The position numbers were made by a program, and so were the translations under genes. Below the pieces are notes generated by a model. That model did not search any database. It was not told the origin of the DNA and worked only from the letters and a program-made list of their open reading frames with translations. This document shows, piece after piece, positions 1 to 64,000 of a stretch of 64,000 bases of DNA. The stretch comes from Escherichia phage vB_EcoM_Lh1B: the sequence record OK428535.1; one strand, given 5' to 3'. How positions within the stretch are numbered: the first letter of the stretch is position 1; each line of letters starts with the position of its first letter.

Positions 1-92
1 TAGCATCGATTACACCGAACGAGGGTGACTTCTTTGTTGCGCCGATAGGCGACCATCGCCACGGTCTGTTTAACATCACTGCCGTTACCCGA

Positions 93-977
93 ATGTCGAA
101 CAACAAAATTGCAACGTACCAGATACGTTACACGATGTTGTACGAGATTACACCGCAGATTGCAGAGACGATTCGTCTGTGCACTGTGAGAACGCTCCAT
201 TACGTCCGTGAGCGCGCGTGGACCGGTGGTGATACCTTACTGACCCCCAACGAGTATCGTACGTTCCTGGAGCTGGGAGACCGCATTAAGGACATTGAGA
301 CGACGTTTGTTCGCCGTTTCTACGATACCAGTTTAGAAACCCTCGCCTATCCACGTGACTGGAAACTCGACGGGTTAAAGGCGGGGGGTTATTACGACGT
401 TTTCTTGGCGATGTTTGTGAAGGCTATTGGTCTTCGAACCGTTGGTAAAGATATCCGTATTTACCCACACCCGCCGAAACCTGTGCAGGATATCGAAACA
501 CTGTTCACGGTGTTGTTAAATCAACAGCCAGAACTACTACCGTACGTCGAGAAAGAATGCAGCGCAGTTAACCCGCGCACATTCAGAACGATGCAGACCC
601 GCAACACCATTGCATGGTCACAGTTCAGTTCGACGCGTTACTTTACATCACAGATTCGTCAGTTGGCAACGTACGACGGGGAGTGGCCAGAGTTCGAAGC
701 ATTCGAACCGGTTATGTTCCCTGAGTATCAGGGCAACGCAGGCGAGGATATGGTGGCTTTTCTGCCGTTGACGTATAAACCCTACCTGTTAAGCGAAACG
801 TTCTATAGCGGCTCGTACAGCTCGGTTCTGGAGCATTGTTTGTACCTGTATCTGAACAAACAACCAGTACCTAGTGAAGTGGCTGCGCGTTTAGCAGAAT
901 TGGTACTGGCTTTACCGAAGGACAGTCAGTTCTATTACGTCCCGATGGTCTACGTGATTTTGAAATACGCGAGGTAG
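93..977 (+). CDS. hypothetical protein (294 aa)
   Basis: Long ORF; next gene starts 3 nt after its stop; no recognisable motif. Confidence 0.6.
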   Translation: MSNNKIATYQIRYTMLYEITPQIAETIRLCTVRTLHYVRERAWTGGDTLLTPNEYRTFLELGDRIKDIETTFVRRFYDTSLETLAYPRDWKLDGLKAGGYYDVFLAMFVKAIGLRTVGKDIRIYPHPPKPVQDIETLFTVLLNQQPELLPYVEKECSAVNPRTFRTMQTRNTIAWSQFSSTRYFTSQIRQLATYDGEWPEFEAFEPVMFPEYQGNAGEDMVAFLPLTYKPYLLSETFYSGSYSSVLEHCLYLYLNKQPVPSEVAARLAELVLALPKDSQFYYVPMVYVILKYAR

Positions 978-979
978 TA

Positions 980-1519
980 ATGTCGGAGAAGAAGCGCAGT
1001 GCAGCATTTATGCTGTTTAAAGCGTGGGTGTTCTTCCGGGTACCGGAATACGCAACCATCACAACCTACGCCAGTCAGGAACACGGATTGTTCTTGCCAG
1101 AAGACCCGAAGAAACGACAAGCGTTGTTACTGAACATGAAGCCTATCTATCTACACCCCTCAGAAGCTGCTGAGTATTTAGCGACAGGTGGTGCGTTGGA
1201 TGTACACGACCCGCATGACGGGATTAAAGTGTACGGGTGGATTATGGAACACCTTGCGGACTGGCTGAACTATCTGGAGAACCCGACGCTGATTTACCGG
1301 GAAGTCCCTATCGAAGGGTTGCGNCAGTTCAATGTGCNGGCTTCGAAACTNTTTCCTGTGGCTAACCGCTNNGGGTNTTTCAAAAAACCCCCCCCAAANA
1401 GGGCGGNCTGTGTTNANTNNTTNTTTGGGCAGGTCCNCCNGGAGTCTAAACTCCACCGTTTTAATGATACGATTATGAAACGTATTGAGTACGCTTATAG
1501 AGCCCGAGGAGGTCGCTAA
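980..1519 (+). CDS. hypothetical protein (~179 aa; frame uncertain)
   Basis: ORF follows upstream stop; N-rich stretch 1321-1440 makes the 3' half unreliable. Confidence 0.45.
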   Translation: MSEKKRSAAFMLFKAWVFFRVPEYATITTYASQEHGLFLPEDPKKRQALLLNMKPIYLHPSEAAEYLATGGALDVHDPHDGIKVYGWIMEHLADWLNYLENPTLIYREVPIEGLXQFNVXASKXFPVANRXGXFKKPPPXRAXCVXXXFGQVXXESKLHRFNDTIMKRIEYAYRARGGR

Positions 1520-2832
1520 TGTCGTTTGGTCGGTTACAACAGATGGCGAACGGTCACATCGCTAATGCTCGGGGGTTACCGGCTATCGACTACGGGATAT
1601 TCCTCACGGTACACGGTGCCCCAGTGACGGTGTTGAAGATGCTGTCTATCATTCACACCGGTCACTTTACGCGTGATATCTGTTTGTTGACACATCTCAC
1701 CCTGGCTATACCCTACAGCCACATGCGAATGATCACATCGTCCGCAGAAGGGGATTTGAAGGTAAAGCTGTTACTGCGTCGTGGACAGAAAATCGCGGGG
1801 GTCTTTAACTACCGCGGCATCGTGATAAATAACCGCGACCACAACGCGGAATCACCGACGATGTTCTTGAGTCAGTCTGATGAGAAATCTATCGCATTGG
1901 TAACATTGGAGCTGATGGATGAGTCGATGTGGTTCCTGCGTAATCGTCAAGTGGGCGGCATCTACCACGAAACAGATGGGTTAACAGTGGCTCGCTCGAT
2001 ATTGGCGGATACGTTGCCGGAAGGGGTGGCTGCAGAGGGGCAGTTGAAAGGGATTGAATATGATGAAGAAGAACAGCAGGCATATCGGGACATTGTCATA
2101 CCCGACTCCGAAGACTTCTTAAGCGTGTTTGATTATCTGCAGAACCATTACGGTGTTTACAGCAAAGGTATTGGAGTCTTCCAATACCTACAACGCTGGT
2201 ATCTGTATCGACCTTGGGACTCGTTGAAGTTTAATAACACAACTAAGCCTAAACTGGTCATCTATAATCTGCCTCGTGAACAGGCTGCTCACATTGACCG
2301 CACCACTGATATCGCGGGTAATGTTATCTATCTGATTTGTGGCGGCGACACCAGTAGTTTGGAATACCGTGACCAGGCCGCGCTTAACCAGGGTACGGGT
2401 TACCGGGTAGGGTCTGTACGTGTGTTGGATGGGCGTAGTAGTTCATTTACGCCTGGCGACATCAGTATGACCACACCTGATAAATTTGTGGCACAGGCCG
2501 ACCCTGCTGCGTATCCAGGTGGTGTGGTTAACGCACCAATCGATCCTGATAAGCACTTTAGCGATACCGATAAACCACAGCGGTCTAAACTGGAGATGAG
2601 TCTGGGTACGATTGTGCAAACAACCTGGAACCGTTCAACGCACGGCATCCTATATCCCGGTATGCCGGTAAAATACGTTTTTGCCAACGAGTATGGGGTC
2701 TATACCCGCTACGGCACGTTGGTGGGTGAAGTGTTCCAGTCTGCTGTCGACGGTCAAACGATGGCATCAGGACGCTATAACACCCAATCACAACTGAGTC
2801 TTTGGCTCAAAGATGAAAAATTTACAGCTTAG
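1519..2832 (+). CDS. hypothetical protein (437 aa)
   Basis: Long ORF; ATG overlaps upstream stop (TAATG), operon-like coupling. Confidence 0.6.
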   Translation: MSFGRLQQMANGHIANARGLPAIDYGIFLTVHGAPVTVLKMLSIIHTGHFTRDICLLTHLTLAIPYSHMRMITSSAEGDLKVKLLLRRGQKIAGVFNYRGIVINNRDHNAESPTMFLSQSDEKSIALVTLELMDESMWFLRNRQVGGIYHETDGLTVARSILADTLPEGVAAEGQLKGIEYDEEEQQAYRDIVIPDSEDFLSVFDYLQNHYGVYSKGIGVFQYLQRWYLYRPWDSLKFNNTTKPKLVIYNLPREQAAHIDRTTDIAGNVIYLICGGDTSSLEYRDQAALNQGTGYRVGSVRVLDGRSSSFTPGDISMTTPDKFVAQADPAAYPGGVVNAPIDPDKHFSDTDKPQRSKLEMSLGTIVQTTWNRSTHGILYPGMPVKYVFANEYGVYTRYGTLVGEVFQSAVDGQTMASGRYNTQSQLSLWLKDEKFTA

Positions 2833-2875
2833 TCATCTAGTATGACCCGTAAGTAACCTTAAGGAAAATATTGCA

Positions 2876-3673
2876 ATGAAAGCGATTCACACCTTTCGCA
2901 TGACCGGCCAAACTGTTCTCGACATTGATGCGTACGAAGCCGCTAACTTCACCAAACCGACCAAGCTCTGGGATCGCCTGGTTAAGGTACTGCCGCAAAG
3001 CGGTGAGGTGCAGTTGGATTTTGTCATGGCATCGACGTTGGATAAGACAGTGGCAGTTATTTATACTGCTGACGGTGTGCAGAGTAAGAAGGACCTGGCA
3101 ATCGAAGATAAAGGCGGGCTGGGTTATCACTTGTTCCTGCACTGCGTAACCACTGCACCGATTTCAGCTGCGCTGGCGGGACAGTACGGTTTCGCGAATG
3201 CGTATTTCCTGGCACAGAAACTCGCCGTGAATGTTATTCCGGGTGACGTGACCACTTACCCTGAATACGTACAGCGTATCCTGCCAGAGCACTTCGCTGC
3301 AGACGACTACGATTTCAACGTGTTCCGTTTCGCATTGATCGGCGAATCGCGCGATCCAGAATACACCGTTGGCTTGCGTGCCTGTCTGCGTCACTCCGTT
3401 ATCTCTTCGGATGAAGGGATGTCGAATAACGTGAACGAAGTGTTCCCGATGATGCAAGTCGGTCCGTATATCACTTTCAACTCGTACATTCCGTTCCCGG
3501 CACAGATTCTGCCGCCGCAGAACGATAACAGTGNACNGCCAATCGCCGACAAGTATTCACTGCGTGCGAGCGAAGCAGTCGAAGTGATTAACGATCGTCG
3601 CTTTACATTGTCAGTGACCAGCGGCATCAGTGAACCGGAAGTTGCGGTCTCTCAGAGCCTGGATTTGATGTAA
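2876..3673 (+). CDS. hypothetical protein (265 aa), codon-biased, probably well expressed
   Basis: RBS AAGGAAAA upstream of ATG; optimal-codon bias leaves antisense shadow ORFs; terminator immediately downstream. Confidence 0.65.
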   Translation: MKAIHTFRMTGQTVLDIDAYEAANFTKPTKLWDRLVKVLPQSGEVQLDFVMASTLDKTVAVIYTADGVQSKKDLAIEDKGGLGYHLFLHCVTTAPISAALAGQYGFANAYFLAQKLAVNVIPGDVTTYPEYVQRILPEHFAADDYDFNVFRFALIGESRDPEYTVGLRACLRHSVISSDEGMSNNVNEVFPMMQVGPYITFNSYIPFPAQILPPQNDNSXXPIADKYSLRASEAVEVINDRRFTLSVTSGISEPEVAVSQSLDLM

Positions 3674-3681
3674 AAGTGTGC

Positions 3682-3715
3682 CTGGTCTCCTTGTGAGACC
3701 AGGTCTCTTTATTTT
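3682..3715 (+). terminator. rho-independent terminator
   Basis: Hairpin CTGGTCTC-loop-GAGACCAG followed by T-rich run. Confidence 0.6.
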
Positions 3716-3839
3716 AGCCCTCTAAACGCACTCACAACCTTCTAAAGCCTCTCTAACGGTAGAACGACCCTCTAAAGTGATAAAAGCTCTCAAAACGCGT
3801 TTGAGAGCGTTATAGAGGGTGTACTCTGAATAAAAATAA

Positions 3840-3870
3840 TTTCAGATATATATTACCTAGGTGATAGAAG
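3840..3870 (+). promoter_or_regulatory. early-promoter-like element, copy A (TTTCAGATATATATTACCTAGGTGA)
   Basis: Near-identical copies at 32872 and 52662; contains TATATTAC; lies about 45 nt upstream of an ATG. Confidence 0.5.
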
Positions 3871-3915
3871 ACAATCTATCAACTCAATCGACTATTAATC
3901 TAAAGGAGTATTACC

Positions 3916-4059
3916 ATGTTAACTCGTAACCATAAACGTGCCATCTTCGCCATCGTTGCTGTTGTTGCTTTCGCGGTACTGTCTATCACTGTAACTCAAG
4001 ATTACAACAAGTGCATCGATAACGGTAACTCTGTTGCCATGTGTACAGGTCGCGGCTAA
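3916..4059 (+). CDS. small membrane protein (47 aa)
   Basis: Preceded by conserved leader and RBS AAGGAG; hydrophobic helix (AIFAIVAVVAFAVL). Confidence 0.45.
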   Translation: MLTRNHKRAIFAIVAVVAFAVLSITVTQDYNKCIDNGNSVAMCTGRG

Positions 4060-4241
4060 TGGACTTTTCTGATACGCAGTTTGCCGAGTTCTTATCTCAC
4101 CCGCGTGTTAAACGTGAGTGGGATAATCTCACTAACGGTGTTCGTCATCAGGACGAAGAAGAAATTGTTCACGTTACCGCGCAAGTCTTACTCGTCTCAC
4201 CGACAGGTAATGTGTTTCCAATGCAGCAGGAGATTTACTAA
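4059..4241 (+). CDS. hypothetical protein (60 aa)
   Basis: ATG overlaps upstream stop (TAATG); in frame with ORF-track entry 4041-4241. Confidence 0.4.
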   Translation: MDFSDTQFAEFLSHPRVKREWDNLTNGVRHQDEEEIVHVTAQVLLVSPTGNVFPMQQEIY

Positions 4242-4429
4242 TGGGTGTTTTAGTTAATTACGATGGTAAAAACGGAATNGTGCTTCGCGGCGTGGNAGAN
4301 AACTTATATGTAGNGGTGAATCCANAAACCNCAGAACGAACNTTTATNGTGGGGCCNAAAAGCGCTTTACCNAAGCCGGANTGGAAAGAAGAGNTGGNGA
4401 AGTTCCGTGGGGAANTNGGGAACAATTAG
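4241..4429 (+). CDS. hypothetical protein (62 aa; N-rich)
   Basis: ATG overlaps upstream stop; many ambiguous bases. Confidence 0.3.
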   Translation: MGVLVNYDGKNGXVLRGVXXNLYVXVNPXTXERXFXVGXKSALXKPXWKEEXXKFRGEXGNN

Positions 4430-4442
4430 TATAGATAATTTA

Positions 4443-4470
4443 ATACCACCTACGGGTGGTATTATTTTTT
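4443..4470 (+). terminator. rho-independent terminator
   Basis: ATACCACC-TACG-GGTGGTAT hairpin followed by TTTTTT. Confidence 0.6.
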
Positions 4471-4481
4471 GCCTAAGGAAC

Positions 4482-4904
4482 ATGAAAATGATTAATGAGA
4501 AGCTCCAAAAGTATTTAAAGAATGACACTGACTGGATGGTTCTTGACCAGTACGGACGATTTGTTCCGCTATCCAAGGATTCCCCTATACCCCGTGACAA
4601 GGCGATTTATATTCCTGACGGTAAGGGTGGCTATCGTTTCTGGGAAGGCCAGGAAGTAAAAGAGGAAATGTTCTACATGGAGCCGAAGTTCCGTGCAGCG
4701 TTCCCATCGAAAAATATTAACGGCTATGTTTACAACGCAATCCCGCCAATTACGCATCCTAACTTTGAGGTTGTGAACTACCCCGCAACTGTTCTGGATT
4801 GGCAACGTGCCATTAGTGAACACTACACGATTCCGCTTGAAGGTGTTTACTTCCCATTCCGTGATATTAGTTTGGACGACTTTATTAACTCTCTTAAGGA
4901 CTAA
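4482..4904 (+). CDS. hypothetical protein (140 aa)
   Basis: RBS AAGGAA upstream of in-frame ATG; 3' part of ORF-track entry 4407-4904. Confidence 0.55.
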   Translation: MKMINEKLQKYLKNDTDWMVLDQYGRFVPLSKDSPIPRDKAIYIPDGKGGYRFWEGQEVKEEMFYMEPKFRAAFPSKNINGYVYNAIPPITHPNFEVVNYPATVLDWQRAISEHYTIPLEGVYFPFRDISLDDFINSLKD

Positions 4905-4908
4905 AAAA

Positions 4909-5769
4909 ATGTACAGTATTACAGATTTCATCAAAAATGCGGATTTCCTCCTACCTTCCGACCACGAAGTATTGGCTAGCGATCCGTTAACCGATGCGGC
5001 CATTGTCCAGCTGGACCGCGACAAACGTCGTACTTATGTCGTGTTGGTCGAAGGGCAGAGCTACGGCCTGTCTTCTTACGACCTGGAGCAGCAAGAGCGT
5101 TTCCTCGATGAAAACCGCAAAACGTCAATGTATAGCGCTATCTCGCGCGCGTTGTGCAAGGTAATGGCGACGATCACAGACAGCAAAAAACGCATTGCCG
5201 TGCTACAGGGTATCAATGCGNTAACGACCAAAATCCAACAACTTGAAGGTTTCCATTGCCCACGATTGGAAGCCGCACAGAAGGATGCTAAGGGCGATGA
5301 GGCCATGGCACTGTTTGAAGGCAATACTGTCTTTGCAACAGCTGAAGCTTGTTATCTCACCTATCCAACTTTTAACTATACGCCAATCAGCGACACCGTA
5401 GACGGGATTAAAGTAGAGAACGTCGTGCAATGGGGTCGTGCAAATCTCAAGTTTGTGATGTCCCATGAAGAAGAAAATCAAGACGGACTTGGACAGAAGA
5501 TTCAACGTTGGTTCACGGCGCGTTTGGACGCCAACTGGGAAGCGCATGTTAACGCAGAGCTTCGTAAATTTCACGCGGTAGTCGCATTGTTAAAAGAAGA
5601 CACACCTGCCCAGAAACAATCGAAGGCACCCGTGGTTGGCNGGNNGNGNTCCGGNTGNAACCNCAACCANGTCNCTACAGTACCGAGAACTCATCGCTAC
5701 ACTTCGCAGACGATGAACATTGCTTGCCCGGCTTGCGGTAAGATCAACGAAGTTGATTATAAACCGTAG
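4909..5769 (+). CDS. hypothetical protein (286 aa) with C-terminal CPACG motif
   Basis: ATG 5 nt after upstream stop; terminator directly downstream. Confidence 0.6.
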   Translation: MYSITDFIKNADFLLPSDHEVLASDPLTDAAIVQLDRDKRRTYVVLVEGQSYGLSSYDLEQQERFLDENRKTSMYSAISRALCKVMATITDSKKRIAVLQGINAXTTKIQQLEGFHCPRLEAAQKDAKGDEAMALFEGNTVFATAEACYLTYPTFNYTPISDTVDGIKVENVVQWGRANLKFVMSHEEENQDGLGQKIQRWFTARLDANWEAHVNAELRKFHAVVALLKEDTPAQKQSKAPVVGXXXSXXNXNXVXTVPRTHRYTSQTMNIACPACGKINEVDYKP

Positions 5770-5774
5770 TAGTA

Positions 5775-5815
5775 CCCCCTCTTACCTTCGGGTAAGAGGG
5801 TTTTATATTTATTTT
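5775..5815 (+). terminator. rho-independent terminator (UUCG loop)
   Basis: CCCTCTTACC-TTCG-GGTAAGAGGG followed by TTTTAT. Confidence 0.7.
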
Positions 5816-5835
5816 CCGAAAAGAAAATAAAAGGC

Positions 5836-5857
5836 GCTCTCTCCCGAAGGAGAGAGC
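5836..5857. terminator. hairpin terminator, probably serving the minus-strand gene
   Basis: GCTCTCTCC-CGAA-GGAGAGAGC; read on the minus strand it has a UUCG loop and a T-run. Confidence 0.45.
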
Positions 5858-5883
5858 TTATTCACATCCACTTAGAGGTTAAC

Positions 5884-6030
5884 ATGAATACCTTTATACA
5901 ACAACTGCGTCAGCAACAGCTGAAACAAGTCGCTTTTCAACAACGTCTGCAAGAGGTTAGCCGCCAACCGCAGACTTCCACCCGTACCATTAAAGGACTA
6001 GGAGGTGACATCATCTTCAATAAGAAGTAA
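5884..6030 (+). CDS. small Gln-rich ORF (48 aa), doubtful
   Basis: ATG after GAGG; lies between terminators; short. Confidence 0.25.
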   Translation: MNTFIQQLRQQQLKQVAFQQRLQEVSRQPQTSTRTIKGLGGDIIFNKK

Positions 6031-6175
6031 CACTAACCNNNNNATGAAATAACTTTACCCGAGTGCTGGAAGCACTCGGGTAATTCCATGCATATAAATA
6101 GTTCGTCGTATTTTTTTTTGATCTCGGCAAGACGCATAAACTGCCCGTAGGGGAGCCTAAGCTCCCCAGTGCTCG

Positions 6176-7738
6176 TTAGAACAAATCATCACCCATTCCA
6201 CCGGTGAAGAAGTTGATAGACGACGCTGTTACGGTTTCTTCTTTATCACAATCCCAAGGCAGGATGCCAACATCCTGGAAAGGTATCACTGTGTAGTGAT
6301 AAGATTCTTTAGTATCGATAATGGTGCGGTGTTTACCGCGTTGAACTTCTAAGAAGCTATGGCCGTTGACCACACGCTTGTTAAAATACATTTCACCATC
6401 GGCCTCGTTATCAAGGCTCGAACAACTATCGTAAAGACCACGACCAGGTAAGTTCTTACAGAAGCCTACCGGGTCTAACGCTTTTAAGCGTTTACCTTCT
6501 GGGGAAATCTGGTGTGGGGCAATTAAGAACCCACGGTTGCGTACCACTTGGATGTTACGAGCAATACGATAAATTTCTTTGATATCACTCCCGGCAATGC
6601 CGTTGCCGTGTCCTGCTTTGCTGATTGTGCCTAAGTAGTCTGCGCGAATGCCAACAACATGATAACCGCGACGACGTAAGTCGAGAATAAGGTCGTTGAT
6701 GTAGTGCACTTTAAAATCGGAGTTGGTGTGCTTTTGGAAAACGTAGTCCCAACCGTTTGCGCGAATCTTACCACAGAGGTAATCAGACATTGCTGTTGTG
6801 TGTGCTAACTTCTCTTCAGCGGTTGCATCCTGTGCAATGGTCATCTGTGGAACTTGTCCTTCAAAATGACCGTACAGTGCTTGATAGCCGTAAGCTAAGT
6901 TAACGTCGAGTTCGTTTTCTAAACTCAAGTCAAGAATAATTGGTTGCAGTGTGCCCTTCACATCCGCCATTATTTTCTCAGGCGTGTTGAAGATAGGAAT
7001 CGACAAGCTCAGTAAGAGACTGAACAAAGACTTACAGTTAAAAGGCAACGCCGGCATAAGCCACAGTTCTTCGGTAATCCCTTTGTTACAACCGAGCATT
7101 TGGTTAATGGCTTTCCAGCCCGTCTGCAAACCATTACCTGCTGCTTTCTTGTTAATCGAGTCGAACACTTTAACAAACGGAGCCCGATTATCTGTAACCA
7201 GCTCACCGACCAGTGATGGAATCTTATTATGAGAGCGTTCACCGAACGTAGATAGCGCCTCTTTGAGTTCGAGCACTGCGGTGTTCAGATCAACACGTGT
7301 CTCAGTTCCATTCAATGCTCCGAACGCGCGACCCATTTTTGTTTTGAGTTCGACGCTCTGTAAACATTGACGTAATTGGAAATAATATTGAGACAGTTGT
7401 CGATTAAGATGCTCGGTACGTTTGTCTTCTTCCTCGGGCAAATCGTCTTCGAGGAATTTGGTAATCGTATCGTATAGAGGACGTACTTGAGTGGTGGCCA
7501 GCTTCAAGCGCTTCATAACGCTCGCGTGGTCGTATTCCATGCCGCCGTCTATGATAGATGTGATAATGTCCTTGATCTCGATGAGTGCAAAGCGCTCTTC
7601 GCCATCTTCCGCATATTCCGGAAGCTTGATCTGCATCAGAACTTTTCTTATGACATCATGATCCTTGCTAGGGTCCGTCAGCATAGATTCTGTATACAGT
7701 GCGGCTAAGGCGGTTATCAACATCATTTTACTATTCAT
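6176..7738 (-). CDS. hypothetical protein (520 aa), minus strand
   Basis: 1.5-kb ORF unlikely by chance; AAGGA RBS on the minus strand; hydrophobic N-terminus. Confidence 0.6.
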   Translation of the reverse strand: MNSKMMLITALAALYTESMLTDPSKDHDVIRKVLMQIKLPEYAEDGEERFALIEIKDIITSIIDGGMEYDHASVMKRLKLATTQVRPLYDTITKFLEDDLPEEEDKRTEHLNRQLSQYYFQLRQCLQSVELKTKMGRAFGALNGTETRVDLNTAVLELKEALSTFGERSHNKIPSLVGELVTDNRAPFVKVFDSINKKAAGNGLQTGWKAINQMLGCNKGITEELWLMPALPFNCKSLFSLLLSLSIPIFNTPEKIMADVKGTLQPIILDLSLENELDVNLAYGYQALYGHFEGQVPQMTIAQDATAEEKLAHTTAMSDYLCGKIRANGWDYVFQKHTNSDFKVHYINDLILDLRRRGYHVVGIRADYLGTISKAGHGNGIAGSDIKEIYRIARNIQVVRNRGFLIAPHQISPEGKRLKALDPVGFCKNLPGRGLYDSCSSLDNEADGEMYFNKRVVNGHSFLEVQRGKHRTIIDTKESYHYTVIPFQDVGILPWDCDKEETVTASSINFFTGGMGDDLF

Positions 7739-7752
7739 GGAGCATCCTTAAA

Positions 7753-8277
7753 ATGCAAATTCGTTTTAGTCCACCGTGGGAAGTTCAATCTAACATAGAT
7801 AAAGGGGCTGGCGTTAAAAAGTTGGAGGAACTCCAAGCAAGCTTCTTTAACTGGTTATATGACTGCTCGTCGGGCTTTAGTTCCATCATACTGCCAGTGA
7901 GTGACCCTATTTCGATTTATAAATCGATTATGGCACCACCTGCACTTCCGACTCTTTATTATGACCAGGTCTTAAACCTGGTTGAGAAAGGTACGAATGA
8001 AACCCTTGCTGATTTATATGGGGAATCATTCGACGGTCGTTTACGTTGGGTGTTCTCACAANGTGGCGATGTTGTTGTGGCGTCTTTTGCAGAAGCTAAA
8101 TCCGGNCNGGNTTTTTNTTTAAGTGAAGACCACGNTGCGAAAAAGATGTTCTGCGCAGAACTTTTTAAATATATGCGTCCCAAGACTCGTGTCGTGGATG
8201 ATACGTTCAGTACGTCGACGCAGTTTGCTGCGCACGAAGTGCTGACGCAGTTGTACGCATGTCATTTATCTAAATAA
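7753..8277 (+). CDS. hypothetical protein (174 aa)
   Basis: GGAG RBS 9 nt upstream of ATG 7753; contains Ns near 8062-8134. Confidence 0.5.
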   Translation: MQIRFSPPWEVQSNIDKGAGVKKLEELQASFFNWLYDCSSGFSSIILPVSDPISIYKSIMAPPALPTLYYDQVLNLVEKGTNETLADLYGESFDGRLRWVFSQXGDVVVASFAEAKSXXXFXLSEDHXAKKMFCAELFKYMRPKTRVVDDTFSTSTQFAAHEVLTQLYACHLSK

Positions 8278-8289
8278 GGTAAACTTGAA

Positions 8290-10590
8290 ATGAAAGATAC
8301 CCGTATCGCTAGTCTGGACCAGCTGGTTCAGCAGGGCAATGCTCTGGTCGCTGCTGCCAAGGCAGGCTCTTCCGCTAATGACGTATGGCNNNCCGTNGCC
8401 NTTGTCGCCTCTNTACNTNAAAATGCTGCCGGCTTCACCAACCTGCGTGACACTGCTCAGCAGCACTACGAAGCTGTAAACCCTGGCAAAACCATGAGCC
8501 ACGCTGCCCAGGTTGCTTCTGCGATGATTCTGGCTGCTGCCGGTCACGAAGACGACTTCATGACCCGTGTTGCTGCCGAGAGCGCGAAGCCGGAATACGC
8601 CAGCTATATGCCGATCGCTATTTCTGGTGCAGCATCTCTGGCTGCTGACTACGGTAAAACTCCGCTGGTCGCAACCGAATACTACACCAACAAAGACCTG
8701 GACAAAAACCTGGGTCTGACCTGGACGCTGAACGTGCGTGCTCTGGAAACTCAATCCAAGTTTGCAGAAACCCTGTTCCCGACCATCACTGTGGACACCA
8801 ACGACGTCGGCATCACCGTTCGTACCAAAGTTACTACTGTAACTCGTGGTATCCTGAACGCCCTGCTGACCAAAGACGTGGTTGAAGACAACCGTCAGCC
8901 GCTGCATAACGCGCTGTCTAACCACAAAGTCCTGCAGGACGATGCTATCCGTATCGTACCTTACGTGATGGAAACCGGTGAGAACGCGAAGTTCTTCGTA
9001 TCCGAAGACATCATCGAAAACGAAAACGTTCAGCTGGGTCGTGTGCCGGCGTATCCGACCAACTACCTGNGCTTCTCTGAGCGTCGTCTGAACCTGTTCC
9101 AGCTGTCTGCCCATCCGGGTATCGTGCAGGAAGGTTACGATGAAACCGACGAAATCGCACCGGGTGCAGCGCTGGGNAGCCTGCTGCTGTCTGTGCGTAA
9201 GCCGACCGAAGAAGCGAAAGATGGCGCGCTGATCAAACTGAACGTACGCGACATGCAGTTCGCTACCTTCCAGCGTCCTCCTGAAGGCGATGGCCGTGAG
9301 CTGGTCCTGCAGTTCCGTCGCACTGTGTTCTCCCTGAACGCCAAGTCTCTGGACTGGAAAGGTGCTGAAATCCCGGCACTGGCCGCTCTGGCACAGAACG
9401 ATTACACCATTCGTTATTCCATGAACATCAGCATGTCTCTGTTCACCAACGGTCAGTTCTCTGGTCGTGTTGACGTGACTGCACCGTCTCTGGAAATCGA
9501 AGGTCTGTACGATGCAACTGGTACTGCTGTTGATATCGAAAGCGGCACCGGCAAAGTCATCATCGACAACCTGAAACTGGAGCTGCTGGGCTGGCGCTTC
9601 GACGGTACTCGTACCAACGAGAACCGGAGAACCCAGGGCCTTCTGCTCGACCCGATTTGGGAACAAGAGAACTACAAACTGCAGTACGGTTCTCCGATCA
9701 TGACCAAATCTCCGGTTGGCGTTGAATACGACGACACCGAACGTCTGGACGACCTCGTTTCTGCGGTTAACATCCGTAACGAAATGCTGGCTATCACTCA
9801 GACTCTGTCTTACACCGAAGCGGTTAAGAACGCAGCTGCGTCCATGATCACTCCGTGGGACAAACCTGCTATCCGCGGCCTGGGCCGTCACTGGGTTGCT
9901 CCGTGGTACAGCGAAAGCGACTACGAAGTGGACAAAGTGATCCAGTCTCTGGATACCAAAGATGCGCTCATCAACGCCCGTCAGGGTCTGGTACAGCGTA
10001 TCGGCGACCAGGTAACTCGTGCTATCCAGGATTCTCGTTTCATGCCGGCTCTGCGCCTGCTGACTGCGGACCCGAACGCACTGCCGAAAGTTGTTATCGC
10101 AACTGACGAACCGACTGCTGCAATGCTGCTGCTGGTTCAGGGTGACCAGCGTCTGCTGGGCGATCGCTACGAGTACGAAGTTATCACCACCAACGATGAC
10201 CGCTGGCGTGTGAAGAACGAAGCTGACGGCAGCTGGACTCGCCGCCTGCAGTGGGTTCTGAAAGTTCCAACCGCTGATGACGGTTCTTACTGTGTTCTGA
10301 ACTGGGGTAACCACTTCTGGTCTCCGATCATGGTAACCAACATCAACATCCAGCGTAACGGCGCTACCAGCAAAGAGCTGGCAGTACAGCCTCGTAACGC
10401 GCACATCTGCCACTGCCCGATCACTGGTCTGATCTGGATTAAAGGTATCACCAAGTTCGTGGAAGAGAAACTGGCGTTCAACGTCACTACTACTTCCAAC
10501 GGTACTGGCGGTACTAATGGCGGTAATGCGGGTGATGTTGGCGGCGGCGCTACCCAGCCAGGGACGGGNGGTGATGGCGCTGGCGGCTAA
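8290..10590 (+). CDS. putative major capsid protein (766 aa), highly expressed structural protein
   Basis: Very strong optimal-codon bias leaving a 715-aa antisense shadow ORF; size fits the ~750-aa capsid proteins of phiKZ-like phages; product call from context only. Confidence 0.45.
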   Translation: MKDTRIASLDQLVQQGNALVAAAKAGSSANDVWXXXAXVASXXXNAAGFTNLRDTAQQHYEAVNPGKTMSHAAQVASAMILAAAGHEDDFMTRVAAESAKPEYASYMPIAISGAASLAADYGKTPLVATEYYTNKDLDKNLGLTWTLNVRALETQSKFAETLFPTITVDTNDVGITVRTKVTTVTRGILNALLTKDVVEDNRQPLHNALSNHKVLQDDAIRIVPYVMETGENAKFFVSEDIIENENVQLGRVPAYPTNYLXFSERRLNLFQLSAHPGIVQEGYDETDEIAPGAALXSLLLSVRKPTEEAKDGALIKLNVRDMQFATFQRPPEGDGRELVLQFRRTVFSLNAKSLDWKGAEIPALAALAQNDYTIRYSMNISMSLFTNGQFSGRVDVTAPSLEIEGLYDATGTAVDIESGTGKVIIDNLKLELLGWRFDGTRTNENRRTQGLLLDPIWEQENYKLQYGSPIMTKSPVGVEYDDTERLDDLVSAVNIRNEMLAITQTLSYTEAVKNAAASMITPWDKPAIRGLGRHWVAPWYSESDYEVDKVIQSLDTKDALINARQGLVQRIGDQVTRAIQDSRFMPALRLLTADPNALPKVVIATDEPTAAMLLLVQGDQRLLGDRYEYEVITTNDDRWRVKNEADGSWTRRLQWVLKVPTADDGSYCVLNWGNHFWSPIMVTNINIQRNGATSKELAVQPRNAHICHCPITGLIWIKGITKFVEEKLAFNVTTTSNGTGGTNGGNAGDVGGGATQPGTXGDGAGG

Positions 10591-10621
10591 TAATCCGTAA
10601 GGATTACGTTGCCTAAGATTA

Positions 10622-10662
10622 GCTTACTCCCTTNGGGGNGNNAGNTTTTTNNTTTTTTNTNA
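10622..10662 (+). terminator. probable terminator after the capsid gene (N-containing)
   Basis: CTTACTCCCTT...GGGG...AG stem followed by long T-run; Ns obscure detail. Confidence 0.4.
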
Positions 10663-10673
10663 AAATTTNTANN

Positions 10674-10694
10674 TAGATATTATCTTAGGGAGAG
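10674..10694 (+). promoter_or_regulatory. promoter-like palindromic element, copy H (TAGATATTATCTTAGGGAG)
   Basis: Member of the AGATA-N-TATCT-TAGGGA family seen eight times. Confidence 0.4.
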
Positions 10695-10866
10695 AGTCGT
10701 TCGGTTTTAACTTAAGGAGACAGTAATGGTAATCAATTTAGAGAGATCAAGACTAGTTGCACCGATGTTTGATGGGCGCGGTTTTATGGCGAACGGTCCC
10801 AACGTCTAATACCCTAAAGTTTTTTACGTTAAGGGCACTGGGTATGAACCCGTGCCCAAAGTAATC

Positions 10867-10889
10867 TGAGATAGATATTATCTACGTGA
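10867..10889 (+). promoter_or_regulatory. promoter-like palindromic element, copy G (GAGATAGATATTATCTACGTGAA)
   Basis: Same motif family; upstream of gene 10899. Confidence 0.4.
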
Positions 10890-10898
10890 ATAATTCTT

Positions 10899-11927
10899 TT
10901 GGTATTATTACTGGGATGTTCAATGAACCGTTATGATTTAGACGTTCAGCCAACGCTAACCCAGCGGCCCATGCACCGTGGTGCCGTGTCGAAGACTATC
11001 ACGTACGAAAATAATACCGGGTTTCCCATATNCNNNACNGAACTCAGTGGCGGGCATTTTGTTTTAGCCCCGTCGTCCACCACAGCGGCGGAATTTGGGN
11101 TTGTGATTTACGTGACCTATACGGTGTTTGCGAACGGTGCTAACCTATCTGGTTTGCGCGACGCACATTCGCCAAAGCAGTATGCGCAGATATGTAAGGA
11201 ATTAACTACGAACGGCGAAACAACGCTGATGTATGTAGTTGATGATATCGGTGCATTAATGCGAGGCGACTTGGTGGTGTTGAAGAAGCTAGGAATGGCT
11301 TTCTCTACTCAACCAGTAAAACTCGATTCTGAGGTTATTGGTAAGCCGGGAGGGGATCGTAAAGAATTTGCCTTGGGCGTGGTAGTTGTACAGAAGTACG
11401 AAGACCCAGCACCTTTAAAGTGGCTGAGGTTCTATACAACGATGTTGGAAGTCGAACCGATTCGATCGAAGTATTACGACGAGGGTATTTACATGGTAAT
11501 CGGTGGTGCGGAGTGCGTCGAAGGGGGTAAGATGATAATGTACTCTTTCGATGACCCGATGTCCCCGTTCCGGGCGTTTGCATCTGAAGATGAAGCGAGG
11601 CGTTATCGGTGGCTCGATAACATTCCAGAGTTGCGANNTGTTCGTGCGAAGCTGGAAGCCACGTATCAGGCCAAGTTGCAAGATCTCGATGAGAAAAAGA
11701 ATCGGCAAGACCTCGATTATCGTACACAACTTAATAATCTGGCGCTAGAGAAGGAGAGGATTAACACCCTTAACACAATCCAGACGAATGAGCTTAAGTT
11801 GCGTTCCGATGTTCGTAAAGACCAATACGAGTCCCGAGCTTATCAGCGAAAAGATAGCTCGGAGTTCTTGAAATCCATTCCCGCGTATTTGGCTGCAGGG
11901 GTAGCACTCGTTGGGATGATTCTCTGA
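10899..11927 (+). CDS. hypothetical protein (342 aa) with coiled-coil and C-terminal transmembrane segment
   Basis: Long ORF; start ambiguous (an in-frame ATG at about 10923 is an alternative). Confidence 0.55.
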   Translation: MVLLLGCSMNRYDLDVQPTLTQRPMHRGAVSKTITYENNTGFPIXXXELSGGHFVLAPSSTTAAEFGXVIYVTYTVFANGANLSGLRDAHSPKQYAQICKELTTNGETTLMYVVDDIGALMRGDLVVLKKLGMAFSTQPVKLDSEVIGKPGGDRKEFALGVVVVQKYEDPAPLKWLRFYTTMLEVEPIRSKYYDEGIYMVIGGAECVEGGKMIMYSFDDPMSPFRAFASEDEARRYRWLDNIPELRXVRAKLEATYQAKLQDLDEKKNRQDLDYRTQLNNLALEKERINTLNTIQTNELKLRSDVRKDQYESRAYQRKDSSEFLKSIPAYLAAGVALVGMIL

Positions 11928-11938
11928 GGGAGGCCGGT

Positions 11939-13717
11939 ATGTTTAAAGATGCGATTAGGAAGATTAAAGAGGCAGGCGAAATAGTGCCTTTTAATCGTGC
12001 AATTGCAGAAGGAGTTGGGTACACACAAGCTAAAGACGGGATACATGATCGTGTGGCAACCATTCTACGTCGTGAGTTGACGTATGATGAAATCGATAAC
12101 CCGAAATTACCAGAAGGGTTAACGGTGTTAGGCTGCCGTCAGATGTCCCCGTTTGAAGCTTTTATCTTTAAGTTATCGAAGTCGGATAACAATTCACGAA
12201 ACAATCGTGGCCGGTCAATTATTAACATCTCATCCACTGACACGTATATGGTAATGGCCTCGTTCCGAGTTCCAGGCGATCCTCGCCCGGTGCAACGACC
12301 AATGAGCCTGCCGTTTATTCGTCGTGGCGGCTTAATGAACTACTACGGTACAACGTACCACGTAGCACCTGTAATCCACCAACCTGGTATTTGTCGTGAG
12401 CACGGTGGTATCTTTATTAACTTTGACTTCACCCGCAAGGTGTCTATCAAGTTCTGTAAGAAACCAACGAAGATTCTGGTGAATGGTCGCCCTGAGCAGC
12501 TGTTCTTGCCAGGTACATCGAATCTGTTTGTCTCAACTGGACAGATTGGACACGACACCGATGAGAAACCACTGATGTATTGGCTCTTTGGGCGCTACGG
12601 CTTTAAACAAGCTGTGAAGCGTTATGCGGGCGTTGATGTGACGATTTGGCCAGCGATTAAAGTACGTGATGTGGACTTAACGAAGTATGTGGTGATTCAG
12701 TCCGGTGAGCCACAACTCGCGAAGACCATCCAGTACGTACTGTTGGTTAAACGTGAAGATATGCCTAACACCGATGCAGGGCGTTGGGATCAAAACGAAC
12801 ATCTGTTGCTGGTAGCGACTGCCGCATTCTTCAAAGCGGCGCACTATTACGCAGGTAAACAGAACAGTAAGAACGGTCGTGCACCAACACTGCCGGGGCT
12901 GTTTACACAGATTAACGAAATGGCAATGGACGAAGATATTGCGAACCTCAATTCTGCAGCCTCCTGGCGCGAAGTGTTGGGTCGTAGTATTCGCGGACTG
13001 AAGCCTTCGGATATCGAACTGAGTCGCAGTATGGACAGCCACTTCCAGGAATGTGAACGCTATGTCAACAGCACCTTCCGTGGTGAGCTGATGGCAAACG
13101 ATCCGTCCATCCCTGATGATTTGGATATGTTTGATTTCCTCTGGTACACCACGCAGCTGATGGTGCGTACTCGTCTTACCAAACAAGATGATATTCCGTC
13201 TATGTACGGAAAACGTCTCACGGTAACCGATTACTTACTGTTGGGCCAACGTGGCTTTACCACAACGATCTCGAAAATACGTTGGAAGCTGGGGCAGTTG
13301 GAACATCGGACTCCAGAGACAGCGGCGAAGTCTATTCGAGACGCACTGAACAAACAGATCGTGCTCAATCTGGTGATGCGCACCATTACGAGCAACGGCG
13401 GTATCAGTTTCTTCAATGCCTCTACAGAATCAATGGTATTGGCAGTGTCTACGCACGCCATCGGTCAAACCGAAACCGATGCTAAGCGTTCGAAGAAAGG
13501 AGGCAAGACCGTTAACTTGAACGACCGTACTAAGCACGCATCTGCGTCGCATCTGGAATGTGGTAACGTCTACTATATTCCTAAGTCGGCACCGTTTAAG
13601 GCGAACATCCTCAACCCGTACATGAAGACCAACCCAAGTTTGGTAATGATGCGGAATCCTAAACTGGACCCGTACATCAGACCGACCGAAGAAGACATTG
13701 CTAAAATCGGCCGCTAA
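11939..13717 (+). CDS. hypothetical protein (592 aa)
   Basis: GGGAGG RBS upstream; long ORF. Confidence 0.65.
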   Translation: MFKDAIRKIKEAGEIVPFNRAIAEGVGYTQAKDGIHDRVATILRRELTYDEIDNPKLPEGLTVLGCRQMSPFEAFIFKLSKSDNNSRNNRGRSIINISSTDTYMVMASFRVPGDPRPVQRPMSLPFIRRGGLMNYYGTTYHVAPVIHQPGICREHGGIFINFDFTRKVSIKFCKKPTKILVNGRPEQLFLPGTSNLFVSTGQIGHDTDEKPLMYWLFGRYGFKQAVKRYAGVDVTIWPAIKVRDVDLTKYVVIQSGEPQLAKTIQYVLLVKREDMPNTDAGRWDQNEHLLLVATAAFFKAAHYYAGKQNSKNGRAPTLPGLFTQINEMAMDEDIANLNSAASWREVLGRSIRGLKPSDIELSRSMDSHFQECERYVNSTFRGELMANDPSIPDDLDMFDFLWYTTQLMVRTRLTKQDDIPSMYGKRLTVTDYLLLGQRGFTTTISKIRWKLGQLEHRTPETAAKSIRDALNKQIVLNLVMRTITSNGGISFFNASTESMVLAVSTHAIGQTETDAKRSKKGGKTVNLNDRTKHASASHLECGNVYYIPKSAPFKANILNPYMKTNPSLVMMRNPKLDPYIRPTEEDIAKIGR

Positions 13718-13748
13718 TTATTACATCTCTTAAGGAGTATTATTTACA

Positions 13749-15419
13749 ATGAGCATTACTGTTGAACAAATCAAAAACGTCATCGTTAAACACCTCGATC
13801 AGGACGCGGTACTGTCGCAGTTGAATAACGTGATGCGTAGTCGTAGCATTCCGCCAGATCAGGCGTTAAAGATTGCGACGTATGTTGCGGCATGGGCAGC
13901 ATCCAAAGGGGGTAGTGAAGCACAGGTTATCGCATATGCAGTCGATGCGTATAAAGCAGCTGCCTATCAGCAGGTGCATAACGCAGGCGACGCGTATANN
14001 GACGATCGTCACACCAAACTGGTTAATGCTTGGGAACAAGTCGGTAAGATTCTTGCCGAAATTCGTTCTCAGCAGTCCGGCGGTTTGGGTGGCAGTGGTG
14101 GTTTAGGTGGTGGTAGCAACGCAGGCGGGTTACTGGGCGGTAACAGTTCTGGCGGTGTGCGTGTTACTGATGGCTTGACCATGNCTTCTGCGCCATCCGG
14201 TGGTGTTAAGATTGGTAACACGGATGCGGCACTAACCGTGATTGCTGGCGGCGCAGGTCTTAACCTGGTCAGTGATCCTATTCTGAACCCACAGCCAGCG
14301 CAAGTAGCCCCAGCACAACAGCCCCAGCCTGAACCAGCACCGGTGCCTGTACAACCAATGCCGGTGTCTAATGCTACAGTTAATAACCCAGTGCTTTCCC
14401 CACTCGGCGCAACAGAAGAAACCGAGAAGGACACTACCAATGGCCCAATTAACAACATTCTGCAGGAGATTGATTTGATGGAAGACTACGCACTTCACGA
14501 GCTNAAAACCCCCGAGCTTAAAATGTCNATTCCAGCGAAGGAAGCTAACAGTCGCATTAAGCAATCTGTTTACGCGGAAACGCGTGATTGGGCTACACCG
14601 TTGCAAGATATCTTTAACGGTAATGAAGAGGTTGTTTTCTACGACGGGGCTGACCTGATTGTGCGTGCACGGGATAGTTATCGCGCGTATCTGGTTGGTG
14701 TTAACACTGATATGTGCGAACGCATGAAGCAATTTGTTGCTAAGCACGACGCACTGAAATCCGATCTCGACAGCCTGGCGTTGGTAGAAGATGTTGAAAC
14801 TATCATGGCTAAGGTGAAACGTACGATCGATGAGCTGCGTAAGAACACGAAAGAACTGCACGATTATGCGATTGCGAACAGCAGCGAAGCAGAAGTGGTT
14901 ATCAGTGAAATTTCTCGCTTTGCTAATGCGTACCTGGCGAATATCACTTTCCTGGTACACAACGCGCTGTCGCTGGGCACTAAGCGTGGTAAAGATGTGC
15001 CGAAGTTCAAAGCCATCGATTTCGAACGGAAAATCAGCGATATTGATTTCTTCGTAAAAGATCTGTTCACTGCAACCGCTGGCGACAACGGCGTAAGTGA
15101 ATATGAAGACTGGTTCCGTGACCTGTTCCTGATGGTGGCGAACTCTCTGCGCAAACTGACTATCAAGCTGAGCGATTCTGGCAAGGTGGTTAATCTGATT
15201 CAGAGCCAGTTCACCATCGTGATTCCGGGCATGTACCATTCTGTTGATAAACACGACGTAGTTACGGTAGCGTCTCTGGGCAATACCGCAGACCCGGTTG
15301 TGTCTATCTACGAAGCAGTACAGGAAAACGTGCCACATGCAATTGTATTGATGCAGCTGCCGCAGCACACTTACTTGCTTCTGAGCAATGGTGAGAAAAC
15401 TGCACCAGTGTTGTACTAA
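13749..15419 (+). CDS. hypothetical protein (556 aa) with Gly-rich and Pro/Gln-rich linker
   Basis: AAGGAG RBS; the 378-aa antisense ORF is treated as a shadow. Confidence 0.65.
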   Translation: MSITVEQIKNVIVKHLDQDAVLSQLNNVMRSRSIPPDQALKIATYVAAWAASKGGSEAQVIAYAVDAYKAAAYQQVHNAGDAYXDDRHTKLVNAWEQVGKILAEIRSQQSGGLGGSGGLGGGSNAGGLLGGNSSGGVRVTDGLTMXSAPSGGVKIGNTDAALTVIAGGAGLNLVSDPILNPQPAQVAPAQQPQPEPAPVPVQPMPVSNATVNNPVLSPLGATEETEKDTTNGPINNILQEIDLMEDYALHEXKTPELKMXIPAKEANSRIKQSVYAETRDWATPLQDIFNGNEEVVFYDGADLIVRARDSYRAYLVGVNTDMCERMKQFVAKHDALKSDLDSLALVEDVETIMAKVKRTIDELRKNTKELHDYAIANSSEAEVVISEISRFANAYLANITFLVHNALSLGTKRGKDVPKFKAIDFERKISDIDFFVKDLFTATAGDNGVSEYEDWFRDLFLMVANSLRKLTIKLSDSGKVVNLIQSQFTIVIPGMYHSVDKHDVVTVASLGNTADPVVSIYEAVQENVPHAIVLMQLPQHTYLLLSNGEKTAPVLY

Positions 15420-15426
15420 GTAATAC

Positions 15427-15460
15427 GGAGACCTTCGGGTCTCCTATTATTATTTTTTAT
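15427..15460 (+). terminator. rho-independent terminator (UUCG loop)
   Basis: GGAGACC-TTCG-GGTCTCC followed by T-rich run. Confidence 0.7.
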
Positions 15461-15484
15461 TCTATCGTGAAAAGGAGTATTAAA

Positions 15485-15751
15485 ATGTCTAGTGTTGAAG
15501 CAGTAATCTATTTTGAAAACGATGGGGTCGCGGGGTGCGGCTTCCCGAAGACAGCTGGGGTTAAATTTCTGTTGGCAAAGTATAAAGAAGAGCTTAAGAA
15601 AACGGCAGGGCAGAACCCTGGCGTGCCACTGCGTAGTGTTTTTCCTGAGATGGAGAAGGCTGCAAAAGTTGATCCGGTGTTGGGTATGTTCTGCGGGATG
15701 ATCAAAGAGCGATTTCCTGACATTGATAAGTACCACATTACGCTGGCGTAA
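15485..15751 (+). CDS. hypothetical protein (88 aa)
   Basis: AAGGAG RBS upstream of ATG 15485. Confidence 0.5.
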   Translation: MSSVEAVIYFENDGVAGCGFPKTAGVKFLLAKYKEELKKTAGQNPGVPLRSVFPEMEKAAKVDPVLGMFCGMIKERFPDIDKYHITLA

Positions 15752-15785
15752 TTATTATAGAGTAGCTCTATAATGAGGTTCGAGC

Positions 15786-16088
15786 ATGGTAAAGTTCATT
15801 GTTGTCAACATGGATTTTGAGCGTNGTGTGNGTTTTNNCTTTGAGTTACCTGAAAACAAAGNGNCTGAATATTTATTACCCGGCTTCCAAAAATCCAAAA
15901 CAGCGATTAGACATGGACGTCGCCGGCAAATCTTCTACAACGCCCGTAAAGGCCTCCTGAAGGCGTTAAAAGCAGCAAAGGATACAAAGGTATTGGAAAA
16001 GCTAGAACCTTTCCAGAACGACCCTNTGGCGATTGGTATCATGCTCGACGAACTGGTTAATAAACCCAAAGCTGCTGCAGAAGATTAA
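15786..16088 (+). CDS. hypothetical basic protein (100 aa)
   Basis: ORF with Ns near the 5' end; Lys-rich C-terminus. Confidence 0.45.
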   Translation: MVKFIVVNMDFERXVXFXFELPENKXXEYLLPGFQKSKTAIRHGRRRQIFYNARKGLLKALKAAKDTKVLEKLEPFQNDPXAIGIMLDELVNKPKAAAED

Positions 16089-16098
16089 AAAAAGAAAA

Positions 16099-16150
16099 GG
16101 TACCTCTCCCCGAAGGGAGAGGTAAACCTTATTTCTTTTTCTTTTTTTTT
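16099..16150. terminator. bidirectional terminator between convergent genes
   Basis: ACCTCTCCC-CGAA-GGGAGAGGT flanked by an A-run upstream and T-run downstream. Confidence 0.65.
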
Positions 16151-18895
16151 TTAGAGGACGTTGTCTGGGTTNTCGTNGNTAGTTNNTTCACCACCTTCTG
16201 TGCCTTCCNTTCCCTCGGTAGTTNTTTCCGTGGTTTCGGTCGACTCAGTAGTTTCCTCTGTACTATCACCACCGGTGCCGTTATCCGTATCGAGATCGAG
16301 GTCTAAATCATCGTCACCCCCACCGCCGAGATCCCCATCGCCACCACCAGTGTCACCGCCCGCATCAAAACCACCACCGAATCCGCCGGAAGCATCATTA
16401 GGATCAAGGTCGGCATTCTTCGCTAACGTTTCCAGTCGCCCGGTGAAACGTTTCGCCAATTGAATCAGCGTTTTCGAAGCAGCCATCGCTTCATCAGTCA
16501 TCATGGTGATGTTGTCCTGACGAGAATCATCGTCGTAAACCAGATCGAAGAAGTCGGTTTCAATACCTTGTTTACGCAGCCAGTTGCGCGTATAGAAGGA
16601 CTTGATCATCGTCTTCAGATCGTTCGGGTCCATCGAGATGCCTTCTTGCTGGAGTTGCGCAGCAATGTCATCCGTTACAACCAGATCAGCCAGCTTCTCA
16701 AAGAACTCCGTACGTTTATCGAACAGCTCCATCTGCGAAGCTGCTGCCGATGTGTCGGGTGGTGGTAAGGTTACTTTCATACCGTTGATAAACGCAGCCA
16801 GATACTCAGAGACCTTTTTCGTAATCTGGTCAGTAGTCATCCCATTGCCGTTAGCATTGATGTACTCTGCAATGATTTTAATCATCGCTGATTGCAACGA
16901 CGGAGAGGCCAACATCCCATTAACTACGTAACGTGTCAGTGGCTTAGAGAGAATCTCTTGCTTCTTAACAACCTGCTGGGTGACCAGTAACGATTTAGAG
17001 AAGATCTGTGAAGCAAACTCGATGTTCTCGGGGGTCATTACCAGGTCAGGGTCAACACCTGCGATGTGACAAGTGCGACGTAACAGACCTTCGTCGAAAT
17101 CCTTATCCGGGTATTTATAATCCGGCGTAGTGTCCGACACAGACACTTTGGTACTACCGTAGTAGTCGTTACCAATAACGTTAAACGCAATACCTGCGTT
17201 TGTCGTCATTGCCCAGGTGTCGTTCATGTCCCCCCACATCGGTTGACGACGGTTATAGGAGTTCATGATGTCTGTTTTCAGCTGGTCAATTGTTTTCTGA
17301 CCGTTCATGTCATCTGGTGCCAACTCAATGTCGTACTGCATGTGACGTGCAGAGTTTAACACCGCAGAGTTCATGGTAGCGAACAACAGCGCCATACGGA
17401 CAGTAGAGATAACGAACGAGCGTTCGGTAATAGATACACCGATACCATCTTCATCAAAGTCCGTGGCAAAATAGCAAAGGTTTTCCGCAGGAATATAAAT
17501 AACCTGCGTATGGCGTTTTGCCAGATGGCGCGCCAGCATGATACGGCTGAACGTTTCGGTTACTGTCATGCTAATCTCAGCACCACCCAACGCCTCACCC
17601 AACGCTTTTGTCAGCTGGTCTTCAGCAATCTCACCATAACGCGCTGTTAAGCGGTTAGCAATGTCTGGTGTGATTCGGGTTGTGTTGCCCATCCCCAGAT
17701 TCGCGCGGTTGATTGTCGAATCTACCATACCGTCGTTGTTCAGGTAGTTCATGAAGTTCGCATCCCCGTAAAGTGTGGAACGCGAGTTAATGAAGTTACC
17801 CATTTCGTCAACGATGGCCAGATAACCTATGGGGTTACGAACATCGTCACCGATAACGAGTGGGAGTGTGGACTCTGCTGGCAGTAATCGTTCCGTGTAT
17901 TCGATTTTGTTGGCATCGGAGAAACTCATCTTCGGTACTTCGCCGTAAAGCTTTTGCTCAGGCGTTTTCTGGTACGCTTCGTTGAGGTCGCCGATGTTGA
18001 TTAAACCGAGTTTTGCCTTCTCTTGTTCGCTGTCTGTGAACTGGTCAGCGTTATACTCTGACGCACCTGTCGGCGTAGAAGGTTGTTCATATGCGTACTG
18101 CTCTAACTGACCGAACAGGCCGGTGCGAGCATTCTCCTGTGCCACACGGCGATAAGCCTCTGGTAGCAGGGTAATACGCGGGTTGTCGGTGATAACGATA
18201 TCCAGGGAAGCTAACATACCGTCTGCTTTAAACGGACTGTTAGGGGCTGATGCAAAGTTAAGTTTAATGGTTTGTGGCTTGGTGGGCTTGTCAGCGCCAC
18301 GTGCACGACCCAGAATACTTTCTACGCCAACCTTCGGTTTGTTTTCACCGCCAATCTTGCCCAGGATACCCAACTGACGTTCAAAGAAGTCAGATTGGCT
18401 ACGGCGCAACGATTCGGTTGCAACAGACGGCTTTAAGCCGAAGAGTTCATCGAATCCGGTATCTGAAATCAGCAACACCGGGCTCGCGCCTTTGGATTTC
18501 AGTGCATCGTAAATCCACTGATACAGTTTGTTGGGTAACTGGCGCGTGTGGTCATGGAATTCACGCACAGGTTCCAATAACTGCTGACGCAGGTCGATCG
18601 GGATATCAGCCACGTTGTCGTAAATCAGCGTGGTGTTAATCAAATCTTTTGTGGACAGGAGCGAGGAGGTCGCGATGGTAACAATGACCTCTAACTCAGG
18701 GAGCGCATCAAAGATACGTTCGGCATTTTTAACGGTGCGAATGCGGCTACTCGCAATGCCCGTGAGTTCTGTACGGGTTGGTGTAACGCCGCCATCTTCA
18801 CGCTTACCGCGTTGCTGCTGAGCCGACGGGCTCGTGGACTTACGCAGTATGGCAGCTACCGCGGGGTCGCCCGTTAATTTACTAATATCTTCCAT
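16151..18895 (-). CDS. large hypothetical protein (914 aa) with acidic Gly/Asp-rich C-terminal tail; possible portal
   Basis: 2.7-kb minus-strand ORF; GGAG RBS on minus strand; five genes away from putative capsid gene; portal call is speculative. Confidence 0.35.
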   Translation of the reverse strand: MEDISKLTGDPAVAAILRKSTSPSAQQQRGKREDGGVTPTRTELTGIASSRIRTVKNAERIFDALPELEVIVTIATSSLLSTKDLINTTLIYDNVADIPIDLRQQLLEPVREFHDHTRQLPNKLYQWIYDALKSKGASPVLLISDTGFDELFGLKPSVATESLRRSQSDFFERQLGILGKIGGENKPKVGVESILGRARGADKPTKPQTIKLNFASAPNSPFKADGMLASLDIVITDNPRITLLPEAYRRVAQENARTGLFGQLEQYAYEQPSTPTGASEYNADQFTDSEQEKAKLGLINIGDLNEAYQKTPEQKLYGEVPKMSFSDANKIEYTERLLPAESTLPLVIGDDVRNPIGYLAIVDEMGNFINSRSTLYGDANFMNYLNNDGMVDSTINRANLGMGNTTRITPDIANRLTARYGEIAEDQLTKALGEALGGAEISMTVTETFSRIMLARHLAKRHTQVIYIPAENLCYFATDFDEDGIGVSITERSFVISTVRMALLFATMNSAVLNSARHMQYDIELAPDDMNGQKTIDQLKTDIMNSYNRRQPMWGDMNDTWAMTTNAGIAFNVIGNDYYGSTKVSVSDTTPDYKYPDKDFDEGLLRRTCHIAGVDPDLVMTPENIEFASQIFSKSLLVTQQVVKKQEILSKPLTRYVVNGMLASPSLQSAMIKIIAEYINANGNGMTTDQITKKVSEYLAAFINGMKVTLPPPDTSAAASQMELFDKRTEFFEKLADLVVTDDIAAQLQQEGISMDPNDLKTMIKSFYTRNWLRKQGIETDFFDLVYDDDSRQDNITMMTDEAMAASKTLIQLAKRFTGRLETLAKNADLDPNDASGGFGGGFDAGGDTGGGDGDLGGGGDDDLDLDLDTDNGTGGDSTEETTESTETTEXTTEGXEGTEGGEXTXXXNPDNVL

Positions 18896-18906
18896 TGGGG
18901 TCTCCG

Positions 18907-21090
18907 ATGCAGAGATTTAACATTTTTCGTGACCAGGCTATCCAGTTAGCGAAATCCCTGATTGTCAAATCAGAGAGCATCGCACAACAGATGAACCTGG
19001 CAATAACCAAAAACGGCGGTTTCGTTTCCGAGAACCGTGAGACGTGGCGGTATTACCTACACTTAGCAGGTAAACGACATGCAATCGACAAGCCGATATA
19101 CATTACGTCACTCGACACGCAAGAGCAGATAGAGTTAACGACGCAGAACCTCTCCCGTCATAAAAAGACCTCAAACGTATATCGTTCTAACCCGGAGTAT
19201 ATCGACGACTTAATCGCCGAGTATCCGGACTACGCAGTATACATTCGCGGTACTTTCAATCCGATTGATATTGCATACGCGATACGTGTCGATGACTGCT
19301 CAATTTTGTATTACGATCCTGCTTTAGTTGAACCGCAGGAGACGTCGTTAATTACACATATTGAGAACTTTATTCGTGCAGCACATGTGCGTTTCATGGC
19401 TGATGGCTGGAAAGTTCACAACGACTGTTTCGTACTGGCCTTTTACATGCAGCAGTACCCGGTGTGGCCGGGGCTTATCATGTACATCCGCAAACGGTTA
19501 CAGTTTACGACCGAAACGCACTCCTACTACGTGACCGAGTTCTTGGCTTCGCACCAAGAACTGCACGAGTTCATGCCGTACCTGACCCTCAAGCAGAAAT
19601 TCACACTGTATCGCAATATCCGTTACTGGGAACGTAACTCTGGTAAGGAAGAAATCTTTACCTGGATGATTGACACCCTGCTGACGGGTTGGGGTATGCC
19701 TGCTGTTGGATATAAGGTCGCCCAGCAGATTCACGACCCGACGACGGGCAGTGACGATGACCTGACACCACTCCCGATCGGCTACCAGTCATCGCTTAAC
19801 TATACTGAACGTGACTCGGGCCGTGACCTGGACATTGTTAGCACAACTGACATCATCCAGAAAGAAATCAATCTGGCGTACAATAACCCAGTGCACGAAC
19901 CTGACTATCAGGAAGACCTCGATCGGCGTTTGAGCTTGACGCAGTATCCGAACCTGCCAACGAAGTTAGTTGAGGTAACGGCGATTGACCCAGAGGCCAT
20001 CGAACGTTGGGAATTTATGCATGGCTTGTTCAACGAGTGGATGCATATCGTGGCACGTGGACAGTACAACATTTACCACGAAATTCTTAACCCAACGAAC
20101 GGGGATACGCTAAAGCTCACTTCAAAAGAGCTGCTGGCACTGTTCTTGTATGCGAGCTTCAAAGGTTATTCGGGTGTAGCACTGGATAAAATCCCGGTGT
20201 GGAACGTGTTTGGTGTGCTAATCAAACGCTGGGTTGGTTTTGATGAGATGGAGCAGCATCTGCCAAGCTCATGGCCCGGCCGTTTTAATGCGTTGATTAA
20301 CTATTACACGGACACGCATCATGAAGTTATCGGTAATTTGATGTCTGCAGATGAGTTGTACGATGAAATCAGCGAAATCATGGTGCAGAAGCGTCGTCGT
20401 TACCGTTACTCGTATAATCGACACAAGCTAGCCGACCGTGCTGCTGGCACAATGCTGTTTACCTACCATTACCGTGACTATAAGTGCGATCTTGACCTAC
20501 CTTACCGCGATTACGACGAGTTCTTCAAAACGTTTGGTTTTGATTACGAGTTAGTCTCCGCGGAAACCTGGCAGGACATCGCCACCGACGCTTTAAACGT
20601 GGCCACTAATCTGGAAACACGTGCGTCTGTCTCACAAGCTGAAATACAACGCGCGATGGTGCGGTTAATGACGAAACTCTCGTCGTATACTGTCCATTTT
20701 GCCGCACGTATGGGTTCTGACACCTACGATGTCACCGACCCAGTCATCCCGATTCTGGATGATATTCTCGCAGAGGCTGCCGATACAACAAATATCATTT
20801 ACCCTCTGACAGACGTGCAGCGTGTGAGCCGTAGTTCATTCATGACGACGGATAAGCCCATCCCTGTCGCTCCCGTGATAAAGGAAATGGCAATCCCGCA
20901 ACGTATTAAGTTGCGGATGAATGTCTACCCTGGTATCCGCGTGAAGGTCGAGCAGGATGTTGTGATCGATATGGTACAGCCACCTATTGATGTTATCCGT
21001 GTGCGGACGTCATTTGAGGAGTGGACGCTTGCCGAGCGCGTGGCCGACCGTGACATGGATGGCTTCCGGCTAGACCAATTACCAAAGTGA
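18907..21090 (+). CDS. hypothetical protein (727 aa)
   Basis: Long ORF; first ATG at 18907 (ORF track begins at a TTG at 18895). Confidence 0.6.
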   Translation: MQRFNIFRDQAIQLAKSLIVKSESIAQQMNLAITKNGGFVSENRETWRYYLHLAGKRHAIDKPIYITSLDTQEQIELTTQNLSRHKKTSNVYRSNPEYIDDLIAEYPDYAVYIRGTFNPIDIAYAIRVDDCSILYYDPALVEPQETSLITHIENFIRAAHVRFMADGWKVHNDCFVLAFYMQQYPVWPGLIMYIRKRLQFTTETHSYYVTEFLASHQELHEFMPYLTLKQKFTLYRNIRYWERNSGKEEIFTWMIDTLLTGWGMPAVGYKVAQQIHDPTTGSDDDLTPLPIGYQSSLNYTERDSGRDLDIVSTTDIIQKEINLAYNNPVHEPDYQEDLDRRLSLTQYPNLPTKLVEVTAIDPEAIERWEFMHGLFNEWMHIVARGQYNIYHEILNPTNGDTLKLTSKELLALFLYASFKGYSGVALDKIPVWNVFGVLIKRWVGFDEMEQHLPSSWPGRFNALINYYTDTHHEVIGNLMSADELYDEISEIMVQKRRRYRYSYNRHKLADRAAGTMLFTYHYRDYKCDLDLPYRDYDEFFKTFGFDYELVSAETWQDIATDALNVATNLETRASVSQAEIQRAMVRLMTKLSSYTVHFAARMGSDTYDVTDPVIPILDDILAEAADTTNIIYPLTDVQRVSRSSFMTTDKPIPVAPVIKEMAIPQRIKLRMNVYPGIRVKVEQDVVIDMVQPPIDVIRVRTSFEEWTLAERVADRDMDGFRLDQLPK

Positions 21091-21097
21091 GAGACTT

Positions 21098-21625
21098 ATG
21101 GGATACCGTATAGATTTATCAAAAACCCCGAAACAGATTCTGGTTGAGAGAATCAATTACGTTTTTAAGTTATCGTATAGTGAAAATAACTACGAGTTTA
21201 ACCCACGNGGGGTGTGGCCGCNAACCNAAGNAGNGNGNCGCGNTAANGGTGTGGAGTNTAAAGTTGCGGNGCGCTTTGTAAATGGGGTACACGGCACTCA
21301 AGAGTTTTACCTGACTCGTGCGGACTTAAACAAGTTACTTAAAGACGTAACGGTTGAAGTCCCGAAGGGTGCGGCAGAATGGAGCCATGAATTAGTTCCG
21401 TATATTGTCGATGAGCTGGGTCTCCAGCTTGACACCTACGATATCATGGTTGAACCGATTACCCCAGAAATGGAATCGTATGAGGCGCGTTTAATCCCGC
21501 ACCATCTATCTTTCAAAGGCACGATTGCGATTACTTTTGTTGACCCAACTCCCCGTAAGCTGGCGCAGCTGGTAACTAAACGGGCACTCGACGGGTTTCG
21601 CCCAGGAGAATTTTTAAATGGCTAA
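21098..21625 (+). CDS. hypothetical protein (175 aa)
   Basis: ORF with Ns; overlaps the next start by 8 nt. Confidence 0.5.
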   Translation: MGYRIDLSKTPKQILVERINYVFKLSYSENNYEFNPXGVWPXTXXXXRXXGVEXKVAXRFVNGVHGTQEFYLTRADLNKLLKDVTVEVPKGAAEWSHELVPYIVDELGLQLDTYDIMVEPITPEMESYEARLIPHHLSFKGTIAITFVDPTPRKLAQLVTKRALDGFRPGEFLNG

Positions 21626-22505
21626 CACCAAAGTTTACGATGGTAAACTGTCAACAGTGACTCTTAACGCGATGCGACTTACGACCGCGTTATTGACAGG
21701 TGCTGACGTNCAGTACCCACAGAAATCCACGATGAACGAGTTTTATAAACTCATGACCTCGAAAGTTCCCGATGGCGCTACACGTCCGCATTTAGGATAC
21801 ATGTGCGTGGGTAACCGTGGTCACATCGTTGATCAGTCTGATGTTGTGGCAGACGTTGTTCCCGTCGCGAAATCCCCGATTGCGTCAGGGATGTTCTCGC
21901 GCGTTCCATTGGTACTGCGTACGTTGGATAATGACTTGTCTGATGAGCAACGTAAACAGTACGCTTTCCGTACTCGTGAAACTATCGGCGCGCGGGATTA
22001 CTGGGCGTATTNTCTGAAACGTATCGACATGCGCGCAGTGAAGACCACTGACCTGGATATCACTCGCGAAAACGGTGTTGAAACCGTCAAAGATTTCGTC
22101 TATACCGATGCGGAACTGAACCCGGTACCGAAAGAACTCCCAGACTACGATTACGACGATGATGGCACTGTAGAGATCCCCGACGGTCGTTATGTTGAAT
22201 CGGGCGCAGACCTGGTGATTCCATGGACTGAGTTTGATGTTCAGGAATACATGAACGTGACGGCGATTCTACGTGGTACGCCACGCAGTTCGATTATCTC
22301 TGAAATTGCGCTGTGCTCTGGCGTTGATACCCCTGAAACGGGTGAGTCGGCTACCGGTTCACAGTTCAGCTACGACGAAGCTATCGGTGTGCAGGCGTTG
22401 TACTACATCTCCCTGTTCACTAACCTGGCACAGACCAACGATCGTCTGTCGCTGACCATCCGTATCGGCCAGCCGGCACCGTGGTTCTTAGGGACAGCTA
22501 ACTGA
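21618..22505 (+). CDS. hypothetical protein (295 aa)
   Basis: ORF; stop overlaps next start (TGATG). Confidence 0.55.
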   Translation: MANTKVYDGKLSTVTLNAMRLTTALLTGADXQYPQKSTMNEFYKLMTSKVPDGATRPHLGYMCVGNRGHIVDQSDVVADVVPVAKSPIASGMFSRVPLVLRTLDNDLSDEQRKQYAFRTRETIGARDYWAYXLKRIDMRAVKTTDLDITRENGVETVKDFVYTDAELNPVPKELPDYDYDDDGTVEIPDGRYVESGADLVIPWTEFDVQEYMNVTAILRGTPRSSIISEIALCSGVDTPETGESATGSQFSYDEAIGVQALYYISLFTNLAQTNDRLSLTIRIGQPAPWFLGTAN

Positions 22506-23155
22506 TGCTGATTCCTGAGCCGAGGTTACCCGACAGTATGGTGAGGATTGCGGCTGTTGACCCCGGTACTGCCCATCTTGGGATGGCGGTTATCGACTGG
22601 GAATTTGGCCAACCTCAAGGTGAAGTTGTCTGGGCGGGCACGGCTCATGTTGCGGACCCTACNCACAATGGCTCTTTTNGTGAGTGCGTAGGGAAACGCG
22701 ANGCGNGTTTGGTAGAATTANAANAACNCTTTNGNGNNTTTTTAAAANTGGCAAGGCCGACTTTTGTCGCTACCGAAACTCCGTTCATGCGAAGAGCTAA
22801 GCTCTCAGCGTACGAATCTGGGGTGGAATTGCAACTGATGTTGCGGCGAACGCTTTGGGACGTGTTTCCCGAAAAATATCTCCATGGGTTTAATCCTATT
22901 ATTGTGAAGTCGTACGTTGGTGTGGAAGCAAAGGGTACAGATAAATCGCATATGCAACAAGCGGTGACCAAACTCTACGCGAACCATACCCGGTGCGACT
23001 TATCGGTATTGGATGAACACAGTATCGATGCCGTGGCGGTGGGTAATATNTTCGTCAGGGTCAACTTNTTAAACCTAAANAGTCTTNTTCCGCCCAAGGT
23101 TAAAGTTCCTAAAGCTAAGGCCGGTAAGCAGAAAGGAAGACGCCGGNGGAAATAG
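22505..23155 (+). CDS. RuvC-like Holliday junction resolvase
   Basis: IAAVDPGTAHLGMAV, ATETPF and DEHSIDAVAVG resemble the RuvC catalytic motifs; Ns inside. Confidence 0.5.
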   Translation: MLIPEPRLPDSMVRIAAVDPGTAHLGMAVIDWEFGQPQGEVVWAGTAHVADPXHNGSFXECVGKRXAXLVELXXXFXXFLKXARPTFVATETPFMRRAKLSAYESGVELQLMLRRTLWDVFPEKYLHGFNPIIVKSYVGVEAKGTDKSHMQQAVTKLYANHTRCDLSVLDEHSIDAVAVGNXFVRVNXLNLXSLXPPKVKVPKAKAGKQKGRRRXK

Positions 23156-23157
23156 CG

Positions 23158-23730
23158 ATGTCGCAGTCTTTGCAAGAAGCCTCGACGGATGTGTTGGATG
23201 TTCTTATCCAGGCGGGCACCAATAAATTAAGCCTGGAAGAGAGTAACCGACTAAAAACAGCCGCCCAGACCGCTTTGGGAAGNGATGTTGAAATTGATGT
23301 CACTAAACCTGCTAACGTGATTCTTACTTCTTTACGCCCCCTCATCCTTGNGCAGGNGGGGAACATGGCGAAAACGTTTGAATCGCAAGCAAAAGCCGCC
23401 GTAGAAAGCATGGATGAAAAGCTCGCCAAAGAAACGTTATTGACCCTGTGGCCAAATTTGAAAGGTCCGCAGAAAGTCCTTATCGTTTTGTTGGTGCTGA
23501 CCACTGTGGTGATTACTGGCGCGATGGCCTGGGACACGCACCTGCATTATCCACAGGAGTTAACGGATGTGCTGATTGTGGCGCTCTTACCTTTGTTTGC
23601 TCAGGCCGTGTTCTTTACATGGCCGATTAAGACGCTTGCTTACAATTCGATGGCCATTGGTGCCAAGGTTGTTGAATACAAGCTGAATAAGAGCAACGCG
23701 AAGCAACAGACTACCGCACCTAAAGAGTAA
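23158..23730 (+). CDS. membrane protein (190 aa, two predicted transmembrane helices)
   Basis: Hydrophobic segments VLIVLLVLTTVVITGAMAW and VLIVALLPLFAQAVFF; terminator downstream. Confidence 0.5.
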   Translation: MSQSLQEASTDVLDVLIQAGTNKLSLEESNRLKTAAQTALGXDVEIDVTKPANVILTSLRPLILXQXGNMAKTFESQAKAAVESMDEKLAKETLLTLWPNLKGPQKVLIVLLVLTTVVITGAMAWDTHLHYPQELTDVLIVALLPLFAQAVFFTWPIKTLAYNSMAIGAKVVEYKLNKSNAKQQTTAPKE

Positions 23731-23734
23731 TTAA

Positions 23735-23777
23735 GCCCTCTTCTCCTCCTGGAGAAGAGGCTTCTTATTTTTTTTAT
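23735..23777 (+). terminator. rho-independent terminator
   Basis: GCCCTCTTCTCC...GGAGAAGAGGC hairpin followed by long T-run. Confidence 0.7.
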
Positions 23778-23827
23778 TACGTCTACGTAAATTACTGTGT
23801 AAGCACGGCCCAAAAGGAATATAAAAA

Positions 23828-24466
23828 ATGCAATTACAATTTCGTCAACGGTCTGTACTACTACCGTTTAGCGCTATATTAGGTTCGTTTACCAAAATGC
23901 TGTCTGTGGATTTTACTGCAGCTGAGAAAGAAGCGCTGTTATTGGCGGCAGTCGAAGAAGTATTGTGGGAGGCGTTTTACGTAGTGCCGTTTCGTAGCTG
24001 CTTAAACGCCCCGTATGTTGAAGGGCAGTTTGTCAGCGCGCTTTCCGCTGCAATTACCAAACGTAAACTAAATGCCATGGCACACGTCAAAGAGATCACC
24101 GCGCAACGAGGACGGATATTCGCTACCGTCAGAAATGTGTTAATTAAAGAAGGGTTTCTTGCAGATGCGTTAGGTCCCGAAGTTCCTTGGGAACCAGGCC
24201 ATCCGCCGCGTCAGTTTGACCACGGGTACAAGTTAAGTATAATTATGCCACGCGGTAAGCGTGACGTCTCATTGGGGAAATGGTTACAGATAAGTTGGGT
24301 TCGTCCTACTATCGATTGGCAAGAAATGTCGGTCAATCGCTATCTGGAACACCTGGCAAAAACACCGGCACAGTTTCACCGTTCAACAATCCTGCCGCTA
24401 CACTTGCTGTTAAAACCGTCCCTGTCATTGGCAGAAGCCAGATACCTGCTTAGTGGAGAGAAGTGA
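23828..24466 (+). CDS. hypothetical protein (212 aa)
   Basis: ORF with AAGGAA RBS. Confidence 0.5.
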   Translation: MQLQFRQRSVLLPFSAILGSFTKMLSVDFTAAEKEALLLAAVEEVLWEAFYVVPFRSCLNAPYVEGQFVSALSAAITKRKLNAMAHVKEITAQRGRIFATVRNVLIKEGFLADALGPEVPWEPGHPPRQFDHGYKLSIIMPRGKRDVSLGKWLQISWVRPTIDWQEMSVNRYLEHLAKTPAQFHRSTILPLHLLLKPSLSLAEARYLLSGEK

Positions 24467-24948
24467 TGCTTGTTATTAATGTGGTCGAGGATAAGATTCC
24501 CGCGAATGTTTATCCTGAACTGGTTGAATGGGTGCGCGACTTAAACAGTATCCGCGAGGAGCCTATTAAACTCACGATGTTTGTTGAGGATGATATCGTG
24601 CGGGGAATCATGGCATGGGAACCTGGCCATTTGGTCTATATGGTTGTGCCCGAAGAATCGCGGCGGGGCGGTGTCGGCAGATTTATGCTTAAGTATCTTC
24701 AGCAGAACTCCGATCGTAAACACATCAGCTGTCGTGTTCACCCGACCAACATTCCCGCGCTAGGATTCTTTCACCAACAAGGCTTCCAGATTGACCGATG
24801 GTATATTGCTGCTGACGGCCAACGGTATTTTCGTATGACGAACTACAATGTTATTTCGTCACACACGCCGCCGGAGGAAAAGCTTTTAACTCATTACGCT
24901 GAAAGCGTTCCCATTTTTCTTTCGATGGCAGAAGGTCATTTCGTCTAA
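24466..24948 (+). CDS. GNAT-family N-acetyltransferase
   Basis: Motif A-like RRGGVGRFML and motif B-like ALGFFHQQGFQ; ATG overlaps upstream stop. Confidence 0.6.
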   Translation: MLVINVVEDKIPANVYPELVEWVRDLNSIREEPIKLTMFVEDDIVRGIMAWEPGHLVYMVVPEESRRGGVGRFMLKYLQQNSDRKHISCRVHPTNIPALGFFHQQGFQIDRWYIAADGQRYFRMTNYNVISSHTPPEEKLLTHYAESVPIFLSMAEGHFV

Positions 24949-24965
24949 ACGAGCGAGAGTGTATA

Positions 24966-25442
24966 ATGATACGTGTTGCTTACGAAACACGAGATACGGA
25001 TGGAACCCGTATAAACGTCATCCGCCGTGTGGAGCTTGTTCCTCAGCATGAACTGAATATTGCAGACAGTTCGCTTAGGGGCACTCCTGTTAAGATTCTG
25101 AATCTTACGAGATGTTCTTTTCATCACAGTAAGACATCACCAGCAATACGGTCCAGTAAAAGAAAAAGTTATGCCGATTTAAAACGTCGGTTGTCCCGGC
25201 ATTTTCGTCGGAGTGCCTGGAAGGCTTTAGTTGAGGTTTTGGTCGACGAGCACCTTNTCCAGAGGTTGGAGTGGGAAGAAGTTCTCAAGGAAGCGGGCTA
25301 TCCAACAAAACCTTTCTCTTATCACTGGCATCACTTCAAAAAACAGTTCCATGATGCCTTACAGGTATCGCCAAACACTCGCAACATGATTCACCGTTTG
25401 GAGAAAATGGACTGGCTTCTACCCTATCTGGAAGAGGACTAG
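24966..25442 (+). CDS. hypothetical basic protein (158 aa)
   Basis: ORF only. Confidence 0.45.
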   Translation: MIRVAYETRDTDGTRINVIRRVELVPQHELNIADSSLRGTPVKILNLTRCSFHHSKTSPAIRSSKRKSYADLKRRLSRHFRRSAWKALVEVLVDEHLXQRLEWEEVLKEAGYPTKPFSYHWHHFKKQFHDALQVSPNTRNMIHRLEKMDWLLPYLEED

Positions 25443-25444
25443 AT

Positions 25445-25834
25445 ATGATGCGTGCTGTATTAGCTGTGTTTATAATTTGCGTTACTACGTCAGTATACGC
25501 GTTTACTGTTCAGGACTTCCCGCAATACAAACCAATGTGGGAAACTGACGCACCTGTGAAATTCAGCGACAAAGATGAACCAGTCGTGTCGGTGGAGAAG
25601 GGTGAGTTTGCCGTGGTCAACTACGGACGTTCTGAACTGTGTCCAGGCGGTGGCTTTTATCTCATTAACACAAAGCGTAAGACGTACCAGCCGATAGATG
25701 CCGGTACGTGTTCGCCGAAAGTTAAAGCGACAATTGTCCCGTCAGTACGAACACATCGCAGCGTTAATACCCACCAGTTAACTTTTTGGGTAGGTAAAGA
25801 AATTTCCGCGCGGTATCCTTTGTACGATTACTAA
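25445..25834 (+). CDS. secreted or periplasmic protein (129 aa) with N-terminal signal peptide
   Basis: MMRAVLAVFIICVTTSVYA followed by a Cys-containing mature region. Confidence 0.55.
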   Translation: MMRAVLAVFIICVTTSVYAFTVQDFPQYKPMWETDAPVKFSDKDEPVVSVEKGEFAVVNYGRSELCPGGGFYLINTKRKTYQPIDAGTCSPKVKATIVPSVRTHRSVNTHQLTFWVGKEISARYPLYDY

Positions 25835-25842
25835 ACACAGCG

Positions 25843-25880
25843 TATAGGGGCTTCGGCCCCTATACTGTTTATTATTTTCC
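25843..25880 (+). terminator. rho-independent terminator (UUCG loop)
   Basis: TATAGGGGC-TTCG-GCCCCTATA followed by T-rich run. Confidence 0.65.
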
Positions 25881-25891
25881 TGTGAAGTATT

Positions 25892-26542
25892 ATGACCCCC
25901 TTAATCAAATACCAGGAGCGAGGCATGTCTTTTGTTATTGACTTTAACCNCCATCATAGTCAAACCTTGCTCGATTTAGTCAATGCTTTTAATGCTGAAA
26001 CCGTTTATACGCCCCTGACCACAGAACGTATCCGAGTGGAGAGTTATGGTCCACCGGAACCGGACGGTCGTGTAAGTGCTTTGCTGACTAATAAGAGTAA
26101 GCCAGATGACTATGTGGTTGTGCGTTACCGCAAATTGAGCTTAAATGATATAATCACGTTGAAGCCTGAACATCTCACATGGTTTGATTTGTCGAAAGGT
26201 AAACCGGCCGATTTGCGCGTATGGTCTGAACCTGCAATGGCCAGTTTTGAATCGGCGTGTGCAGAACGTGGCATCGTTGTAAGTAAGGCGTGGGAAAACC
26301 CCGCGCAATGCCACGTAGAGTACGACATCCCGACTGATCGATACGTCCTCGTCTATGAATGTGAATCATTTGTTTACGAATCGCGCACACGCATTACGCT
26401 ACCGTACCATATCGGCCAAGACTTAACCAAGACAACGTTGCCTGGTCTGGAATACGACTTGGCTGGTTTCTGGGGGCATAAGCTGTTAGAAGAAGTGACT
26501 ATCACGAAGCTTAACGGTTTTCGTTATCGTGAGTTTGTTTAA
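25892..26542 (+). CDS. hypothetical protein (216 aa)
   Basis: ORF; start uncertain. Confidence 0.5.
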   Translation: MTPLIKYQERGMSFVIDFNXHHSQTLLDLVNAFNAETVYTPLTTERIRVESYGPPEPDGRVSALLTNKSKPDDYVVVRYRKLSLNDIITLKPEHLTWFDLSKGKPADLRVWSEPAMASFESACAERGIVVSKAWENPAQCHVEYDIPTDRYVLVYECESFVYESRTRITLPYHIGQDLTKTTLPGLEYDLAGFWGHKLLEEVTITKLNGFRYREFV

Positions 26543-26547
26543 GACAC

Positions 26548-26590
26548 TACCCTCGCCCGTTTAGCGAGGGTAGGTATTTATTTTTTTCTT
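26548..26590 (+). terminator. rho-independent terminator
   Basis: CTACCCTCGC...GCGAGGGTAG followed by TTTATTTTTTT. Confidence 0.7.
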
Positions 26591-26623
26591 ACGAATCGTC
26601 CACTCCGTATAGGAGGTAAGTCC

Positions 26624-27223
26624 ATGAAAAAGATTTATAAAATTGCGGTAATCGGTTCTCGGAAGACTGATGAAGATACCATGTCTGAAATGTACATGCG
26701 ATTGTTACGTGGGTTTAATGCGCTGCACGCCAAAGATTACACGATTCATTTTTCTTCTGGCGGCTGCTGGTGTGGTCCAGACCAATTGCAATTCCGATTT
26801 GCCCGACAGTGGGCGAATACAATCGACCAAGATACCGGCAAGAAAGTGGTGTGGGATGATGAGTTCATTTGTTACCTACCCGATGAGAAAAAGCTCTGGC
26901 TCAAGAAACAGAATCCCAACGTAGAGTTCCGTGTAATCCCTCAGGATGACCGCTATCGTGAGATAGTAGGTAAGCTTCATCCCGCCCCACAAAAGCTCCA
27001 GGAGTTCGCCTGGGCGCTTCATGGCCGTAATCTGAATATAATTATGGGCGATGATTTAGCAACGCCTGTAGACGCAGTTTATTACTCTGCGCCTTTAGAT
27101 AAACAAGGTAATCCGACCGGCGGTACTGCCATGGGCGTGAAATACGCTAAGCAGTGTGGTATTCCTTGTTACCACCATGCGCTTGAAGGACATCTGTGGC
27201 TTGAGAGCTTGTGCTTATTATGA
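26624..27223 (+). CDS. SLOG / DprA(Smf)-like Rossmann-fold protein
   Basis: KIAVIGSR near the N-terminus, FSSGGCWCGPD and PTGGTAMG glycine motifs recall DprA/LOG/YpsA families. Confidence 0.45.
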   Translation: MKKIYKIAVIGSRKTDEDTMSEMYMRLLRGFNALHAKDYTIHFSSGGCWCGPDQLQFRFARQWANTIDQDTGKKVVWDDEFICYLPDEKKLWLKKQNPNVEFRVIPQDDRYREIVGKLHPAPQKLQEFAWALHGRNLNIIMGDDLATPVDAVYYSAPLDKQGNPTGGTAMGVKYAKQCGIPCYHHALEGHLWLESLCLL

Positions 27224-27253
27224 CCACGTTGCCTTTAATCAGAGGTCGCTATT

Positions 27254-27526
27254 ATGCAAACTACCAGTTTAGCTNGTCGTTTGTGGGAAGCATTNTTCCC
27301 TACNCCGNCAAAACCCATTAAGAAGGTGACTAGCCTTCGCTTGTTCCCAGGCACCGAGGATGAGTTCTTCGATTACCTGGAACNCCNCGGTTTTGATTCG
27401 AAAGTCNCACCACAAGAAAATGACCCAATTCAGACAGTTTACACCACGCCGGATACGGGAGAGATATTTGCCTTGTGTGTTCGATGGCCACATCGCAACT
27501 ACTACTATACTTTGACGCAGATGTAA
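27254..27526 (+). CDS. hypothetical protein (90 aa; N-rich)
   Basis: ORF only. Confidence 0.4.
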   Translation: MQTTSLAXRLWEAXFPXPXKPIKKVTSLRLFPGTEDEFFDYLEXXGFDSKVXPQENDPIQTVYTTPDTGEIFALCVRWPHRNYYYTLTQM

Positions 27527-27536
27527 GGAGCAGGGG

Positions 27537-28670
27537 ATGTCGACGCTCGATTTAGATTTAGAAGTCCTGACTGACGACTACGATCGCCTGGTCGCACTCG
27601 AAGGTCTGGGAGTTAAGCCCGACTTCCCTGCGGTTTGCGCGATCCGTCAGCGTTGGTGCTTAACCGACGACGGTGAAGATATGTTGGTTGCTCGTGAATC
27701 GCGCGAAGCGANGGAGCGTGCTCAGTTTATGACTGATACTGACCCGCGGGCTGGCATCCATCGCGCAGCAGGGCGCATTACTGCGAAAGCTGTTAAAGGT
27801 ACTGGAAAGTTAGTGGGTGCTGGACTAGGTGCAACCGCAAAGGGCGCGGGTAAACTTTCGAAAAAGCTCGCATTACGCTTTTACGATTTCGCGGAAGCGC
27901 TAGCGAAAGAACAAGCCGACCGTTTGAAAGAAATAACTTCGAAAGCTGCTTTCATGGAACGTAAGCTCAATAAGCTTAAAACGCGAATGTCGCTGCTAGA
28001 TGACCACAAAACACTCGCTGCGGTCGACGTTCACACGAGTAGCTGGACGTCTAAAATTTGCTTTGAAGATCGACCCGATTTTGAAGCGTGTGTTAAGTTT
28101 TCTAAACAAACAAACGCGTACGAAGGCGTCGTGCAAAAGTACACGGTTTACACACGCACCGCTCTGAAGAAAAGCAAAGCATTCGAAGGGCCGGGCTTAA
28201 AACAAATCAGCAAGTCCACGAACTGGGCAGTTAAGCGTGCTGCTGGGTTGCTTGGCATCATCGATCCCTTTAAAAAGGTGGAAGCTTTTCCTGTCCCTGG
28301 AAATATCGTTGTGGTTGAGCACCATAGTGGTAAAGTCAGTTGGGCAATTGCGCGTGACGGTGAGTATGGTGAAACCATTAAATCGCTGGATATGCATCAG
28401 TGTGGGAAAGCATTAGAGGCTGTGGAAGCACTTATCAAATCTATTGCTGCACGTGGAACAAAGAACCGTGTTGTGGGCTACACCGGCATTTACGAAGAAG
28501 TGGAAGCGATGAAGTCCGAGCTTAAGAACCTAGAAGGGGATGAGCTGAAGGAGGCCACGTTACGTTACCGTAATGCAATGGCGATGGAAGACGCTTTCAC
28601 CACGGCATTGGTACGTGTGGCGGAGGGTCTAATGGAATGGACGAAGCAATCGCTGGCCGAGGTGAACTGA
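27537..28670 (+). CDS. hypothetical protein (377 aa)
   Basis: Long ORF; GGAG RBS. Confidence 0.6.
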   Translation: MSTLDLDLEVLTDDYDRLVALEGLGVKPDFPAVCAIRQRWCLTDDGEDMLVARESREAXERAQFMTDTDPRAGIHRAAGRITAKAVKGTGKLVGAGLGATAKGAGKLSKKLALRFYDFAEALAKEQADRLKEITSKAAFMERKLNKLKTRMSLLDDHKTLAAVDVHTSSWTSKICFEDRPDFEACVKFSKQTNAYEGVVQKYTVYTRTALKKSKAFEGPGLKQISKSTNWAVKRAAGLLGIIDPFKKVEAFPVPGNIVVVEHHSGKVSWAIARDGEYGETIKSLDMHQCGKALEAVEALIKSIAARGTKNRVVGYTGIYEEVEAMKSELKNLEGDELKEATLRYRNAMAMEDAFTTALVRVAEGLMEWTKQSLAEVN

Positions 28671-29131
28671 TGAAGATTATTACCATAGTGGGGCCAGACA
28701 CGGCTAACGGCAGGAAATATTCCACAGATATCCTCGCGCTTTATAACGAGCTGGACAAAAGCGAAATAGAAAGCTATCGAAAAGAGACGGGTATTAATGT
28801 CCGTTTTACGCCGGCTAAATCGTTAGCCGAGCGCTTCCGGGGTCGTTTACTGGCGGTCGTGGACGACGGTGTCTTGTATGGCTTTGCGCAATACCGCACG
28901 ATGACTGAAGAGGGTGTGACGATGATGTCGGTATCCTCACTGGTCGTTAGCAGCAGCGCACGTGGTAAAGGTTACGGCACCGCGTTGATGGATGCGGTAA
29001 AGAAATCCGCAACGGAAAAAGGGTGTACAGTTGTTCACCTGTCCGTGAACGCCGGTAACGCTGCCGCGAAGTCGCTCTACGACAAAGCTGGCTTTAAGGT
29101 AGGTGCTTACCAGATGTATTGGAGGGTGTGA
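28670..29131 (+). CDS. GNAT-family N-acetyltransferase (tandem paralogue 1)
   Basis: SARGKGYGTALMDAV and SLYDKAGFKV motifs; ATG overlaps upstream stop (TGATG). Confidence 0.65.
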   Translation: MKIITIVGPDTANGRKYSTDILALYNELDKSEIESYRKETGINVRFTPAKSLAERFRGRLLAVVDDGVLYGFAQYRTMTEEGVTMMSVSSLVVSSSARGKGYGTALMDAVKKSATEKGCTVVHLSVNAGNAAAKSLYDKAGFKVGAYQMYWRV

Positions 29132-29595
29132 TGAAAATTGTTTTTGTCACCAAGCCCAACTCTCCGTATGGAAAGAAATACTACGCGGACTTGTTAGGAC
29201 TACACAACAAGTTATACGACGATCAGAAAATAAAACTTGCCGACTTAAACGGTCGTGAAGGGTTTAATCAAATCTCAAAACTGGAGGAGGTTTGGGGTGA
29301 AGGTACGCTGTGCGCTTGCGCCGTTGATGACCGTGGTGTGGCTGTTGGTTTCATCACCTTTGGCTACACCAAAAAGGGACAACGTTTCCTCTGGGTATAT
29401 AACTTTTTTGTAGATGAATCGGTTCGTTCACAAGGCGTTGGCCATGAACTGATCGAAGCCGTAGAGAACTATGGCAAATCAAAAGGCTGCGCATGGATGC
29501 AGCTTAACGTGCTCGGTAATAACGACCGTGCTATTGCGTTTTATGAACGTTTCGGATTCCGAACTGAATACCAGGATATGGTAAAGGAGCTTTAA
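29131..29595 (+). CDS. GNAT-family N-acetyltransferase (tandem paralogue 2)
   Basis: VRSQGVGHELIEAV and AFYERFGFR motifs; N-terminus MKIVFVTKP parallels MKIITIVGP of the neighbour. Confidence 0.65.
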   Translation: MKIVFVTKPNSPYGKKYYADLLGLHNKLYDDQKIKLADLNGREGFNQISKLEEVWGEGTLCACAVDDRGVAVGFITFGYTKKGQRFLWVYNFFVDESVRSQGVGHELIEAVENYGKSKGCAWMQLNVLGNNDRAIAFYERFGFRTEYQDMVKEL

Positions 29596-29596
29596 C

Positions 29597-30205
29597 ATGG
29601 TGGCTGTCCGCAGCGTGCCACATCAGACTGGCTCGCGATATACTTTTTGTGTAAAGCGTTTCGGGGCAAGAAATCGCCCTGGTTGGAAGGTGGTACGTGC
29701 GATGGGACAGTTCTGGCAATTACCACCTGGCACGTTAAAATATTTTTCAGTAGACAGAATAACCCGGTTCTTAAACGCGGCTGACCCAAGTCAACGCTCC
29801 AGTTTTATGGCAGGGATCGTTTGTCGTCCCGATGGGAAAACACGCGATGCAACCACTCGTGGAATCTACTGGACAGGACAGAACGCGTTTCAGGTTGGCT
29901 TACCTTGCCTGAAGTGTGAAGTGACACCGTTTAATGGTCCCTACGCCGATGCGCACTTCACCGGTATCTTTGTGTCGTTCCCAGACGACCCGTCTTTAAA
30001 CTACTTTTTATCAGTGGACAAAGACGTCAGTATTGATACCTTTTACAAATACTTGTTGTTTTACAGCCGGTATATCCGCGTGACTCCTGTGCATGAAGAT
30101 TGGTATTATAAAAATCCCTTGAACTATGGGAGGGACAGGAGACTAGAAGGATGTTCTATCGAGAGCTTCAACTCTGTACCGCAGCGCTCCATGGCGCTAA
30201 TGTGA
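29597..30205 (+). CDS. hypothetical protein (202 aa)
   Basis: ORF; start uncertain. Confidence 0.45.
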   Translation: MVAVRSVPHQTGSRYTFCVKRFGARNRPGWKVVRAMGQFWQLPPGTLKYFSVDRITRFLNAADPSQRSSFMAGIVCRPDGKTRDATTRGIYWTGQNAFQVGLPCLKCEVTPFNGPYADAHFTGIFVSFPDDPSLNYFLSVDKDVSIDTFYKYLLFYSRYIRVTPVHEDWYYKNPLNYGRDRRLEGCSIESFNSVPQRSMALM

Positions 30206-30522
30206 GCAAGAACGGGGACCTGGAAGACGTCGCGCAAGCCTTACGGGCTGTGTCGGAGGTTGACCAGGTCGACATCGACGCTAAGTATTTAGGCGGCGGT
30301 GTAAAGCGTATTCAGTTGACCGTGCGAGCCAAACATGGCAGCTGCTCGTTACATTTTCGAGTCAGTGCGGATTATTTCCTGGTACTGCGCTCCACATTCA
30401 GTCACGATGGTCGGACTCACCGGGTTCGGTGGATGCACGACATTACTAAATTTGGCTACCCGCTTGCAGAACAACGTAAAGTCGTACATGACTTTATGGC
30501 TGCAGTCGTTGCGGGGTTTTAA
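30151..30522 (+). CDS. hypothetical protein (123 aa)
   Basis: ORF overlapping the upstream gene by 55 nt. Confidence 0.4.
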   Translation: MFYRELQLCTAALHGANVSKNGDLEDVAQALRAVSEVDQVDIDAKYLGGGVKRIQLTVRAKHGSCSLHFRVSADYFLVLRSTFSHDGRTHRVRWMHDITKFGYPLAEQRKVVHDFMAAVVAGF

Positions 30523-30531
30523 GGGGAGACT

Positions 30532-31131
30532 GTGATGTCTGAGATGATTCTCGATTCGCTGTTTTTGATTACGGTTGCAAACATCAATAAAAACGGCAAT
30601 CTTCCAGAATACGTAGACATAAGTCGTCATGGCTTTAAGCGTCGTTATCAAATCGGTAAGGTACTAGAGATTGCCTGCTTAGTAACGAACATGCGTAGAC
30701 CGGTGGAAGGCTGTAGCGTTAAACATGCACAGATGATACTCGGGCGTGCTATTTCAGAAGTACGTCGTAAGCGTCGTCGTGCACCGTATCGCTTTTATCC
30801 TAACTCCACCAAACAGGTGGTCGGTGAGGGGGAAGGTGTGGTTGATTTGCGTGAGGCCAGTTGTAATGTAGGCGGTATTGCACGTGACTGGTTAATGAGC
30901 ATTATCAGTAAGCATCCACGTACACCTACGCCGCAAGAAGGACAGGCGGTACTCGCACTTATGCGTAAGACCCATTTGGTGATTACTGATACACCAAACC
31001 AGGCAGCACGAATGCAGCACTATTTGGCATGTCGTGGCTTCACCACACTTGCAGTACCTTCTGAATACACAGCTGATATTAAACTTCCGCCAGTCCCAGA
31101 TTGGTCTGAACCGACAGTTGATCATCAGTGA
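30532..31131 (+). CDS. hypothetical protein (199 aa)
   Basis: ORF; terminator downstream. Confidence 0.5.
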   Translation: MMSEMILDSLFLITVANINKNGNLPEYVDISRHGFKRRYQIGKVLEIACLVTNMRRPVEGCSVKHAQMILGRAISEVRRKRRRAPYRFYPNSTKQVVGEGEGVVDLREASCNVGGIARDWLMSIISKHPRTPTPQEGQAVLALMRKTHLVITDTPNQAARMQHYLACRGFTTLAVPSEYTADIKLPPVPDWSEPTVDHQ

Positions 31132-31137
31132 GTTATA

Positions 31138-31175
31138 CCCACTCCTTCGGGAGTGGGTCGACTCTATTTTTTTTG
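31138..31175 (+). terminator. rho-independent terminator (UUCG loop)
   Basis: CCCACTCC-TTCG-GGAGTGGG followed by T8. Confidence 0.7.
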
Positions 31176-31197
31176 GATAGATGTTATCTTAGGGAGA
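31172..31197 (+). promoter_or_regulatory. promoter-like palindromic element, copy D (GGATAGATGTTATCTTAGGGAG)
   Basis: Same motif family; upstream of gene 31292. Confidence 0.45.
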
Positions 31198-31291
31198 CGT
31201 GCAAAAATTACGTTTCATCCTTAGCATATGCTAGAAGCCGTTGTGAGTCGGTTAAAACTCACCAACTTAAACTTAAAAGCGAGTAAACAAA

Positions 31292-32056
31292 ATGTCAAAA
31301 CTCAATAAAGCAGCAACCAAAGAATGGCTTTCCGTACCTACCGCAGATGGTCAGTATCGCTACGTATTCACGTATGACGAAAATGACCTGACGGCAAAAG
31401 GTATTCCGCACATGTTAAGTCACAAACTGATTAACAGCGTGACCGGTGCCACCTTAGTAGGTTCCGGCGGAAGGACAATCTTTTGTGCCCCCAGTTGGGA
31501 TCAAACTGAACTGACCAAGAAAATGCTCGGTGAACTCCGGGCGGTTTCCGCACGTCTGTTCTTTAAGCTGATTGCCAGAAAACCGGCGCTATGGGATGCA
31601 TGGTCTCAACACAATCTCGAGGCATTGCGTGGGGAGTGTCTGAATTACGTATTGGTCGAAGAAGTGATTGATAACTTCTTCGCTAACGTGATGAAAACCG
31701 AACGACTGCGTAAGCCGAACACCGACGGTTATTCGTTTGTCTCCGTTAAGAGCAGCGAACTGATTCGGGGTGAGTTTGCAGGGCATGTCCTTTCGGTAAC
31801 TCGGAACCTGAGTTTCTTTGGCCAGCCTTTCAGTGAGCCAGTTGTTCAGGTAACTTATGATTTCCGTTTACCGTTTACTGTTCGGAATGAGTTTGACCCA
31901 GGTCAAGTTTCGTTGAAGTTTTTATATCCTCTCCAGTCATGGCCGTTATTGAAGAGGTTCTTAGCTGAGCCCCGTGTAGCTGCGGTGCTGCAAGCGTGGA
32001 TTGATTCATGGCCAGAAGGCATTGAGGAAAAATCGAAAACGCGAGTTGACTTCTAA
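31292..32056 (+). CDS. hypothetical protein (254 aa)
   Basis: ORF; terminator downstream. Confidence 0.55.
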   Translation: MSKLNKAATKEWLSVPTADGQYRYVFTYDENDLTAKGIPHMLSHKLINSVTGATLVGSGGRTIFCAPSWDQTELTKKMLGELRAVSARLFFKLIARKPALWDAWSQHNLEALRGECLNYVLVEEVIDNFFANVMKTERLRKPNTDGYSFVSVKSSELIRGEFAGHVLSVTRNLSFFGQPFSEPVVQVTYDFRLPFTVRNEFDPGQVSLKFLYPLQSWPLLKRFLAEPRVAAVLQAWIDSWPEGIEEKSKTRVDF

Positions 32057-32062
32057 GTAAGC

Positions 32063-32098
32063 TAGGCACTCTTCGGAGTGCCTATTATTTTTTTTCTT
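32063..32098 (+). terminator. rho-independent terminator (UUCG loop)
   Basis: TAGGCACTC-TTCG-GAGTGCCTA followed by T-run. Confidence 0.7.
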
Positions 32099-32159
32099 TA
32101 CGTATGCTCGCTATATTGTGACACCACTACAATTAATTAAACTTTTGGGGAAGAATAAA

Positions 32160-32783
32160 ATGTTAAACTCAGTGGCGCTGGATGGTCCAGATTTTTCTGG
32201 CAAATCAACACTCGCGAAAATGATTCAAGCGATGTTGCGCTCCGCTGGCGTTAATGTCATCATCGTCAATCACCCGACGAATACCACTGAAGCCGGTATT
32301 AGTGCACGTTCTCTGGTTATCCAGCACGCTTCTAACGAACGCATTGCTAAAGCGATGTGTCTGGATTTCCAATACACGATGGATTTCGTTGTACCAGAGC
32401 ACGATGTCGTTATTTTTGACCGTTTTTGTCAATCGACTATTGTCTACCAGGGCGTCGATGGTAAAGGGGAAGTTTTCCGTTCGCGGGTATTAGACCACAT
32501 TAACGCACCAAAGCTTTACGTGGCAACCGATGTATCTTACGAAACCGCCACAGAACGCTTTAAGAAGCGCGTAGAGGCACAAGGTAAGAACTGGGATGAT
32601 GAGGTACTGACAGCGAAGTATCTGCGCTCACAGACCGATTGGGACGCCTTACGCGACCATTACCGTTTTGCTTTCCACATCACCACAGATGGCGGCGATA
32701 AGTTCCCGCTGATGCGTGTTACGGCTGACGACGATATAGCCTTACAAGCCGCCCGTATCGTTGAACGTATTCTGGCAGGTTAG
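32160..32783 (+). CDS. thymidylate kinase-like P-loop nucleoside monophosphate kinase
   Basis: P-loop GPDFSGKST and DRF...STIVYQG resemble Tmk Walker A and DRY/LID region; ATG 32160 preferred over the GTG at 32118. Confidence 0.5.
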   Translation: MLNSVALDGPDFSGKSTLAKMIQAMLRSAGVNVIIVNHPTNTTEAGISARSLVIQHASNERIAKAMCLDFQYTMDFVVPEHDVVIFDRFCQSTIVYQGVDGKGEVFRSRVLDHINAPKLYVATDVSYETATERFKKRVEAQGKNWDDEVLTAKYLRSQTDWDALRDHYRFAFHITTDGGDKFPLMRVTADDDIALQAARIVERILAG

Positions 32784-32789
32784 TTGTAC

Positions 32790-32828
32790 CCCTCTTACCT
32801 TCGGGTAAGAGGGCATTGTCTTTTTTTA
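32790..32828 (+). terminator. rho-independent terminator (UUCG loop)
   Basis: CCCTCTTACC-TTCG-GGTAAGAGGG followed by T7; same hairpin as at 5777. Confidence 0.7.
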
Positions 32829-32871
32829 CAGATCAGAACAGTCCTATGCTTTTTGCTTCCAGTCCACTAAA

Positions 32872-32902
32872 TTTCAGATATATATTACTTAGGTGAGAGT
32901 TG
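32872..32902 (+). promoter_or_regulatory. early-promoter-like element, copy B
   Basis: TTTCAGATATATATTACTTAGGTGA plus conserved leader into the RBS. Confidence 0.5.
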
Positions 32903-32947
32903 CTCGTAAACTCTCTAATCGACTATTAATCTAAAAGGAGTATTCTA

Positions 32948-33313
32948 ATGCGTTTTAAACATCAAACCGTTGTGTTGGCAAAGAAAGCATTTCTGGTTCG
33001 TCTCTCTTACATTATTNCTCGTGTCACTGCGAAGGATGTTACGCAGAAAGACATTGCATTGTTGGTAGGCNGNTNNCCNNCACAAANNTNTGNGNTTAAA
33101 AATGAACGCGAGAAAGCCGTGACTATCGAAACTCTGATGCGTGTTGCCGATACACTGCGCCTGAATTACGAAATCGTTTACCGTTCCATCAACGGCAAAT
33201 GCCGCCATAGCTTCAAAATTGAATCCTGCATCGACTACATGAATAACTGTCCTATCCGGGTACGAGAAACAGGACTTAAAGTCATGGCACGTAAACCTTC
33301 TGCAGTGATGTAG
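32948..33313 (+). CDS. XRE-family helix-turn-helix transcriptional regulator
   Basis: VTQKDIALLVG ... TIETLMRVADTLRLNYEIV fits the Cro/C1-type HTH pattern; N-containing. Confidence 0.5.
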   Translation: MRFKHQTVVLAKKAFLVRLSYIIXRVTAKDVTQKDIALLVGXXXXQXXXXKNEREKAVTIETLMRVADTLRLNYEIVYRSINGKCRHSFKIESCIDYMNNCPIRVRETGLKVMARKPSAVM

Positions 33314-33324
33314 GGAGCAAACGT

Positions 33325-33711
33325 ATGAATTGGTATGTGAGCGGTATCACCCGTCGTGTAATGACGGAAGAGGATGATCGATGTAAACATCTTAAAGTGG
33401 GGTCTATAGCTCCACGTTATACGGCAGAGTGCGACCCATGGGGCCGCGAAACGTATTACATGTGCGAGAACTGCTGGGAAAAANTGCNGGNNNAAATNGN
33501 NGNTGAAGAAGTGGTNTGCGNCGATTGCAAAGGTACCTTCCCGAAACGGGATACTGTTGNGNGGAAATGGCACGACTTTGACCCCAGTCAAGGGGATAAA
33601 GAACTTTGTATCTGTAATAACTGCGTGTCTTTACCGACACATTTAAACCGTGTAGAGAATGACCGTCGGGCATTTGAACACGACTTTCCAGAAGCAGCTT
33701 TCTGGGATTAA
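33325..33711 (+). CDS. Cys-rich putative zinc-binding protein (128 aa)
   Basis: Several CxxC-like pairs (CENCW, CxDC, CICNNC); Ns present. Confidence 0.45.
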   Translation: MNWYVSGITRRVMTEEDDRCKHLKVGSIAPRYTAECDPWGRETYYMCENCWEKXXXXXXXEEVXCXDCKGTFPKRDTVXXKWHDFDPSQGDKELCICNNCVSLPTHLNRVENDRRAFEHDFPEAAFWD

Positions 33712-34247
33712 CTAGTATAACCCTTAAGGAGTATATCATGGCGAAGGCCCCTAAAACTGTAGCAAAAGATTCAATGGCAAGCAACGCGATTAAAGCCACA
33801 AAAACGCGTACTACCGAATTTCCACGTTCACCTACCATTCCTAAACCGGATGTAATTGTACCAATCAGTGAACGTCTGAAAACGATTCACATCGAACGTG
33901 AATTTCCGATTGACCTTGGTCAGGAAATCGTTGCGGTTAATCTTGGTAGTGATGTCCGCTTTACTATCTACAAGGGATTAACTAGTGTAAACCTTAAGGA
34001 GTATATCATGGCGAAGGCCCCTAAAACTGTAGCAAAAGATTCAACGGCAAGCACCGCGACTAAATCTGCAAAAACGTCTACTACAGAATTTCCACGTTCA
34101 CCTACCATTCCCAAACCGGATGTAATTGTACCAATCAGTGAACGTCTGAAAACAATTCACATCGAGCGCGAATATCCGATTGACCTTGGTCAGGAAATCG
34201 TTGCGGTTAACCTTGGTAGCGACGTACGCTTTACCATCTATAAAGGC
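33708..34247 (+). repeat. tandem direct duplication, 2 x 270 bp
   Basis: Units 33708-33977 and 33978-34247 are near-identical, each including RBS, ATG and first 80 codons. Confidence 0.85.
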
Positions 34248-34664
34248 GCGCATCTGAACAACATGGTGCTAACCCGTGGTGATGAAGTTATCGGTCTGTC
34301 TCGTTACGACACGCAAATCGAAAACATCTATCCGGTGTTTGCAGTAGCGATGTTGCGTTTGTTCATGCAGGATAAAGCCGACCTTTGTGGTCAGCTTGCG
34401 GGTATGGCGGATCGTGTTGGTCATATTCTGCCGACGCTGGTGAAACTGTACCCAGTTACGATTGACGTGGCGTTTACTACTGTAGACAACAACCACGGTT
34501 ATATCGTGCTGACCAAAGACGGTAAAGTTATCGCTGGTAATCTGACTGATAACGAAGTGCAGAAGCATATGGACAAATTTGCGTTCATGGTGAATCGCTT
34601 GGCGCACGTCAGTGTCAAACATTCTGAAACTTGGACGACGCTTGTCTCCAAACCTGAACTGTAA
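33738..34664 (+). CDS. hypothetical protein with duplicated N-terminal 80-aa module (308 aa; alternatively 34008-34664)
   Basis: Copy 1 reads in frame through the duplicated RBS into copy 2. Confidence 0.5.
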   Translation: MAKAPKTVAKDSMASNAIKATKTRTTEFPRSPTIPKPDVIVPISERLKTIHIEREFPIDLGQEIVAVNLGSDVRFTIYKGLTSVNLKEYIMAKAPKTVAKDSTASTATKSAKTSTTEFPRSPTIPKPDVIVPISERLKTIHIEREYPIDLGQEIVAVNLGSDVRFTIYKGAHLNNMVLTRGDEVIGLSRYDTQIENIYPVFAVAMLRLFMQDKADLCGQLAGMADRVGHILPTLVKLYPVTIDVAFTTVDNNHGYIVLTKDGKVIAGNLTDNEVQKHMDKFAFMVNRLAHVSVKHSETWTTLVSKPEL

Positions 34665-34668
34665 TCAT

Positions 34669-34698
34669 TAAGGGGTCTTCGGACCCCTTAATTTTTTG
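34669..34698 (+). terminator. rho-independent terminator (UUCG loop)
   Basis: TAAGGGGTC-TTCG-GACCCCTTA followed by TTTTTT. Confidence 0.7.
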
Positions 34699-34723
34699 TC
34701 TTTTTACGCGTTATCCTCATGTT

Positions 34724-35752
34724 GTGACAGCATTACCTTTTGAGGGCATTACAATGAAAACTGTGGCTAAATTGTTCCGCAGCAGCATTCGCTCTGCCGA
34801 GTTCCAAAATAACGTCGGTACCGATACTGTACGAGCACGCCGCCTAAAAGAGTTTCTAAAGGACGAGACTTATTCTGTTTACGTGGTACGGAATAAAGAA
34901 ACCTGGGAGGGTTATTTAGTGGCCACCTATCGACACGGTGACCCTACACTAACCTGTCACTATTTTGAGGAGTTTGTACCTGGGGCATTCGATAAAGTTG
35001 GTTTAGCCCTTGTGCTCGACCACACAGGCTTCGAATATATGTCGTGCCCGGCACCTACTGGCGATGTTGAACAAAAACTGGTCGAAAAAGGGTTTGTTCT
35101 TTCAGATATCGTCTGGGCATGTCATTCTAAACTGTTTGATAAAGTAATAACTGCATCGGAAATCAAGATTATTTCTGGTGACGCATACGCAGAACTTTCC
35201 AAGGACGACAAAGACGTTATCCTGAATCTGGTCAGTGGTGCAATTTGCGAAGAGCTAGAGTACGATGTGCGCGGCCACTATACGCACATTGGTCCGTTAG
35301 CAGAAACAGTAATAGCAAGAATTCAGCACGCTAATGTGGAAACCGCGATTNGGCNNNACGGGCGTGATATCGTCGGCATTGCCCAAATGCGTTTGGTCGC
35401 GCCAGGCGTCGTTGAACTTTCTGGCTTGACGGTTGCACCTACGCATCGTAAACGTGGCATTGGTCGCCGGTTAATGGGCGCGCTATTCGATTTCGCACAA
35501 CGTCACTCCGACCAAGTCTATATTGAAACAGCTGCTGATAATAATCCGGCAAATCATCTGTATGGCAACATTCTGCGTTGCAAACAGGTACTGCGTACGC
35601 TAACGTTGAAACGCGACCCNGAGCTTATNAGNTGGAAANGNGNAAAAGGGAACCGCGCCGACCGAGTGCTGAAAGAAGAACCTNGCCTCCCGGTGGAGAC
35701 CAACCCCAGACCAACGATTAATGACATGTTTCAATCTGGCATGAGAGGATAG
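34724..35752 (+). CDS. two-domain protein with C-terminal GNAT acetyltransferase domain
   Basis: HRKRGIGRRLMGALFDFA and NNPANHLYGN in the C-terminal third. Confidence 0.55.
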   Translation: MTALPFEGITMKTVAKLFRSSIRSAEFQNNVGTDTVRARRLKEFLKDETYSVYVVRNKETWEGYLVATYRHGDPTLTCHYFEEFVPGAFDKVGLALVLDHTGFEYMSCPAPTGDVEQKLVEKGFVLSDIVWACHSKLFDKVITASEIKIISGDAYAELSKDDKDVILNLVSGAICEELEYDVRGHYTHIGPLAETVIARIQHANVETAIXXXGRDIVGIAQMRLVAPGVVELSGLTVAPTHRKRGIGRRLMGALFDFAQRHSDQVYIETAADNNPANHLYGNILRCKQVLRTLTLKRDXELXXWKXXKGNRADRVLKEEPXLPVETNPRPTINDMFQSGMRG

Positions 35753-35758
35753 TAACGG

Positions 35759-36577
35759 ATGATAAGACCAATTTTAAAATGGATGGGTGGTAAGAGTCGT
35801 GTACTGTCCGAGCTTCTACAGGTGCTTCCGGATGCTGAGTATTTCGTTGAACCGTTTGTGGGTGCAGGGTCAGTGTTTTTAAACACTAAATACCCGAACT
35901 ATATTCTCGGCGNCACGAACCCGGACTTAATCGAGTTACTAACCATGGCGCGCGATCGTCCGGAAGCATTGATACTGGAAGCAAAGGCGCTCTTTGCAAA
36001 TGGGCTGGACCGCGGTCTGTACATGAAACGGNGNGNNGAAAAAAACAANGAGACAACCNCGGGGAAACCTAATNTCCAGCGCGCTGCGATGTTCCTGTAT
36101 CTTACACGTCATGGTTACAACGGCTTGTGCAGATACAATCAGTCGGGTGGGTTTAACGTNCCCTATGGTCAACATCCGAACGGTGTCTATTTCCCTGAAG
36201 AGGAAATTCTGGCGTGGGCAAAACGTTGTTCGGAAACTAACGTNGAGCNGCTCTGCGCCGACTTCCGCGACATCCTAAATAAGTGCCCATCTAACGCAGT
36301 GATATACGCTGACCCGCCATACATCCCACTTTCGGATACGGCTAAACATGCGCAGTATCACAGCAAGGAATTTTCACAAGCTGACCACCGCGAGTTAGCG
36401 AAACTTTTAAAACAACAAGCTGCCGATGGCAATAAGGTCGTTCTGTCAAACGCAGATACGTTACTCACACGTGACATCTACTACGGTTTTACCTGGCGTG
36501 AAGTTCAGGTGGGCCGATATATGTCCGCCGATGCGAATAAACGTAAAGCGGTGACAGAGCTAATCGGCACCTTATAA
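35759..36577 (+). CDS. dam: DNA adenine (N6) methyltransferase, Dam family
   Basis: VEPFVGAGSVFLNT (AdoMet site), GYNGLCRYN and catalytic DPPY all present and collinear with E. coli Dam. Confidence 0.88.
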   Translation: MIRPILKWMGGKSRVLSELLQVLPDAEYFVEPFVGAGSVFLNTKYPNYILGXTNPDLIELLTMARDRPEALILEAKALFANGLDRGLYMKRXXEKNXETTXGKPNXQRAAMFLYLTRHGYNGLCRYNQSGGFNXPYGQHPNGVYFPEEEILAWAKRCSETNXEXLCADFRDILNKCPSNAVIYADPPYIPLSDTAKHAQYHSKEFSQADHRELAKLLKQQAADGNKVVLSNADTLLTRDIYYGFTWREVQVGRYMSADANKRKAVTELIGTL

Positions 36578-36586
36578 GGTACCAAC

Positions 36587-37390
36587 ATGCAACTATTTAA
36601 TCTATACGGTATGGACAAAAATGACCTGACCGTAGAGTTTAGTGGTCGATTGACCACCTTGGGGCAACTCCGTGAACGGATTCAAGATTTGCGACCCGTC
36701 GCAGACCAAGAAGATGATCATTGGTTAGTGTTGAGCAATAGCGGTCGTGCGCAAATGTATTTTCGTGGATGTCGTTCAGGTATTGTTTACTACATCTACG
36801 AGTTGCACGTGCTTTCCGAGCCCCTGTTCCACGAGTGGAAGCGTTTAACGCGACTCCTGGAAGTGCAGATGCTTGATATTACCTGTTTTCCGCATGACAC
36901 CGAACATGCGGCATTGTACCAACGTCTGGGGTTCGAAGCTGTAACGAAGCGTGTGGAGATTACTGTCAGTCCGAAATACGGTTTTACGTCAGACCCATCG
37001 GTTGTCCCGTTGGAGACATTGTCATTAGAACAAACCCAAGATGTTTGCTATCTAATGCGACCCNCNCTAAAAGACGCAGGAACGCGTGAGATGTTGGGTG
37101 AATTAGCAAATGGTTTTGTCTCTGCGTTCGTGGGGTTGCGCGGTCAGAAACCGTTTTCATTAATGCTTTATAAGGAGTTCCCGAAGAGCATCATTACTGA
37201 GCAATTCTGCTGCCAAACTTTTGACCCGATTGCCTACTCGGTAGAGTTTCTAAAACACCACCACGCCATTTTGCATTTGGCGGGACAGAAAGGTAAGAAG
37301 GTCAACATGGGTGTTGCGATAGAGCACGAGTTTCCTTCTATCGAAGGGTTAGAGTATCGTGTAATCACGCATCACTACACCCTTGCGTAA
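36587..37390 (+). CDS. hypothetical protein (267 aa), possible acetyltransferase-like fold
   Basis: ORF; weak LYQRLGFE motif only. Confidence 0.5.
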   Translation: MQLFNLYGMDKNDLTVEFSGRLTTLGQLRERIQDLRPVADQEDDHWLVLSNSGRAQMYFRGCRSGIVYYIYELHVLSEPLFHEWKRLTRLLEVQMLDITCFPHDTEHAALYQRLGFEAVTKRVEITVSPKYGFTSDPSVVPLETLSLEQTQDVCYLMRPXLKDAGTREMLGELANGFVSAFVGLRGQKPFSLMLYKEFPKSIITEQFCCQTFDPIAYSVEFLKHHHAILHLAGQKGKKVNMGVAIEHEFPSIEGLEYRVITHHYTLA

Positions 37391-37399
37391 GGAGAGAAT

Positions 37400-38212
37400 A
37401 TGCTGAGAGTTATCGAACGCACGGAGAGGATTCTGGACCGAACGTGGTTGGAAGACCGTAAAGCGTTATCGTTGTTAAATGATATCGATCCTTCCACGTT
37501 ACAAGATGAACGTCGTCTTTACTACCGAATCTTTGAAGTGTTCAGTCGGGACACAGTTGCGCCTGATGCGATTGTGCTCTGTCTGGACCACGGATACATG
37601 TTAGAAGTTATCAACATGGTTCGTGCTTTAGACGCCCAGTTAACCTCGCTTGCGGATGCTTTACTCCGCTCGGCGGGGTGTAACTACGCGATGCATTTTA
37701 CTCGTTCGGAAGGGGACGAATATGCTCGCATGGGCTTTTGTTGCGAAACGATAAACTACCGCAAAATTAATACATCGGTGCCTAGCCACGATGAGGATTT
37801 CTGTGGGGATGTCAGTTCGTTGTTCGATAGTAAGAAAGCGTTCTTGGATTGGGTTAGAATGCTTTACGGTACAAGCTCTATCTACTCAACGCTCGTTATG
37901 GGTGGGAGGCTGATGTCGTGGCGGAACGCCGATAGCTACAAGTTGACAGTGCTCTCACATCGTGGACAACGCTGGGTTATTGGTGGATGGTTTACCGCAG
38001 AAGGGGTGGTTACCCTAAGCCGTGAGGAGTTCGGACTGTTGATGCATTGTATCCAATCCGAATTACCGGTGGGGGATGAATTAGTTTACACTTACCACCA
38101 ATATACTGGGGGACCAGCCGCAATGTGGTTATTAGAAAACGGTTGGCTACCCGAAAGTTATGTGTACGGACGTGCCCTGAAAACTACTAATGGAGAAAAT
38201 AATGCAAATTAA
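37400..38212 (+). CDS. hypothetical protein (270 aa)
   Basis: ORF. Confidence 0.55.
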   Translation: MLRVIERTERILDRTWLEDRKALSLLNDIDPSTLQDERRLYYRIFEVFSRDTVAPDAIVLCLDHGYMLEVINMVRALDAQLTSLADALLRSAGCNYAMHFTRSEGDEYARMGFCCETINYRKINTSVPSHDEDFCGDVSSLFDSKKAFLDWVRMLYGTSSIYSTLVMGGRLMSWRNADSYKLTVLSHRGQRWVIGGWFTAEGVVTLSREEFGLLMHCIQSELPVGDELVYTYHQYTGGPAAMWLLENGWLPESYVYGRALKTTNGENNAN

Positions 38213-38480
38213 TCGTACAGTGTCGAAGTCTAAAGAAGTCGTTTACAACGTTGAGGACGGCGACGTAATGCAGTTCCGTGCCGTTATTGACGAACAGCAC
38301 GTACTCCAAGTTGTTTATTCGAAAGAAGAGATGACTCGTGCACATAGTCGCGTGTTGGAAAAGCTCGTCGCGAAAGCCAAACAACGCGACGGCATTAAAT
38401 CCTACAACGTTATGTACGGTTATCAGTTACGTGAGGTGGAAGGGGAGCTGTTAATCACCCCTGTTCCGGTAACGGCGTAA
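38190..38480 (+). CDS. hypothetical protein (about 92-96 aa)
   Basis: ORF overlapping upstream gene end; alternative ATG at 38202. Confidence 0.45.
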   Translation: MEKIMQINRTVSKSKEVVYNVEDGDVMQFRAVIDEQHVLQVVYSKEEMTRAHSRVLEKLVAKAKQRDGIKSYNVMYGYQLREVEGELLITPVPVTA

Positions 38481-38508
38481 TTCGCCATTGTATGACCCTT
38501 AAACACCG

Positions 38509-39003
38509 TTGAGGTTAACTATGGATATGATCGAATTAGGTCAGCTCCCTCAGCACGATTTCGATTTAGGCGTGCGTCATGAGGAAGGGGCCGACGCGAA
38601 CACACTAATGGCCCGCTACTACGAGCTACTGACCGGTCAACCGTTGGACGATGAACACATCAACCGTTTTGAAAAACTGTTGGCACAACTCATCACCTCT
38701 AACGCAGAACGCATTGGCATGTTGAACGAAATGAACTTTGCCGATGTAGAGCCATCAGACGCTCAGAAGATTCTTATCGATGGTCCTGTGCCAAGCGATG
38801 AAGTACAAGACCTTCTGGCAGGTATCCGTGCAGGCTTCGATGAAGCTGCTGAGAAATACGCGGAAGAGCTGGCAGATGTCGATTTGGCTGCGCCGGTTGA
38901 CCCGAATCCGTCTGCAGAGGAGACGGCAGCTGCGAAATTGAAACTCGCACGCTTTATCTGTGCTGCTGTCCTGACAGACGACCGCGAAGAAAACCAACTG
39001 TAA
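38509..39003 (+). CDS. acidic hypothetical protein (164 aa)
   Basis: Asp/Glu-rich ORF; terminator downstream. Confidence 0.5.
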   Translation: MRLTMDMIELGQLPQHDFDLGVRHEEGADANTLMARYYELLTGQPLDDEHINRFEKLLAQLITSNAERIGMLNEMNFADVEPSDAQKILIDGPVPSDEVQDLLAGIRAGFDEAAEKYAEELADVDLAAPVDPNPSAEETAAAKLKLARFICAAVLTDDREENQL

Positions 39004-39007
39004 GGTT

Positions 39008-39045
39008 TGCCTCCTTGCCCACGGGTAAGGAGGTCCCTTTTTATT
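39008..39045 (+). terminator. rho-independent terminator
   Basis: CCTCCTT...AAGGAGG hairpin followed by TTTTTATTT. Confidence 0.6.
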
Positions 39046-39099
39046 TACATCAGTCCACTAACTTATGTGAAACAACCCACGTAAAGAGGAATTAAGAGA

Positions 39100-39417
39100 A
39101 TGTGGTTAAGTGCTATTCATCGTGACCTGCCGAAACGTAAAGTAACTATTAATGTCGATGCGGAACCGATTGAAGTCGGTATGGCTAAGTTCGATCGTAT
39201 GGAAGAAGGTCAGTTCGTCGTTGTGGATAATGATGAAAACGAATTCATGTTATTCCATCCCGAAGTTGATGCGTCTGAAATCCGCGAGGGTTCTATCTTG
39301 TTTTCTTGGCAAGACAAAGAAACTAAACAGTGGATGTGGTGCGTTGCTAACACAACCAATGAAAAAGGTACCGCGTATGCCCCAGGACAGCTTCATGTCG
39401 AACCTAAACCCCATTGA
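39100..39417 (+). CDS. hypothetical protein (105 aa)
   Basis: GAGG RBS; ORF. Confidence 0.5.
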   Translation: MWLSAIHRDLPKRKVTINVDAEPIEVGMAKFDRMEEGQFVVVDNDENEFMLFHPEVDASEIREGSILFSWQDKETKQWMWCVANTTNEKGTAYAPGQLHVEPKPH

Positions 39418-39709
39418 GCCCACGCTGACGCACCAGGAACTGCACGTCCGTTTTATTCGGGCGTTCACACCCCCGTTAGGTGGTGAGGTACACGATCGTT
39501 CCGTGGTTGCAGAAGTTAAAGGTATCGGCGAAGAACTAATGACACTGTCTAATATTGTGACGGGTGTTGAGTTCACGTTACCGTTAAACGTATTTCGGTT
39601 TATTCCGCGCGTAAACGAAACGCTGCTCATCGACCGTGTACATCATCGGATTATGGCGCAGGTACATCCTAGCCGTAAAGAGTATGTGCGCTTAGAGATG
39701 ATGGTCTAA
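39395..39709 (+). CDS. hypothetical protein (104 aa)
   Basis: In-frame ATG at 39395 within ORF-track entry 39152-39709; overlaps upstream gene by 23 nt. Confidence 0.45.
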   Translation: MSNLNPIEPTLTHQELHVRFIRAFTPPLGGEVHDRSVVAEVKGIGEELMTLSNIVTGVEFTLPLNVFRFIPRVNETLLIDRVHHRIMAQVHPSRKEYVRLEMMV

Positions 39710-39716
39710 CGCACGA

Positions 39717-39746
39717 CTTTTCAGATAGATGTTATTTTACTGAACC
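39717..39746 (+). promoter_or_regulatory. promoter-like element, copy E (TTTTCAGATAGATGTTATTTTACTGAACC)
   Basis: Same motif family; 26 nt upstream of gene 39772. Confidence 0.45.
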
Positions 39747-39771
39747 TAACTGTAAAGAAAGGAAAAAGTAG

Positions 39772-40077
39772 ATGGCTAAACAATACACAATTGTCAAACG
39801 TGCAGGTACGACTCTGCTGTACGTGGAGAAAGGTTGTGAGAACACTGCAACCGCCAAGAAACTGAATCTGCAAGGGTTTCTGTATCAAGGTCTCCGCGCG
39901 GGTTTGACCATCACTTTTAAAGGCTTACCACAGGCGAAGAATCTGCGCGTCGTACGTGCAGACGGTGTAGAGCGTGCCTTGGTAGCCGACACCCCGGTTG
40001 ATACTATCCCTGCCACTAAGAAGGCAGCGAAAGCAACCAAGAAAGTCGTCGATAAACGCAAACGCGTTGTCGCTTAA
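39772..40077 (+). CDS. small basic protein (101 aa), possibly DNA-binding
   Basis: Lys-rich C-terminus (KKAAKATKKVVDKRKR); terminator downstream. Confidence 0.5.
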   Translation: MAKQYTIVKRAGTTLLYVEKGCENTATAKKLNLQGFLYQGLRAGLTITFKGLPQAKNLRVVRADGVERALVADTPVDTIPATKKAAKATKKVVDKRKRVVA

Positions 40078-40082
40078 GTAGT

Positions 40083-40123
40083 CCCCTACCTAACTTCGGT
40101 TAGGTAGGGTTCTTTTTATTTTT
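40083..40123 (+). terminator. rho-independent terminator (UUCG loop)
   Basis: CCCTACCTAAC-TTCG-GTTAGGTAGGG followed by T-run. Confidence 0.7.
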
Positions 40124-40143
40124 AACCCTCTGGGGGATATACC

Positions 40144-40596
40144 ATGTTTCAATGTTCAGTCGTCAATGATGCGGAATTGGCCGTGTACAAGCAGCGCACA
40201 ATCCGGGCGCTGGATGCTGAAAAACCAGTCGATCTTAAAACGCGTGCAATCATTAGGGCATTTAGCGAATGGCCGAACATCGCAACCGTTTGGGCATTCA
40301 CGGGAGAAGTTCGCAAAGACGGAGACAAGCTTCGTACACGTAGACACCACAGCTTAACATTTGTGGCAACCGTGGCGGGTCTTAAAGACATTAACCATTT
40401 ATTAGAAGGATGGCAGCCGCACGAGTACGGGAAACGTTTTCAGTTAAACTTTACTTGGCTGCGTCAAGAAGGCAATGCGAATCTCTGTTATCCAAGCTGG
40501 ACGTTTAGACTCAACTATCGACCCGACCCAGATGTGATGGAAAGTGTGATGGAGCACTGGCTCGCACTCGCAATTTTTACAGAACACAACCATTAA
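40144..40596 (+). CDS. hypothetical protein (150 aa)
   Basis: ORF. Confidence 0.5.
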   Translation: MFQCSVVNDAELAVYKQRTIRALDAEKPVDLKTRAIIRAFSEWPNIATVWAFTGEVRKDGDKLRTRRHHSLTFVATVAGLKDINHLLEGWQPHEYGKRFQLNFTWLRQEGNANLCYPSWTFRLNYRPDPDVMESVMEHWLALAIFTEHNH

Positions 40597-40624
40597 ATGA
40601 AGACAACCTTAAGGAGAATTAAAG

Positions 40625-41095
40625 ATGCCAGTTTTATACGGCGGCGTGGACCTGGATGTTCTGGGTCGGTTTAAACTACGAACGTCTAAGGCGCTCGTAA
40701 ACGGTTGGGTTGAGAAAGGCGTACGGGATGCGTGTGAGGTCATTTGTAGTTATCCTGGTGCCACGACAATGTGGTCGTGTCACGGACACGGACCGTATTC
40801 TAAAAAGAACACACCGGGGGAATTTCATGTGGTGTTCGTTCTTGGCATCGGCTTTGAACACAAAGCACATGAGCTTGTCGCTGAGTTAATGAAAGCGGAT
40901 ATTCCGCCACTGTGGGATTTGTGCATGGCGAGACTCTTGTACCCTGATGAGGATTTCGTCTACGACCTCAGCGAGATCACCCTAAAGAACACGTATAACG
41001 CATGGAAAATAACGTATCGGCATCTGCATACCGAACAAACTCTTCGCGAAATTCGTAAAGTATTCCACACTGTCTGTAAAAAGGTTTTTAAGTAA
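40625..41095 (+). CDS. hypothetical protein (156 aa)
   Basis: AAGGAG RBS; ORF. Confidence 0.5.
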   Translation: MPVLYGGVDLDVLGRFKLRTSKALVNGWVEKGVRDACEVICSYPGATTMWSCHGHGPYSKKNTPGEFHVVFVLGIGFEHKAHELVAELMKADIPPLWDLCMARLLYPDEDFVYDLSEITLKNTYNAWKITYRHLHTEQTLREIRKVFHTVCKKVFK

Positions 41096-41793
41096 TGGCT
41101 AAGCAAAAGAAACCCCGTAACAAAAAGTATAACCCAAAAGCTGCTACAGAGCGTACAGCGCACACCATCGCTGAAAACGCACTGAACCGCATCACCTTTA
41201 TTGGCAGCTCCATTCGCCGCCTCGGCCCGTACGCGGGCCGCGGTTTTCACTTTACAGCAAGTCCACGTATTCGTGCTATCGCCNCAGACATGTTAGTCGG
41301 CGGATTGTTCGACCAACCGCGCCCATGGCACCTGTGGGTGATGCACCTCACCGAACTCGACAGCGGTGAGGTTGTGACTGAATCTGCCGTCGCCACGCTT
41401 GACGATTATACACTGGCTGATTTCTGCGAACATGCCGAAGAGCTGGTTAAATCGCTACGTCCTGAACAGGAAGAAGGGAAATATTTCGGTTATGCGTTTG
41501 TGGCCGCCCCGAACGAGCGGTACGACTTCAAAGCGGAAGAAGACCAACTCATTGAAAACTTCATGCATTCTGGACTACTTGATACGTCGTTACATCTGTC
41601 GGAAGAACAGCAGTTCGTTAGTCGTGCAGATATGGCAAAGTTACTTGTTGGTTATACTCGGAAGTTTGACGTGACCGTTGAACATGTCAAAGAAGTACCA
41701 GAGATTNTNANCNAGAAAGACGAGGTGGTGCTTCCGGTTGACGAGGTTGTCAGTAAAGTAGCGACTGCGATAGGGGCAACGGGGGATTACTGA
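41095..41793 (+). CDS. hypothetical protein (232 aa)
   Basis: ATG overlaps upstream stop; ORF. Confidence 0.5.
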   Translation: MAKQKKPRNKKYNPKAATERTAHTIAENALNRITFIGSSIRRLGPYAGRGFHFTASPRIRAIAXDMLVGGLFDQPRPWHLWVMHLTELDSGEVVTESAVATLDDYTLADFCEHAEELVKSLRPEQEEGKYFGYAFVAAPNERYDFKAEEDQLIENFMHSGLLDTSLHLSEEQQFVSRADMAKLLVGYTRKFDVTVEHVKEVPEIXXXKDEVVLPVDEVVSKVATAIGATGDY

Positions 41794-42002
41794 TGAATCT
41801 ACGTTGGCCGATCGTGGCTGCTGTGTTGTTTTGTATTTATATCGCCATCAGCACCAGTACCCGCACTGCAGAACGTCGCGAGACCGCAACCAGTACGTTC
41901 AGAATGTGCATTGACCGCGTAGACCCGAACAGTACCACTTATCCTGACGCGGTGAATGCGTGCCGTAAAGCAGTTGCTGAGATATTGAAAGAGGAAAATT
42001 AA
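41793..42002 (+). CDS. small membrane-anchored protein (69 aa)
   Basis: Hydrophobic N-terminus WPIVAAVLFCIYIAI; translationally coupled. Confidence 0.45.
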   Translation: MNLRWPIVAAVLFCIYIAISTSTRTAERRETATSTFRMCIDRVDPNSTTYPDAVNACRKAVAEILKEEN

Positions 42003-42229
42003 TGGAAAACCTCACGCCGGTTGAGATAGTGGCGCTATTCGATCGTTACGTATATGGACAAACGCAGGCAAAGAAAATGNTGGCGATTGCGCTACGTAAT
42101 CGATACCGTGCCAATAAACTTAACGTAGTGGACCGTATGTCGGTCCACAAACAGAACCTTTTAATAGAAGGTCCAACAGGCACGGGTAANNCNNAGTTGA
42201 TGCGTGAAGAAAAACAGAAACAAAAGTGA
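42002..42229 (+). CDS. HslU (ClpY) N-terminal fragment: AAA+ unfoldase N-domain truncated after Walker A
   Basis: LTPVEIVALFDRYVYGQTQAKK..AIALRNRYR...NLLIEGPTGTG matches the HslU N-terminus motif for motif; stop follows at 42227-42229. Confidence 0.6.
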   Translation: MENLTPVEIVALFDRYVYGQTQAKKMXAIALRNRYRANKLNVVDRMSVHKQNLLIEGPTGTGXXXLMREEKQKQK

Positions 42230-42237
42230 GGTAAAGG

Positions 42238-43245
42238 ATGACGAAGCTCGTTTCGTTTTCAGCAGGGTTGGATTCCACCTGGATAATGTATCAGCTGCTA
42301 TGCAAAGCACCGGCCAATGAAGCACGACATGTCCGTCCTGCGTATTTCTCCATGTGGAATGGAGGTAACGCGAACTTCATGGAAATTCTTTGTAGCGTGG
42401 CCATTGTTGAACGGTTGATGGATAGACACCATGCACAAACCGATCATGTTACATGGGCGGTGCTCGGGGAAGAGAACTTCCCGCCTGTCGTTACCGCTGG
42501 ATATGCTAACGGCTGGTCGCCTCTGGTTCAGCAGGGCAATGTTGTTAATGGTCTCGCTAAACTGATGTGTGGTATTACGCGCAAACAGCACCACGCCTAT
42601 GCAGTTGTTGGTTGGAATAAGCTAGATGCGTTGGAGAATAGTCTAGAGCTGGGAGATTGGACATTAGACGAGTACGCTCGCTTAAAGAACCTCTATAGCG
42701 AATTGATGTATTTCCAAGATCATGCCGGTCGCGTTCCACCGCTTCTAACACCTGCGTGGGATAAAGAGAAACTGGAAATGTGGCAGGAGTTGCCGGAAGA
42801 TGTTCGTAGGTTGGTACAGGTCAGTAACTACAACAACTACGAATTCGCGATAGACCGTGGGAATAACGTGCTCATCGTTTATGCCAATCCGTCAGCAAAG
42901 TCGCAGAATTATCGTAGTCTTGGTATTACACCGTCAGTGGGATGGGAGATTAAAATCAACGATGCTTACAGACGGGTATGGTGTTCTGCTCTTGGTAGTG
43001 CTATTTCTGCTATGGGTTTGGGCGTACCGGCTTTTGCTAACTTTAAGGACCCGGAAAGAAACCACACGNCCTTTACGGTAAGNGAAGATACTGACCGGTT
43101 ATGCATCACATCGTTTACCGCGGAAGAGTGGTGCGAGTATGCGCCACATTTTAAAGCGCTTCAGGAGAAAGAAAAAGAGANAGNNAAAAATGCCAAAGCA
43201 AGTAAAGCTGNGGACGCCCCAACTGGCGAAGNGGCGGATAGCTGA
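42238..43245 (+). CDS. hypothetical protein with N-terminal PP-loop-like motif (335 aa)
   Basis: LVSFSAGLDST resembles the SGGxDS PP-loop of ATP pyrophosphatases; 3' end N-containing. Confidence 0.4.
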   Translation: MTKLVSFSAGLDSTWIMYQLLCKAPANEARHVRPAYFSMWNGGNANFMEILCSVAIVERLMDRHHAQTDHVTWAVLGEENFPPVVTAGYANGWSPLVQQGNVVNGLAKLMCGITRKQHHAYAVVGWNKLDALENSLELGDWTLDEYARLKNLYSELMYFQDHAGRVPPLLTPAWDKEKLEMWQELPEDVRRLVQVSNYNNYEFAIDRGNNVLIVYANPSAKSQNYRSLGITPSVGWEIKINDAYRRVWCSALGSAISAMGLGVPAFANFKDPERNHTXFTVXEDTDRLCITSFTAEEWCEYAPHFKALQEKEKEXXKNAKASKAXDAPTGEXADS

Positions 43246-43573
43246 AAAACGGAATTTGCCAAAGCTGGATATAACGGTTAAGTCGGGGCTGAAATATTTG
43301 GCACCCGACTGGGACTTTCTGATGGACTACAAGAAGTCTGACAAAGGCCCCGACGCAGAAGCTGCGTATACCAAACGCTACCTGCAGAAACTTAGTCGGT
43401 TGTTTGATGAAGACACCGATAAGTTGATAGAGATTCTCCGCCAGGGCGAGGTCGTACTAATGTGTTATTGCCCACCGGGGAAATTCTGTCATCGCCACTT
43501 GCTAGTTTCCTACCTTATTGAAATCGGTGAGTGGTTCGGTTATGAAGTAATTTACATGGGCGAGTTATCGTAA
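43190..43573 (+). CDS. DUF488-like protein (127 aa)
   Basis: C-terminal VVLMCYCPPGKFCHRHLL resembles the conserved Cys...CHR motif of DUF488; overlaps upstream ORF across Ns. Confidence 0.4.
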   Translation: MPKQVKLXTPQLAKXRIAEKRNLPKLDITVKSGLKYLAPDWDFLMDYKKSDKGPDAEAAYTKRYLQKLSRLFDEDTDKLIEILRQGEVVLMCYCPPGKFCHRHLLVSYLIEIGEWFGYEVIYMGELS

Positions 43574-43584
43574 GGAGAGTCCTC

Positions 43585-43980
43585 ATGAAATTGATTATGC
43601 CTAAAACCGTTCCTAATCAGGATATGGTTACGACTACACTGTTTTCTGAATCATTACGCAACTCTGTACGTCAGACCGCTTCACGTCTAGACGTGGCAGT
43701 TGAAGAACTCGACCCNGAAGTCTTCATGAAGTATGCGTTTATTGCAGAAGGTTACGCGATCGCCCTGAGTTATGCGCGGTATGTCGATGACGTGACAGAA
43801 GCTAAACGTTATTTAGAAGGCTGTTGTCAAGTTTTCCGTGAAGAAATCACCGAGATGGAGATGGTTGACCGCGGCTTACCTGAATTTGTAAAGGTGGGTT
43901 ACGATAAGCTGTTGCAATCCATCGCGGATGAAATCGGACGTCGCGGGTTAACTGTAGTGCACAGCGCTACACTGCACTAA
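43585..43980 (+). CDS. hypothetical protein (131 aa)
   Basis: GGAG RBS; terminator downstream. Confidence 0.5.
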   Translation: MKLIMPKTVPNQDMVTTTLFSESLRNSVRQTASRLDVAVEELDXEVFMKYAFIAEGYAIALSYARYVDDVTEAKRYLEGCCQVFREEITEMEMVDRGLPEFVKVGYDKLLQSIADEIGRRGLTVVHSATLH

Positions 43981-43992
43981 CACCGTACGAGT

Positions 43993-44033
43993 AGGCTACC
44001 ACACGATCATATGTGTGGTAGCTTATTTTTTTG
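43993..44033 (+). terminator. rho-independent terminator
   Basis: GCTACCACAC...GTGTGGTAGC hairpin followed by TTATTTTTTTG. Confidence 0.65.
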
Positions 44034-44048
44034 TTTCTGGAGGCGTTA

Positions 44049-44588
44049 ATGGCAGACCGCTATCAGCCCGACCTAACACTCTCGTCGAAAGCGCTTGTCG
44101 TGGCGCTTATCAATCATGACAATAATCTGTCACTTACTGATAAAGAGATTGTGATTAGGGATATTGATGCGAACGCTTCACCAGACATCATCCCGAAGAA
44201 CACACAGGCAAGCGTGGCCAAAGCACGTAAGCCAAATGGGAAAACCGTGACAGTCTATTATGACCGGTTAAGTGCGTCTACCGTGCTAGACAGTTTTCAG
44301 CCGCTATTGGTGTCCTTAGACGGAACCGAAACGGACATTCAGCAAATTGCCAGTGTGATTAACGGTTACTGCGGTACAAACTTGTCAGCAGCAGACTTAC
44401 AGTCTGCGCCAATCGTGGTCAGCGACGATTTTACCCTGGTGAATATCACTGGCGATTCCCCAGCATGGCTTGGGACATTTATCGCAACCCTGTTTACCAA
44501 AAATGAGTACGTTCTTTCAACTGACACTGACACGGTGCTGTGTCTGGATGAGAACACTGTGCTCGTACTGACTGACGAGGAAGAGTAA
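44049..44588 (+). CDS. hypothetical protein (179 aa)
   Basis: GGAGG RBS before ATG 44049. Confidence 0.5.
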   Translation: MADRYQPDLTLSSKALVVALINHDNNLSLTDKEIVIRDIDANASPDIIPKNTQASVAKARKPNGKTVTVYYDRLSASTVLDSFQPLLVSLDGTETDIQQIASVINGYCGTNLSAADLQSAPIVVSDDFTLVNITGDSPAWLGTFIATLFTKNEYVLSTDTDTVLCLDENTVLVLTDEEE

Positions 44589-45073
44589 TGGCCAGCCCAG
44601 TTAAAAAGCAAACATTTGAGAGCTTACCATTTTATACCGATATCACCAACGTGAAAGATGGGATGTTCTTGTTTATCAAAGATGGGAAAGCGTATCAGTA
44701 CCCGCTCGAGATGTTGGGTGTCCAGAAGGTTGCTCAGGGTGTCGTTATTCGTGATGCGGCGTATGAGTTGGAAGCGGCAGCAGCCACTGATTGGTACCTA
44801 GGACTGTCGCAACCGGAAACCGATCTCACTATTAAACCTGATGGAGTATTGGGGGCATTTCGGTACACGCTCAACCTGACTATTCTTCAGGGAACGGGAG
44901 CCAACAAAATTAACTGGCCTTCCAACGTGAAGTTCCCCCATGATGCATACCCGGTGCTGTCGTACCAGAAAGGGAAATCGGACATGATTACCCTGACTAC
45001 AATCGACGGCGGTTACACCTGGAAAGGTGGCGTTAGTGGAACAGGATATACAGAATGGGTAGAAACTCCTTAA
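44588..45073 (+). CDS. hypothetical protein (161 aa)
   Basis: ATG overlaps upstream stop; operon with the large downstream gene. Confidence 0.5.
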   Translation: MASPVKKQTFESLPFYTDITNVKDGMFLFIKDGKAYQYPLEMLGVQKVAQGVVIRDAAYELEAAAATDWYLGLSQPETDLTIKPDGVLGAFRYTLNLTILQGTGANKINWPSNVKFPHDAYPVLSYQKGKSDMITLTTIDGGYTWKGGVSGTGYTEWVETP

Positions 45074-48072
45074 TCGCAGTACGGACAGGGATTAACTACG
45101 CACTGTCGCTGGCTTACGGACATCAGGACTTTGTTCGTCGAAACACCGGCTTAACTAACGACGCCCACAATGACCATTATCTGATTAACCCAGAAGGGGT
45201 GCTATCTAATAACCGGCATTTCATTGCTGACTCCATGGCAGTGTATCAACCTAATGGTGACGCCACCACAGAAGGTCAATCGTTGCTGATTATTGGCTAC
45301 TGTCACATGTACATTGCTACCAAAAACCAGATGTGGTTAGATGCGGCGATTCATGCATGGGAAGCGTACGCTACCTACTATTACGCAGGTCAGGCCATTC
45401 CCGATTCACCACAACGTTGGATTTGTAACTGGCTAGTTAACGGTAAAGAGCCAGTGCTGGCAGACTATCCGGTGCATCCGACCGAGCCAACCCACGGTGG
45501 TTATAAGTGTGTACCGGTAACGTTTACGAACGGGCGTTGCCAGATACCCCAAGGCGCACCATTCTTTGGTGAATATCTGAACAATTTCTTTTCTGCGCAT
45601 CGTGGCCATCCTACTTGGGGTGCGGTTAATGCCGACGTACAGAAAATTAAGGAATCGGAAGACGGGTTAATTGACTGGTCTAAAGTCCCTGATTACTTAA
45701 TCGTCAATCCAGAGAAACCTTACGATGTAAAAGCGTGGGTGGACTGGAACACGATGCTAAACGACCCAACCGGATATACACCAATATGGGGCGGTTCTAC
45801 CTCGAAAGGTCCGCGGTACGAACCTGACTGGTTTGTTGTGTGGACGGGTGAGAAGGTTCAAGACGGCGATGTCATCGAATCCGGTTTACCTGATGCCCAG
45901 AAAGGAACCGTACAATTAAAGGACACTAGTATTAACGGTGTGTATTTGATTAACTACGCTTCCCAGGTACCTGTAGAGCACGGCGGATATTTGTTTGACC
46001 GCAATGAGCCGTGGCACAACCGTCCGGTTCATACCCCGTTAAAAGGGTCTGTTAACCAGATGGGTAACGCGGCAGATGCGGAAGTGTGGTTTATTGATGC
46101 CTGTTATCTGCTCTGGCGTATCACAGGTGAACCGCGCTATAAAGCCGCATTAGACTCCGTGTTCTATACAGCGCACGAGTACACGTATATCGATGCGAAG
46201 GACAAGTTTTTCCGTCGTTCTAAGCTAGCCGAAACACCATTTACAGATGGTATCTCGTACGACTATAAATACCCCAGCACCGTTGAGGTCGCTTACAGTC
46301 GTGATGAAAATGGTGATATTGTGTTCCGTTCTGAGGAAGCTGTGCAGAACTTTATGGAACAGCAAGCCGTGCGTTTCAGGATAAACAGTCAATCGAAGTT
46401 ACGTGTGACATATGGCGGTGTTTGTGACAACGGTGATGCACTTGCGTGTAAAGTGATGGTGGATATTAACCCCGTCAAAGCGGATACTGAAGAAGTAAAC
46501 TGGTACGGCTGTACGCTCCCGGGATCAACATCGATGGAAGTAGAACAGCATGACATCGATTTAGGGCATCTGGCCAGAATGACCAATCCGGCCAACGGCG
46601 AAGATTACATCATTGCCGATGCGCGAGCATGTTCGGACTACGGTGGGTGTACGTGGCAGGAGAAGTTTGAGAACAACATTTACGATGGTCGTTCAGGGAC
46701 AATCGTAGAAGCGTTATTCCCGAACGACGATGCGGGTTTCATTATCGGTTTCTGGTTAACCGATGCCGGTGTTGCACCCCCACAGTCAATTGTCTATCGT
46801 GCCGATGCTGATTTCAACTTCCGTTTCGAAGATACCGACAAGTGGCGTTGGTGGTGGATGTTGCCCGCGACTAACGGGGAATGGAAACAGGTTATTATTC
46901 GCCCTGAAGACGCAACACTCTCGGGCTATCAACCTGACCACGATACCGACGTCGAACCAAAACCGGCTGCGCCAAACTATACAACTATCGATCAGGTAAC
47001 CATACTGCCCGATTCGGCTGTGGAGAATGCGCACTTTAGCTGGTATTGCGTAAACGATGTTCCGCCCCTGTTTAATGCAGACGACGGTTGGACGTTAACG
47101 TTCCGTATTGTAATTCGGGGAGGTTCTGCATTTACGGGTAAGGTGGGCGATTGTACGATAAAAGATTACCGTCTTGACTCGCTCGCGTATTGTCCAGGTA
47201 CGATACCGTTCTCGAACATTTATTCGGAAGGAACGTATCAGCTAGGTGCATGGCACGGGATGCCGTATCCCGGCTATCAGTATCCGTTTATGTACACCAT
47301 ACACACCGATGATCGCTACAAAGACTGGCTCTTAAATCAGATTCGGTTTATGCACGATTCACAAACCAACTACCAAACGCAGATAGGTGAGTTAGGTCCA
47401 GGTTGTGCGGCGTATATTTGGAACCGTTGGGATAACTACTCTTACGGCCCGGCAGATACGTGGACAACGTTCCATTGGGGCGATGGACATCCGTGGGCAG
47501 GTTATCAGCCGCGCGCGTATAACGCCGCTGCGCGTTGTTGGTACGAATTAGTTGTGCGTGGTAAAGAGGTTCCACCTGAGCTAGTAGTGTACGTTGAAAA
47601 TTGGGCTAAGTGGCTCGTAGGGTTCTTAGACCGCTTTGACAACCACACCCCGAATGAATTCCCTACGGCACCAAATAAACCGGTATGGGTAGAGAATGAT
47701 TTCACAGCACATATGTGTGCGCTCTGGATAGCAGGCAGTGCTTATGCGGCAATGGCCGGCTGTACAGTGGAAGGGTTGAGCCGTATTATGGATATGGGGA
47801 TGAAGGAGATGGGTGACAACTTCACCGTCACCGACATTCCAGGAAAAGCCATTAACGGTGCCTGGTCTCCATGGGCAAATCCCACCACGGATAACGGTCA
47901 GGCTTTTGGGTTTTATACTGGAGAAGCGATGCGTGCAATCGGGTTGTATCTCCTCTATAAAGAACACGGCGCAGGACATGATATTTATCGTGACTTGGCA
48001 ATCCCCGACCACACAACAGCCTCGCTCGATATAACGTTTACTATCCCAGACGATCCGCTCGAAACTAATTAA
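45055..48072 (+). CDS. large Trp/Tyr/Gly-rich protein (1005 aa), possible virion or tail-associated protein
   Basis: 3-kb ORF coupled to two upstream genes; terminator downstream; function not recognisable. Confidence 0.6.
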   Translation: MGRNSLIAVRTGINYALSLAYGHQDFVRRNTGLTNDAHNDHYLINPEGVLSNNRHFIADSMAVYQPNGDATTEGQSLLIIGYCHMYIATKNQMWLDAAIHAWEAYATYYYAGQAIPDSPQRWICNWLVNGKEPVLADYPVHPTEPTHGGYKCVPVTFTNGRCQIPQGAPFFGEYLNNFFSAHRGHPTWGAVNADVQKIKESEDGLIDWSKVPDYLIVNPEKPYDVKAWVDWNTMLNDPTGYTPIWGGSTSKGPRYEPDWFVVWTGEKVQDGDVIESGLPDAQKGTVQLKDTSINGVYLINYASQVPVEHGGYLFDRNEPWHNRPVHTPLKGSVNQMGNAADAEVWFIDACYLLWRITGEPRYKAALDSVFYTAHEYTYIDAKDKFFRRSKLAETPFTDGISYDYKYPSTVEVAYSRDENGDIVFRSEEAVQNFMEQQAVRFRINSQSKLRVTYGGVCDNGDALACKVMVDINPVKADTEEVNWYGCTLPGSTSMEVEQHDIDLGHLARMTNPANGEDYIIADARACSDYGGCTWQEKFENNIYDGRSGTIVEALFPNDDAGFIIGFWLTDAGVAPPQSIVYRADADFNFRFEDTDKWRWWWMLPATNGEWKQVIIRPEDATLSGYQPDHDTDVEPKPAAPNYTTIDQVTILPDSAVENAHFSWYCVNDVPPLFNADDGWTLTFRIVIRGGSAFTGKVGDCTIKDYRLDSLAYCPGTIPFSNIYSEGTYQLGAWHGMPYPGYQYPFMYTIHTDDRYKDWLLNQIRFMHDSQTNYQTQIGELGPGCAAYIWNRWDNYSYGPADTWTTFHWGDGHPWAGYQPRAYNAAARCWYELVVRGKEVPPELVVYVENWAKWLVGFLDRFDNHTPNEFPTAPNKPVWVENDFTAHMCALWIAGSAYAAMAGCTVEGLSRIMDMGMKEMGDNFTVTDIPGKAINGAWSPWANPTTDNGQAFGFYTGEAMRAIGLYLLYKEHGAGHDIYRDLAIPDHTTASLDITFTIPDDPLETN

Positions 48073-48078
48073 GTGTAT

Positions 48079-48120
48079 ACCAGCTATCCTTCGGGGTGGC
48101 TGGTACGCTTTATTTTATTT
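48079..48120 (+). terminator. probable rho-independent terminator
   Basis: Imperfect hairpin CCAGCTATCC-TTCG-GGGTGGCTGG followed by TTTATTTTATTT. Confidence 0.5.
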
Positions 48121-48146
48121 CAGATAGATGTTATCTCAGTGAACCT
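48118..48146 (+). promoter_or_regulatory. promoter-like element, copy F (TTTCAGATAGATGTTATCTCAGTGAACC)
   Basis: Same motif family; about 55 nt upstream of gene 48200. Confidence 0.45.
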
Positions 48147-48199
48147 CTGAAATTTACGTTTCAATCAGAGCTTATGTCATGTATTAAGGAGCACTTAAA

Positions 48200-48532
48200 A
48201 TGTCTAAAGTCTATCACATTGCGGTATTGCGTCAGGCAACTGACCTTGAAGGCGACGGTGAACTTCGAATGCAGGAAGCCATTCTGAGCACTGTTAAAGA
48301 ACTTAACCAAGCAAACAATTTCGATGCACGATTCGAAGCGCTGCCTGTAAGCCGTGGTGCTTTCTACGGCAGTCAAATACTGGCAACCCAGTATGCGATG
48401 GCTTTAAGTGAATTGCGCAATAACCCTAGCCCAGAGACCGCAGCGAAGATGAACAAGCTGTCGCTATGGATGAATAACCTGGATGTCCCCGCAGCATCCA
48501 CTGTAAGTGGTTTGGGGGTGGTCAATGAGTAG
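48200..48532 (+). CDS. hypothetical protein (110 aa)
   Basis: AAGGAG RBS; ORF. Confidence 0.5.
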   Translation: MSKVYHIAVLRQATDLEGDGELRMQEAILSTVKELNQANNFDARFEALPVSRGAFYGSQILATQYAMALSELRNNPSPETAAKMNKLSLWMNNLDVPAASTVSGLGVVNE

Positions 48533-48860
48533 AGTAATCGGTGTTGCCAGACCAATGCGTCTCAATAGGACACCGATGATAAATCGTGATATCGGTGAAG
48601 CTGTAAAACAGTTGTCGAATATCGACGGTTACACCTTTAAAGTGATAACACTGTACGACTACCCAGAAGGTAAAGTTCCGCAAGAGGCGCTGGATAAATT
48701 CGTTAATGTATTAGACGATTGCCTTAAGAGTCCAACGGACGTAAATCTTATCAAACTAAACACCATGTCCCTTGAACTGTACCGGCTGCGTAAAATGGGC
48801 ATTCATGCTCGCATCGGTAAAGGTGACCAAACGTTAGCCGAATACTGGGCTAAACAGTAA
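48525..48860 (+). CDS. hypothetical protein (111 aa)
   Basis: In-frame ATG overlapping the upstream stop by 8 nt. Confidence 0.45.
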   Translation: MSRVIGVARPMRLNRTPMINRDIGEAVKQLSNIDGYTFKVITLYDYPEGKVPQEALDKFVNVLDDCLKSPTDVNLIKLNTMSLELYRLRKMGIHARIGKGDQTLAEYWAKQ

Positions 48861-48887
48861 GCTATTTTAAATCCTAAGGAGCATTAA

Positions 48888-49406
48888 ATGAATATTATCA
48901 TGAACCTGTATACCAAACGGGAACGTAACGTTTTAGAATCGGGCGTTGCCCCGGAAGTATTGGCTGCGGGGGATATTAGTATCGACCCATTGAAAGTGAA
49001 AGTCGCAGAACTGTTCCCTCGTGATGAATGGGACATCTGGTATTTCCGTTGTTCGTCGGTATTAAATGCAATCAAACAACTGTCTGATTATCAGCCTGGT
49101 CCGTATATCGGTACTTGGCACTGGTACGTTCCACGCACACCAAACTTCCTTTACCTGCACGACGATGATAAACGTACTCATATTCGCACTGTAGCGACGC
49201 CTGCGCGTTTGGAGCGTTATCTGGAGCTAATCCACGACCGGCCTCGTAACGAGCTGCAGAGCATCGTAGAGGTGCTCAGACAGGTACCTTTAGACGGTAT
49301 ACTGGAACTGGACATGAAAATCGCCGATCGTCCGAGACATTACTGGGAATTTTCCTGGGTAGACGCGAAGTACGAAAACCATAACGTTATCTATCTGAAG
49401 CGTTAA
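48888..49406 (+). CDS. hypothetical protein (172 aa)
   Basis: AAGGAG RBS; ORF. Confidence 0.5.
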   Translation: MNIIMNLYTKRERNVLESGVAPEVLAAGDISIDPLKVKVAELFPRDEWDIWYFRCSSVLNAIKQLSDYQPGPYIGTWHWYVPRTPNFLYLHDDDKRTHIRTVATPARLERYLELIHDRPRNELQSIVEVLRQVPLDGILELDMKIADRPRHYWEFSWVDAKYENHNVIYLKR

Positions 49407-49416
49407 GGGGGACAGG

Positions 49417-49737
49417 ATGTTGAACTGGTTACTGGCGCTGATTAACAAGCGACAAAAACAACTGTACGAAGAAAACCGAGAATTAGCTGCCGCTAACCGT
49501 NGTGTNNAGGNCCATAACTTGCAGTTAAGACACGACCTCGCGAAACTGGACGTTAATGCGAGTAGGCTCTGCACGCACATAAGTCGCTGTCACGACATTA
49601 TCGAACGTATTGGGCACTACCATCTTACGTCCCCTGCCCGGCGTGCCTATGACGCGGCCGTTCAGGGATTAAAAGATACCAGGAGTGCGTACGACGAGAT
49701 GTTAGAAGAATTTAGTAAACGTGAGGATAAAGACTAA
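49417..49737 (+). CDS. hypothetical coiled-coil protein (106 aa)
   Basis: ORF; Ns near 49501. Confidence 0.45.
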   Translation: MLNWLLALINKRQKQLYEENRELAAANRXXXXHNLQLRHDLAKLDVNASRLCTHISRCHDIIERIGHYHLTSPARRAYDAAVQGLKDTRSAYDEMLEEFSKREDKD

Positions 49738-50120
49738 TGGAAACACCACCGAACACCGATTTAGCACTGGCTATCGAGCACATGAAAAATCATCAGCTGA
49801 CGTTACTGAACGCAGACATAGATGGACAACGTCAAGGGTACGCGCTCGTTGCAAAAGCAGCGTTAGAACTTAACAAAATCCTGCTCGCTAAACTCTACGG
49901 CCTGGAGAATAGCGTGCTTCACGCAACGCATCTGGGTGAGGCCAGCGAGCTGGTTACAGACGTGCGCCTATATGCATCGCGCGAAATGGAGCGCTTAGTC
50001 AACGAGTGGAATGTTCAGTGTAACAGTGAGCGTGCTGATAACGATCCACGTAAAGTTGCACTGACGCCAGGCGTGTATATCAAGGACGGTAGCATCAACG
50101 AATATACCGGATTTAACTGA
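49737..50120 (+). CDS. hypothetical protein (127 aa)
   Basis: ATG overlaps upstream stop. Confidence 0.5.
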   Translation: METPPNTDLALAIEHMKNHQLTLLNADIDGQRQGYALVAKAALELNKILLAKLYGLENSVLHATHLGEASELVTDVRLYASREMERLVNEWNVQCNSERADNDPRKVALTPGVYIKDGSINEYTGFN

Positions 50121-50143
50121 TCGGTAGATAAGGGTAATTGATA

Positions 50144-50569
50144 ATGTTAACCATAGACGTAGCTATCTCTATCGAGCTTCAACGCATCGGTGTAGGTACA
50201 CTAAAACTTCGTTATCGTGATTTACCGCATTACAACAAGATGTTTGATGTTGGGGTGATAAAGTTTTATAACCGGTACGGGCCAAGAGAACTGTGTCTAT
50301 GGTTTGTTGAGTTAGCGATAACCTACGGCGAGTTTTATCATCCTAACATACCGCATGTCAGACACGTGTCAAGNGGGCACCTGGAAACTTCCAGAGAGTT
50401 CTGTCAGCGATTGTATAGCGCGATGGAGGAGTCCGCACCCATCGACTTTGACGTACCACCTGAACCGTTATTAATCGACCATGAAGGAGAAGCCGATGTC
50501 TATTTCATTACAGGGATTGACCATTCACGAGATTCAGAAATATTTACTCGAGGGCGGGAAACTGACTGA
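50144..50569 (+). CDS. hypothetical protein (141 aa)
   Basis: First ATG of ORF-track entry 50138-50569. Confidence 0.45.
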   Translation: MLTIDVAISIELQRIGVGTLKLRYRDLPHYNKMFDVGVIKFYNRYGPRELCLWFVELAITYGEFYHPNIPHVRHVSXGHLETSREFCQRLYSAMEESAPIDFDVPPEPLLIDHEGEADVYFITGIDHSRDSEIFTRGRETD

Positions 50570-50801
50570 CGACTATCAAACCGCAGATATGTTGCTGCAG
50601 TCATTTGTGCCGCTACGCGCTGAGTATTACGAAATCGCGTTTCTGGGCGATGAGTATTGTGTCCGTACACAAAGTCGCGAGTACGAAGCAGTTCGCGTAC
50701 CACGAACACTCGGCGGGGTGATGATACTTATCGCTAATATCGAAGCACTCAATGCGAAATGTGCGTTATACATCGCACAGGGAGGTCGCAATGGATTTTA
50801 A
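50496..50801 (+). CDS. hypothetical protein (about 101 aa)
   Basis: ORF in alternate frame overlapping upstream gene by about 74 nt; GAAGG upstream of ATG 50496. Confidence 0.35.
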   Translation: MSISLQGLTIHEIQKYLLEGGKLTDDYQTADMLLQSFVPLRAEYYEIAFLGDEYCVRTQSREYEAVRVPRTLGGVMILIANIEALNAKCALYIAQGGRNGF

Positions 50802-50866
50802 GTGGGAACCGTTAACGTTAGCAGAAATTCGTAACAGAATCGACAGGGCTATTGNAAGGAGAAAAC

Positions 50867-51268
50867 ATGTTCGGCCTGTTTCAGGAGAAAAAACAGATGC
50901 GTCGCCAATTAGAAATACTGGAATTGGAACTCAGCCTATCAAAGACTGAGTTGGAAATTTCGAAAGAAGCGTGGAAAAGAAATCTCGANGAATCTTTCGA
51001 AGAACGCCGTAAGCTTACGCGATTACTTTCTGAGGAACAGTCTAAGAACCGGAAACTCGAAGACGAGCTACGGGATGCCCGACGAGATGCGGATCTGCGT
51101 GACAAGATGTTAGGATGGAACCTGGGTGCCCTAATCTATTTCATAGAGCAGCGTTGGGAACCAAAGACACTCCTTGAGTTACTCTATGAAAAACTCTCCT
51201 GTGTAGGTAAACGTTCTGCGGCCATCGAGTATTTTCGTAGTCATGGATACGAGGTAAAAGATGAGTAA
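50867..51268 (+). CDS. hypothetical coiled-coil protein (133 aa)
   Basis: AAGGA RBS before ATG 50867; heptad-like ELELSLSKTELEISKEAWK. Confidence 0.45.
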   Translation: MFGLFQEKKQMRRQLEILELELSLSKTELEISKEAWKRNLXESFEERRKLTRLLSEEQSKNRKLEDELRDARRDADLRDKMLGWNLGALIYFIEQRWEPKTLLELLYEKLSCVGKRSAAIEYFRSHGYEVKDE

Positions 51269-51346
51269 ATTAGAGGTTGGCAGGCTGTTCGTTAATCCTT
51301 AAAAAACAACAGTTTCAAATTAGTTACGACCATAAGGAGTATTAAA

Positions 51347-52150
51347 ATGTTAAAGCCACGCAAACAGAAAAGATTACAGTTTGTCAAAATAGTACATCCA
51401 CAGTCCCGTCGTGTTACAGGTGGACGTCTCTACGTGGGTAAACACCGTAGTCGTCTTATCACCTGGTCGGCAATGGCCAACGTAGCCACCCAACTCCAGG
51501 CAATGGTTGAAGACCGTTGCCAGTTAAAAGGGGATTTCTTTCAAGAGAAGAAACCCTATCGTGATATCTTCCGTACACTAAAAGCGTGCTGGGTACTCAG
51601 CTGGGTGCCTGGCCGCGAACAACTTTATTTTCTGCGTAAGTTCCCACGCCCTATGCCGAAGGAAAACATTAGCGTTTTCTTAGACAAACTAAAACGCTTT
51701 AATGACATCGGCATAAACGCTAATAAAGAGCAGGTTTCTGCTACAGTAGCAGCCCGAAAACACTTACGCGATTATGTGGCCGATCGAGATGTTGAGTTCG
51801 CTTATATGACGCCGACTGTACCGCTGCTAAACGGTGATGCATCGAAAGCGAAGATGGAAGAGATCGCGTTGAAGTTTCCTAACATCAGACACATCGCACC
51901 AGACGCGGTACTACAGCTGAACACTGAAGGCTGCACGCGTTTACCGACAGTCTCTGACACGGTGTTAGTATCAACACCTGATGTTCCTGATGGAAAGTCG
52001 TTCCTTGAAATGATAAAGAAACGTACAGAGGGTGGATATCAACCGATCTTTCTGGATTCCCTTTCACAACATCCTGAAGTAGAACAAGAATTTAACATGA
52101 ACACTAACAGCCCTTACGACTCCCTATACAAGGACGATAATGATGCTTAA
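51347..52150 (+). CDS. hypothetical protein (267 aa)
   Basis: AAGGAG RBS; ORF. Confidence 0.55.
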   Translation: MLKPRKQKRLQFVKIVHPQSRRVTGGRLYVGKHRSRLITWSAMANVATQLQAMVEDRCQLKGDFFQEKKPYRDIFRTLKACWVLSWVPGREQLYFLRKFPRPMPKENISVFLDKLKRFNDIGINANKEQVSATVAARKHLRDYVADRDVEFAYMTPTVPLLNGDASKAKMEEIALKFPNIRHIAPDAVLQLNTEGCTRLPTVSDTVLVSTPDVPDGKSFLEMIKKRTEGGYQPIFLDSLSQHPEVEQEFNMNTNSPYDSLYKDDNDA

Positions 52151-52532
52151 GCCTAAGAAACGTAAAGATGGTGCGGTCATTTTCTCTCCGAGAATCGCTG
52201 TAGCAGTTGGTAAGAAATTACTGGTCCAGGACGGTAAGTGGGTCAGTGACGGATTCAGTCAGTACACCTCGCTATGCATCTCTTCCGAGATGAATCAGAT
52301 GCACGGGAAGAAAGTACGTGACCGACGATCTCAGATGCCAAAAGTTATCCGTGTTGTGGCCGGCTGGTATAAGCGATACATGAAAAAGAACTTCCCACAC
52401 GCAGCGCCGCCGTTTGAAGAAGGGTCTTTTGTTCGTACAGAACCCACCGAAGCGGGTGGCGAATTACCGGTGCGTACCGGCACGGCGTATTCGACGCTGA
52501 CTTCCTTGTGTCGTCAGTCGTACGAAAAGTAG
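52140..52532 (+). CDS. hypothetical protein (130 aa)
   Basis: Start overlaps upstream gene end. Confidence 0.5.
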   Translation: MMLKPKKRKDGAVIFSPRIAVAVGKKLLVQDGKWVSDGFSQYTSLCISSEMNQMHGKKVRDRRSQMPKVIRVVAGWYKRYMKKNFPHAAPPFEEGSFVRTEPTEAGGELPVRTGTAYSTLTSLCRQSYEK

Positions 52533-52605
52533 AAGGCGTTGAAGGACACTCTACTCCACATCAACTAGGATGACGCTTATCCCAAGGGTAGCGAATAAAG
52601 CAGCA

Positions 52606-52642
52606 CCCTACTCCCGAAGGAGTAGGGTTTCTTCTTTTTTGT
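52606..52642 (+). terminator. rho-independent terminator
   Basis: CCCTACTCC-CGAA-GGAGTAGGG followed by TTTCTTCTTTTTTG. Confidence 0.7.
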
Positions 52643-52661
52643 CTAGTGTGATTACAATTAT

Positions 52662-52692
52662 TTTCAGATATATATTACTTAGGTGAGAGTTA
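52662..52692 (+). promoter_or_regulatory. early-promoter-like element, copy C
   Basis: TTTCAGATATATATTACTTAGGTGA plus conserved leader into the RBS. Confidence 0.5.
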
Positions 52693-52738
52693 ACCATTAA
52701 CTCTTATCTAATCGACCATTATCTTAAGGAGTTTTAAC

Positions 52739-53185
52739 ATGTACATTCTGAATAACGAACTTACTAAGTACGCTAGCAAAAACCCGANTATGATTTNTTT
52801 NCTAATCGTGATGGCGGCCAACAAACAAGACCCTAGCGAATTCACTACTGAGGTCTTCGAAGAGATTATCGCTAACGCCAAAGAAGCCACGTTCCAGACC
52901 ACAGNGCCTACTCGCGACGAGTTCCCCCTAGGTGAAGCCGGCGATGTAATGTTTAACGACATGGTTGCTTCGTACTACATCAATAGACGTGGTATGGAAA
53001 TCGAATACGATGAACTTCCTACTAGCAGCTTTGCTGAAATGATTCGTGATTATCGTCGTCAAGTTGTCTCTGACGATATCGTAAAGAAATACATGGCACA
53101 AATCAGCCCATTCAGTCTTGAATTCGAAAACCGCGCGGTTGCCTTAGCAACACATCGCCTGCGTTTAGAAAAAGAAGTACACTAA
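52739..53185 (+). CDS. hypothetical protein (148 aa)
   Basis: Driven by conserved leader and AAGGAG RBS. Confidence 0.55.
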   Translation: MYILNNELTKYASKNPXMIXXLIVMAANKQDPSEFTTEVFEEIIANAKEATFQTTXPTRDEFPLGEAGDVMFNDMVASYYINRRGMEIEYDELPTSSFAEMIRDYRRQVVSDDIVKKYMAQISPFSLEFENRAVALATHRLRLEKEVH

Positions 53186-53246
53186 TAATAACCCGGCGGG
53201 CAAAGTCCCGCCAATCAACCTGCAATCTACAAAAAAGGAATATCCC

Positions 53247-53465
53247 ATGCGCAACCTCTTCTCCAAATCTGAAATCAAACCTGTTGTTGAAACCGCAGCC
53301 AAACGTAAACCTGACANGNNTGANCTGNNGCTGAAAANGTNTGNAGCAGAAGCCAAAGCGTTNCNGNAAACAATGAAAGACGGNGATAAAATGATTGACA
53401 ATGTTGAAGTAACCTACGGTGTTAAAGACCGCCCAAAGAATAACGGCCTCGTGTGGGTCTGTTAA
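53247..53465 (+). CDS. hypothetical protein (72 aa; N-rich)
   Basis: AAGGAA RBS; many Ns. Confidence 0.35.
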   Translation: MRNLFSKSEIKPVVETAAKRKPDXXXLXLKXXXAEAKAXXXTMKDXDKMIDNVEVTYGVKDRPKNNGLVWVC

Positions 53466-53643
53466 TCGACGATTGAGGATAAAGTCATGAAGAACAAAAA
53501 GCTTCGGCTCCCCTTCTTTTTTTGTTTCCTTTTCTTTTTTGTTTGCTCTTGTTCGGATTCTGGTACGCACTACGCTTTTAATATGCTGGCAGGGGGTCTA
53601 AAAATCTTACGACCTCAATAATCCCTTAACTCGAGTTAACGCG

Positions 53644-54441
53644 ATGTCTTTTACTTCAAAACAGAATCTGCTAAAACTCATCAACGAAGAGAATAAGATA
53701 AGCCCACCGCTTACCTTTGACGATGTTGATATCGGACTGCCGGAGGTTGTGTCAGTAGACGGTCGTGATTCGGAGGTAGTCCTTACCTCGAAGATGCGCG
53801 GTGATGAAGGTACGCAAGTGATTGTGGACTACCATCGTCGTCCATTAGAGGACTACCTTAAAGGCGATGTTGCCTTTGGAGACGAGGACGTGCAAACCAC
53901 GCACGACTTACTCGCGGCGATTAACGAGCGTTTTAATCTGTCTATCTTACCTGAGGATATCGAAGATAACCCCATTGATGGACAGACGCACACAGTCGTT
54001 GCTGTTGAAACTTCCCACGAGTGGCGAAGTCAAGCGGTCATCGAGCTGAAACCTGCTACACCTCTGGCAGAAGTAGTAACCAATACAGAGTTGAGCGGTC
54101 TTCTGTACCCGGATCACCAGGACATCCAGTTGGGTCAGGCGTATATCTATTCGCGTGACATCGATTGTAGCCACATCTCTCGTTTCCTGAGCCTCTTAGC
54201 GGTCGGTATCGAGGTAGATGACACGGCGTTGGCAATCGAACTCAACAAATGTGTTCCTGAGATTTGGGTAGCTGAAGATACCCCATCCCCGTATAACCTG
54301 CGTGGTGCCACTGTCGTATTCGACGGCGTACCTGCAGACTTGCCGGGAGCAAATACGGCGTTCGCGAAAGTCGTGTCAGTGCAACTGACCGATAAATGTA
54401 CGAACTTCCAGGGCAGCCTCAACCTACACTTTAACAACTAG
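53644..54441 (+). CDS. tandem-array paralogue P1 (265 aa), putative tail-fibre/receptor-binding-like family
   Basis: Shares N-terminal module and C-terminal L-x-L-H-F/Y-N motif with P2-P8; no obvious RBS. Confidence 0.6.
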   Translation: MSFTSKQNLLKLINEENKISPPLTFDDVDIGLPEVVSVDGRDSEVVLTSKMRGDEGTQVIVDYHRRPLEDYLKGDVAFGDEDVQTTHDLLAAINERFNLSILPEDIEDNPIDGQTHTVVAVETSHEWRSQAVIELKPATPLAEVVTNTELSGLLYPDHQDIQLGQAYIYSRDIDCSHISRFLSLLAVGIEVDDTALAIELNKCVPEIWVAEDTPSPYNLRGATVVFDGVPADLPGANTAFAKVVSVQLTDKCTNFQGSLNLHFNN

Positions 54442-54451
54442 GAGGGTATAG

Positions 54452-55294
54452 ATGTCTATTTACGATAAGCCCTCGAAAGAGATGTTGTTAGATGCTATTA
54501 ACCGACAGAACGGATTAACGGCCAATCCACTCACATGGGAGCAGGTTGCAACTGGCTTCCCTGAGTCTGTCCAAACGCCTGGCGCTGACCGGAATACGCG
54601 TGTGCTCTTATACGGGTTGAACGGCAAGGGCTACAAAGGCAACGTTACGCTCGAATACGACCGTATCGAAATGGAAATTCTGTTCAGGAACGTAATACCG
54701 GTAGTCGTTGCCGACCCGGTAAATAAACTCTCTGAGTTGTTGCCGTTTCTGAATGCGAAATACGGCTTGTCTTTAGTTGCCGACGATATCGTTGACCAGT
54801 CAGTAAAAGATTTGGGAGAAAGCTGGTTAATCGATGTGACTATTAAGCCTGGTTGCTTGGCCTGGCAAGGTGGTTTCCGTTTACGCTTTGCGAAGTTCTT
54901 CCCGAACTTGGCGGATGTGGTGACGGATGTTGACCTCAGCGCAATTATCGCGCCGTTCGTGGTTGCTAGTAAACCACAGGCTGAGTATGTGGCGTATGGT
55001 TACGATTGGACTGAACTGCAAAAACAGTTCACTACCGATTGGGCTTACAACCGCGCAATCACCGCGGCGGATGTTGAATTGCTTAACGAAGTGGTGCCAT
55101 TAAAGTTTGCATATGTGACGGGGGCGACTGCGCAACCTGAACAAATTGCGCTTCAAGGTGCACGATATATGGGGATAACTTCAGTCACACCGAACGATAG
55201 TTACAACCCCGATTATCAGCGTGTGGCGATTATCAAGCTAGCTGCGGACAGCAACTACGCCGGTAATCTCATCCTTCACTATCTCCCGATATAA
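54452..55294 (+). CDS. tandem-array paralogue P2 (280 aa)
   Basis: N-terminal LLDAINRQN...ADRNT...G..G..YDR module; GGAGG RBS. Confidence 0.7.
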   Translation: MSIYDKPSKEMLLDAINRQNGLTANPLTWEQVATGFPESVQTPGADRNTRVLLYGLNGKGYKGNVTLEYDRIEMEILFRNVIPVVVADPVNKLSELLPFLNAKYGLSLVADDIVDQSVKDLGESWLIDVTIKPGCLAWQGGFRLRFAKFFPNLADVVTDVDLSAIIAPFVVASKPQAEYVAYGYDWTELQKQFTTDWAYNRAITAADVELLNEVVPLKFAYVTGATAQPEQIALQGARYMGITSVTPNDSYNPDYQRVAIIKLAADSNYAGNLILHYLPI

Positions 55295-55304
55295 GGATTT
55301 TGAC

Positions 55305-56150
55305 ATGCCACTTTTAGCCACTGCTGAAAAGATTATTATCGCGGAGGTTAACGTCGAAAACAATCTCGATTTAAAAGTCGAAGATGTGGTTTTCGGTGTC
55401 CCTGCGATTCCGACGTCTGACGAAGACCTGGCAAAAGCCAATGGTCATAACGCGATGGTGCGCATTCAGGCATTGGCCACCGCTAATGCTATCGGTGCCA
55501 CTACCGTGTATTACGATCGTGTTGACTTCGCAGACATGTTTACCGACCCAGACGGGATTCAACCTTTACGTGTTCCTGCACGTCTCGATGCTGTTTACCA
55601 GATGCATGACGTGGTCGGGTTAATTAACCAGTATTACGGTCTCAGTCTTAAACCTGCAGATGTGGTGAATACCGAAATCGACAGGAAGACATGGCGTGTG
55701 GATCTGATTGCCACGCCCACTTCTTTAGGTTGGATAGGGCAACAACAGGTACAGCTGTTACCAGGCGATGCGTTGCTTCCTGCAAACTTCGAACCCTTAA
55801 CAGTAACACCTTACGAGTATCCGTATTTTAACATCAAGGTCGGTCAAGGTGCAGTTTATTCGTATCCCTGGCGCTTTGATAATTTCGCGGAGGAATTTCA
55901 ACGACTAGGTGCTGCGATAACCGCAGAACGTCTGGCACAGATTCTCAAAACGGTCACCGGTGATAACTGGACAACGTACCGTAACCCAATCGACTTTAAC
56001 CTTCGTGAAGCCGTCGTCGTCTATAACGGGCGTAACAAAGCGGAATTACCAACCAACCCAGCAGTCGACAACGTGCTGATTGTGGAGCTGTCGTTGTACT
56101 GTCTGAATTTTGGCGGGCGTTTGTATTTGCACTACAACGACCCTGATTAA
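55305..56150 (+). CDS. tandem-array paralogue P3 (281 aa)
   Basis: Divergent family member (YYDRVDF, C-terminal LHYNDPD); AAGGA RBS. Confidence 0.65.
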   Translation: MPLLATAEKIIIAEVNVENNLDLKVEDVVFGVPAIPTSDEDLAKANGHNAMVRIQALATANAIGATTVYYDRVDFADMFTDPDGIQPLRVPARLDAVYQMHDVVGLINQYYGLSLKPADVVNTEIDRKTWRVDLIATPTSLGWIGQQQVQLLPGDALLPANFEPLTVTPYEYPYFNIKVGQGAVYSYPWRFDNFAEEFQRLGAAITAERLAQILKTVTGDNWTTYRNPIDFNLREAVVVYNGRNKAELPTNPAVDNVLIVELSLYCLNFGGRLYLHYNDPD

Positions 56151-56171
56151 TCCTGAGTAAAGGAAGTAAGA

Positions 56172-57083
56172 ATGAAACCTTTAAACAAAACGTCCGATCA
56201 GCTGGTTCTGGATTTTATTAATGAGAAAAACCCAGACGCAGAACTGGAACTTTCTAAAATAACGCTCGGCACACCGACCCCTATTATCGATGAAGGTGCC
56301 GATCGCAATACCAGCATGACCCTGACTGCGAAAAAGAACTCCGGGTACATCGGTACTCAGGACGTGACTTATAATCGCCTGGAAGGCGGTGCGCTGTTCC
56401 GNAACGTAACGGCATACCTCGACGTTAAACTGCCGAAAACCACCACAGACCTGCTGACGACCCTGAACACCCAATACGGATTGAAGCTGACCGAAGACGA
56501 TATCGTTCCGGCGGCTATTCCGGAAAATACCAACCCGCCGCTGACTAACCCGAACGATCCGGACCCAGCACCGGTTGACCATGTCATTACCTTCAAAGAA
56601 GACTGCTACGCTTATCTGGGCAGCATCCCGGTTAAAATCGGTGCTAAGCCTCAGGTTGGTGAACGTCTGAGTCTGGTGGTAACACAAACCAAGCTCGACG
56701 GCCTGGTTTACCCAGATGGTCCAAGCGAAGCGAAGGGTCAGGGCTACATCTACTCTTACGGTGTAGACTGCACAGCAATCGCAGCATTCCTGAAAGTACA
56801 GGCGAAAGGTGTTATCGCTGGCGACTCTGCATTCCCGGTTGAGCTGAATAAAGTTGTGCCGGAACTGTGGGTTGCATCTGATGAGCCTGCGGATTATAAC
56901 CTGAAAGGTGCTAACGTGTTGTACGTTGGTTCTACTACTGACGATGGCACTGCTTCAGGCGACGATCCTAAGAAACCGGTTGAAGGTGCAAACACTGCTT
57001 ACAACCAGGTTCTGCTGCTGCAGCTGGATGACACTCTGTGCACCAACTTCCAGGGCGTCATGTACCTGCACTTTAATGCCTAA
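56172..57083 (+). CDS. tandem-array paralogue P4 (303 aa), codon-optimised
   Basis: INEKNP...ADRNT...YNRLEGGALF and C-terminal YLHFNA; strong optimal-codon bias; terminator downstream. Confidence 0.7.
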   Translation: MKPLNKTSDQLVLDFINEKNPDAELELSKITLGTPTPIIDEGADRNTSMTLTAKKNSGYIGTQDVTYNRLEGGALFXNVTAYLDVKLPKTTTDLLTTLNTQYGLKLTEDDIVPAAIPENTNPPLTNPNDPDPAPVDHVITFKEDCYAYLGSIPVKIGAKPQVGERLSLVVTQTKLDGLVYPDGPSEAKGQGYIYSYGVDCTAIAAFLKVQAKGVIAGDSAFPVELNKVVPELWVASDEPADYNLKGANVLYVGSTTDDGTASGDDPKKPVEGANTAYNQVLLLQLDDTLCTNFQGVMYLHFNA

Positions 57084-57095
57084 TTAGGCCTCGCT

Positions 57096-57137
57096 GGGAG
57101 GAGGAAATCCTCCTCCTGGCTACTCCTTTCTTTTTTG
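57096..57137 (+). terminator. rho-independent terminator inside the paralogue array
   Basis: GGAGGAGG-AAAT-CCTCCTCC followed by T-rich run. Confidence 0.6.
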
Positions 57138-57152
57138 GCCGAGGAGGCTATT

Positions 57153-57992
57153 ATGGCTTTATATAGTCTGTCTCAGCGACAATATCTGTACGATGCGATT
57201 AATGCCGAAAACCCGGATGCTGTTCTACCGATGGGTTTAGACAATGCTATCATCGGTACGCCGAAAGCAATCACACCGACAGCAAGCGGTGCCAATACTG
57301 AGATTATCATTCGTGGTCGTCAAGGTCGTGGCTATATCGGTCCTCAGACGTTCCGTTATAAGCGCTTGTCGCTGAACGACTTATTTAAGAACATGACACC
57401 TCAGGTAACTGCACCGAATGCCTACGGTTGGTTGAACGTGGAGTCGAAACGTACTGCGTTTGCGCAGAACCTGAACGGTCGTTATGGATTAAACCTGGTT
57501 GCAGACGATATCCCAGAACAATACGTTTATCTGAACGTAAACAACACGATGCGTATTAACGCTAGCTGTATCCAATACACTGGCAGCATCACCTTTATGT
57601 CTATCCGGGGTAAGAATAGTCTCGAAGACCTCGTGGTAAACGACATCTTGTCGGCTTTGAACCACCCTGCAGCAGCAAGCACTGGTAAGAAATACATGGG
57701 CTTCTTGACGTACGGGGAAGACTTTACTGATGAAGTGCAGGTTATGGCCTCGTTTAAGAACGGGCGAATGGACGTAGGAAGTAACTTTGATTTGGGTTAC
57801 ACGTCCAATCTGATGGCCACATTGGTCGCACGTGGGGTACCGTCGTTTGATCCGACGAACTGCACAATTACCCGCTACAAAACGAGTGAGTTGGCGACCG
57901 CCAATAAAGCGTACGATAACGTATTGCTGATTACCGGCATTCAGAACGACCCGAAAGTAATCGGCGAGTGTATGTTGCACTACAACAACTAG
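57153..57992 (+). CDS. tandem-array paralogue P5 (279 aa)
   Basis: GAGGAGG RBS before ATG 57153; C-terminal MLHYNN. Confidence 0.7.
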   Translation: MALYSLSQRQYLYDAINAENPDAVLPMGLDNAIIGTPKAITPTASGANTEIIIRGRQGRGYIGPQTFRYKRLSLNDLFKNMTPQVTAPNAYGWLNVESKRTAFAQNLNGRYGLNLVADDIPEQYVYLNVNNTMRINASCIQYTGSITFMSIRGKNSLEDLVVNDILSALNHPAAASTGKKYMGFLTYGEDFTDEVQVMASFKNGRMDVGSNFDLGYTSNLMATLVARGVPSFDPTNCTITRYKTSELATANKAYDNVLLITGIQNDPKVIGECMLHYNN

Positions 57993-58002
57993 GAATTAGC
58001 GA

Positions 58003-58890
58003 ATGGCTATTTATCAACCTTCTAAAGACGTCCTGTTGGCAGCAGTGAACGCACAGAACTCGCTTGCTGTTAAGATGACTGACATCATCTGGTCCTCGCC
58101 AAAGGACATCCGTGGTACGGAGAAGGAAACGCTGACTAACCGTAACACGCAAATTAAAATTACGGCAGATGGGGTAACGGGCTCTACCTGGTCGGGTAAG
58201 AAAAATGTCTTCTACAACCGCATGAAGGTCGAAGACTTGTTAGTGTTGATTGGTGACACGTTGGCGATCGGCCCATCCAACGAAACCTTGTATGCGGCCA
58301 TTCCTGGACTGAACCAACGTTACGGTTTTGTTCTGGAAGAAGCTGACCTGCAGGACGCAGATATCGAATGGAACGGTGATAAGACCGAAGGTACTGTGCG
58401 TGTTGTTGCACATCCAGAGTCTATCGGTTGGGTTGGACAGGCGACATTTAAAGTCGTGAAAGGCGATGAGTCGTTAGTCTCTGCAGTCACCACTAACGTC
58501 CTGACCGGTCTGAAATACCCGAACGGTCAGATGGGTTCCGAAACCGTTACTGCGGTCATTGCAGAGGTTTATTCCTACCCGTACAACTTCACTAAGTACC
58601 GAGATGCTCTGCTGGCATACAAGCCGGGNATTCTGTCTGGNCAGCCGTTAACGGATATGGTTAACCTGCTGAAAGATATCACGGGTACTGCATGGGTAGC
58701 GACCACTTCCGCTTCCTACGGTTTGGCGGGCGCGGAGGTTATCAGCGTTGGTCTGAATGACCCTGTTGCAATGCCGACAAACGCGAAGTACAAGTATGCG
58801 CTGGTGTTGAAACTGCCTGTTACCTGTACCACCATCGTCGGAACGTTGTATCTCCAGTTCAACGATCTGGACGATCCAAGCGAGGTATAA
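58003..58890 (+). CDS. tandem-array paralogue P6 (295 aa)
   Basis: LLAAVNAQN...NRNT...YNRMKVEDLL; C-terminal YLQFND. Confidence 0.7.
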   Translation: MAIYQPSKDVLLAAVNAQNSLAVKMTDIIWSSPKDIRGTEKETLTNRNTQIKITADGVTGSTWSGKKNVFYNRMKVEDLLVLIGDTLAIGPSNETLYAAIPGLNQRYGFVLEEADLQDADIEWNGDKTEGTVRVVAHPESIGWVGQATFKVVKGDESLVSAVTTNVLTGLKYPNGQMGSETVTAVIAEVYSYPYNFTKYRDALLAYKPXILSXQPLTDMVNLLKDITGTAWVATTSASYGLAGAEVISVGLNDPVAMPTNAKYKYALVLKLPVTCTTIVGTLYLQFNDLDDPSEV

Positions 58891-58893
58891 TTG

Positions 58894-59721
58894 ATGATCA
58901 ACTATGCTAAGCCGTCAAACGAGTTGGTCTTTGACCTCATTAACCGGGATAACCCAAACCTACCTATTAAAGCGTCGCCGGCAAACTGCTACGTGGAGAA
59001 AGTGACGCAGGTTCCCGTTAATGCAGCTTCCAACAACCGCAATACGTCGGCACGCTTGCGCGGTATTCAGGGTTCCGGATTTCGAGACGCAATCACCGTT
59101 TACTACGACCGTGTGAACTTAGCGCGGTTATTGCCGTGGGGTCCTTCTGTCCAGGCGCAGTTCGTCACGTTTGACGCGCCCAACCTCCACTCAGCCTTTT
59201 CGGTGCTCTTGGATACTTACGGAGTAAACTTCTCCGCAATCGATATCCAAAACTACTCACTGTTTGGTGCCAATACCCCAAATTACACCAATACACAGAC
59301 CATTGCAGCGCTATCGACATCTCCGGCTTATATCGGTTCTGCGACGTTGCGTTATAACCGTGGTTTACCGGTACTAGACACTTCGGTGAAATCAGATGTC
59401 TTGAATGCGATTCAAGAGCCTATTTCACCGTCTCTCGGTAAGAAGTGTATTGATTTGTTGACGTACGGTATTGACTTTACCGCGTATAAAAACCTACTGA
59501 CAGTAGATGCTTCTGGCCTACCGCAGTGGGCTGGTTTGCGTAAGGTGTTGGATGACCTGGGTATTCCGAACTACGCGGGGCCACTGAACAGTAACACCGT
59601 TCAGGATGTGCCGACTTCCACCGCTCAGTTCGCTAACAAATCGTACGACCGCGTGGTTATCCAAACGGGCATCGATGAGGAAGGCGTGAAAGGCGTGGCG
59701 TACTACCACTATAACAGCTAA
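58894..59721 (+). CDS. tandem-array paralogue P7 (275 aa)
   Basis: DLINRDNP...NNRNT...YYDRVNLARLL; C-terminal YYHYNS; terminator downstream. Confidence 0.7.
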   Translation: MINYAKPSNELVFDLINRDNPNLPIKASPANCYVEKVTQVPVNAASNNRNTSARLRGIQGSGFRDAITVYYDRVNLARLLPWGPSVQAQFVTFDAPNLHSAFSVLLDTYGVNFSAIDIQNYSLFGANTPNYTNTQTIAALSTSPAYIGSATLRYNRGLPVLDTSVKSDVLNAIQEPISPSLGKKCIDLLTYGIDFTAYKNLLTVDASGLPQWAGLRKVLDDLGIPNYAGPLNSNTVQDVPTSTAQFANKSYDRVVIQTGIDEEGVKGVAYYHYNS

Positions 59722-59725
59722 GTGT

Positions 59726-59750
59726 AGGGGCTCTTCGGAGCCCCATCTTT
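59726..59750 (+). terminator. rho-independent terminator (UUCG loop)
   Basis: GGGGCTC-TTCG-GAGCCCC followed by ATCTTTTGG. Confidence 0.55.
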
Positions 59751-59768
59751 TGGCGATGCGGAGTCCCT

Positions 59769-61181
59769 ATGCTATTTTACTCGAAGGAGTCGGCACTGCT
59801 TGTATACGACCAAGTCAATCGGGATAATCCTGATTTAGTTGTTAAGCTGACGCCGGCTATCGCTGCTTTAACCAGCGGCCCAACTTCAGTTACGTTAAAC
59901 CAGCGTAACACCAAAGCTGTTTTCACCGGGTATCCAGGGACAGGTGTACAAGGTAATGTTACCGTGTACTACGACCGGATTAACCTGGCCACTTTATTTA
60001 ATTTTGTGCCGACTGTGGCTATCAAAGATACAGTCTTAACGGTACGAGACGCGCTACCTGCAATAAACGACGCATTGGGGCTTACATTAGTTGCTTCTGA
60101 TTTGCAGTCACCTGACGCAAGTTTACCTAAACCGAGCGCTTCGCCGCAGACGTTGAAATTAAATATCTCAGGTAATTGCCCTGCGTTTACAGGCAGCTTA
60201 ACGATACGTTATACCGTCCCGAGTGGTGCAATTTACCCCGATTCTGGACCTGGCCCTAAAACGTTGCTGCAAGGTAACACTATCGCGGGTTATTTCGGAA
60301 CAACCACAATTGCAGAGTTGTTTACACACTCTCAACTTCTTAATGCCACTATATCGGCCGGTGCGTTACCACCGGTACATTCTGGTGCCGAAGGTTGGTA
60401 CAAGTTCTTTTACCAGGGTAGGGTTATTTACCTCCCGATTAGTCCTGTCGCTAGCTCCATCTCCTGGAATACGTTATATACAAACGGACTCGTTTACGGA
60501 ACAGACGATAATGGTAAATACCCTGCGGCGACGCCCGTTAACCAGGGACGCATCATTAGCTTTACAGGCGCAGACAACAAAAGGTTTTACTTCCGCGTTC
60601 GTCTACCTAGTGCCGGGAAAGACCCATACGTCAGCGGCACCCCAACTGCCGCTGAGTTAGCAGGTAGTGAGTTTGAGATGTTCAACTTTCTGTATAATGG
60701 AACGTGGGACAAACCGATTAACAGTTACTGGACGCTGTTCTGTTTATTGAAAGATACACTGAACACCAACGTCGCCAATCATCGCATGGCGACGTTGTCT
60801 GGAGCCAGTTGGACAAACTTAGGAAAATCATCGAGCGCAGGCAACTACTACTGGTTCCCGGTGCTAGAGTTGGTGGATAAGTCCACAGTTACCTTGGGTT
60901 TAGAAGATATCCATGGTGCGGTAGATTACAGTCTCCAACCGNNCAGNGTGTCCGCAGAAAANNCNTTTAGNCTCANNCCNTTGGTNCTCGGTAATCCAGA
61001 TACTACCGATTTCGAACCGGTAGTTGTTACTTCAGAAAACAGTTTCGCACNGCATCCGCCTGCTTTAATGCTGCCGAAGACAGTCGACTTCCAACCCATT
61101 GCGGCTACCGCTGAAATGTATACGCCACCCGACAAGACATCGTTAACGTCACTTAACGGTGAACTGGACGGCTTTAAGTAG
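59769..61181 (+). CDS. tandem-array paralogue P8 (470 aa): N-terminal family module plus GPGPK-motif distal domain
   Basis: YYDRINLATLF module, then YPDSGPGPKTLLQGN...GYFG domain shared with P10 and P11; Ns near 3' end. Confidence 0.7.
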   Translation: MLFYSKESALLVYDQVNRDNPDLVVKLTPAIAALTSGPTSVTLNQRNTKAVFTGYPGTGVQGNVTVYYDRINLATLFNFVPTVAIKDTVLTVRDALPAINDALGLTLVASDLQSPDASLPKPSASPQTLKLNISGNCPAFTGSLTIRYTVPSGAIYPDSGPGPKTLLQGNTIAGYFGTTTIAELFTHSQLLNATISAGALPPVHSGAEGWYKFFYQGRVIYLPISPVASSISWNTLYTNGLVYGTDDNGKYPAATPVNQGRIISFTGADNKRFYFRVRLPSAGKDPYVSGTPTAAELAGSEFEMFNFLYNGTWDKPINSYWTLFCLLKDTLNTNVANHRMATLSGASWTNLGKSSSAGNYYWFPVLELVDKSTVTLGLEDIHGAVDYSLQPXXVSAEXXFXLXXLXLGNPDTTDFEPVVVTSENSFAXHPPALMLPKTVDFQPIAATAEMYTPPDKTSLTSLNGELDGFK

Positions 61182-61192
61182 AGGTATCATCC

Positions 61193-62191
61193 ATGTCTTT
61201 TACTTTGCGTTGGAAAAATCCAAACGTAATCTCTACGGTAGTAAAAATCTACCGTGACGTTAAAGATATCACACCGAGCGCTTTGCCTGAACCGATTGCA
61301 ACGCTCTCAAATGGCGAGACAGAATGGCGTGATACCACCGCCGCACCAGGCGCAACCTATTATTACCTTCTGACGGTAACCGCCAACGGTAAAACAGTGG
61401 CATCGTCTAGCCAGAAATACACCATTGAGATAAAGCGTGGGATTGGCCCAATGACTATTCTAAACGGTAACGACCGTTTAGGGTTTATGGGTGCGGTTCC
61501 TTACGACGAACAATGGCTTCCGTCGCAAATGCCACCTGCATTTTTGGCGATGTTCCCTAATCTATTAACCGATCGTGTGGCGTTGTATAAATTTACCCGA
61601 AACGGGAAAATCTATTACATGCTATCTAACACGTCGCAGTTCCCGAATACGCCTGTGGACTGGGCTTCCCTCTATCAAGCTGGTTTAGTCTATGGTACGG
61701 GCGATGCTGGTCCAGAGAACGGCCATGGAACGCTACCGGCCACTCCACAAGACGCTAAGATAGTCCACAAAGGGGATACGTACATTATGCGTCTTCCTCG
61801 CGGCCTGACGACGTCTAGCGAGCCTCCTGCGTATCCTTTCGTAGCTGACTATAATGGGAAAACCCATGATGAAATCGCTTCTCTAACCAACCCGTGTGAG
61901 TATAACGATTTACTTTACACGATGGTTAACGAGGTGCCGAAGAAACAGCGTTGGGCTAACTGGGCAACGTACAGTTATAATTATCTGGGGCAGGGTACTT
62001 TGGGAACCTCGGCAACGTATTTCGGCGGTGGTGTTCTCTGTATGGAACACGACACCACGGAAGACCGTGTGCTCCATCGTGGTATTTTTAACAATGCCGG
62101 TGGAACACCCGTATCCGCGATTCAGCGTATAAACTATTTATCACCCACCACGAAAGGGCGTTACTACCCTATCTTTGAACTGGTTGAGTAA
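61193..62191 (+). CDS. tandem-array protein P9 (332 aa) with N-terminal FN3-like domain
   Basis: LRWKNP...IYRD...TYYYLLTVTANGK fits a fibronectin-III-like pattern; C-terminal YYPIFELVE parallels P8 WFPVLELVD. Confidence 0.65.
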   Translation: MSFTLRWKNPNVISTVVKIYRDVKDITPSALPEPIATLSNGETEWRDTTAAPGATYYYLLTVTANGKTVASSSQKYTIEIKRGIGPMTILNGNDRLGFMGAVPYDEQWLPSQMPPAFLAMFPNLLTDRVALYKFTRNGKIYYMLSNTSQFPNTPVDWASLYQAGLVYGTGDAGPENGHGTLPATPQDAKIVHKGDTYIMRLPRGLTTSSEPPAYPFVADYNGKTHDEIASLTNPCEYNDLLYTMVNEVPKKQRWANWATYSYNYLGQGTLGTSATYFGGGVLCMEHDTTEDRVLHRGIFNNAGGTPVSAIQRINYLSPTTKGRYYPIFELVE

Positions 62192-62200
62192 GGGGCAGTC

Positions 62201-63124
62201 ATGACTATACGGTTAAGCTGGCCGTCTCAAGCCAGTAAAGGTCTTACCGCGATTGAAATCTATCGCAAAGAAGGCTGGAACGCAACTATAGACGTTTACA
62301 ATCCAGGCACGCCCCACGCAACTTTATCTGGCAACGCGGTAGAGTTTGTAGATAATATCGATACCCTGACGAAGAATACAACCTATCGTTACTGGGTAGC
62401 TGCTGTAAAAGACAGTGAACGACTTATCGGCAATCCGATTACGCAAGGATTCTATCCGGACACCGGGCCGGGTCCGCAAACTATTTTGCGTGGTGACTGG
62501 GCTTCAGGTTATTTCGGTACAGTACCGAATACAGAGTTCTTTAATACAGCCGAGTTAAAACTCATGTTAACTGCGCAGCAGGGAAACATGTTTATCTACG
62601 ACCCTCAGGAATGGCACAAGTTTATTTTCCGTGGGCGAATTGTGTTCTTCCCAGCGTCGATGCATTCGAAAACCAACTCGGTACAAATGGCGTATCAGTA
62701 CGGTATGATGTACGGGACCGATGATGTCGGAAGTATTGTTCCGCTGGGAGCCACGGCCACCAAACAAGATTGTAAGGTCACGAAGGATGGTCGTACGTAC
62801 CGTATCCGGTTACCTTACGCAGTCCCGTACGATGCGACTCTCTCAGGACAGGATTACAACAACGGCGAATGGCGAAACACAATGGGCCGTTTGTATCCTG
62901 TCAGTGCACAGTTCCCAGCCCTTGGTCTTGGTGCCATCGATTCAATACCGGCGCAAGGTTCAACTTCCCAGCCTAACGAAACAGGTGCTGCTGCATTAGC
63001 CCCTTTATGGAGCAACAACATTTTCGCTTATGCGTACGGTTATGCGCCTATAGGGATTAGTAACACCTCAGGTGTCGGGAACTCGACCACGATGTTCTTT
63101 GCTTTTGAATTAGTCTTACCGTAA
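62201..63124 (+). CDS. tandem-array protein P10 (307 aa): FN3-like domain plus GPGPQ-motif domain
   Basis: LSWPS...IYRKEGW...TYRYWVAAV then FYPDTGPGPQTILRGDWASGYFG. Confidence 0.65.
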   Translation: MTIRLSWPSQASKGLTAIEIYRKEGWNATIDVYNPGTPHATLSGNAVEFVDNIDTLTKNTTYRYWVAAVKDSERLIGNPITQGFYPDTGPGPQTILRGDWASGYFGTVPNTEFFNTAELKLMLTAQQGNMFIYDPQEWHKFIFRGRIVFFPASMHSKTNSVQMAYQYGMMYGTDDVGSIVPLGATATKQDCKVTKDGRTYRIRLPYAVPYDATLSGQDYNNGEWRNTMGRLYPVSAQFPALGLGAIDSIPAQGSTSQPNETGAAALAPLWSNNIFAYAYGYAPIGISNTSGVGNSTTMFFAFELVLP

Positions 63125-63137
63125 CGGAGTAAAAGCC

Positions 63138-64000
63138 ATGGGGTTGTATACAGAACCTTCAATGGAACTGCTCTGCCAACAAATTGTGCGTGACAATCCC
63201 GGTTTAGCAGGAAAAATCACCGCTGACTCCATTGGGGTCAGGGGNGTTCCTGTTGCGAAAAACGTTAACGGACGAAACACACAGATTACGTTGGTAGGAA
63301 AACCCGGTAAAGGATTTGCTGGGGAAATAACGGTATATTACGACCGGTTGAATCTGGCCAGTCTATTTAAGTCTGGCCCAAATATGGTGAGTATTCCACG
63401 TAGCGNACAAACCCATGCGGAAGNGTTACCGGCGTTCAATGAATTGAACGGGTTNAACTTAACCGCGAGTGATATCACCAGTCCAAACGTTGCATTAATG
63501 AAATACGCTACGCCGGAAACTGTAACTCTGACGGCGCACGCTAACTCCTTGTGTTATACCGGGTCATGCAAGATGACCTATGTTTACGAACCGATTGCGA
63601 TGTATCCGAAGTCGGGTCCTGGGCCAAAAGGATTAATGGCTGGTAATGAGTTATACGGATTCTTTGGGCTGGTAAGCGCGGAAGAGTTATTCACATCTGA
63701 TGAAATGGTGTATGCCCTCTATAACGGCACCACCTGGCCTAACCGCTACGCTATCAAGTGGCTCAAATTCTTTCTGAATGGGGNGGTAGTGTTTGTTCCG
63801 ACCCGTGCGNTTTGCAACGTTACCTGGGCAGACCTGTACAACAAGGGTGCAATATTTGATTCCGGAGACGCAGGACCTCGCCCGAAGTCGACTTACACAC
63901 CTGTCGATGTTGAACAGTTGAAATACATGGTAAAACGGGATGATGAAGGAACGCATTATTTCAGAATGTCTATCCCGTATTACACCGAGAACGCCGCCGC
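63138..64000 (+). CDS. tandem-array paralogue P11 (partial, runs off window end): N-terminal module plus GPGPK-motif domain
   Basis: IVRDNPGL...GRNT...YYDRLNLASLF then YPKSGPGPKGLMAGN...GFFG; no stop within window. Confidence 0.65.
   Translation, partial: MGLYTEPSMELLCQQIVRDNPGLAGKITADSIGVRXVPVAKNVNGRNTQITLVGKPGKGFAGEITVYYDRLNLASLFKSGPNMVSIPRSXQTHAEXLPAFNELNGXNLTASDITSPNVALMKYATPETVTLTAHANSLCYTGSCKMTYVYEPIAMYPKSGPGPKGLMAGNELYGFFGLVSAEELFTSDEMVYALYNGTTWPNRYAIKWLKFFLNGXVVFVPTRAXCNVTWADLYNKGAIFDSGDAGPRPKSTYTPVDVEQLKYMVKRDDEGTHYFRMSIPYYTENAA

Follow-up and report, generated by a model that had tools for sequence, protein, structure and literature searches.

Here we present an analysis of a tandem array of paralogous genes at positions 53,644 to 64,000 of a 64,000-nt stretch of DNA (the window) from Escherichia phage vB_EcoM_Lh1B (sequence record OK428535.1). 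Eleven consecutive plus-strand genes, designated P1 to P11, had been noted in a first-pass annotation made from the sequence alone, and all were recovered as ORFs at the coordinates below. The intergenic gaps are 3-69 nt, and Shine-Dalgarno-like motifs precede most of the starts. The array and two outlying members of the same family are as follows, with gp numbers referring to the counterparts in Salmonella jumbo phage SPN3US:

53644..54441, plus strand: P1, 265 aa, gp138; full-length DUF7941 protein with N-domain, linker and C-domain (Pfam PF25613 E = 7.5e-68, positions 5-276 of 276)
54452..55294, plus strand: P2, 280 aa, gp139; full-length DUF7941 (Pfam E = 4.8e-71)
55305..56150, plus strand: P3, 281 aa, gp140; full-length DUF7941 (Pfam E = 1.5e-79)
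56172..57083, plus strand: P4, 303 aa, gp141; full-length DUF7941 (Pfam E = 8.1e-85)
57096..57137, plus strand: hairpin GGGAGGAGG-AAAT-CCTCCTCCT followed by a T-rich run, read in the sequence of the 69-nt gap 3' of P4
57153..57992, plus strand: P5, 279 aa from ATG, gp142; full-length DUF7941 (Pfam E = 3.2e-80)
58003..58890, plus strand: P6, 295 aa, gp143; full-length DUF7941 (Pfam E = 8.6e-81)
58894..59721, plus strand: P7, 275 aa, gp144; full-length DUF7941 (Pfam E = 4e-87)
59727..59744, plus strand: terminator-like GC-rich hairpin in the 47-nt P7/P8 gap, from a pattern scan
59769..61181, plus strand: P8, 470 aa, gp145; DUF7941 N-domain, second shared domain and disordered tail
61193..62191, plus strand: P9, 332 aa, gp146; FN3-like N-terminus, then the shared C-domain, without DUF7941
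62201..63124, plus strand: P10, 307 aa, gp147; FN3 (residues 1-80), then the shared C-domain
63138..64000, plus strand: P11, first 287 aa of the 498-aa gp148; DUF7941 N-domain, then the shared C-domain
44031..44588, plus strand: outlying short member, 185 aa, gp122; DUF7941 N-domain only (Pfam E = 2.6e-18, HMM E = 6.4e-17)
21098..21625, plus strand: outlying short member, 175 aa, gp83; DUF7941 N-domain only (Pfam E = 2.6e-12)

The P2 start at 54452 lines up with the N-termini of its paralogues. For P5, the TTG at 57135 reported by the ORF lister sits upstream of the ATG at 57153. The hairpin after P4, seen by direct reading and absent from the output of a consensus scan, is a possible terminator or attenuator. 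The gp122-like ORF directly precedes the tail genes gp123 and gp124.

The window is 97.8% identical in nucleotide sequence to SPN3US, the whole array included (P1, 98.6%), and P1-P11 match gp138-gp148 gene for gene. Judged by sequence, these genes are the "paralog family B" (DUF7941) cluster of giant Salmonella phages of the SPN3US type; it was already known, and finding it here is a rediscovery. In SPN3US, family B comprises gp83, gp138-154, gp160/161 and gp237 (Thomas et al. 2016, Ali et al. 2017, Viruses 15:723 (2023)); in a literature reaching back to 2016 it has been called the largest paralogue family in one phage genome, and its assignment to the head comes from proteomics of a tailless mutant. 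According to the SPN3US annotation the array has 17 genes, gp138-gp154, which bears out the earlier expectation that it continues past the window end. It includes three triplets in tandem, of which P8-P9-P10 comes first; P11, the first gene of the second, runs off the window. Gene order, sizes and triplet structure are alike in the two phages, and the differences are at strain level only (210 substitutions in 10,357 nt), mostly in P10, the array gene most diverged from SPN3US, with mildly raised divergence. The published SPN3US work on family B contains neither domain analysis nor a function; a Pfam entry for DUF7941 (PF25613) has existed since about 2025.

The N-terminal module that the first-pass annotation saw in P1-P8 and P11 is strongly significant, with E-values down to 1e-40 in pairwise BLASTP among the paralogues, 1e-41 to 1e-59 with a custom N-module HMM, and about 1e-29 to 1e-87 with Pfam DUF7941. 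The quoted motifs (INxxN, RNT, G..G.G..G and Y-D/N-R....LF) are seen in the alignment, but the module is about 150 aa long rather than about 90. Against a PF25613 gathering score of 27 bits, P1-P7 score 229-293 bits over their full length, P8 and P11 score 110.6 and 101.1 bits over the N-half only, and the gp122-like and gp83-like ORFs score 66.9 and 47.2 bits. The middle and distal parts of P1-P7, described earlier as diverged, are not unrelated, these proteins being homologous end to end (Pfam positions 1-276). A C-terminal motif attributed to seven members does exist, in the form G-x-[LMY]-x-[LY]-[HQ]-[FY]-N, but in only six of P1-P7; P2 lacks it and ends in ...LHYLPI.

P8 to P11 depart from this plan. 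In P8, the DUF7941 N-domain (residues 1-150) is followed by a second shared domain (about 153-371) and a disordered tail (380-470) ending in NGELDGFK; P11 is built in the same order, its disordered tail included. A domain of roughly 225 aa in P9 and P10 is common to the C-terminal parts of P8 and P11 (P11: Pfam E = 9.8e-29, C-domain HMM E = 1.1e-48). P9 matches P8, P10, gp149 and gp152 by BLASTP and the C-domain HMM at E = 1.8e-76. P9 has no Pfam match at all, and neither P9 nor P10 matches PF25613; what places them in family B is solely the C-domain that they have in common with P8. This second domain is probably lectin-like, with a tentative C-type-lectin/FGE-like fold. The C-type-lectin-fold proteins compared with it were Bordetella phage Mtd, TvpA and TaqVP of diversity-generating retroelements (DGRs), the invasin tip and the FGE/PvdO family, to none of which the array proteins have sequence similarity. 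A DGR variable protein was also considered and rejected: positions 53000-64000 contain no long direct repeats and no template/variable repeat pair, and the ambiguous bases in the array are not adenine-specific, the bases opposite them in SPN3US being T, A, G and C about equally.

The N-domain also has relatives in other phages. A P1-P7 profile matches phiKZ gp127, a structurally characterised homologue, at E = 9.5e-25 (P4 as a single sequence, E = 0.011), and structural matches to the gp127 N-domain, by which gp127 is docked on a scaffold of the virion, were found as well. Also, negative stain of gp22, a DUF7941 protein of phage Goslar, shows filaments formed in vitro, and head-to-tail docking of its subunits is predicted by AlphaFold 3; polymerisation is shown for just this one Goslar protein, in a preprint (bioRxiv 10.64898/2026.04.21.720040). 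Within the family, CR5_144 carries two to three N-domains in tandem in one chain, and a short linker/tail motif is common to family members, which together hint indirectly at head-to-tail self-assembly.

The first-pass annotation had taken the array for a cassette of alternative tail-fibre or receptor-binding proteins determining host range. The products are virion components, since published mass spectrometry of SPN3US detected gp138-gp154 in all replicates of both the wild-type virion and tailless heads. All 17 co-occur in virions, so they are not alternatives to one another. Furthermore, the array is present in 21 phage records at 100% coverage and 94.7-97.9% identity, Salmonella, E. coli and Proteus being among the deposited hosts, and P7 orthologues are 96.7-100% identical in close SPN3US-type relatives, phages deposited with these three hosts among them, falling to 82% in Erwinia phage Caitlin and 62% in CR5. 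P1-P7 have collinear one-to-one orthologues in Erwinia phage phiEaH2 (58-80% identity) and Cronobacter phage CR5 (43-62%), above the 20-37% between paralogues, which indicates that the paralogues are non-redundant; no recent DNA-level duplication was found in the array. The mosaicism expected of a host-range cassette is thus missing, in contrast to the nearby tail gene gp124, which is mosaic; of 34 records, only 2 cover the gp122-gp124 region in full. Pfam and PHROGs searches returned only DUF7941, "virion structural protein" or unknown-function families, and no tail-fibre, tailspike or depolymerase match. A "glycosyl hydrolase" label in some GenBank records has no Pfam or PHROG family match behind it.

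[quoted passage not shown] In SPN3US Table S2, normalised head/WT PSM ratios for gp138-gp154 in heads of the tail-tube amber mutant are 1.06-1.67 (gp138, 1.45; gp139, 1.49; gp140, 1.22; gp141, 1.44; gp142, 1.40; gp143, 1.56), compared with 1.39 for the major capsid protein, 1.40 for the portal and 0.07 or less for tail proteins; gp83 has a ratio of 1.20. The most abundant array product is gp141, the P4 counterpart (~746 PSM per replicate, and >300 copies per capsid by densitometry), while gp143 is of middle abundance (~346 PSM). Fibres anchored at the baseplate and serving receptor binding and host range, as proposed by the 2026 Goslar preprint and, for tail fibres in general, by the first-pass annotation, would find support in phiKZ, where the gp127 N-domain is modelled at the outer peripheral baseplate (PDB 9xqd chain 0), with one copy in each star lobe where the gp139 band ends, and a gp126-gp127 dimer fitted there. 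Consistent with this are the virion/tail gene neighbourhood (in SPN3US, gp122-gp124 upstream and gp168-171 downstream), an EPS depolymerase gene directly before the array in phiEaH2, and the tail-associated behaviour in SPN3US of the short members gp237 and gp122, the latter at a low level and in whole virions only (7 vs 0 PSM). However, the location is contradicted by the SPN3US proteomics, in which genuine baseplate and fibre proteins fall 15- to 200-fold in the amber heads and gp138-gp154 are undiminished; together with the lack of fibre-family matches and of cassette-like mosaicism, this makes a baseplate fibre quite improbable. Of the first-pass proposal, then, virion proteins with a shared N-terminal assembly or anchoring module are retained, the latter on the strength of the gp127 match, its baseplate N-domain and the Goslar gp22 filaments; alternative, host-range and, in the SPN3US lineage, tail-borne roles are not.

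In the SPN3US literature, the label "head ejection?" is given to the abundant members. Its authors tentatively saw them as proteins packaged inside the head along with the DNA, whether for ejection or as an inner-body-like mass; having many paralogues would then add variety to what is injected or help to order the packaged genome. All 17 are indeed kept, at a capsid-protein-like ratio, in DNA-filled tailless heads purified on two CsCl gradients, the copy numbers of gp141 and gp160 exceed 300, bubblegrams show much internal protein in SPN3US heads, and the phiKZ icosahedral shell structure contains no DUF7941 protein. Unlike the internal proteins of family A, however, family B is not processed by the prohead protease: the cleaved SPN3US head proteins (gp45, 47, 50, 53, 54, 75, 81 and 245, with gp225 bringing a later study to nine) include no family B member. 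The family A domain PF12699 had no match in the array proteins in a Pfam search. Domains of the FN3 and lectin-like kinds typify exposed proteins, as do the adhesin-type partners that the C-domain has elsewhere; phiKZ gp127 is external, and Goslar gp22 makes long filaments. We consider an internal location unlikely. Lower still do we rank capsid-bound accessories without a host-binding role (cement, vertex or hexamer-centre decoration, or neck), with the paralogues occupying quasi-equivalent sites of the T=27 shell. Head association fits, and in the SPN3US map an unassigned protein occupies the middle of every one of the 260 hexamers, a number close to the gp141/gp160 copy estimates; most members, however, are of low copy, with PSM per kDa below or similar to that of the 12-copy portal, and lectin-like and FN3 modules and filaments are unexpected for cement proteins.

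The FN3 and probable lectin-like domains, the conserved triplets and the collinear orthologues favour an exposed, adhesin-type, tail-independent system. We prefer, at a probability of about 0.45, a reading in which the array products assemble together into a filament or adhesin system, independent of the tail and probably external, for low-affinity attachment to host polysaccharide. In such a system, the N-domain of one family member would take up the linker or tail of the next, and head-to-tail polymerisation would yield flexible hetero-filaments. The seven full-length paralogues, whose divergence is ancient and each of which is conserved, would be non-interchangeable filament subunits, with P4 as the putative bulk subunit, and triplets of the P8-P9-P10 type may provide FN3 and lectin-like binding modules. 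In this phage lineage, the filaments would be attached independently of the tail, at the capsid surface or neck, and would mediate reversible, low-affinity attachment to host surface polysaccharide, acting neither as tail receptor-binding proteins nor as host-range switches. As counterpoints, fibres on SPN3US heads are seen in no structure or image, and the 30 A capsid map has only a small knob per hexamer centre. Retention in twice CsCl-purified heads fits internal proteins equally well. The sole homologue with a structurally determined position, phiKZ gp127, belongs to the baseplate and not the head.

That these genes specify a new kind of appendage, a head- or neck-anchored, tail-independent fibre of seven DUF7941 subunits with the three triplets (each one N-domain plus lectin-like protein and two FN3 plus lectin-like proteins) as heteromeric binding tips, is a somewhat doubtful proposition. 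If true, it would reconcile the SPN3US head proteomics with the filament and baseplate data from Goslar and phiKZ, two literatures neither of which addresses the other; the Goslar preprint makes no mention of the SPN3US data (bioRxiv 10.64898/2026.04.21.720040). Roughly one in five of the distinct virion proteins of SPN3US-type phages belongs to family B. An exposed tail-independent adhesin would mean that these chimalliviruses carry a second, non-tail apparatus for host contact, which would matter for adsorption and host range and for engineering these therapeutic-candidate phages.

Among known systems, Goslar is comparable in having the same domain family, with abundant members in both (gp22 and gp23 in Goslar; gp141 and gp160 in the SPN3US type) and with some members that fuse the N-domain to binding-type C-terminal domains, and in the head-to-tail filaments proposed. 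It differs in that its 10 DUF7941 members (gp22, gp23 and eight others) are encoded by dispersed genes, whereas here 17 lie in one array; in C-terminal domains predicted to be carbohydrate-binding, glycoside-hydrolase or LRR rather than FN3 and lectin-like; and in fibres put on the baseplate by the authors' inference, whereas the SPN3US data put the proteins with the head. In phiKZ the family numbers only about three, compared with 17 in the SPN3US-type array, and gp127 is on the tail, a location that the SPN3US array proteins do not share. T4 Hoc and the head fibres of phi29 and of Tenacibaculum phage PTm1 are head-borne, non-essential-looking appendages of Ig/FN3 type with weak adherence. 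Capsid attachment of DUF7941 being putative and homology absent, they may nonetheless offer a functional analogy to the array proteins.

The array of eleven plus-strand genes reaching the end of the window (P1-P11) is already known as a feature, having been published as "paralog family B" of the Salmonella jumbo phage SPN3US (Seoulvirus). From end to end this stretch aligned with SPN3US and ~20 close relatives at 94.7-97.9% identity, and P1-P11 correspond one-for-one to SPN3US gp138-gp148 (RefSeq tags ACQ60_gp128 to gp118). All eleven ORFs of the first-pass annotation were found, tightly spaced as described (intergenic gaps of 3-69 nt) and with Shine-Dalgarno-like motifs 5' of most starts, and the predicted continuation past the window end is borne out in SPN3US, where the array comprises 17 consecutive genes, on to gp154. 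The identity of the array as family B, the Pfam family DUF7941 (PF25613), is certain. The loci considered here are:

53644-64000, plus strand: the array genes P1-P11
44031-44588: short N-domain-only member, counterpart of gp122 (DUF7941 N-domain by HMM/Pfam)
21098-21625: short N-domain-only member, counterpart of gp83 (DUF7941 N-domain by HMM/Pfam)
45055-48072: 1005-aa tail protein, in the gp122-gp124 region

BLASTP resolved three tandem triplets: P8-P9-P10, then gp148-150 and gp151-153. Repeats at the DNA level are confined to short remnants of conserved motifs, so the duplications are old. GC-rich hairpins occupy the two longest intergenic gaps, one (57096-57137) following the most abundant member, P4, and the other (59727-59744) following P7; they may mark the borders between units of transcription or attenuation, namely P1-P4, P5-P7 and P8 onward. 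A promoter and terminator scan gave counts not above those of shuffled sequence.

The N-terminal module attributed to P1-P8 and P11 was recovered by BLASTP, HMM and Pfam, and its reported motifs are present in the alignment, with a length of ~150 aa in place of the ~90 aa first estimated. All-against-all BLASTP found significant similarity among P1-P8 and SPN3US gp148, gp151 and gp154 (paralog E-values down to 1e-40), and an HMM of the N-terminal 160 residues matched P1-P8 and P11 at E 1e-41 to 1e-59. P1-P7, whose middle and distal parts had been described as diverged, are not unrelated distally but full-length DUF7941 homologs spanning the whole 276-position model (E 7.5e-68 to 4e-87); P8 and P11 match positions 1-153 only. 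The C-terminal motif assigned to seven members, G-x-L-x-L-H-Y/F-N, ends six of P1-P7, the exception being P2, which ends ...LHYLPI. The N-domain HMM also weakly re-matches the last ~35 residues of several full-length members (P1, P7, P2 and P3, within 53644-59721, and CR5 and phiEaH2 orthologs), and the HMM of the C-terminal half re-matches the N-domain (RNT...Y-D-R versus N-x-A-Y...H-Y-N). An internal duplication may have given rise to both halves of DUF7941.

The array had been read as a cassette of alternative tail-fiber or receptor-binding proteins on a common N-terminal module. This reading is partly supported: the module stands, but the array shows no mosaicism and its SPN3US products stay with tailless heads. 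P7 is 96.7-100% identical among close SPN3US-type relatives, some of them phages whose deposited host is Salmonella, E. coli or Proteus. Furthermore, P1-P7 have one-to-one, collinear orthologs in Erwinia phage phiEaH2 (58-80% identity) and Cronobacter phage CR5 (43-62%), whereas paralogs inside one genome are only 20-37% identical. Each paralog is therefore ancient and has been preserved individually, as befits components of a single assembly that cannot replace one another, not alternatives to be swapped. Evolution is faster in the triplet genes (31-55% identity). With 92.6% nucleotide identity (68 differences, 19 non-synonymous codons), P10 (62201-63124) has diverged furthest from SPN3US, the other ten array genes being 97.3-99.6% identical; this FN3 plus lectin-like protein may have undergone local recombination or evolved faster. 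Array size also varies, with 16 genes in phiEaH2 (seven plus three triplets) and 14 in CR5 (nine full-length genes, a gp154-like gene, a 722-aa multi-N-domain protein and one triplet); for Goslar, 10 members are reported, and for phiKZ at least 3 (bioRxiv 10.64898/2026.04.21.720040). The 722-aa protein, CR5_144 (18202-20370 of the CR5 stretch), has two to three DUF7941 N-domains in tandem within a single chain and resembles a covalently joined form of the hypothesized head-to-tail polymer. Directly upstream of the orthologous array in phiEaH2 lies G173_gp058 (8836-10653 of that stretch), annotated as an EPS depolymerase and lacking the N-domain.

Cassette-like behavior was seen instead in the gp122-gp124 tail-gene region (44031-48072). 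Among 34 related records only two, those of Salmonella phage JN03 and E. coli phage EC001, cover it at 100%, and coverage is ~76%, in two pieces, in SPN3US and ~20 others. This region is a better host-range cassette candidate than the array. The short N-domain-only protein at 44031-44588 sits just upstream of the mosaic tail region.

P9 and P10 lack DUF7941 and share with P8 (residues 153-371) and the C-terminal part of P11 a second domain of ~225 aa, detected by BLASTP and HMM. Pfam and PDB profile searches with this C-domain recovered the FN3 part only. The predicted P8 model (pLDDT 75) has good confidence in each of its two globular domains, with disorder at residues 380-470; its structure matches were phiKZ gp127, followed by a long, consistent series of C-type-lectin/FGE folds. 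The C-domain HMM retrieved 1,556 protein clusters at E 1e-3 or better, some of which are giant proteins with multiple copies and with ConA-like lectin, Kelch propeller or bacterial Ig domains as well, partners typical of exposed adhesins. The disordered tails were considered as diverged DUF7941 C-domains and rejected (hmmsearch E above 0.4; the common element is just a short ...L-D/S-G-F/L). The tails of P8 (61130-61178), SPN3US gp148 and gp151 all terminate in ...N-G-E-L-D/N-G-F, resembling both the V-T-x3-L-[SDT]-G-[LF] motif that immediately follows the N-domain of P1, P4 and P6 and the C-terminus of the gp83-like protein (21550-21622). Ends of this type may act as donor peptides docking onto another N-domain. 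Records OQ383623 and MT679221 label the P9/P10 orthologs and later triplet genes "glycosyl hydrolase"; no Pfam or PHROGs hydrolase family was matched and PDB sequence searches gave just two chance-level beta-galactosidase matches (E 0.3 and 0.92), so the label seems unfounded.

The window contains 259 N bases in 48 clusters (e.g. 1324-1440, 4279-4417, 53317-53384 and 60942-61051), which yield X residues in some translations and leave the reading of the array unaffected. Since the ambiguous bases are clustered and the fold is lectin-like, hypervariation of the DGR type was tested and ruled out: the corresponding SPN3US bases in the array are T 6, A 5, G 5 and C 5, and no template/variable repeat was found. 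The Ns resemble ambiguities of the consensus or polymorphism within the population rather than adenine-specific DGR mutagenesis.

Localization data come from tailless SPN3US heads of the tail-tube amber mutant 255(am107), taken through two CsCl gradients, for which normalized PSM head/WT ratios are available (Viruses 15:723, Table S2). The ratio is 1.06-1.67 for gp138-gp154, 1.39 for the major capsid protein and 1.40 for the portal, and 0.07 or less for sheath, tube, tape measure, gp124, gp168-171 and other tail proteins. By densitometry gp141 (P4) exceeds 300 copies; gp143 (P6) is of intermediate abundance, and for the remaining array members PSM per kDa is about the same as, or lower than, that of the 12-copy portal. 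A short family member, gp237, has been reassigned to the tail (ratio 0.06), and gp122 was detected in whole virions only. Consulted for prohead incorporation, the SPN3US protease-mutant paper says nothing of family B, and the cryo-EM paper contains no head-fiber images. The SPN3US map has an unassigned knob at each of 260 hexamer centers, a count near the copy numbers of gp141 and gp160, and, speculatively, the knob could be their anchor.

That the array encodes internal or ejected head proteins agrees with the proteomics, but it fits the domain types poorly, the family shows no protease processing and gp127 is external in phiKZ; we consider it rather unlikely. A role as passive capsid accessory proteins appears very improbable. 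Our favored reading, at somewhat less than even odds (about 0.45), is that the array proteins would co-assemble into flexible hetero-filaments bearing FN3 and lectin-like modules, fixed in this lineage to the capsid surface or neck independently of the tail, and serving reversible attachment to host-surface glycans.

The Goslar preprint (bioRxiv 10.64898/2026.04.21.720040, 2026), which does not mention SPN3US, describes DUF7941 as a chimallivirus-specific family, reports that purified gp22 forms long filaments, presents AlphaFold predictions in which linker and C-domain dock head-to-tail on the next N-domain, and proposes a "fibre cloud" anchored on the baseplate for host recognition. The anchor is phiKZ gp127, whose N-domain is modeled in the outer baseplate, a single copy in each star lobe, where the gp139 band ends. 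Homology of P1-P7 to gp127 was confirmed directly by profile comparison with PDB 9xqd chain 0 (PHIKZ127; E 9.5e-25), in which the C-terminal motif is also present. For vB_EcoM_Lh1B, such a baseplate-fiber or receptor-binding cassette, as also proposed in the first-pass annotation, is contradicted by the tailless-head data and by an array free of mosaicism, and is quite improbable. The head proteomics and the baseplate-fiber evidence contradict each other. The remaining interest of the array lies in this conflict of localization between SPN3US and the Goslar and phiKZ systems, together with the adhesin-type domain content found here.

Follow-up and report, generated by a model that had tools for sequence, protein, structure and literature searches.

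Why should one gene in a tandem run of related phage genes use its synonymous codons so differently from its neighbours? The question is raised by P4, the fourth member of an array designated P1-P11 in the stretch of Escherichia phage vB_EcoM_Lh1B analysed here (record OK428535.1; 64,000 nucleotides, hereafter the window). The original prediction had singled out P4 as the codon-usage outlier of the array and offered two readings, that it is the abundantly expressed default member or that it was recently acquired from a codon-optimised source. Positions 53000-64000 align with Salmonella phage SPN3US and its relatives at 100% megablast coverage and ~97.5% identity, and on this sequence match the window is assigned to an SPN3US-like jumbo phage, the SPN3US group (Seoulvirus) consisting of 240-kb jumbo phages. 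By the SPN3US annotation, P1-P11 correspond to gp138-gp148 and P4 (56172-57083, plus strand, 303 aa) to gp141 (SPN3US_0141), with 98% amino acid identity (tblastn) and an identical position in the array; the two are the same gene in close relatives, with nothing of substance different between them. Upstream of the array, the window differs from SPN3US in a 428-bp deletion that takes out gp137.

The array is largely, though not entirely, a set of paralogues. P4 matches the Pfam family DUF7941 (PF25613) with 285 bits and E = 8e-85, its residues 1-303 aligning to profile positions 1-276 above the gathering score, and all of P1-P7 (53644-59721, plus strand; gp138-gp144) are full-length DUF7941 proteins. 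P8 and P11 match the family over the N-terminal 150 aa only, and the profile search found no DUF7941 match in P9 or P10, so that the description of P1-P11 as a paralogue array holds for P1-P7, partly for P8 and P11, and is slightly too generous for P9 and P10. P4 shares 24-38% identity with the other full-length members (38% with P1) and carries two insertions found in none of the other members, one Pro/Asn-rich (residues ~120-136) and one Asp/Gly-rich (~262-278).

Codon usage was scored as the codon adaptation index (CAI) for 74 non-overlapping ORFs of the window, using as reference 29 genes of E. coli K-12 (ribosomal proteins, tufA, fusA and rpoA; 5059 codons). E. coli and Salmonella share optimal codons, and the reference used here is that of E. 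coli, not Salmonella. With a CAI of 0.631, P4 ranks second of the 74 ORFs, behind the major capsid gene gp75 (8290-10590; 0.761), whereas the rest of the array falls between 0.33 and 0.52 (P1 0.42, P2 0.36, P3 0.38, P5 0.44, P6 0.515, P7 0.39, and P8-P11 0.33-0.37). As controls, cryptic E. coli gsp genes scored 0.23-0.39 and the reference genes themselves 0.54-0.84. The comparison of P1-P11 with the capsid gene that had been proposed for this claim clearly distinguishes P4 from P3 and P5, the bootstrap 95% interval of P4 (0.573-0.688) being free of overlap with those of P3 (0.331-0.434) and P5 (0.378-0.501). When synonymous codons were resampled from phage-wide usage while keeping each protein's own amino acid sequence, P4 was expected to reach only 0.406 +/- 0.023, which places the observed value at z = +9.6; P6 follows at z = +4.7, and the remaining members stay within |z| <= 2.6. 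P4 is therefore an outlier within its array, as predicted. The accompanying statement that it relies heavily on optimal codons is borne out for CTG (26/33 in P4, 30% phage-wide) and CCG (13/22, 37%), which are strongly enriched together with GTT (14/24, 31%), ACC/ACT and TAC; for the other codons named at the time, namely GGT (12/23, 44%), AAA (14/20, 61%) and GAA (11/14, 62%), the enrichment is marginal, barely exceeding phage usage.

Neither base composition nor the choice of reference accounts for this result. The GC content of P4 is 0.51 and its GC3 is 0.55, within the range of its neighbours (GC3 0.48-0.58), and base composition is not the cause of the bias. In a reference-free PCA of RSCU across 183 SPN3US genes, the first axis holds 19.5% of the variance, correlates at 0.95 with CAI, is loaded most strongly by CTG, CGT, CCG, TCT and GGT, and places gp141 eighth of the 183. 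A reference internal to the phage (gp75, 53, 54, 255 and 256; capsid, gp53/54, tube and sheath) gives 0.618 for gp141 and 0.33-0.51 for its neighbours, and the codon result is independent of the E. coli reference. Across SPN3US, gp141 ranks ninth of 245 genes by CAI. The bias is also visible where the paralogues encode the same amino acid: at residues identical between two members, the better codon lies in P4 rather than in P1 at a ratio of 40:22, rather than in P2 at 36:15, and rather than in P3 at 41:16, while P4 and P6 are level (24:30).

A gene that stands apart from its neighbours invites the explanation that it came from elsewhere, i.e., that P4 was recently gained by horizontal transfer or recombination and inherited its bias from a codon-optimised donor. 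Besides the contrast itself, the scarcity of synonymous differences from SPN3US (2/302) might suggest a sweep through P4; P5, however, shows the same scarcity (2/279), and both counts are small. The wider comparison among phages points the other way. A P4 homologue was found by tblastn in 94 phage records, and in the six further phages compared (ChrisDB, CR5, Kwan, pEa_SNUABM_54, phiEaH2 and pSal-SNUABM-04, representing at least five genera) an orthologue with 44-83% amino acid identity occupies the same place in the array. In 6/6 of these phages the orthologue has the highest CAI of its array (0.60-0.72, versus 0.32-0.58 for the other members) and a hairpin lies in the gap behind it, and the P6 orthologues are usually second within their own arrays. 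The ribosome-binding context is likewise retained: the start context AAAGGAAG...ATGAAACC is kept in the orthologues of 5/6 relatives ('aaaggaag/aaaggaa' followed by ATGAAACC). Because the bias and the hairpin are shared by syntenic orthologues, both are old, conserved properties of P4. Its GC and GC3 are not atypical, it is paralogous to its neighbours over the full length, and the signature expected of horizontal transfer (atypical composition, with patchy occurrence or absence at the syntenic site) was not found, orthologues being present in all relatives examined. Recent acquisition, the second half of the original prediction, is thus contradicted by the comparative data and is highly improbable as a source of the bias.

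A constraint of another kind could in principle be imposed by a second gene on the opposite strand. The original prediction had noted that the codon usage of P4 leaves a 168-aa antisense shadow ORF, and this ORF does exist (56181-56687, minus strand, TTG start); it is the longest antisense ORF of the array and, were it a real overlapping gene, it could constrain the codons of P4. Its frame is the antisense one aligned with the codons of P4, in which stops arise only from the sense codons TTA, CTA and TCA. P4 contains two such codons where ~10 would be expected from phage usage (given 33 Leu and 12 Ser), leaving an open run of 257 codons, and the long antisense frame is there because these rare codons are avoided. 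The same cause operates elsewhere: the capsid gene has no TTA, CTA or TCA codon at all and its antisense frame is open across all 767 codons. Among the P4 orthologues, each with one or two such codons, the open runs vary from 216 to 305 codons and have different boundaries. The further statement that the neighbours leave no comparable frame proved incorrect, since P5 carries a similar antisense ORF of 163 aa (57489-57980) in an open run of 167 codons. Taken together with the TTG start, these observations make a genuine antisense gene the least probable of the explanations considered, and the 168-aa ORF is a by-product of codon avoidance, not a gene.

The remaining possibility from the original prediction, that P4 is the abundantly expressed default member, can be compared with published proteomics of SPN3US. 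Ali et al. 2017 (PMC5694885) defined 'paralog family B' as gps 83, 138-154, 160/161 and 237, and reported most members at low abundance, gp143 at middle abundance, and gp141 and gp160 at high abundance. In SPN3US virions gp141 reached a spectral count per mass (SC/M) of 9.39 with 94% sequence coverage (PMC5694885 Supplementary Table 1), a measure of incorporation into virions, not of synthesis; the tail sheath, at ~264 copies, reached 8.84, below gp141 (PMC5694885). The counterpart of P6, gp143, stands at 3.70, gp138-140 at 1.2-1.3, and most family members at 0.5-2.8 (PMC5694885). The abundance of gp141 within the family had therefore been published already, and the ranking by abundance reported for this family of ~20 paralogues (Ali et al. 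2017, PMC5694885; Thomas et al. 2016, PMC5105663) matches the ranking by CAI obtained here. No per-gene codon-adaptation analysis was found in the papers searched.

Across P1-P11, CAI and published SC/M are correlated (Spearman 0.82, p = 0.002), with P6 (58003-58890, plus strand), the gp143 orthologue, holding the second tier in codon adaptation as it does in the published abundance. For the wider correlations, CAI was calculated for all 264 annotated SPN3US CDS. Within family B (n=20) the Spearman coefficient is 0.69, and over 86 virion proteins CAI correlates with ln(SC/M) at Pearson 0.63 (p = 7e-11), with a Spearman coefficient of only 0.42. The virion genes with the highest CAI encode the capsid, gp53, gp54, the tail tube, gp141 and the sheath. 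The relation is nevertheless loose, since gp160 equals gp141 in abundance at a CAI of just 0.50. Among the non-virion genes of SPN3US with top CAI values (gp22, gp252, gp43, gp29 and gp55), the Pfam search gave no match, nor was a PDB match obtained for gp22.

Translational selection on the codons of highly expressed enterobacterial and phage genes is the concept on which the CAI of Sharp & Li is built. P4 resembles the textbook case in every respect considered: the bias runs in the host-optimal direction, scales with abundance, does not depend on GC3 and is conserved among orthologues, and no point of difference was found. P4 is thus very probably the high-copy member of the DUF7941 (family B) virion proteins, whose host-optimal codons were driven by selection on translation, in agreement with the prediction of an abundantly expressed default member. 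P4 would be made in many more copies per virion than its paralogues, and we infer that selection for translational efficiency, acting on a protein required in hundreds of copies, has moved its synonymous sites towards the enterobacterial optimal codons CTG, CCG, GTT, ACC/ACT, TAC and GGT/GGC. Codon bias that tracks expression is textbook knowledge, so the bias of P4 is an ordinary, already explained feature that carries little weight as a discovery.

The same codons could also have been favoured for reasons other than output, e.g., for translational accuracy, for mRNA stability, or to let a polymerising subunit fold or assemble co-translationally, with abundance as a mere correlate. The CAI of P4 shows a ramp-like increase, from 0.47 to 0.76, over the length of the gene, gp160 is as abundant with less adapted codons, and DUF7941 proteins are reported to polymerise, all of which would fit such an account. 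Yet the codons enriched in P4 are enriched in all the other high-copy virion genes whatever the fold of their products (capsid, gp53/54, tube and sheath), and the link between CAI and copy number across the genome offers the simplest explanation. Selection unrelated to output is accordingly unlikely as the main cause, and translational selection on a high-copy protein is the reading followed below.

The arrangement of the genes indicates at which level the difference between P4 and its neighbours is likely to be set. Within blocks of the array the intergenic gaps are 3-21 nt (10-21 nt in the P1-P3 region), and the only gaps longer than 21 nt are those after P4 (69 nt) and after P7 (47 nt), both of which bear hairpins; these two gaps cut the array into P1-P4, P5-P7, and P8 onward. 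P1-P3 lie upstream of P4, apparently on one transcription unit with no room for a promoter, and are nevertheless rare, so transcript level cannot explain the difference and the contrast between P4 and P1-P3 is most likely post-transcriptional. Apart from its codons, P4 possesses a Shine-Dalgarno-like AAGGAAG (56160-56166, plus strand) 5 nt before its ATG, and AAA follows the start codon, a feature shared with the capsid gene; the good Shine-Dalgarno sequence and the AAA codon probably aid its output.

The gap after P4 contains a hairpin, GCTGGGAGGAGG-AAAT-CCTCCTCCTGGC (57093-57120, plus strand), whose 12-bp GC-rich stem begins 9 nt past the stop codon, with a T-tract, TTTCTTTTTT (57127-57136, plus strand), 6 nt 3' of it. 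A folding energy of -33.3 kcal/mol was calculated for the region (z = -3.4 versus shuffles), and one of about -23.5 kcal/mol for the 12-bp stem alone. A hairpin occurs at this site in 13/13 related phages. In a 12-phage alignment, 96.4% of stem cells are paired, versus 55-70% when the stem is slid, and at three pairs both partners have changed; in CR5 and pEa_SNUABM_54 the stems at this site are unrelated. The conserved pairing and the compensatory changes show that the hairpin is under selection. Two extensions of the structure were considered and rejected, namely an outer helix (GGCC/GGCC) that encloses the T-tract and would mask the Shine-Dalgarno sequence of P5, and a lower stem directly adjoining the T-tract. 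The folds of the individual sequences disagreed across the 13 phages, so that the main 12-bp hairpin is all that is claimed.

Whether this hairpin is a terminator, as the original prediction held for 57096-57137, is less clear-cut than its conservation. A stable GC-rich stem-loop is present, and a T-rich tract lies 2-9 nt beyond the stem in 12/13 relatives; a U-tract 0-2 nt after the stem, the other feature of intrinsic terminators, was not found at P4, where the spacing is 6 nt. The strict terminator scan passed over the P4 hairpin owing to the spacer between stem and T-run. Folding and conservation suggest a terminator-like or 3'-stabilising element. Nor is it the sole such element in the array, as had been supposed. 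The element after P7, GGGGCTC-TTCG-GAGCCCC followed by ATCTTTTGG (59727-59754, plus strand), is canonical in its likeness to an intrinsic terminator and was recovered by the hairpin plus T-run scan (59727-59744); its U-tract is adjacent to the stem, making it more canonical than that of P4, and a GC-rich hairpin with a T-run immediately next to it is conserved at the P7 site in five relatives (ChrisDB, CR5, Kwan, phiEaH2 and pSal-SNUABM-04). For the element behind P4, we infer that it closes the translationally packed P1-P4 block, most likely by partial intrinsic termination, by shielding the message upstream of it as a 3' hairpin, or by both. Protection from the 3' end would favour P4 as the gene nearest the hairpin, and some read-through would be needed, P5-P7 having no obvious space for a promoter. 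Beyond the hairpin, P5 is preceded by a Shine-Dalgarno sequence, GAGGAGG, and starts at the ATG at 57153 (57141-57155, plus strand) and not at the TTG at 57135 given in the list of open reading frames, in keeping with the GAGGAG motif, invariant in 11/12 aligned phages, and with the length of its counterpart gp142, annotated in SPN3US as 840 nt.

The relation between codon adaptation and copy number was also seen in phage Goslar, for which a recent preprint describes DUF7941 as specific to chimalliviruses (bioRxiv 10.64898/2026.04.21.720040). Two Goslar members belong to the most abundant proteins of the virion (gp23 at ~2140 copies and gp22 at ~580), purified gp22 forms filaments for which head-to-tail oligomerisation is proposed, carbohydrate-binding, hydrolase or LRR domains occur in the rarer members, and a baseplate-anchored 'fibre cloud' is proposed for the DUF7941 proteins of this phage (bioRxiv 10.64898/2026.04.21.720040). 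The CAI values follow the same order, with 0.72 for gp23 and 0.57 for gp22, versus 0.32-0.43 for the minor members gp31, gp33 and gp34, and 0.80 for the capsid gene. Goslar is only distantly related and infects E. coli, the species from which the reference was taken, and it provides an independent replicate of the rule linking CAI to abundance. CAI alone thus sorts DUF7941 paralogues correctly by high, middle and low copy number in the SPN3US-like phages and in Goslar, and can nominate the major subunit in the many chimalliviruses not covered by proteomics.

The two systems are alike in more than codon usage. Both have members of the same Pfam family of which one or two are very abundant and many are rare; the rare members in Goslar often bear extra C-terminal domains, as do P8 and P11 here; and the architecture described for Goslar gp22 (N-terminal domain, linker and C-terminal domain) resembles that of the P4 model. 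That AlphaFold2 model, of moderate confidence (pLDDT 69.7), consists of an N-terminal domain, a low-confidence linker at residues 162-197 and a C-terminal domain. Identity between P4 and the Goslar proteins is, however, only ~25%, and P4 could not be matched one-to-one with the abundant gp22 or gp23, its best BLAST matches being gp33 and gp34 instead. It is conceivable, if somewhat short of probable, that a high CAI identifies the subunit forming the stoichiometric 'backbone' of a heteropolymeric DUF7941 filament system, in which P4/gp141 would supply the bulk and P6/gp143 a lesser share, the low-CAI paralogues (e.g., P8 and P11 with their extra C-terminal domains) would act as rare adaptor or tip subunits, and the hairpins after P4 and P7 would separate expression blocks and so contribute to this stoichiometry.

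Where such a filament would sit in the virion is a matter on which the published data disagree. Tailless gp64-minus particles of SPN3US retain gp141 (326 spectra, versus 420 in the permissive control) and lose the tail protein gp124 (PMC5105663 Table S4), and the SPN3US authors call the family B members head proteins because gp141 is retained in these particles. This association with tailless heads conflicts with the position of DUF7941 proteins at the peripheral baseplate in phiKZ and Goslar. The retention of gp141 does not fit anchoring at the baseplate alone, unless the heads were purified together with free filaments. If gp141 filaments do stay with tailless heads, they would be attached to the head or neck and not to the baseplate, or might merely co-purify, and in both cases this bears on the disagreement between head and baseplate. 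The phiKZ side of the comparison comes from gp127, a protein of the outer peripheral baseplate that provides the sole significant fold match of the P4 model in the PDB (9xqd, entry 9xqd_0; E = 1.9e-6, probability 1.00), with a TM (target) score of 0.67 over the 150-residue N-terminal domain, the only domain resolved in the phiKZ structure. In sequence the two match weakly, at 19% identity, with the C-terminal LHYN motif included, and phiKZ has 2-3 family members where the SPN3US-like phages have ~20.

Within P4 (56172-57083), the high-copy virion protein gene of the array, the codon adaptation index (CAI) against the E. coli highly expressed reference increases steadily from 5' to 3', from 0.47 over the first 60 codons to 0.76 over the last, a ramp-like pattern at the 5' end. 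The neighboring paralogue P5 carries a codon-aligned antisense ORF of 163 aa (57489-57980, minus strand) that almost equals that of P4 in length, despite a CAI of only 0.44 for P5; just five TTA, CTA or TCA codons occur in this gene. High CAI is also found among SPN3US genes for non-virion proteins of unknown function (gp22, gp252, gp43, gp29, and gp55; 0.60-0.73). These values match the level of the capsid and tail genes, and very high expression is therefore predicted for all five from their codon usage. Pfam searches with the five proteins returned no matches, nor did a PDB sequence search with gp22.

The Shine-Dalgarno sequence of P5 (GAGGAGG, 57141-57147), which is unchanged in 11 of 12 phages, is complementary to the 3' arm (CCUCCUCC, 57109-57116) of the hairpin that follows the P4 stop codon. 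Formation of this hairpin could be coupled to translation of P5 through alternative pairing; no alternative helix was consistently conserved among the phages compared.

Upstream of the array, 428 bp of SPN3US, including gp137, are absent from the window, with the junction at 53481/53482 falling between short repeats that are near-identical in SPN3US (GAGTCGTGAA and GAAGTCGTGAA). Proteus phage 7, SEGD1, and EC001 each align to the window as a single piece, and may for this reason share the shorter arrangement that lacks the 428 bp. The deletion adjoins the terminator 5' of P1 (~53495-53530), which in SPN3US consists of GGGAGC-TTCG-GCTCCC and a T-run; in the window the 5' arm reads AAAAAGC, unlike the GGGAGC of SPN3US, and the stem is consequently weakened. 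Farther upstream, a perfect 10-bp palindromic hairpin (ACCCTACTCC-CGAA-GGAGTAGGGT, 52605-52628) was called on both strands by the terminator scan. On the plus strand a T-rich run comes after the stem, on the minus strand a weaker one (GCTGCTTTAT), and the hairpin is likely a terminator that acts more strongly on the plus strand.

Short genes related to DUF7941, the domain of the full-length array paralogues, also lie outside the array (21098-21625 and 44031-44588; orthologues of gp83 and gp122, respectively). The 2017 SPN3US paper (PMC5694885) listed gp122 as only a speculative member of paralog family B; its orthologue in the window matches Pfam DUF7941 with E = 2.6e-18. In the distal part of the array, P9 and P10 (61193-63124) do not match DUF7941, and a phrog_1062 domain is common to both and to the C-terminal half of P8 (59769-61181). 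Two genes of the P8-P10 stretch are annotated as 'glycosyl hydrolase' in MET_P1_082_240 and Proteus phage 7.

N bases occupy 259 positions across the window, scattered in clusters (e.g., 53317-53384, 56402, and the C-terminal part of P8), and have the appearance of polymorphic sites that were masked or left ambiguous. The single N within P4 falls in a cgN codon, which encodes Arg whichever base is present.

Follow-up and report, generated by a model that had tools for sequence, protein, structure and literature searches.

A shared GPGP-motif domain with a predicted C-type-lectin-like fold in the DUF7941-associated virion proteins of an SPN3US-like jumbo phage

Proteins containing the domain DUF7941 have been studied in several jumbo phages, and the resulting views of where they sit on the virion differ. 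[quoted passage not shown] Carbohydrate-binding, GH or LRR domains are present in some of the Goslar DUF7941 proteins, and the same preprint proposed a role in host recognition for those with a carbohydrate-binding fusion, with the filaments anchored at the baseplate. In phiKZ, gp127 was located at the baseplate periphery with its N-terminal domain modelled next to gp139, and gp126–gp127 were fitted into nearby density. The related paralog family B of phage SPN3US, which uses flagella as its receptor, comprises about 20 genes. Here the evidence is in conflict, as SPN3US proteomics puts the family on tailless heads, whereas the structural work on phiKZ and Goslar places it, or proposes to place it, at the baseplate.

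The stretch of DNA analysed here (the window, 64 kb) comes from an SPN3US-like jumbo phage, and the region under study is 96% identical to SPN3US. Four genes at its end, P8–P11, are orthologues of SPN3US gp145–gp148 (97.8% amino acid identity between P8 and gp145), which have already been listed in family B (PMC5694885, Table 1). All features described below lie on the + strand. P8 (59769–61181; 470 aa) consists of a DUF7941 N-terminal domain, a domain that we name after its GPGP motif, and a proline-rich tail; it matches PHROG 3589 with an E-value of 1e-168. P9 (61193–62191; 332 aa) has an FN3-like N-terminus followed by a GPGP domain with a degenerate motif, and P10 (62201–63124; 307 aa) an FN3 domain followed by a GPGP domain. 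P11 (63138–64000) begins with a DUF7941 N-terminal domain, the motif and the start of the GPGP domain and is cut by the window end; its SPN3US orthologue, gp148, has 498 aa.

Upstream lies an array of seven full-length DUF7941 genes (53644–59721), assigned by Pfam, alignment and identities as the orthologues of gp138–144. They match Pfam DUF7941 over its full length (E 4e-87 and 7.5e-68), phiKZ gp127 (PDB 9xqd chain 0) is hit by a profile built from the array (E 2e-24), and their products are the presumed filament-forming partners of P8–P11. The distal array is built from a three-gene cassette that occurs three times and was duplicated as a unit (gp145–153, nine genes), each copy encoding one DUF7941–GPGP protein and two FN3–GPGP proteins. 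This layout of seven genes and three cassettes of three is kept across phage genera, including an Erwinia phage. P8 is separated from the last of the full-length DUF7941 genes by 47 nt, which contain a GC-rich hairpin, GGGGCTCTTCGGAGCCCC, followed by a T-run (59727–59744; a consensus match only), while the intergenic gaps within the distal array measure 9–13 nt. A scan for sigma-70 promoters gave matches at chance level. Between 53000 and 64000, neither the template repeat of a diversity-generating retroelement nor any direct repeat longer than 44 nt was found, and the direct repeats present are conserved coding motifs of the paralogues.

Just three sites in the window's + strand reading frames encode the tetrapeptide GPGP, and they occupy the equivalent position of P8 (IYPDSGPGPKTLLQGNTIAGYFG, 60231–60299), P10 (FYPDTGPGPQTILRGDWASGYFG, 62450–62518) and P11 (MYPKSGPGPKGLMAGNELYGFFG, starting MYPKSGPGP, 63600–63668). 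A degenerate version containing GIGP is found in P9 (GIGPMTILNGNDRLGFMG, 61439–61492). The motif, YP(D/K)(S/T)GPGP...G(Y/F)FG, opens a domain of about 225 residues in P8 (residues ~152–375, 60222–60893, recognised by its homology to the P10 domain), P10 (62444–63121, modelled and compared with PDB structures) and P11. Because BLASTP between the two architectures returns E-values of 1e-8 to 1e-19 (1.5e-19 for the P8 and P10 GPGP domains, compared through their SPN3US orthologues), we take the motif as the start of a homologous domain and not as a chance resemblance. P9 holds the domain as well, with gp146 matching gp147 at 4e-13 and gp145 at 2e-8; P9 also matches PHROG 1062 (E 1.6e-57). A first-pass annotation of this DNA had proposed a distinct domain with the GPGP motif common to P8, P10 and P11, and both the three sites and the BLASTP values bear this out. 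Its motif pattern was real but imprecise, since P8 starts with I and not F or M, P10 has GD instead of GN, and the degenerate copy in P9 was omitted. The domain had also been called Trp/Tyr-rich, which holds to a modest degree (8.0–10.5% W+Y versus 5.9% across 57 of the phage's remaining proteins). The invariant residues of the domain are Gly, Trp, Tyr, Lys, Gln and Arg.

The GPGP domain is absent from Pfam and NCBIfam, as judged from scans of 13, 24 and 60 family members. A PDB sequence search with P8, P10 and two family profiles returned no match to the domain, and searches with members and profiles found no sequence-profile tie to Lectin_C, FGE-sulfatase, DUF1566 or a solved structure. From a model of the P10 domain and its comparison with PDB structures, the fold is tentatively predicted to be C-type-lectin-like alpha/beta, of the kind that TvpA, Lcl, invasin and Mtd, binding proteins of bacteria and phages, make use of. 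Variation among orthologues is concentrated in the C-terminal third of this domain (P10 residues 211–297, 62831–63091), where 45% of positions vary among close orthologues versus 6–16% elsewhere in P10. The dN value is 0.054 in this third and 0.010–0.015 in the rest of P10. Positive selection was considered and rejected: with Nei–Gojobori dN/dS below 0.33 in every segment, selection is purifying overall, and dN rises locally in the C-terminal third of P10 only.

The N-terminal modules are of two kinds. In P8 (residues 1–150, 59769–60218) and P11 (63138–63587), Pfam identifies a DUF7941 (PF25613) N-terminal domain; P8 matches with an E-value of 1.3e-31 (110.6 bits) and gp148, the full-length orthologue of P11, with 103.3 bits against a gathering cut-off of 27, both over profile positions 1–153 of 276 only. 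Neither protein thus contains the complete DUF7941 module of N-terminal domain, linker and C-terminal domain, the C-terminal half being replaced by the GPGP domain. The idea that the GPGP domain is itself a diverged DUF7941 C-terminal domain was rejected, as hhalign against the DUF7941 array gave a probability of 0.15%. P9 and P10 do not match the DUF7941 Pfam model. The N-terminus of P10 (62201–62434) is predicted to form a seven-stranded beta-sandwich of ~78 residues that is superposable on FN3 structures, and that of P9 (61193–61426) is assigned by homology to the P10 family (gp146 versus gp153, residues 1–231, E 5e-13). These FN3 domains give no Pfam fn3 match at E<=1, and the FN3 family profile reaches the PDB 'Fn3-like protein' 3mpc at an E-value of only 0.076. 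At the junction, a short YPD motif is common to the GPGP domain and DUF7941.

P8 continues beyond the GPGP domain into a tail (60894–61178) of degenerate proline-containing repeats ending in LNGELDGFK (NGELDGF, 61155–61175), and its residues 437–470 align with positions 143–177 of the PHROG 4862 profile. The peptide NGEL(D/N)GF terminates gp145, gp148, gp151 and also gp160, an abundant short DUF7941 protein made of N-terminal domain and linker only. Two of the three counterparts in Erwinia phage Caitlin end alike (IGELDGFR and NGELDGFK), while C154 stops 14 residues earlier without the motif. The resemblance of the terminal peptide to the internal DUF7941 linker extends over only about five residues.

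The GPGP family comprises at least 2,037 protein clusters (E<=1e-3). Its larger relatives pair the domain with Kelch, Laminin_G_3, Big_6 and DUF285/BspA LRR modules; a 2,172-aa protein in a chimallivirus contig has eight copies, and another family member is encoded near a DUF7941 gene. Two of the three metagenomic contigs inspected are from chimalliviruses. The largest homologues carry the labels 'Gammaproteobacteria / Acholeplasmataceae MAG', and we rejected a bacterial origin for one of them, P0052, because its contig encodes chimallin and a PhuZ-like tubulin. In 128 phage records, homologues are named virion structural protein, hypothetical protein or glycosyl hydrolase, and none is named receptor-binding protein or tail fibre; the sole fibre name in BFVD is a poor match (E 2.5e-3, TM 0.26).

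Set against these results, the first-pass annotation was right that P9 and P10 begin with FN3 folds, by prediction for P10 and by homology for P9. The structure prediction that it had suggested for residues 150–300 of P8 and P10 was made for the P10 domain and tentatively gives a C-type-lectin-like fold. Its description of the four proteins as combinatorial fusions and not simple duplicates stands in part: they are modular fusions, because all four share one domain behind two different N-terminal modules, but the cassette has been duplicated three times as a unit. The view that they are extracellular binding proteins gains from the predicted folds, from the Kelch, laminin-G, Ig and LRR neighbours of the domain and from the Goslar preprint, which arrived independently at its proposal on host recognition. 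It loses from the published mass spectrometry, which puts gp145–148 in tailless heads and not in tails, and from the names of the homologues, none of which is that of a receptor-binding protein in the 128 records.

P8–P11 are low-copy virion proteins, and their modules, namely a DUF7941 N-terminal domain (P8, P11) or FN3 (P9, P10) and the shared GPGP domain, suggest that they act as ligand-binding accessory subunits of the chimallivirus DUF7941 filament system. We assign this reading a probability of about 0.5. They are probably the binding parts of these filaments because a shared, predicted lectin-like domain is joined to a filament-forming or fibronectin-type module.

Published SPN3US proteomics points to the head or neck as their location. 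Mass spectrometry of SPN3US detected gp145–148 in purified virions in three replicates, and gp138–154 were present in CsCl-purified tailless 255(am107) heads from two CsCl gradients. The head/WT ratios were 1.06–1.67 for gp138–154 (1.06–1.44 for gp145–148), compared with 1.39 for the major capsid protein and less than 0.07 for tail and baseplate proteins. PSM per kDa amount to 1.2, 1.2 and 1.6 for gp145, gp146 and gp147, and are thus roughly equal within cassette 1; the abundant family members are gp141, gp143 and gp160. One alternative is a baseplate-anchored 'DUF7941 fibre cloud' as in Goslar and phiKZ, in which case the SPN3US head signal would come from co-purifying, self-assembled filaments. 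The position of the phiKZ gp127 N-terminal domain near gp139 at the outer baseplate, with gp126–gp127 close by, speaks for it, as do two other proteins: gp237, a family B member, has the low ratio of a tail protein (0.06), and gp122 was seen in whole virions only, its orthologue in the window consisting of the DUF7941 N-terminal domain alone and adjoining the tail genes. However, 17 members stay in constant proportion to the capsid protein in particles devoid of tail and baseplate proteins, which would not be expected of random entanglement, and we consider this alternative unlikely.

The same capsid-like ratios would also suit proteins inside the head, packaged along with the DNA and then ejected into the host, their FN3 and lectin-like modules acting in the capsid or the infected cell. 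The tentative label that the SPN3US authors gave to family B, 'Head ejection?', implies such an internal location (PMC5694885, Table 1). Against this, the masses of the P8–P11 orthologues (50.8, 36.9, 33.7 and 54.6 kDa) correspond to full-length proteins that are not prohead protease substrates, phiKZ gp127 lies on the outer face of the baseplate, Goslar gp22 makes filaments of an external type, and other proteins have the same domain joined to Kelch, laminin-G, Ig and LRR modules. Moreover, FN3 and lectin-like folds typically belong to surface-exposed proteins. An internal role for P8–P11 appears doubtful. That the GPGP domain is an enzyme (a glycosyl hydrolase, or FGE/EgtB-like) degrading or modifying a host surface polymer is highly improbable: 'glycosyl hydrolase' is its name in the Proteus phage 7 and MET_P1_082_240 records, but we rejected this annotation, as no GH or other enzyme family was matched in Pfam/NCBIfam with 60 + 24 + 13 members, the invariant residues include neither conserved catalytic acids nor the Cys/His or acid pair expected of such enzymes, and the Goslar paper puts GH domains in other DUF7941 proteins.

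If P8–P11 are binding subunits of DUF7941 filaments, P8 and P11 would plug into head-to-tail filaments, made mostly of gp141, gp143 and gp160, by means of their N-terminal domain and linker-like terminal peptide; P8-type members keep both presumed filament interfaces. The variable C-terminal third of the lectin-like domain would then make contact with a structure on the host surface. P9 and P10, having no DUF7941 part, would probably be carried by the P8-type protein of the cassette to which they belong. More speculatively, and with little confidence, the filaments of SPN3US-like phages might form not a baseplate cloud but a network, perhaps a branching one, borne on the head or neck; P8-type tails, with two to four linker-like proline repeats and NGELDGF, might be multivalent junctions, and the cassettes heteromeric lectin-like tips catching the flagellum or another surface polymer, much as head filaments do in other flagellotropic phages. 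On this more speculative reading, the GPGP domain would be a novel and very extensive family of modules with which phages bind. For the 'fibre cloud' idea, gp145–153 are candidate binding subunits in a phage with an amber-mutant genetic system. As a large family with neither a curated entry nor a solved relative, the domain merits both curation and a structure.

The closest known system is DUF7941/family B itself (phiKZ gp126/gp127; Goslar gp22, gp23, gp86, gp92 and gp161), with which P8 and P11 share the DUF7941 N-terminal domain. Like Goslar gp86, gp92 and gp161, they have a DUF7941 module followed by a putative binding domain. In contrast, their appended domain differs from those of Goslar and has no entry in the curated libraries, the inserted GPGP domain of P8-type proteins is still followed by a terminal peptide like that of gp160, and P9 and P10 were placed in family B by PSI-BLAST yet lack any DUF7941 part. 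The location of gp145–148 differs too, with SPN3US proteomics putting them on heads and the preprint favouring a baseplate anchor.

C-type-lectin-fold domains (Bordetella phage Mtd, Treponema TvpA, the Legionella Lcl C-terminal domain, the invasin/intimin tip and Bdellovibrio fibre tips) have no detectable sequence kinship to the GPGP domain, whose predicted fold is tentatively likened to theirs, and the GPGP proteins have neither a diversity-generating retroelement nor a trimeric fibre shaft before the domain. An FN3 sandwich of ~78 residues that opens a minor virion protein recalls T4 Hoc and the Ig-like domains of tail and head decoration proteins, but in P9 and P10 it falls below the Pfam fn3 threshold and is fused to a lectin-like domain instead of standing in tandem. 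The flagellotropic phages phiCbK and 7-7-1 offer an analogy only, without sequence or structural kinship, and no image of SPN3US head fibres was found; SPN3US likewise uses flagella, and its DUF7941 proteins co-purify with heads. The Goslar preprint itself likens collar filaments to the capsid fibres of phage 7-7-1 (printed 7-1-1).

The window comes from a Seoulvirus, that is, an SPN3US-like jumbo chimallivirus. The region 59769–64000 is completely collinear with SPN3US at 96.3% identity, and its open reading frames P8 (59769–61181), P9 (61193–62191), P10 (62201–63124) and P11 (63138 onward, cut by the window end) are orthologous to gp145 (97.8% amino acid identity), gp146 (96.1%), gp147 (93.8%) and the first 287 residues of gp148 (98.9%), respectively. 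Seven full-length DUF7941 genes (gp138–144; 53644–59721) precede P8, and the SPN3US array runs on past the window end with gp149–153. The only sizeable gap in the array (47 nt) separates the last full-length DUF7941 gene from P8 and holds a GC-rich hairpin with a T-run after it (59727–59744), which could serve as a terminator or attenuator between two expression units. A total of 259 ambiguous bases are scattered over the window (e.g. 60942–61051 in the P8 tail and 63245–63810 in P11); they introduce X residues into the translations and leave the motifs discussed here unaffected. Two nested ORFs in other frames, 60223–60660 (+ strand, inside P8, 145 residues) and 62721–62999 (inside P10, 92 residues), showed no evidence of being genes.

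A first-pass annotation of the sequence had noticed a GPGP motif common to P8, P10 and P11. GPGP indeed occurs only three times in the + strand frames of the window, at the same place in each of these proteins. The surrounding 23-residue pattern holds as described, except that P8 begins with Ile and P10 reads GD instead of GN. P9 carries a degenerate copy (GIGPMTILNGNDRLGFMG) and clearly shares the domain with the P10 and P8 families: BLASTP of the SPN3US orthologues aligned gp146 with gp147 (4e-13) and with gp145 (2e-8), and PHROG 1062 spans P9 and P10 end to end. The motif was also said to be followed by Trp/Tyr-rich segments, which is only modestly true, since the W+Y content of the domain is 8–10.5% against a background of 5.9%. 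For P8 and for gp148 (used as the full-length counterpart of P11), Pfam detected DUF7941 (PF25613) over profile positions 1–153 of 276 only, corresponding to the N-terminal domain; the Pfam search gave no match in P9 or P10. The original observation is confirmed, and its interpretation as fusions of extracellular binding modules is partly supported.

The distal array consists of a three-gene cassette present three times. Gene A encodes a DUF7941 N-terminal domain, the GPGP domain and a tail, while genes B and C each encode an FN3 domain followed by the GPGP domain. Between cassettes, identities are 30–39% for A/A, 39–47% for B/B and 37–46% for C/C, compared with just 25–31% for B/C. An array of seven genes plus three cassettes is likewise present in Erwinia phage Caitlin. 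When 12370–19139 of the SPN3US sequence L001 is compared with 9704–16500 of the Caitlin sequence L009, cassette 1 is orthologous in the two phages, at 63–70% identity. Caitlin cassettes 2 and 3 have only about 30% identity to any SPN3US copy, which indicates that two of the three cassettes diverged or were replaced between host genera.

Within P10, variation is localised. Among close orthologues, 45% of positions in residues 211–297 are variable, compared with 6–16% elsewhere, and dN is 0.054 versus 0.010–0.015 (dN/dS 0.16). Across eight Seoulvirus genomes, dS over the whole of P10 (62201–63124) is 0.33–0.35, against 0.03–0.10 in P8, P9 and P11, which points to old alleles exchanged by recombination. 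Elsewhere in the window, 44031–45070 (orthologues of gp122 and gp123) has only 49% and 43% identity to SPN3US, with neighbours at 95–99%, and by this sequence comparison looks like a swapped module. The gp122 orthologue is a DUF7941 protein comprising the N-terminal domain alone (Pfam E 2.6e-18). Another replaced gene is the gp99 orthologue (31319–32005), with 41% amino acid identity to SPN3US gp99 inside a stretch that is 98–100% identical.

The GPGP domain modelled by itself gave a pLDDT of 77.5 and a pTM of 0.81, with one disordered loop. Structural comparison returned a weak but coherent list of C-type-lectin/FGE-fold proteins: an IgA peptidase domain (5.7), the Legionella Lcl C-terminal domain (5.6), Treponema TvpA (5.4), PvdO (4.8), invasin InvE (4.2), the Bdellovibrio fibre tip Bd2740 (4.1), Bordetella phage Mtd (3.5) and many animal C-type lectin domains (3–4). 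On this basis, the domain is predicted to have an alpha/beta, lectin-like fold and no beta-sandwich, an assignment that we regard as probable but not proven. An hhalign probability of 0.15% led us to reject divergence from the DUF7941 C-terminal domain, and no counterpart was found in Pfam, NCBIfam or the PDB.

Among 1.84 billion cluster representatives, a profile search retrieved 2,037 proteins at E<=1e-3, 1,505 of them at E<=1e-10. Many are FN3 + domain proteins of ~300 residues; others place the domain first, and some giants contain 2–8 tandem copies. Accessory modules include Kelch propellers, Laminin_G_3, bacterial Ig domains, DUF285/BspA LRR and DUF7941. The eight-copy protein (2,172 residues, with a BspA-type LRR, DUF285; 10001–16519 in metagenome contigs L005/L006) is listed by its sources as a surface protein of a bacterial MAG. 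Its gene neighbours encode chimallin and a PhuZ-like tubulin, which identifies the contig as a chimallivirus. Another member lies near a DUF7941 gene. Among phages in GenBank, 128 records contain the domain; most are from phages of Erwinia, Salmonella, Pseudomonas and Ralstonia, and we take these to be chimalliviruses. A Foldseek search of viral models gave relatives named 'virion structural protein' and no others. A stand-alone GPGP-type domain forms gp55 of Pectobacterium phage CB7 (L002 7953–8669), a non-chimallivirus (Vequintavirinae); this protein is encoded among replication genes, yet is annotated as an MS/MS-confirmed structural protein.

The A proteins terminate in ...NGEL(D/N)GF, the same peptide as the C-terminus of gp160, an abundant family member whose 175 residues comprise just the N-terminal domain and linker. 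In Caitlin, two of the three A proteins (C157 and C160) end likewise; C154, shorter by 14 residues, does not have the motif. The C-terminal end of PHROG 4862, a group of short DUF7941 proteins, aligns to P8 residues 437–470. In full-length members, the internal linker has an (E/K)L(S/D)G(L/F) core, which the peptide resembles over a short stretch. The pattern [RKQ]P[LIVM][LIVAM], picked after seeing the data, recurs two or three times in the tails, against an expectation of about 0.03.

A 2026 preprint on phage Goslar describes DUF7941, restricted to chimalliviruses, as an N-terminal domain, linker and C-terminal domain predicted to polymerise head-to-tail as each N-terminal domain receives the linker and C-terminal domain of the adjacent protomer; filaments form from purified gp22. 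P8 and P11 would keep both presumed interfaces, the acceptor N-terminal domain and the donor terminal peptide, and could therefore be incorporated into filaments that consist largely of the abundant members. In published data, PSM per kDa is 31 for gp160, 23 for gp141 and 11 for gp143; the portal has 3.9 and gp145–148 have 1.2–3.4. Both interfaces are missing from P9 and P10, whose conserved cassette position and similar abundance suggest that they may bind the A protein of their cassette. The part in contact with the host would be the lectin-like domain, whose C-terminal third is variable; the reported SPN3US receptor is the flagellum. We assign this overall reading a probability of about 0.5.

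The most useful lead is a conflict over where the family resides. In a 2023 SPN3US data set, wild-type virions and the tailless heads of 255(am107) both contained gp145–148, with normalised head/wild-type ratios of 1.35, 1.06, 1.44 and 1.18; the capsid protein gave 1.39 and every tail or baseplate protein less than 0.07. In contrast, the window array profile matches phiKZ gp127 (PDB 9xqd chain 0; E 2e-24), located in the outer baseplate where the gp139 band ends, and the gp122 gene lies directly upstream of those for tail proteins gp123 and gp124 (gp124 at 45055–48072), gp122 itself having been detected by published MS in whole virions only. The Goslar authors propose a 'fibre cloud' anchored at the baseplate that serves host recognition. 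This agrees with the phiKZ match and would require the head signal to come from co-purification; we consider it unlikely for these proteins. [quoted passage not shown] That the proteins are enzymes is highly improbable. Elsewhere in the window, the gp83 orthologue (21098–21622) is a short DUF7941 protein (profile positions 4–170, E 2.6e-12) whose gene sits between those of gp82 and gp84; published MS assigned gp82 and gp84 to the tail and gp83 itself to the head.

The genes and their family were already known: the SPN3US group defined 'paralog family B' (gp83, gp138–154, gp160/161 and gp237) by PSI-BLAST, with no function assigned. The GPGP lectin-like domain itself, the FN3–lectin architecture, the triplicated cassette and the shared terminal peptide were absent from the literature searched, and the Goslar preprint neither discusses SPN3US nor mentions FN3 or C-type lectins. 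Fusion of DUF7941 to binding domains has recently been described in that phage, where three proteins carry DUF7941 followed by carbohydrate-binding, GH or LRR domains, and SPN3US gp160 is comparable to Goslar gp23.
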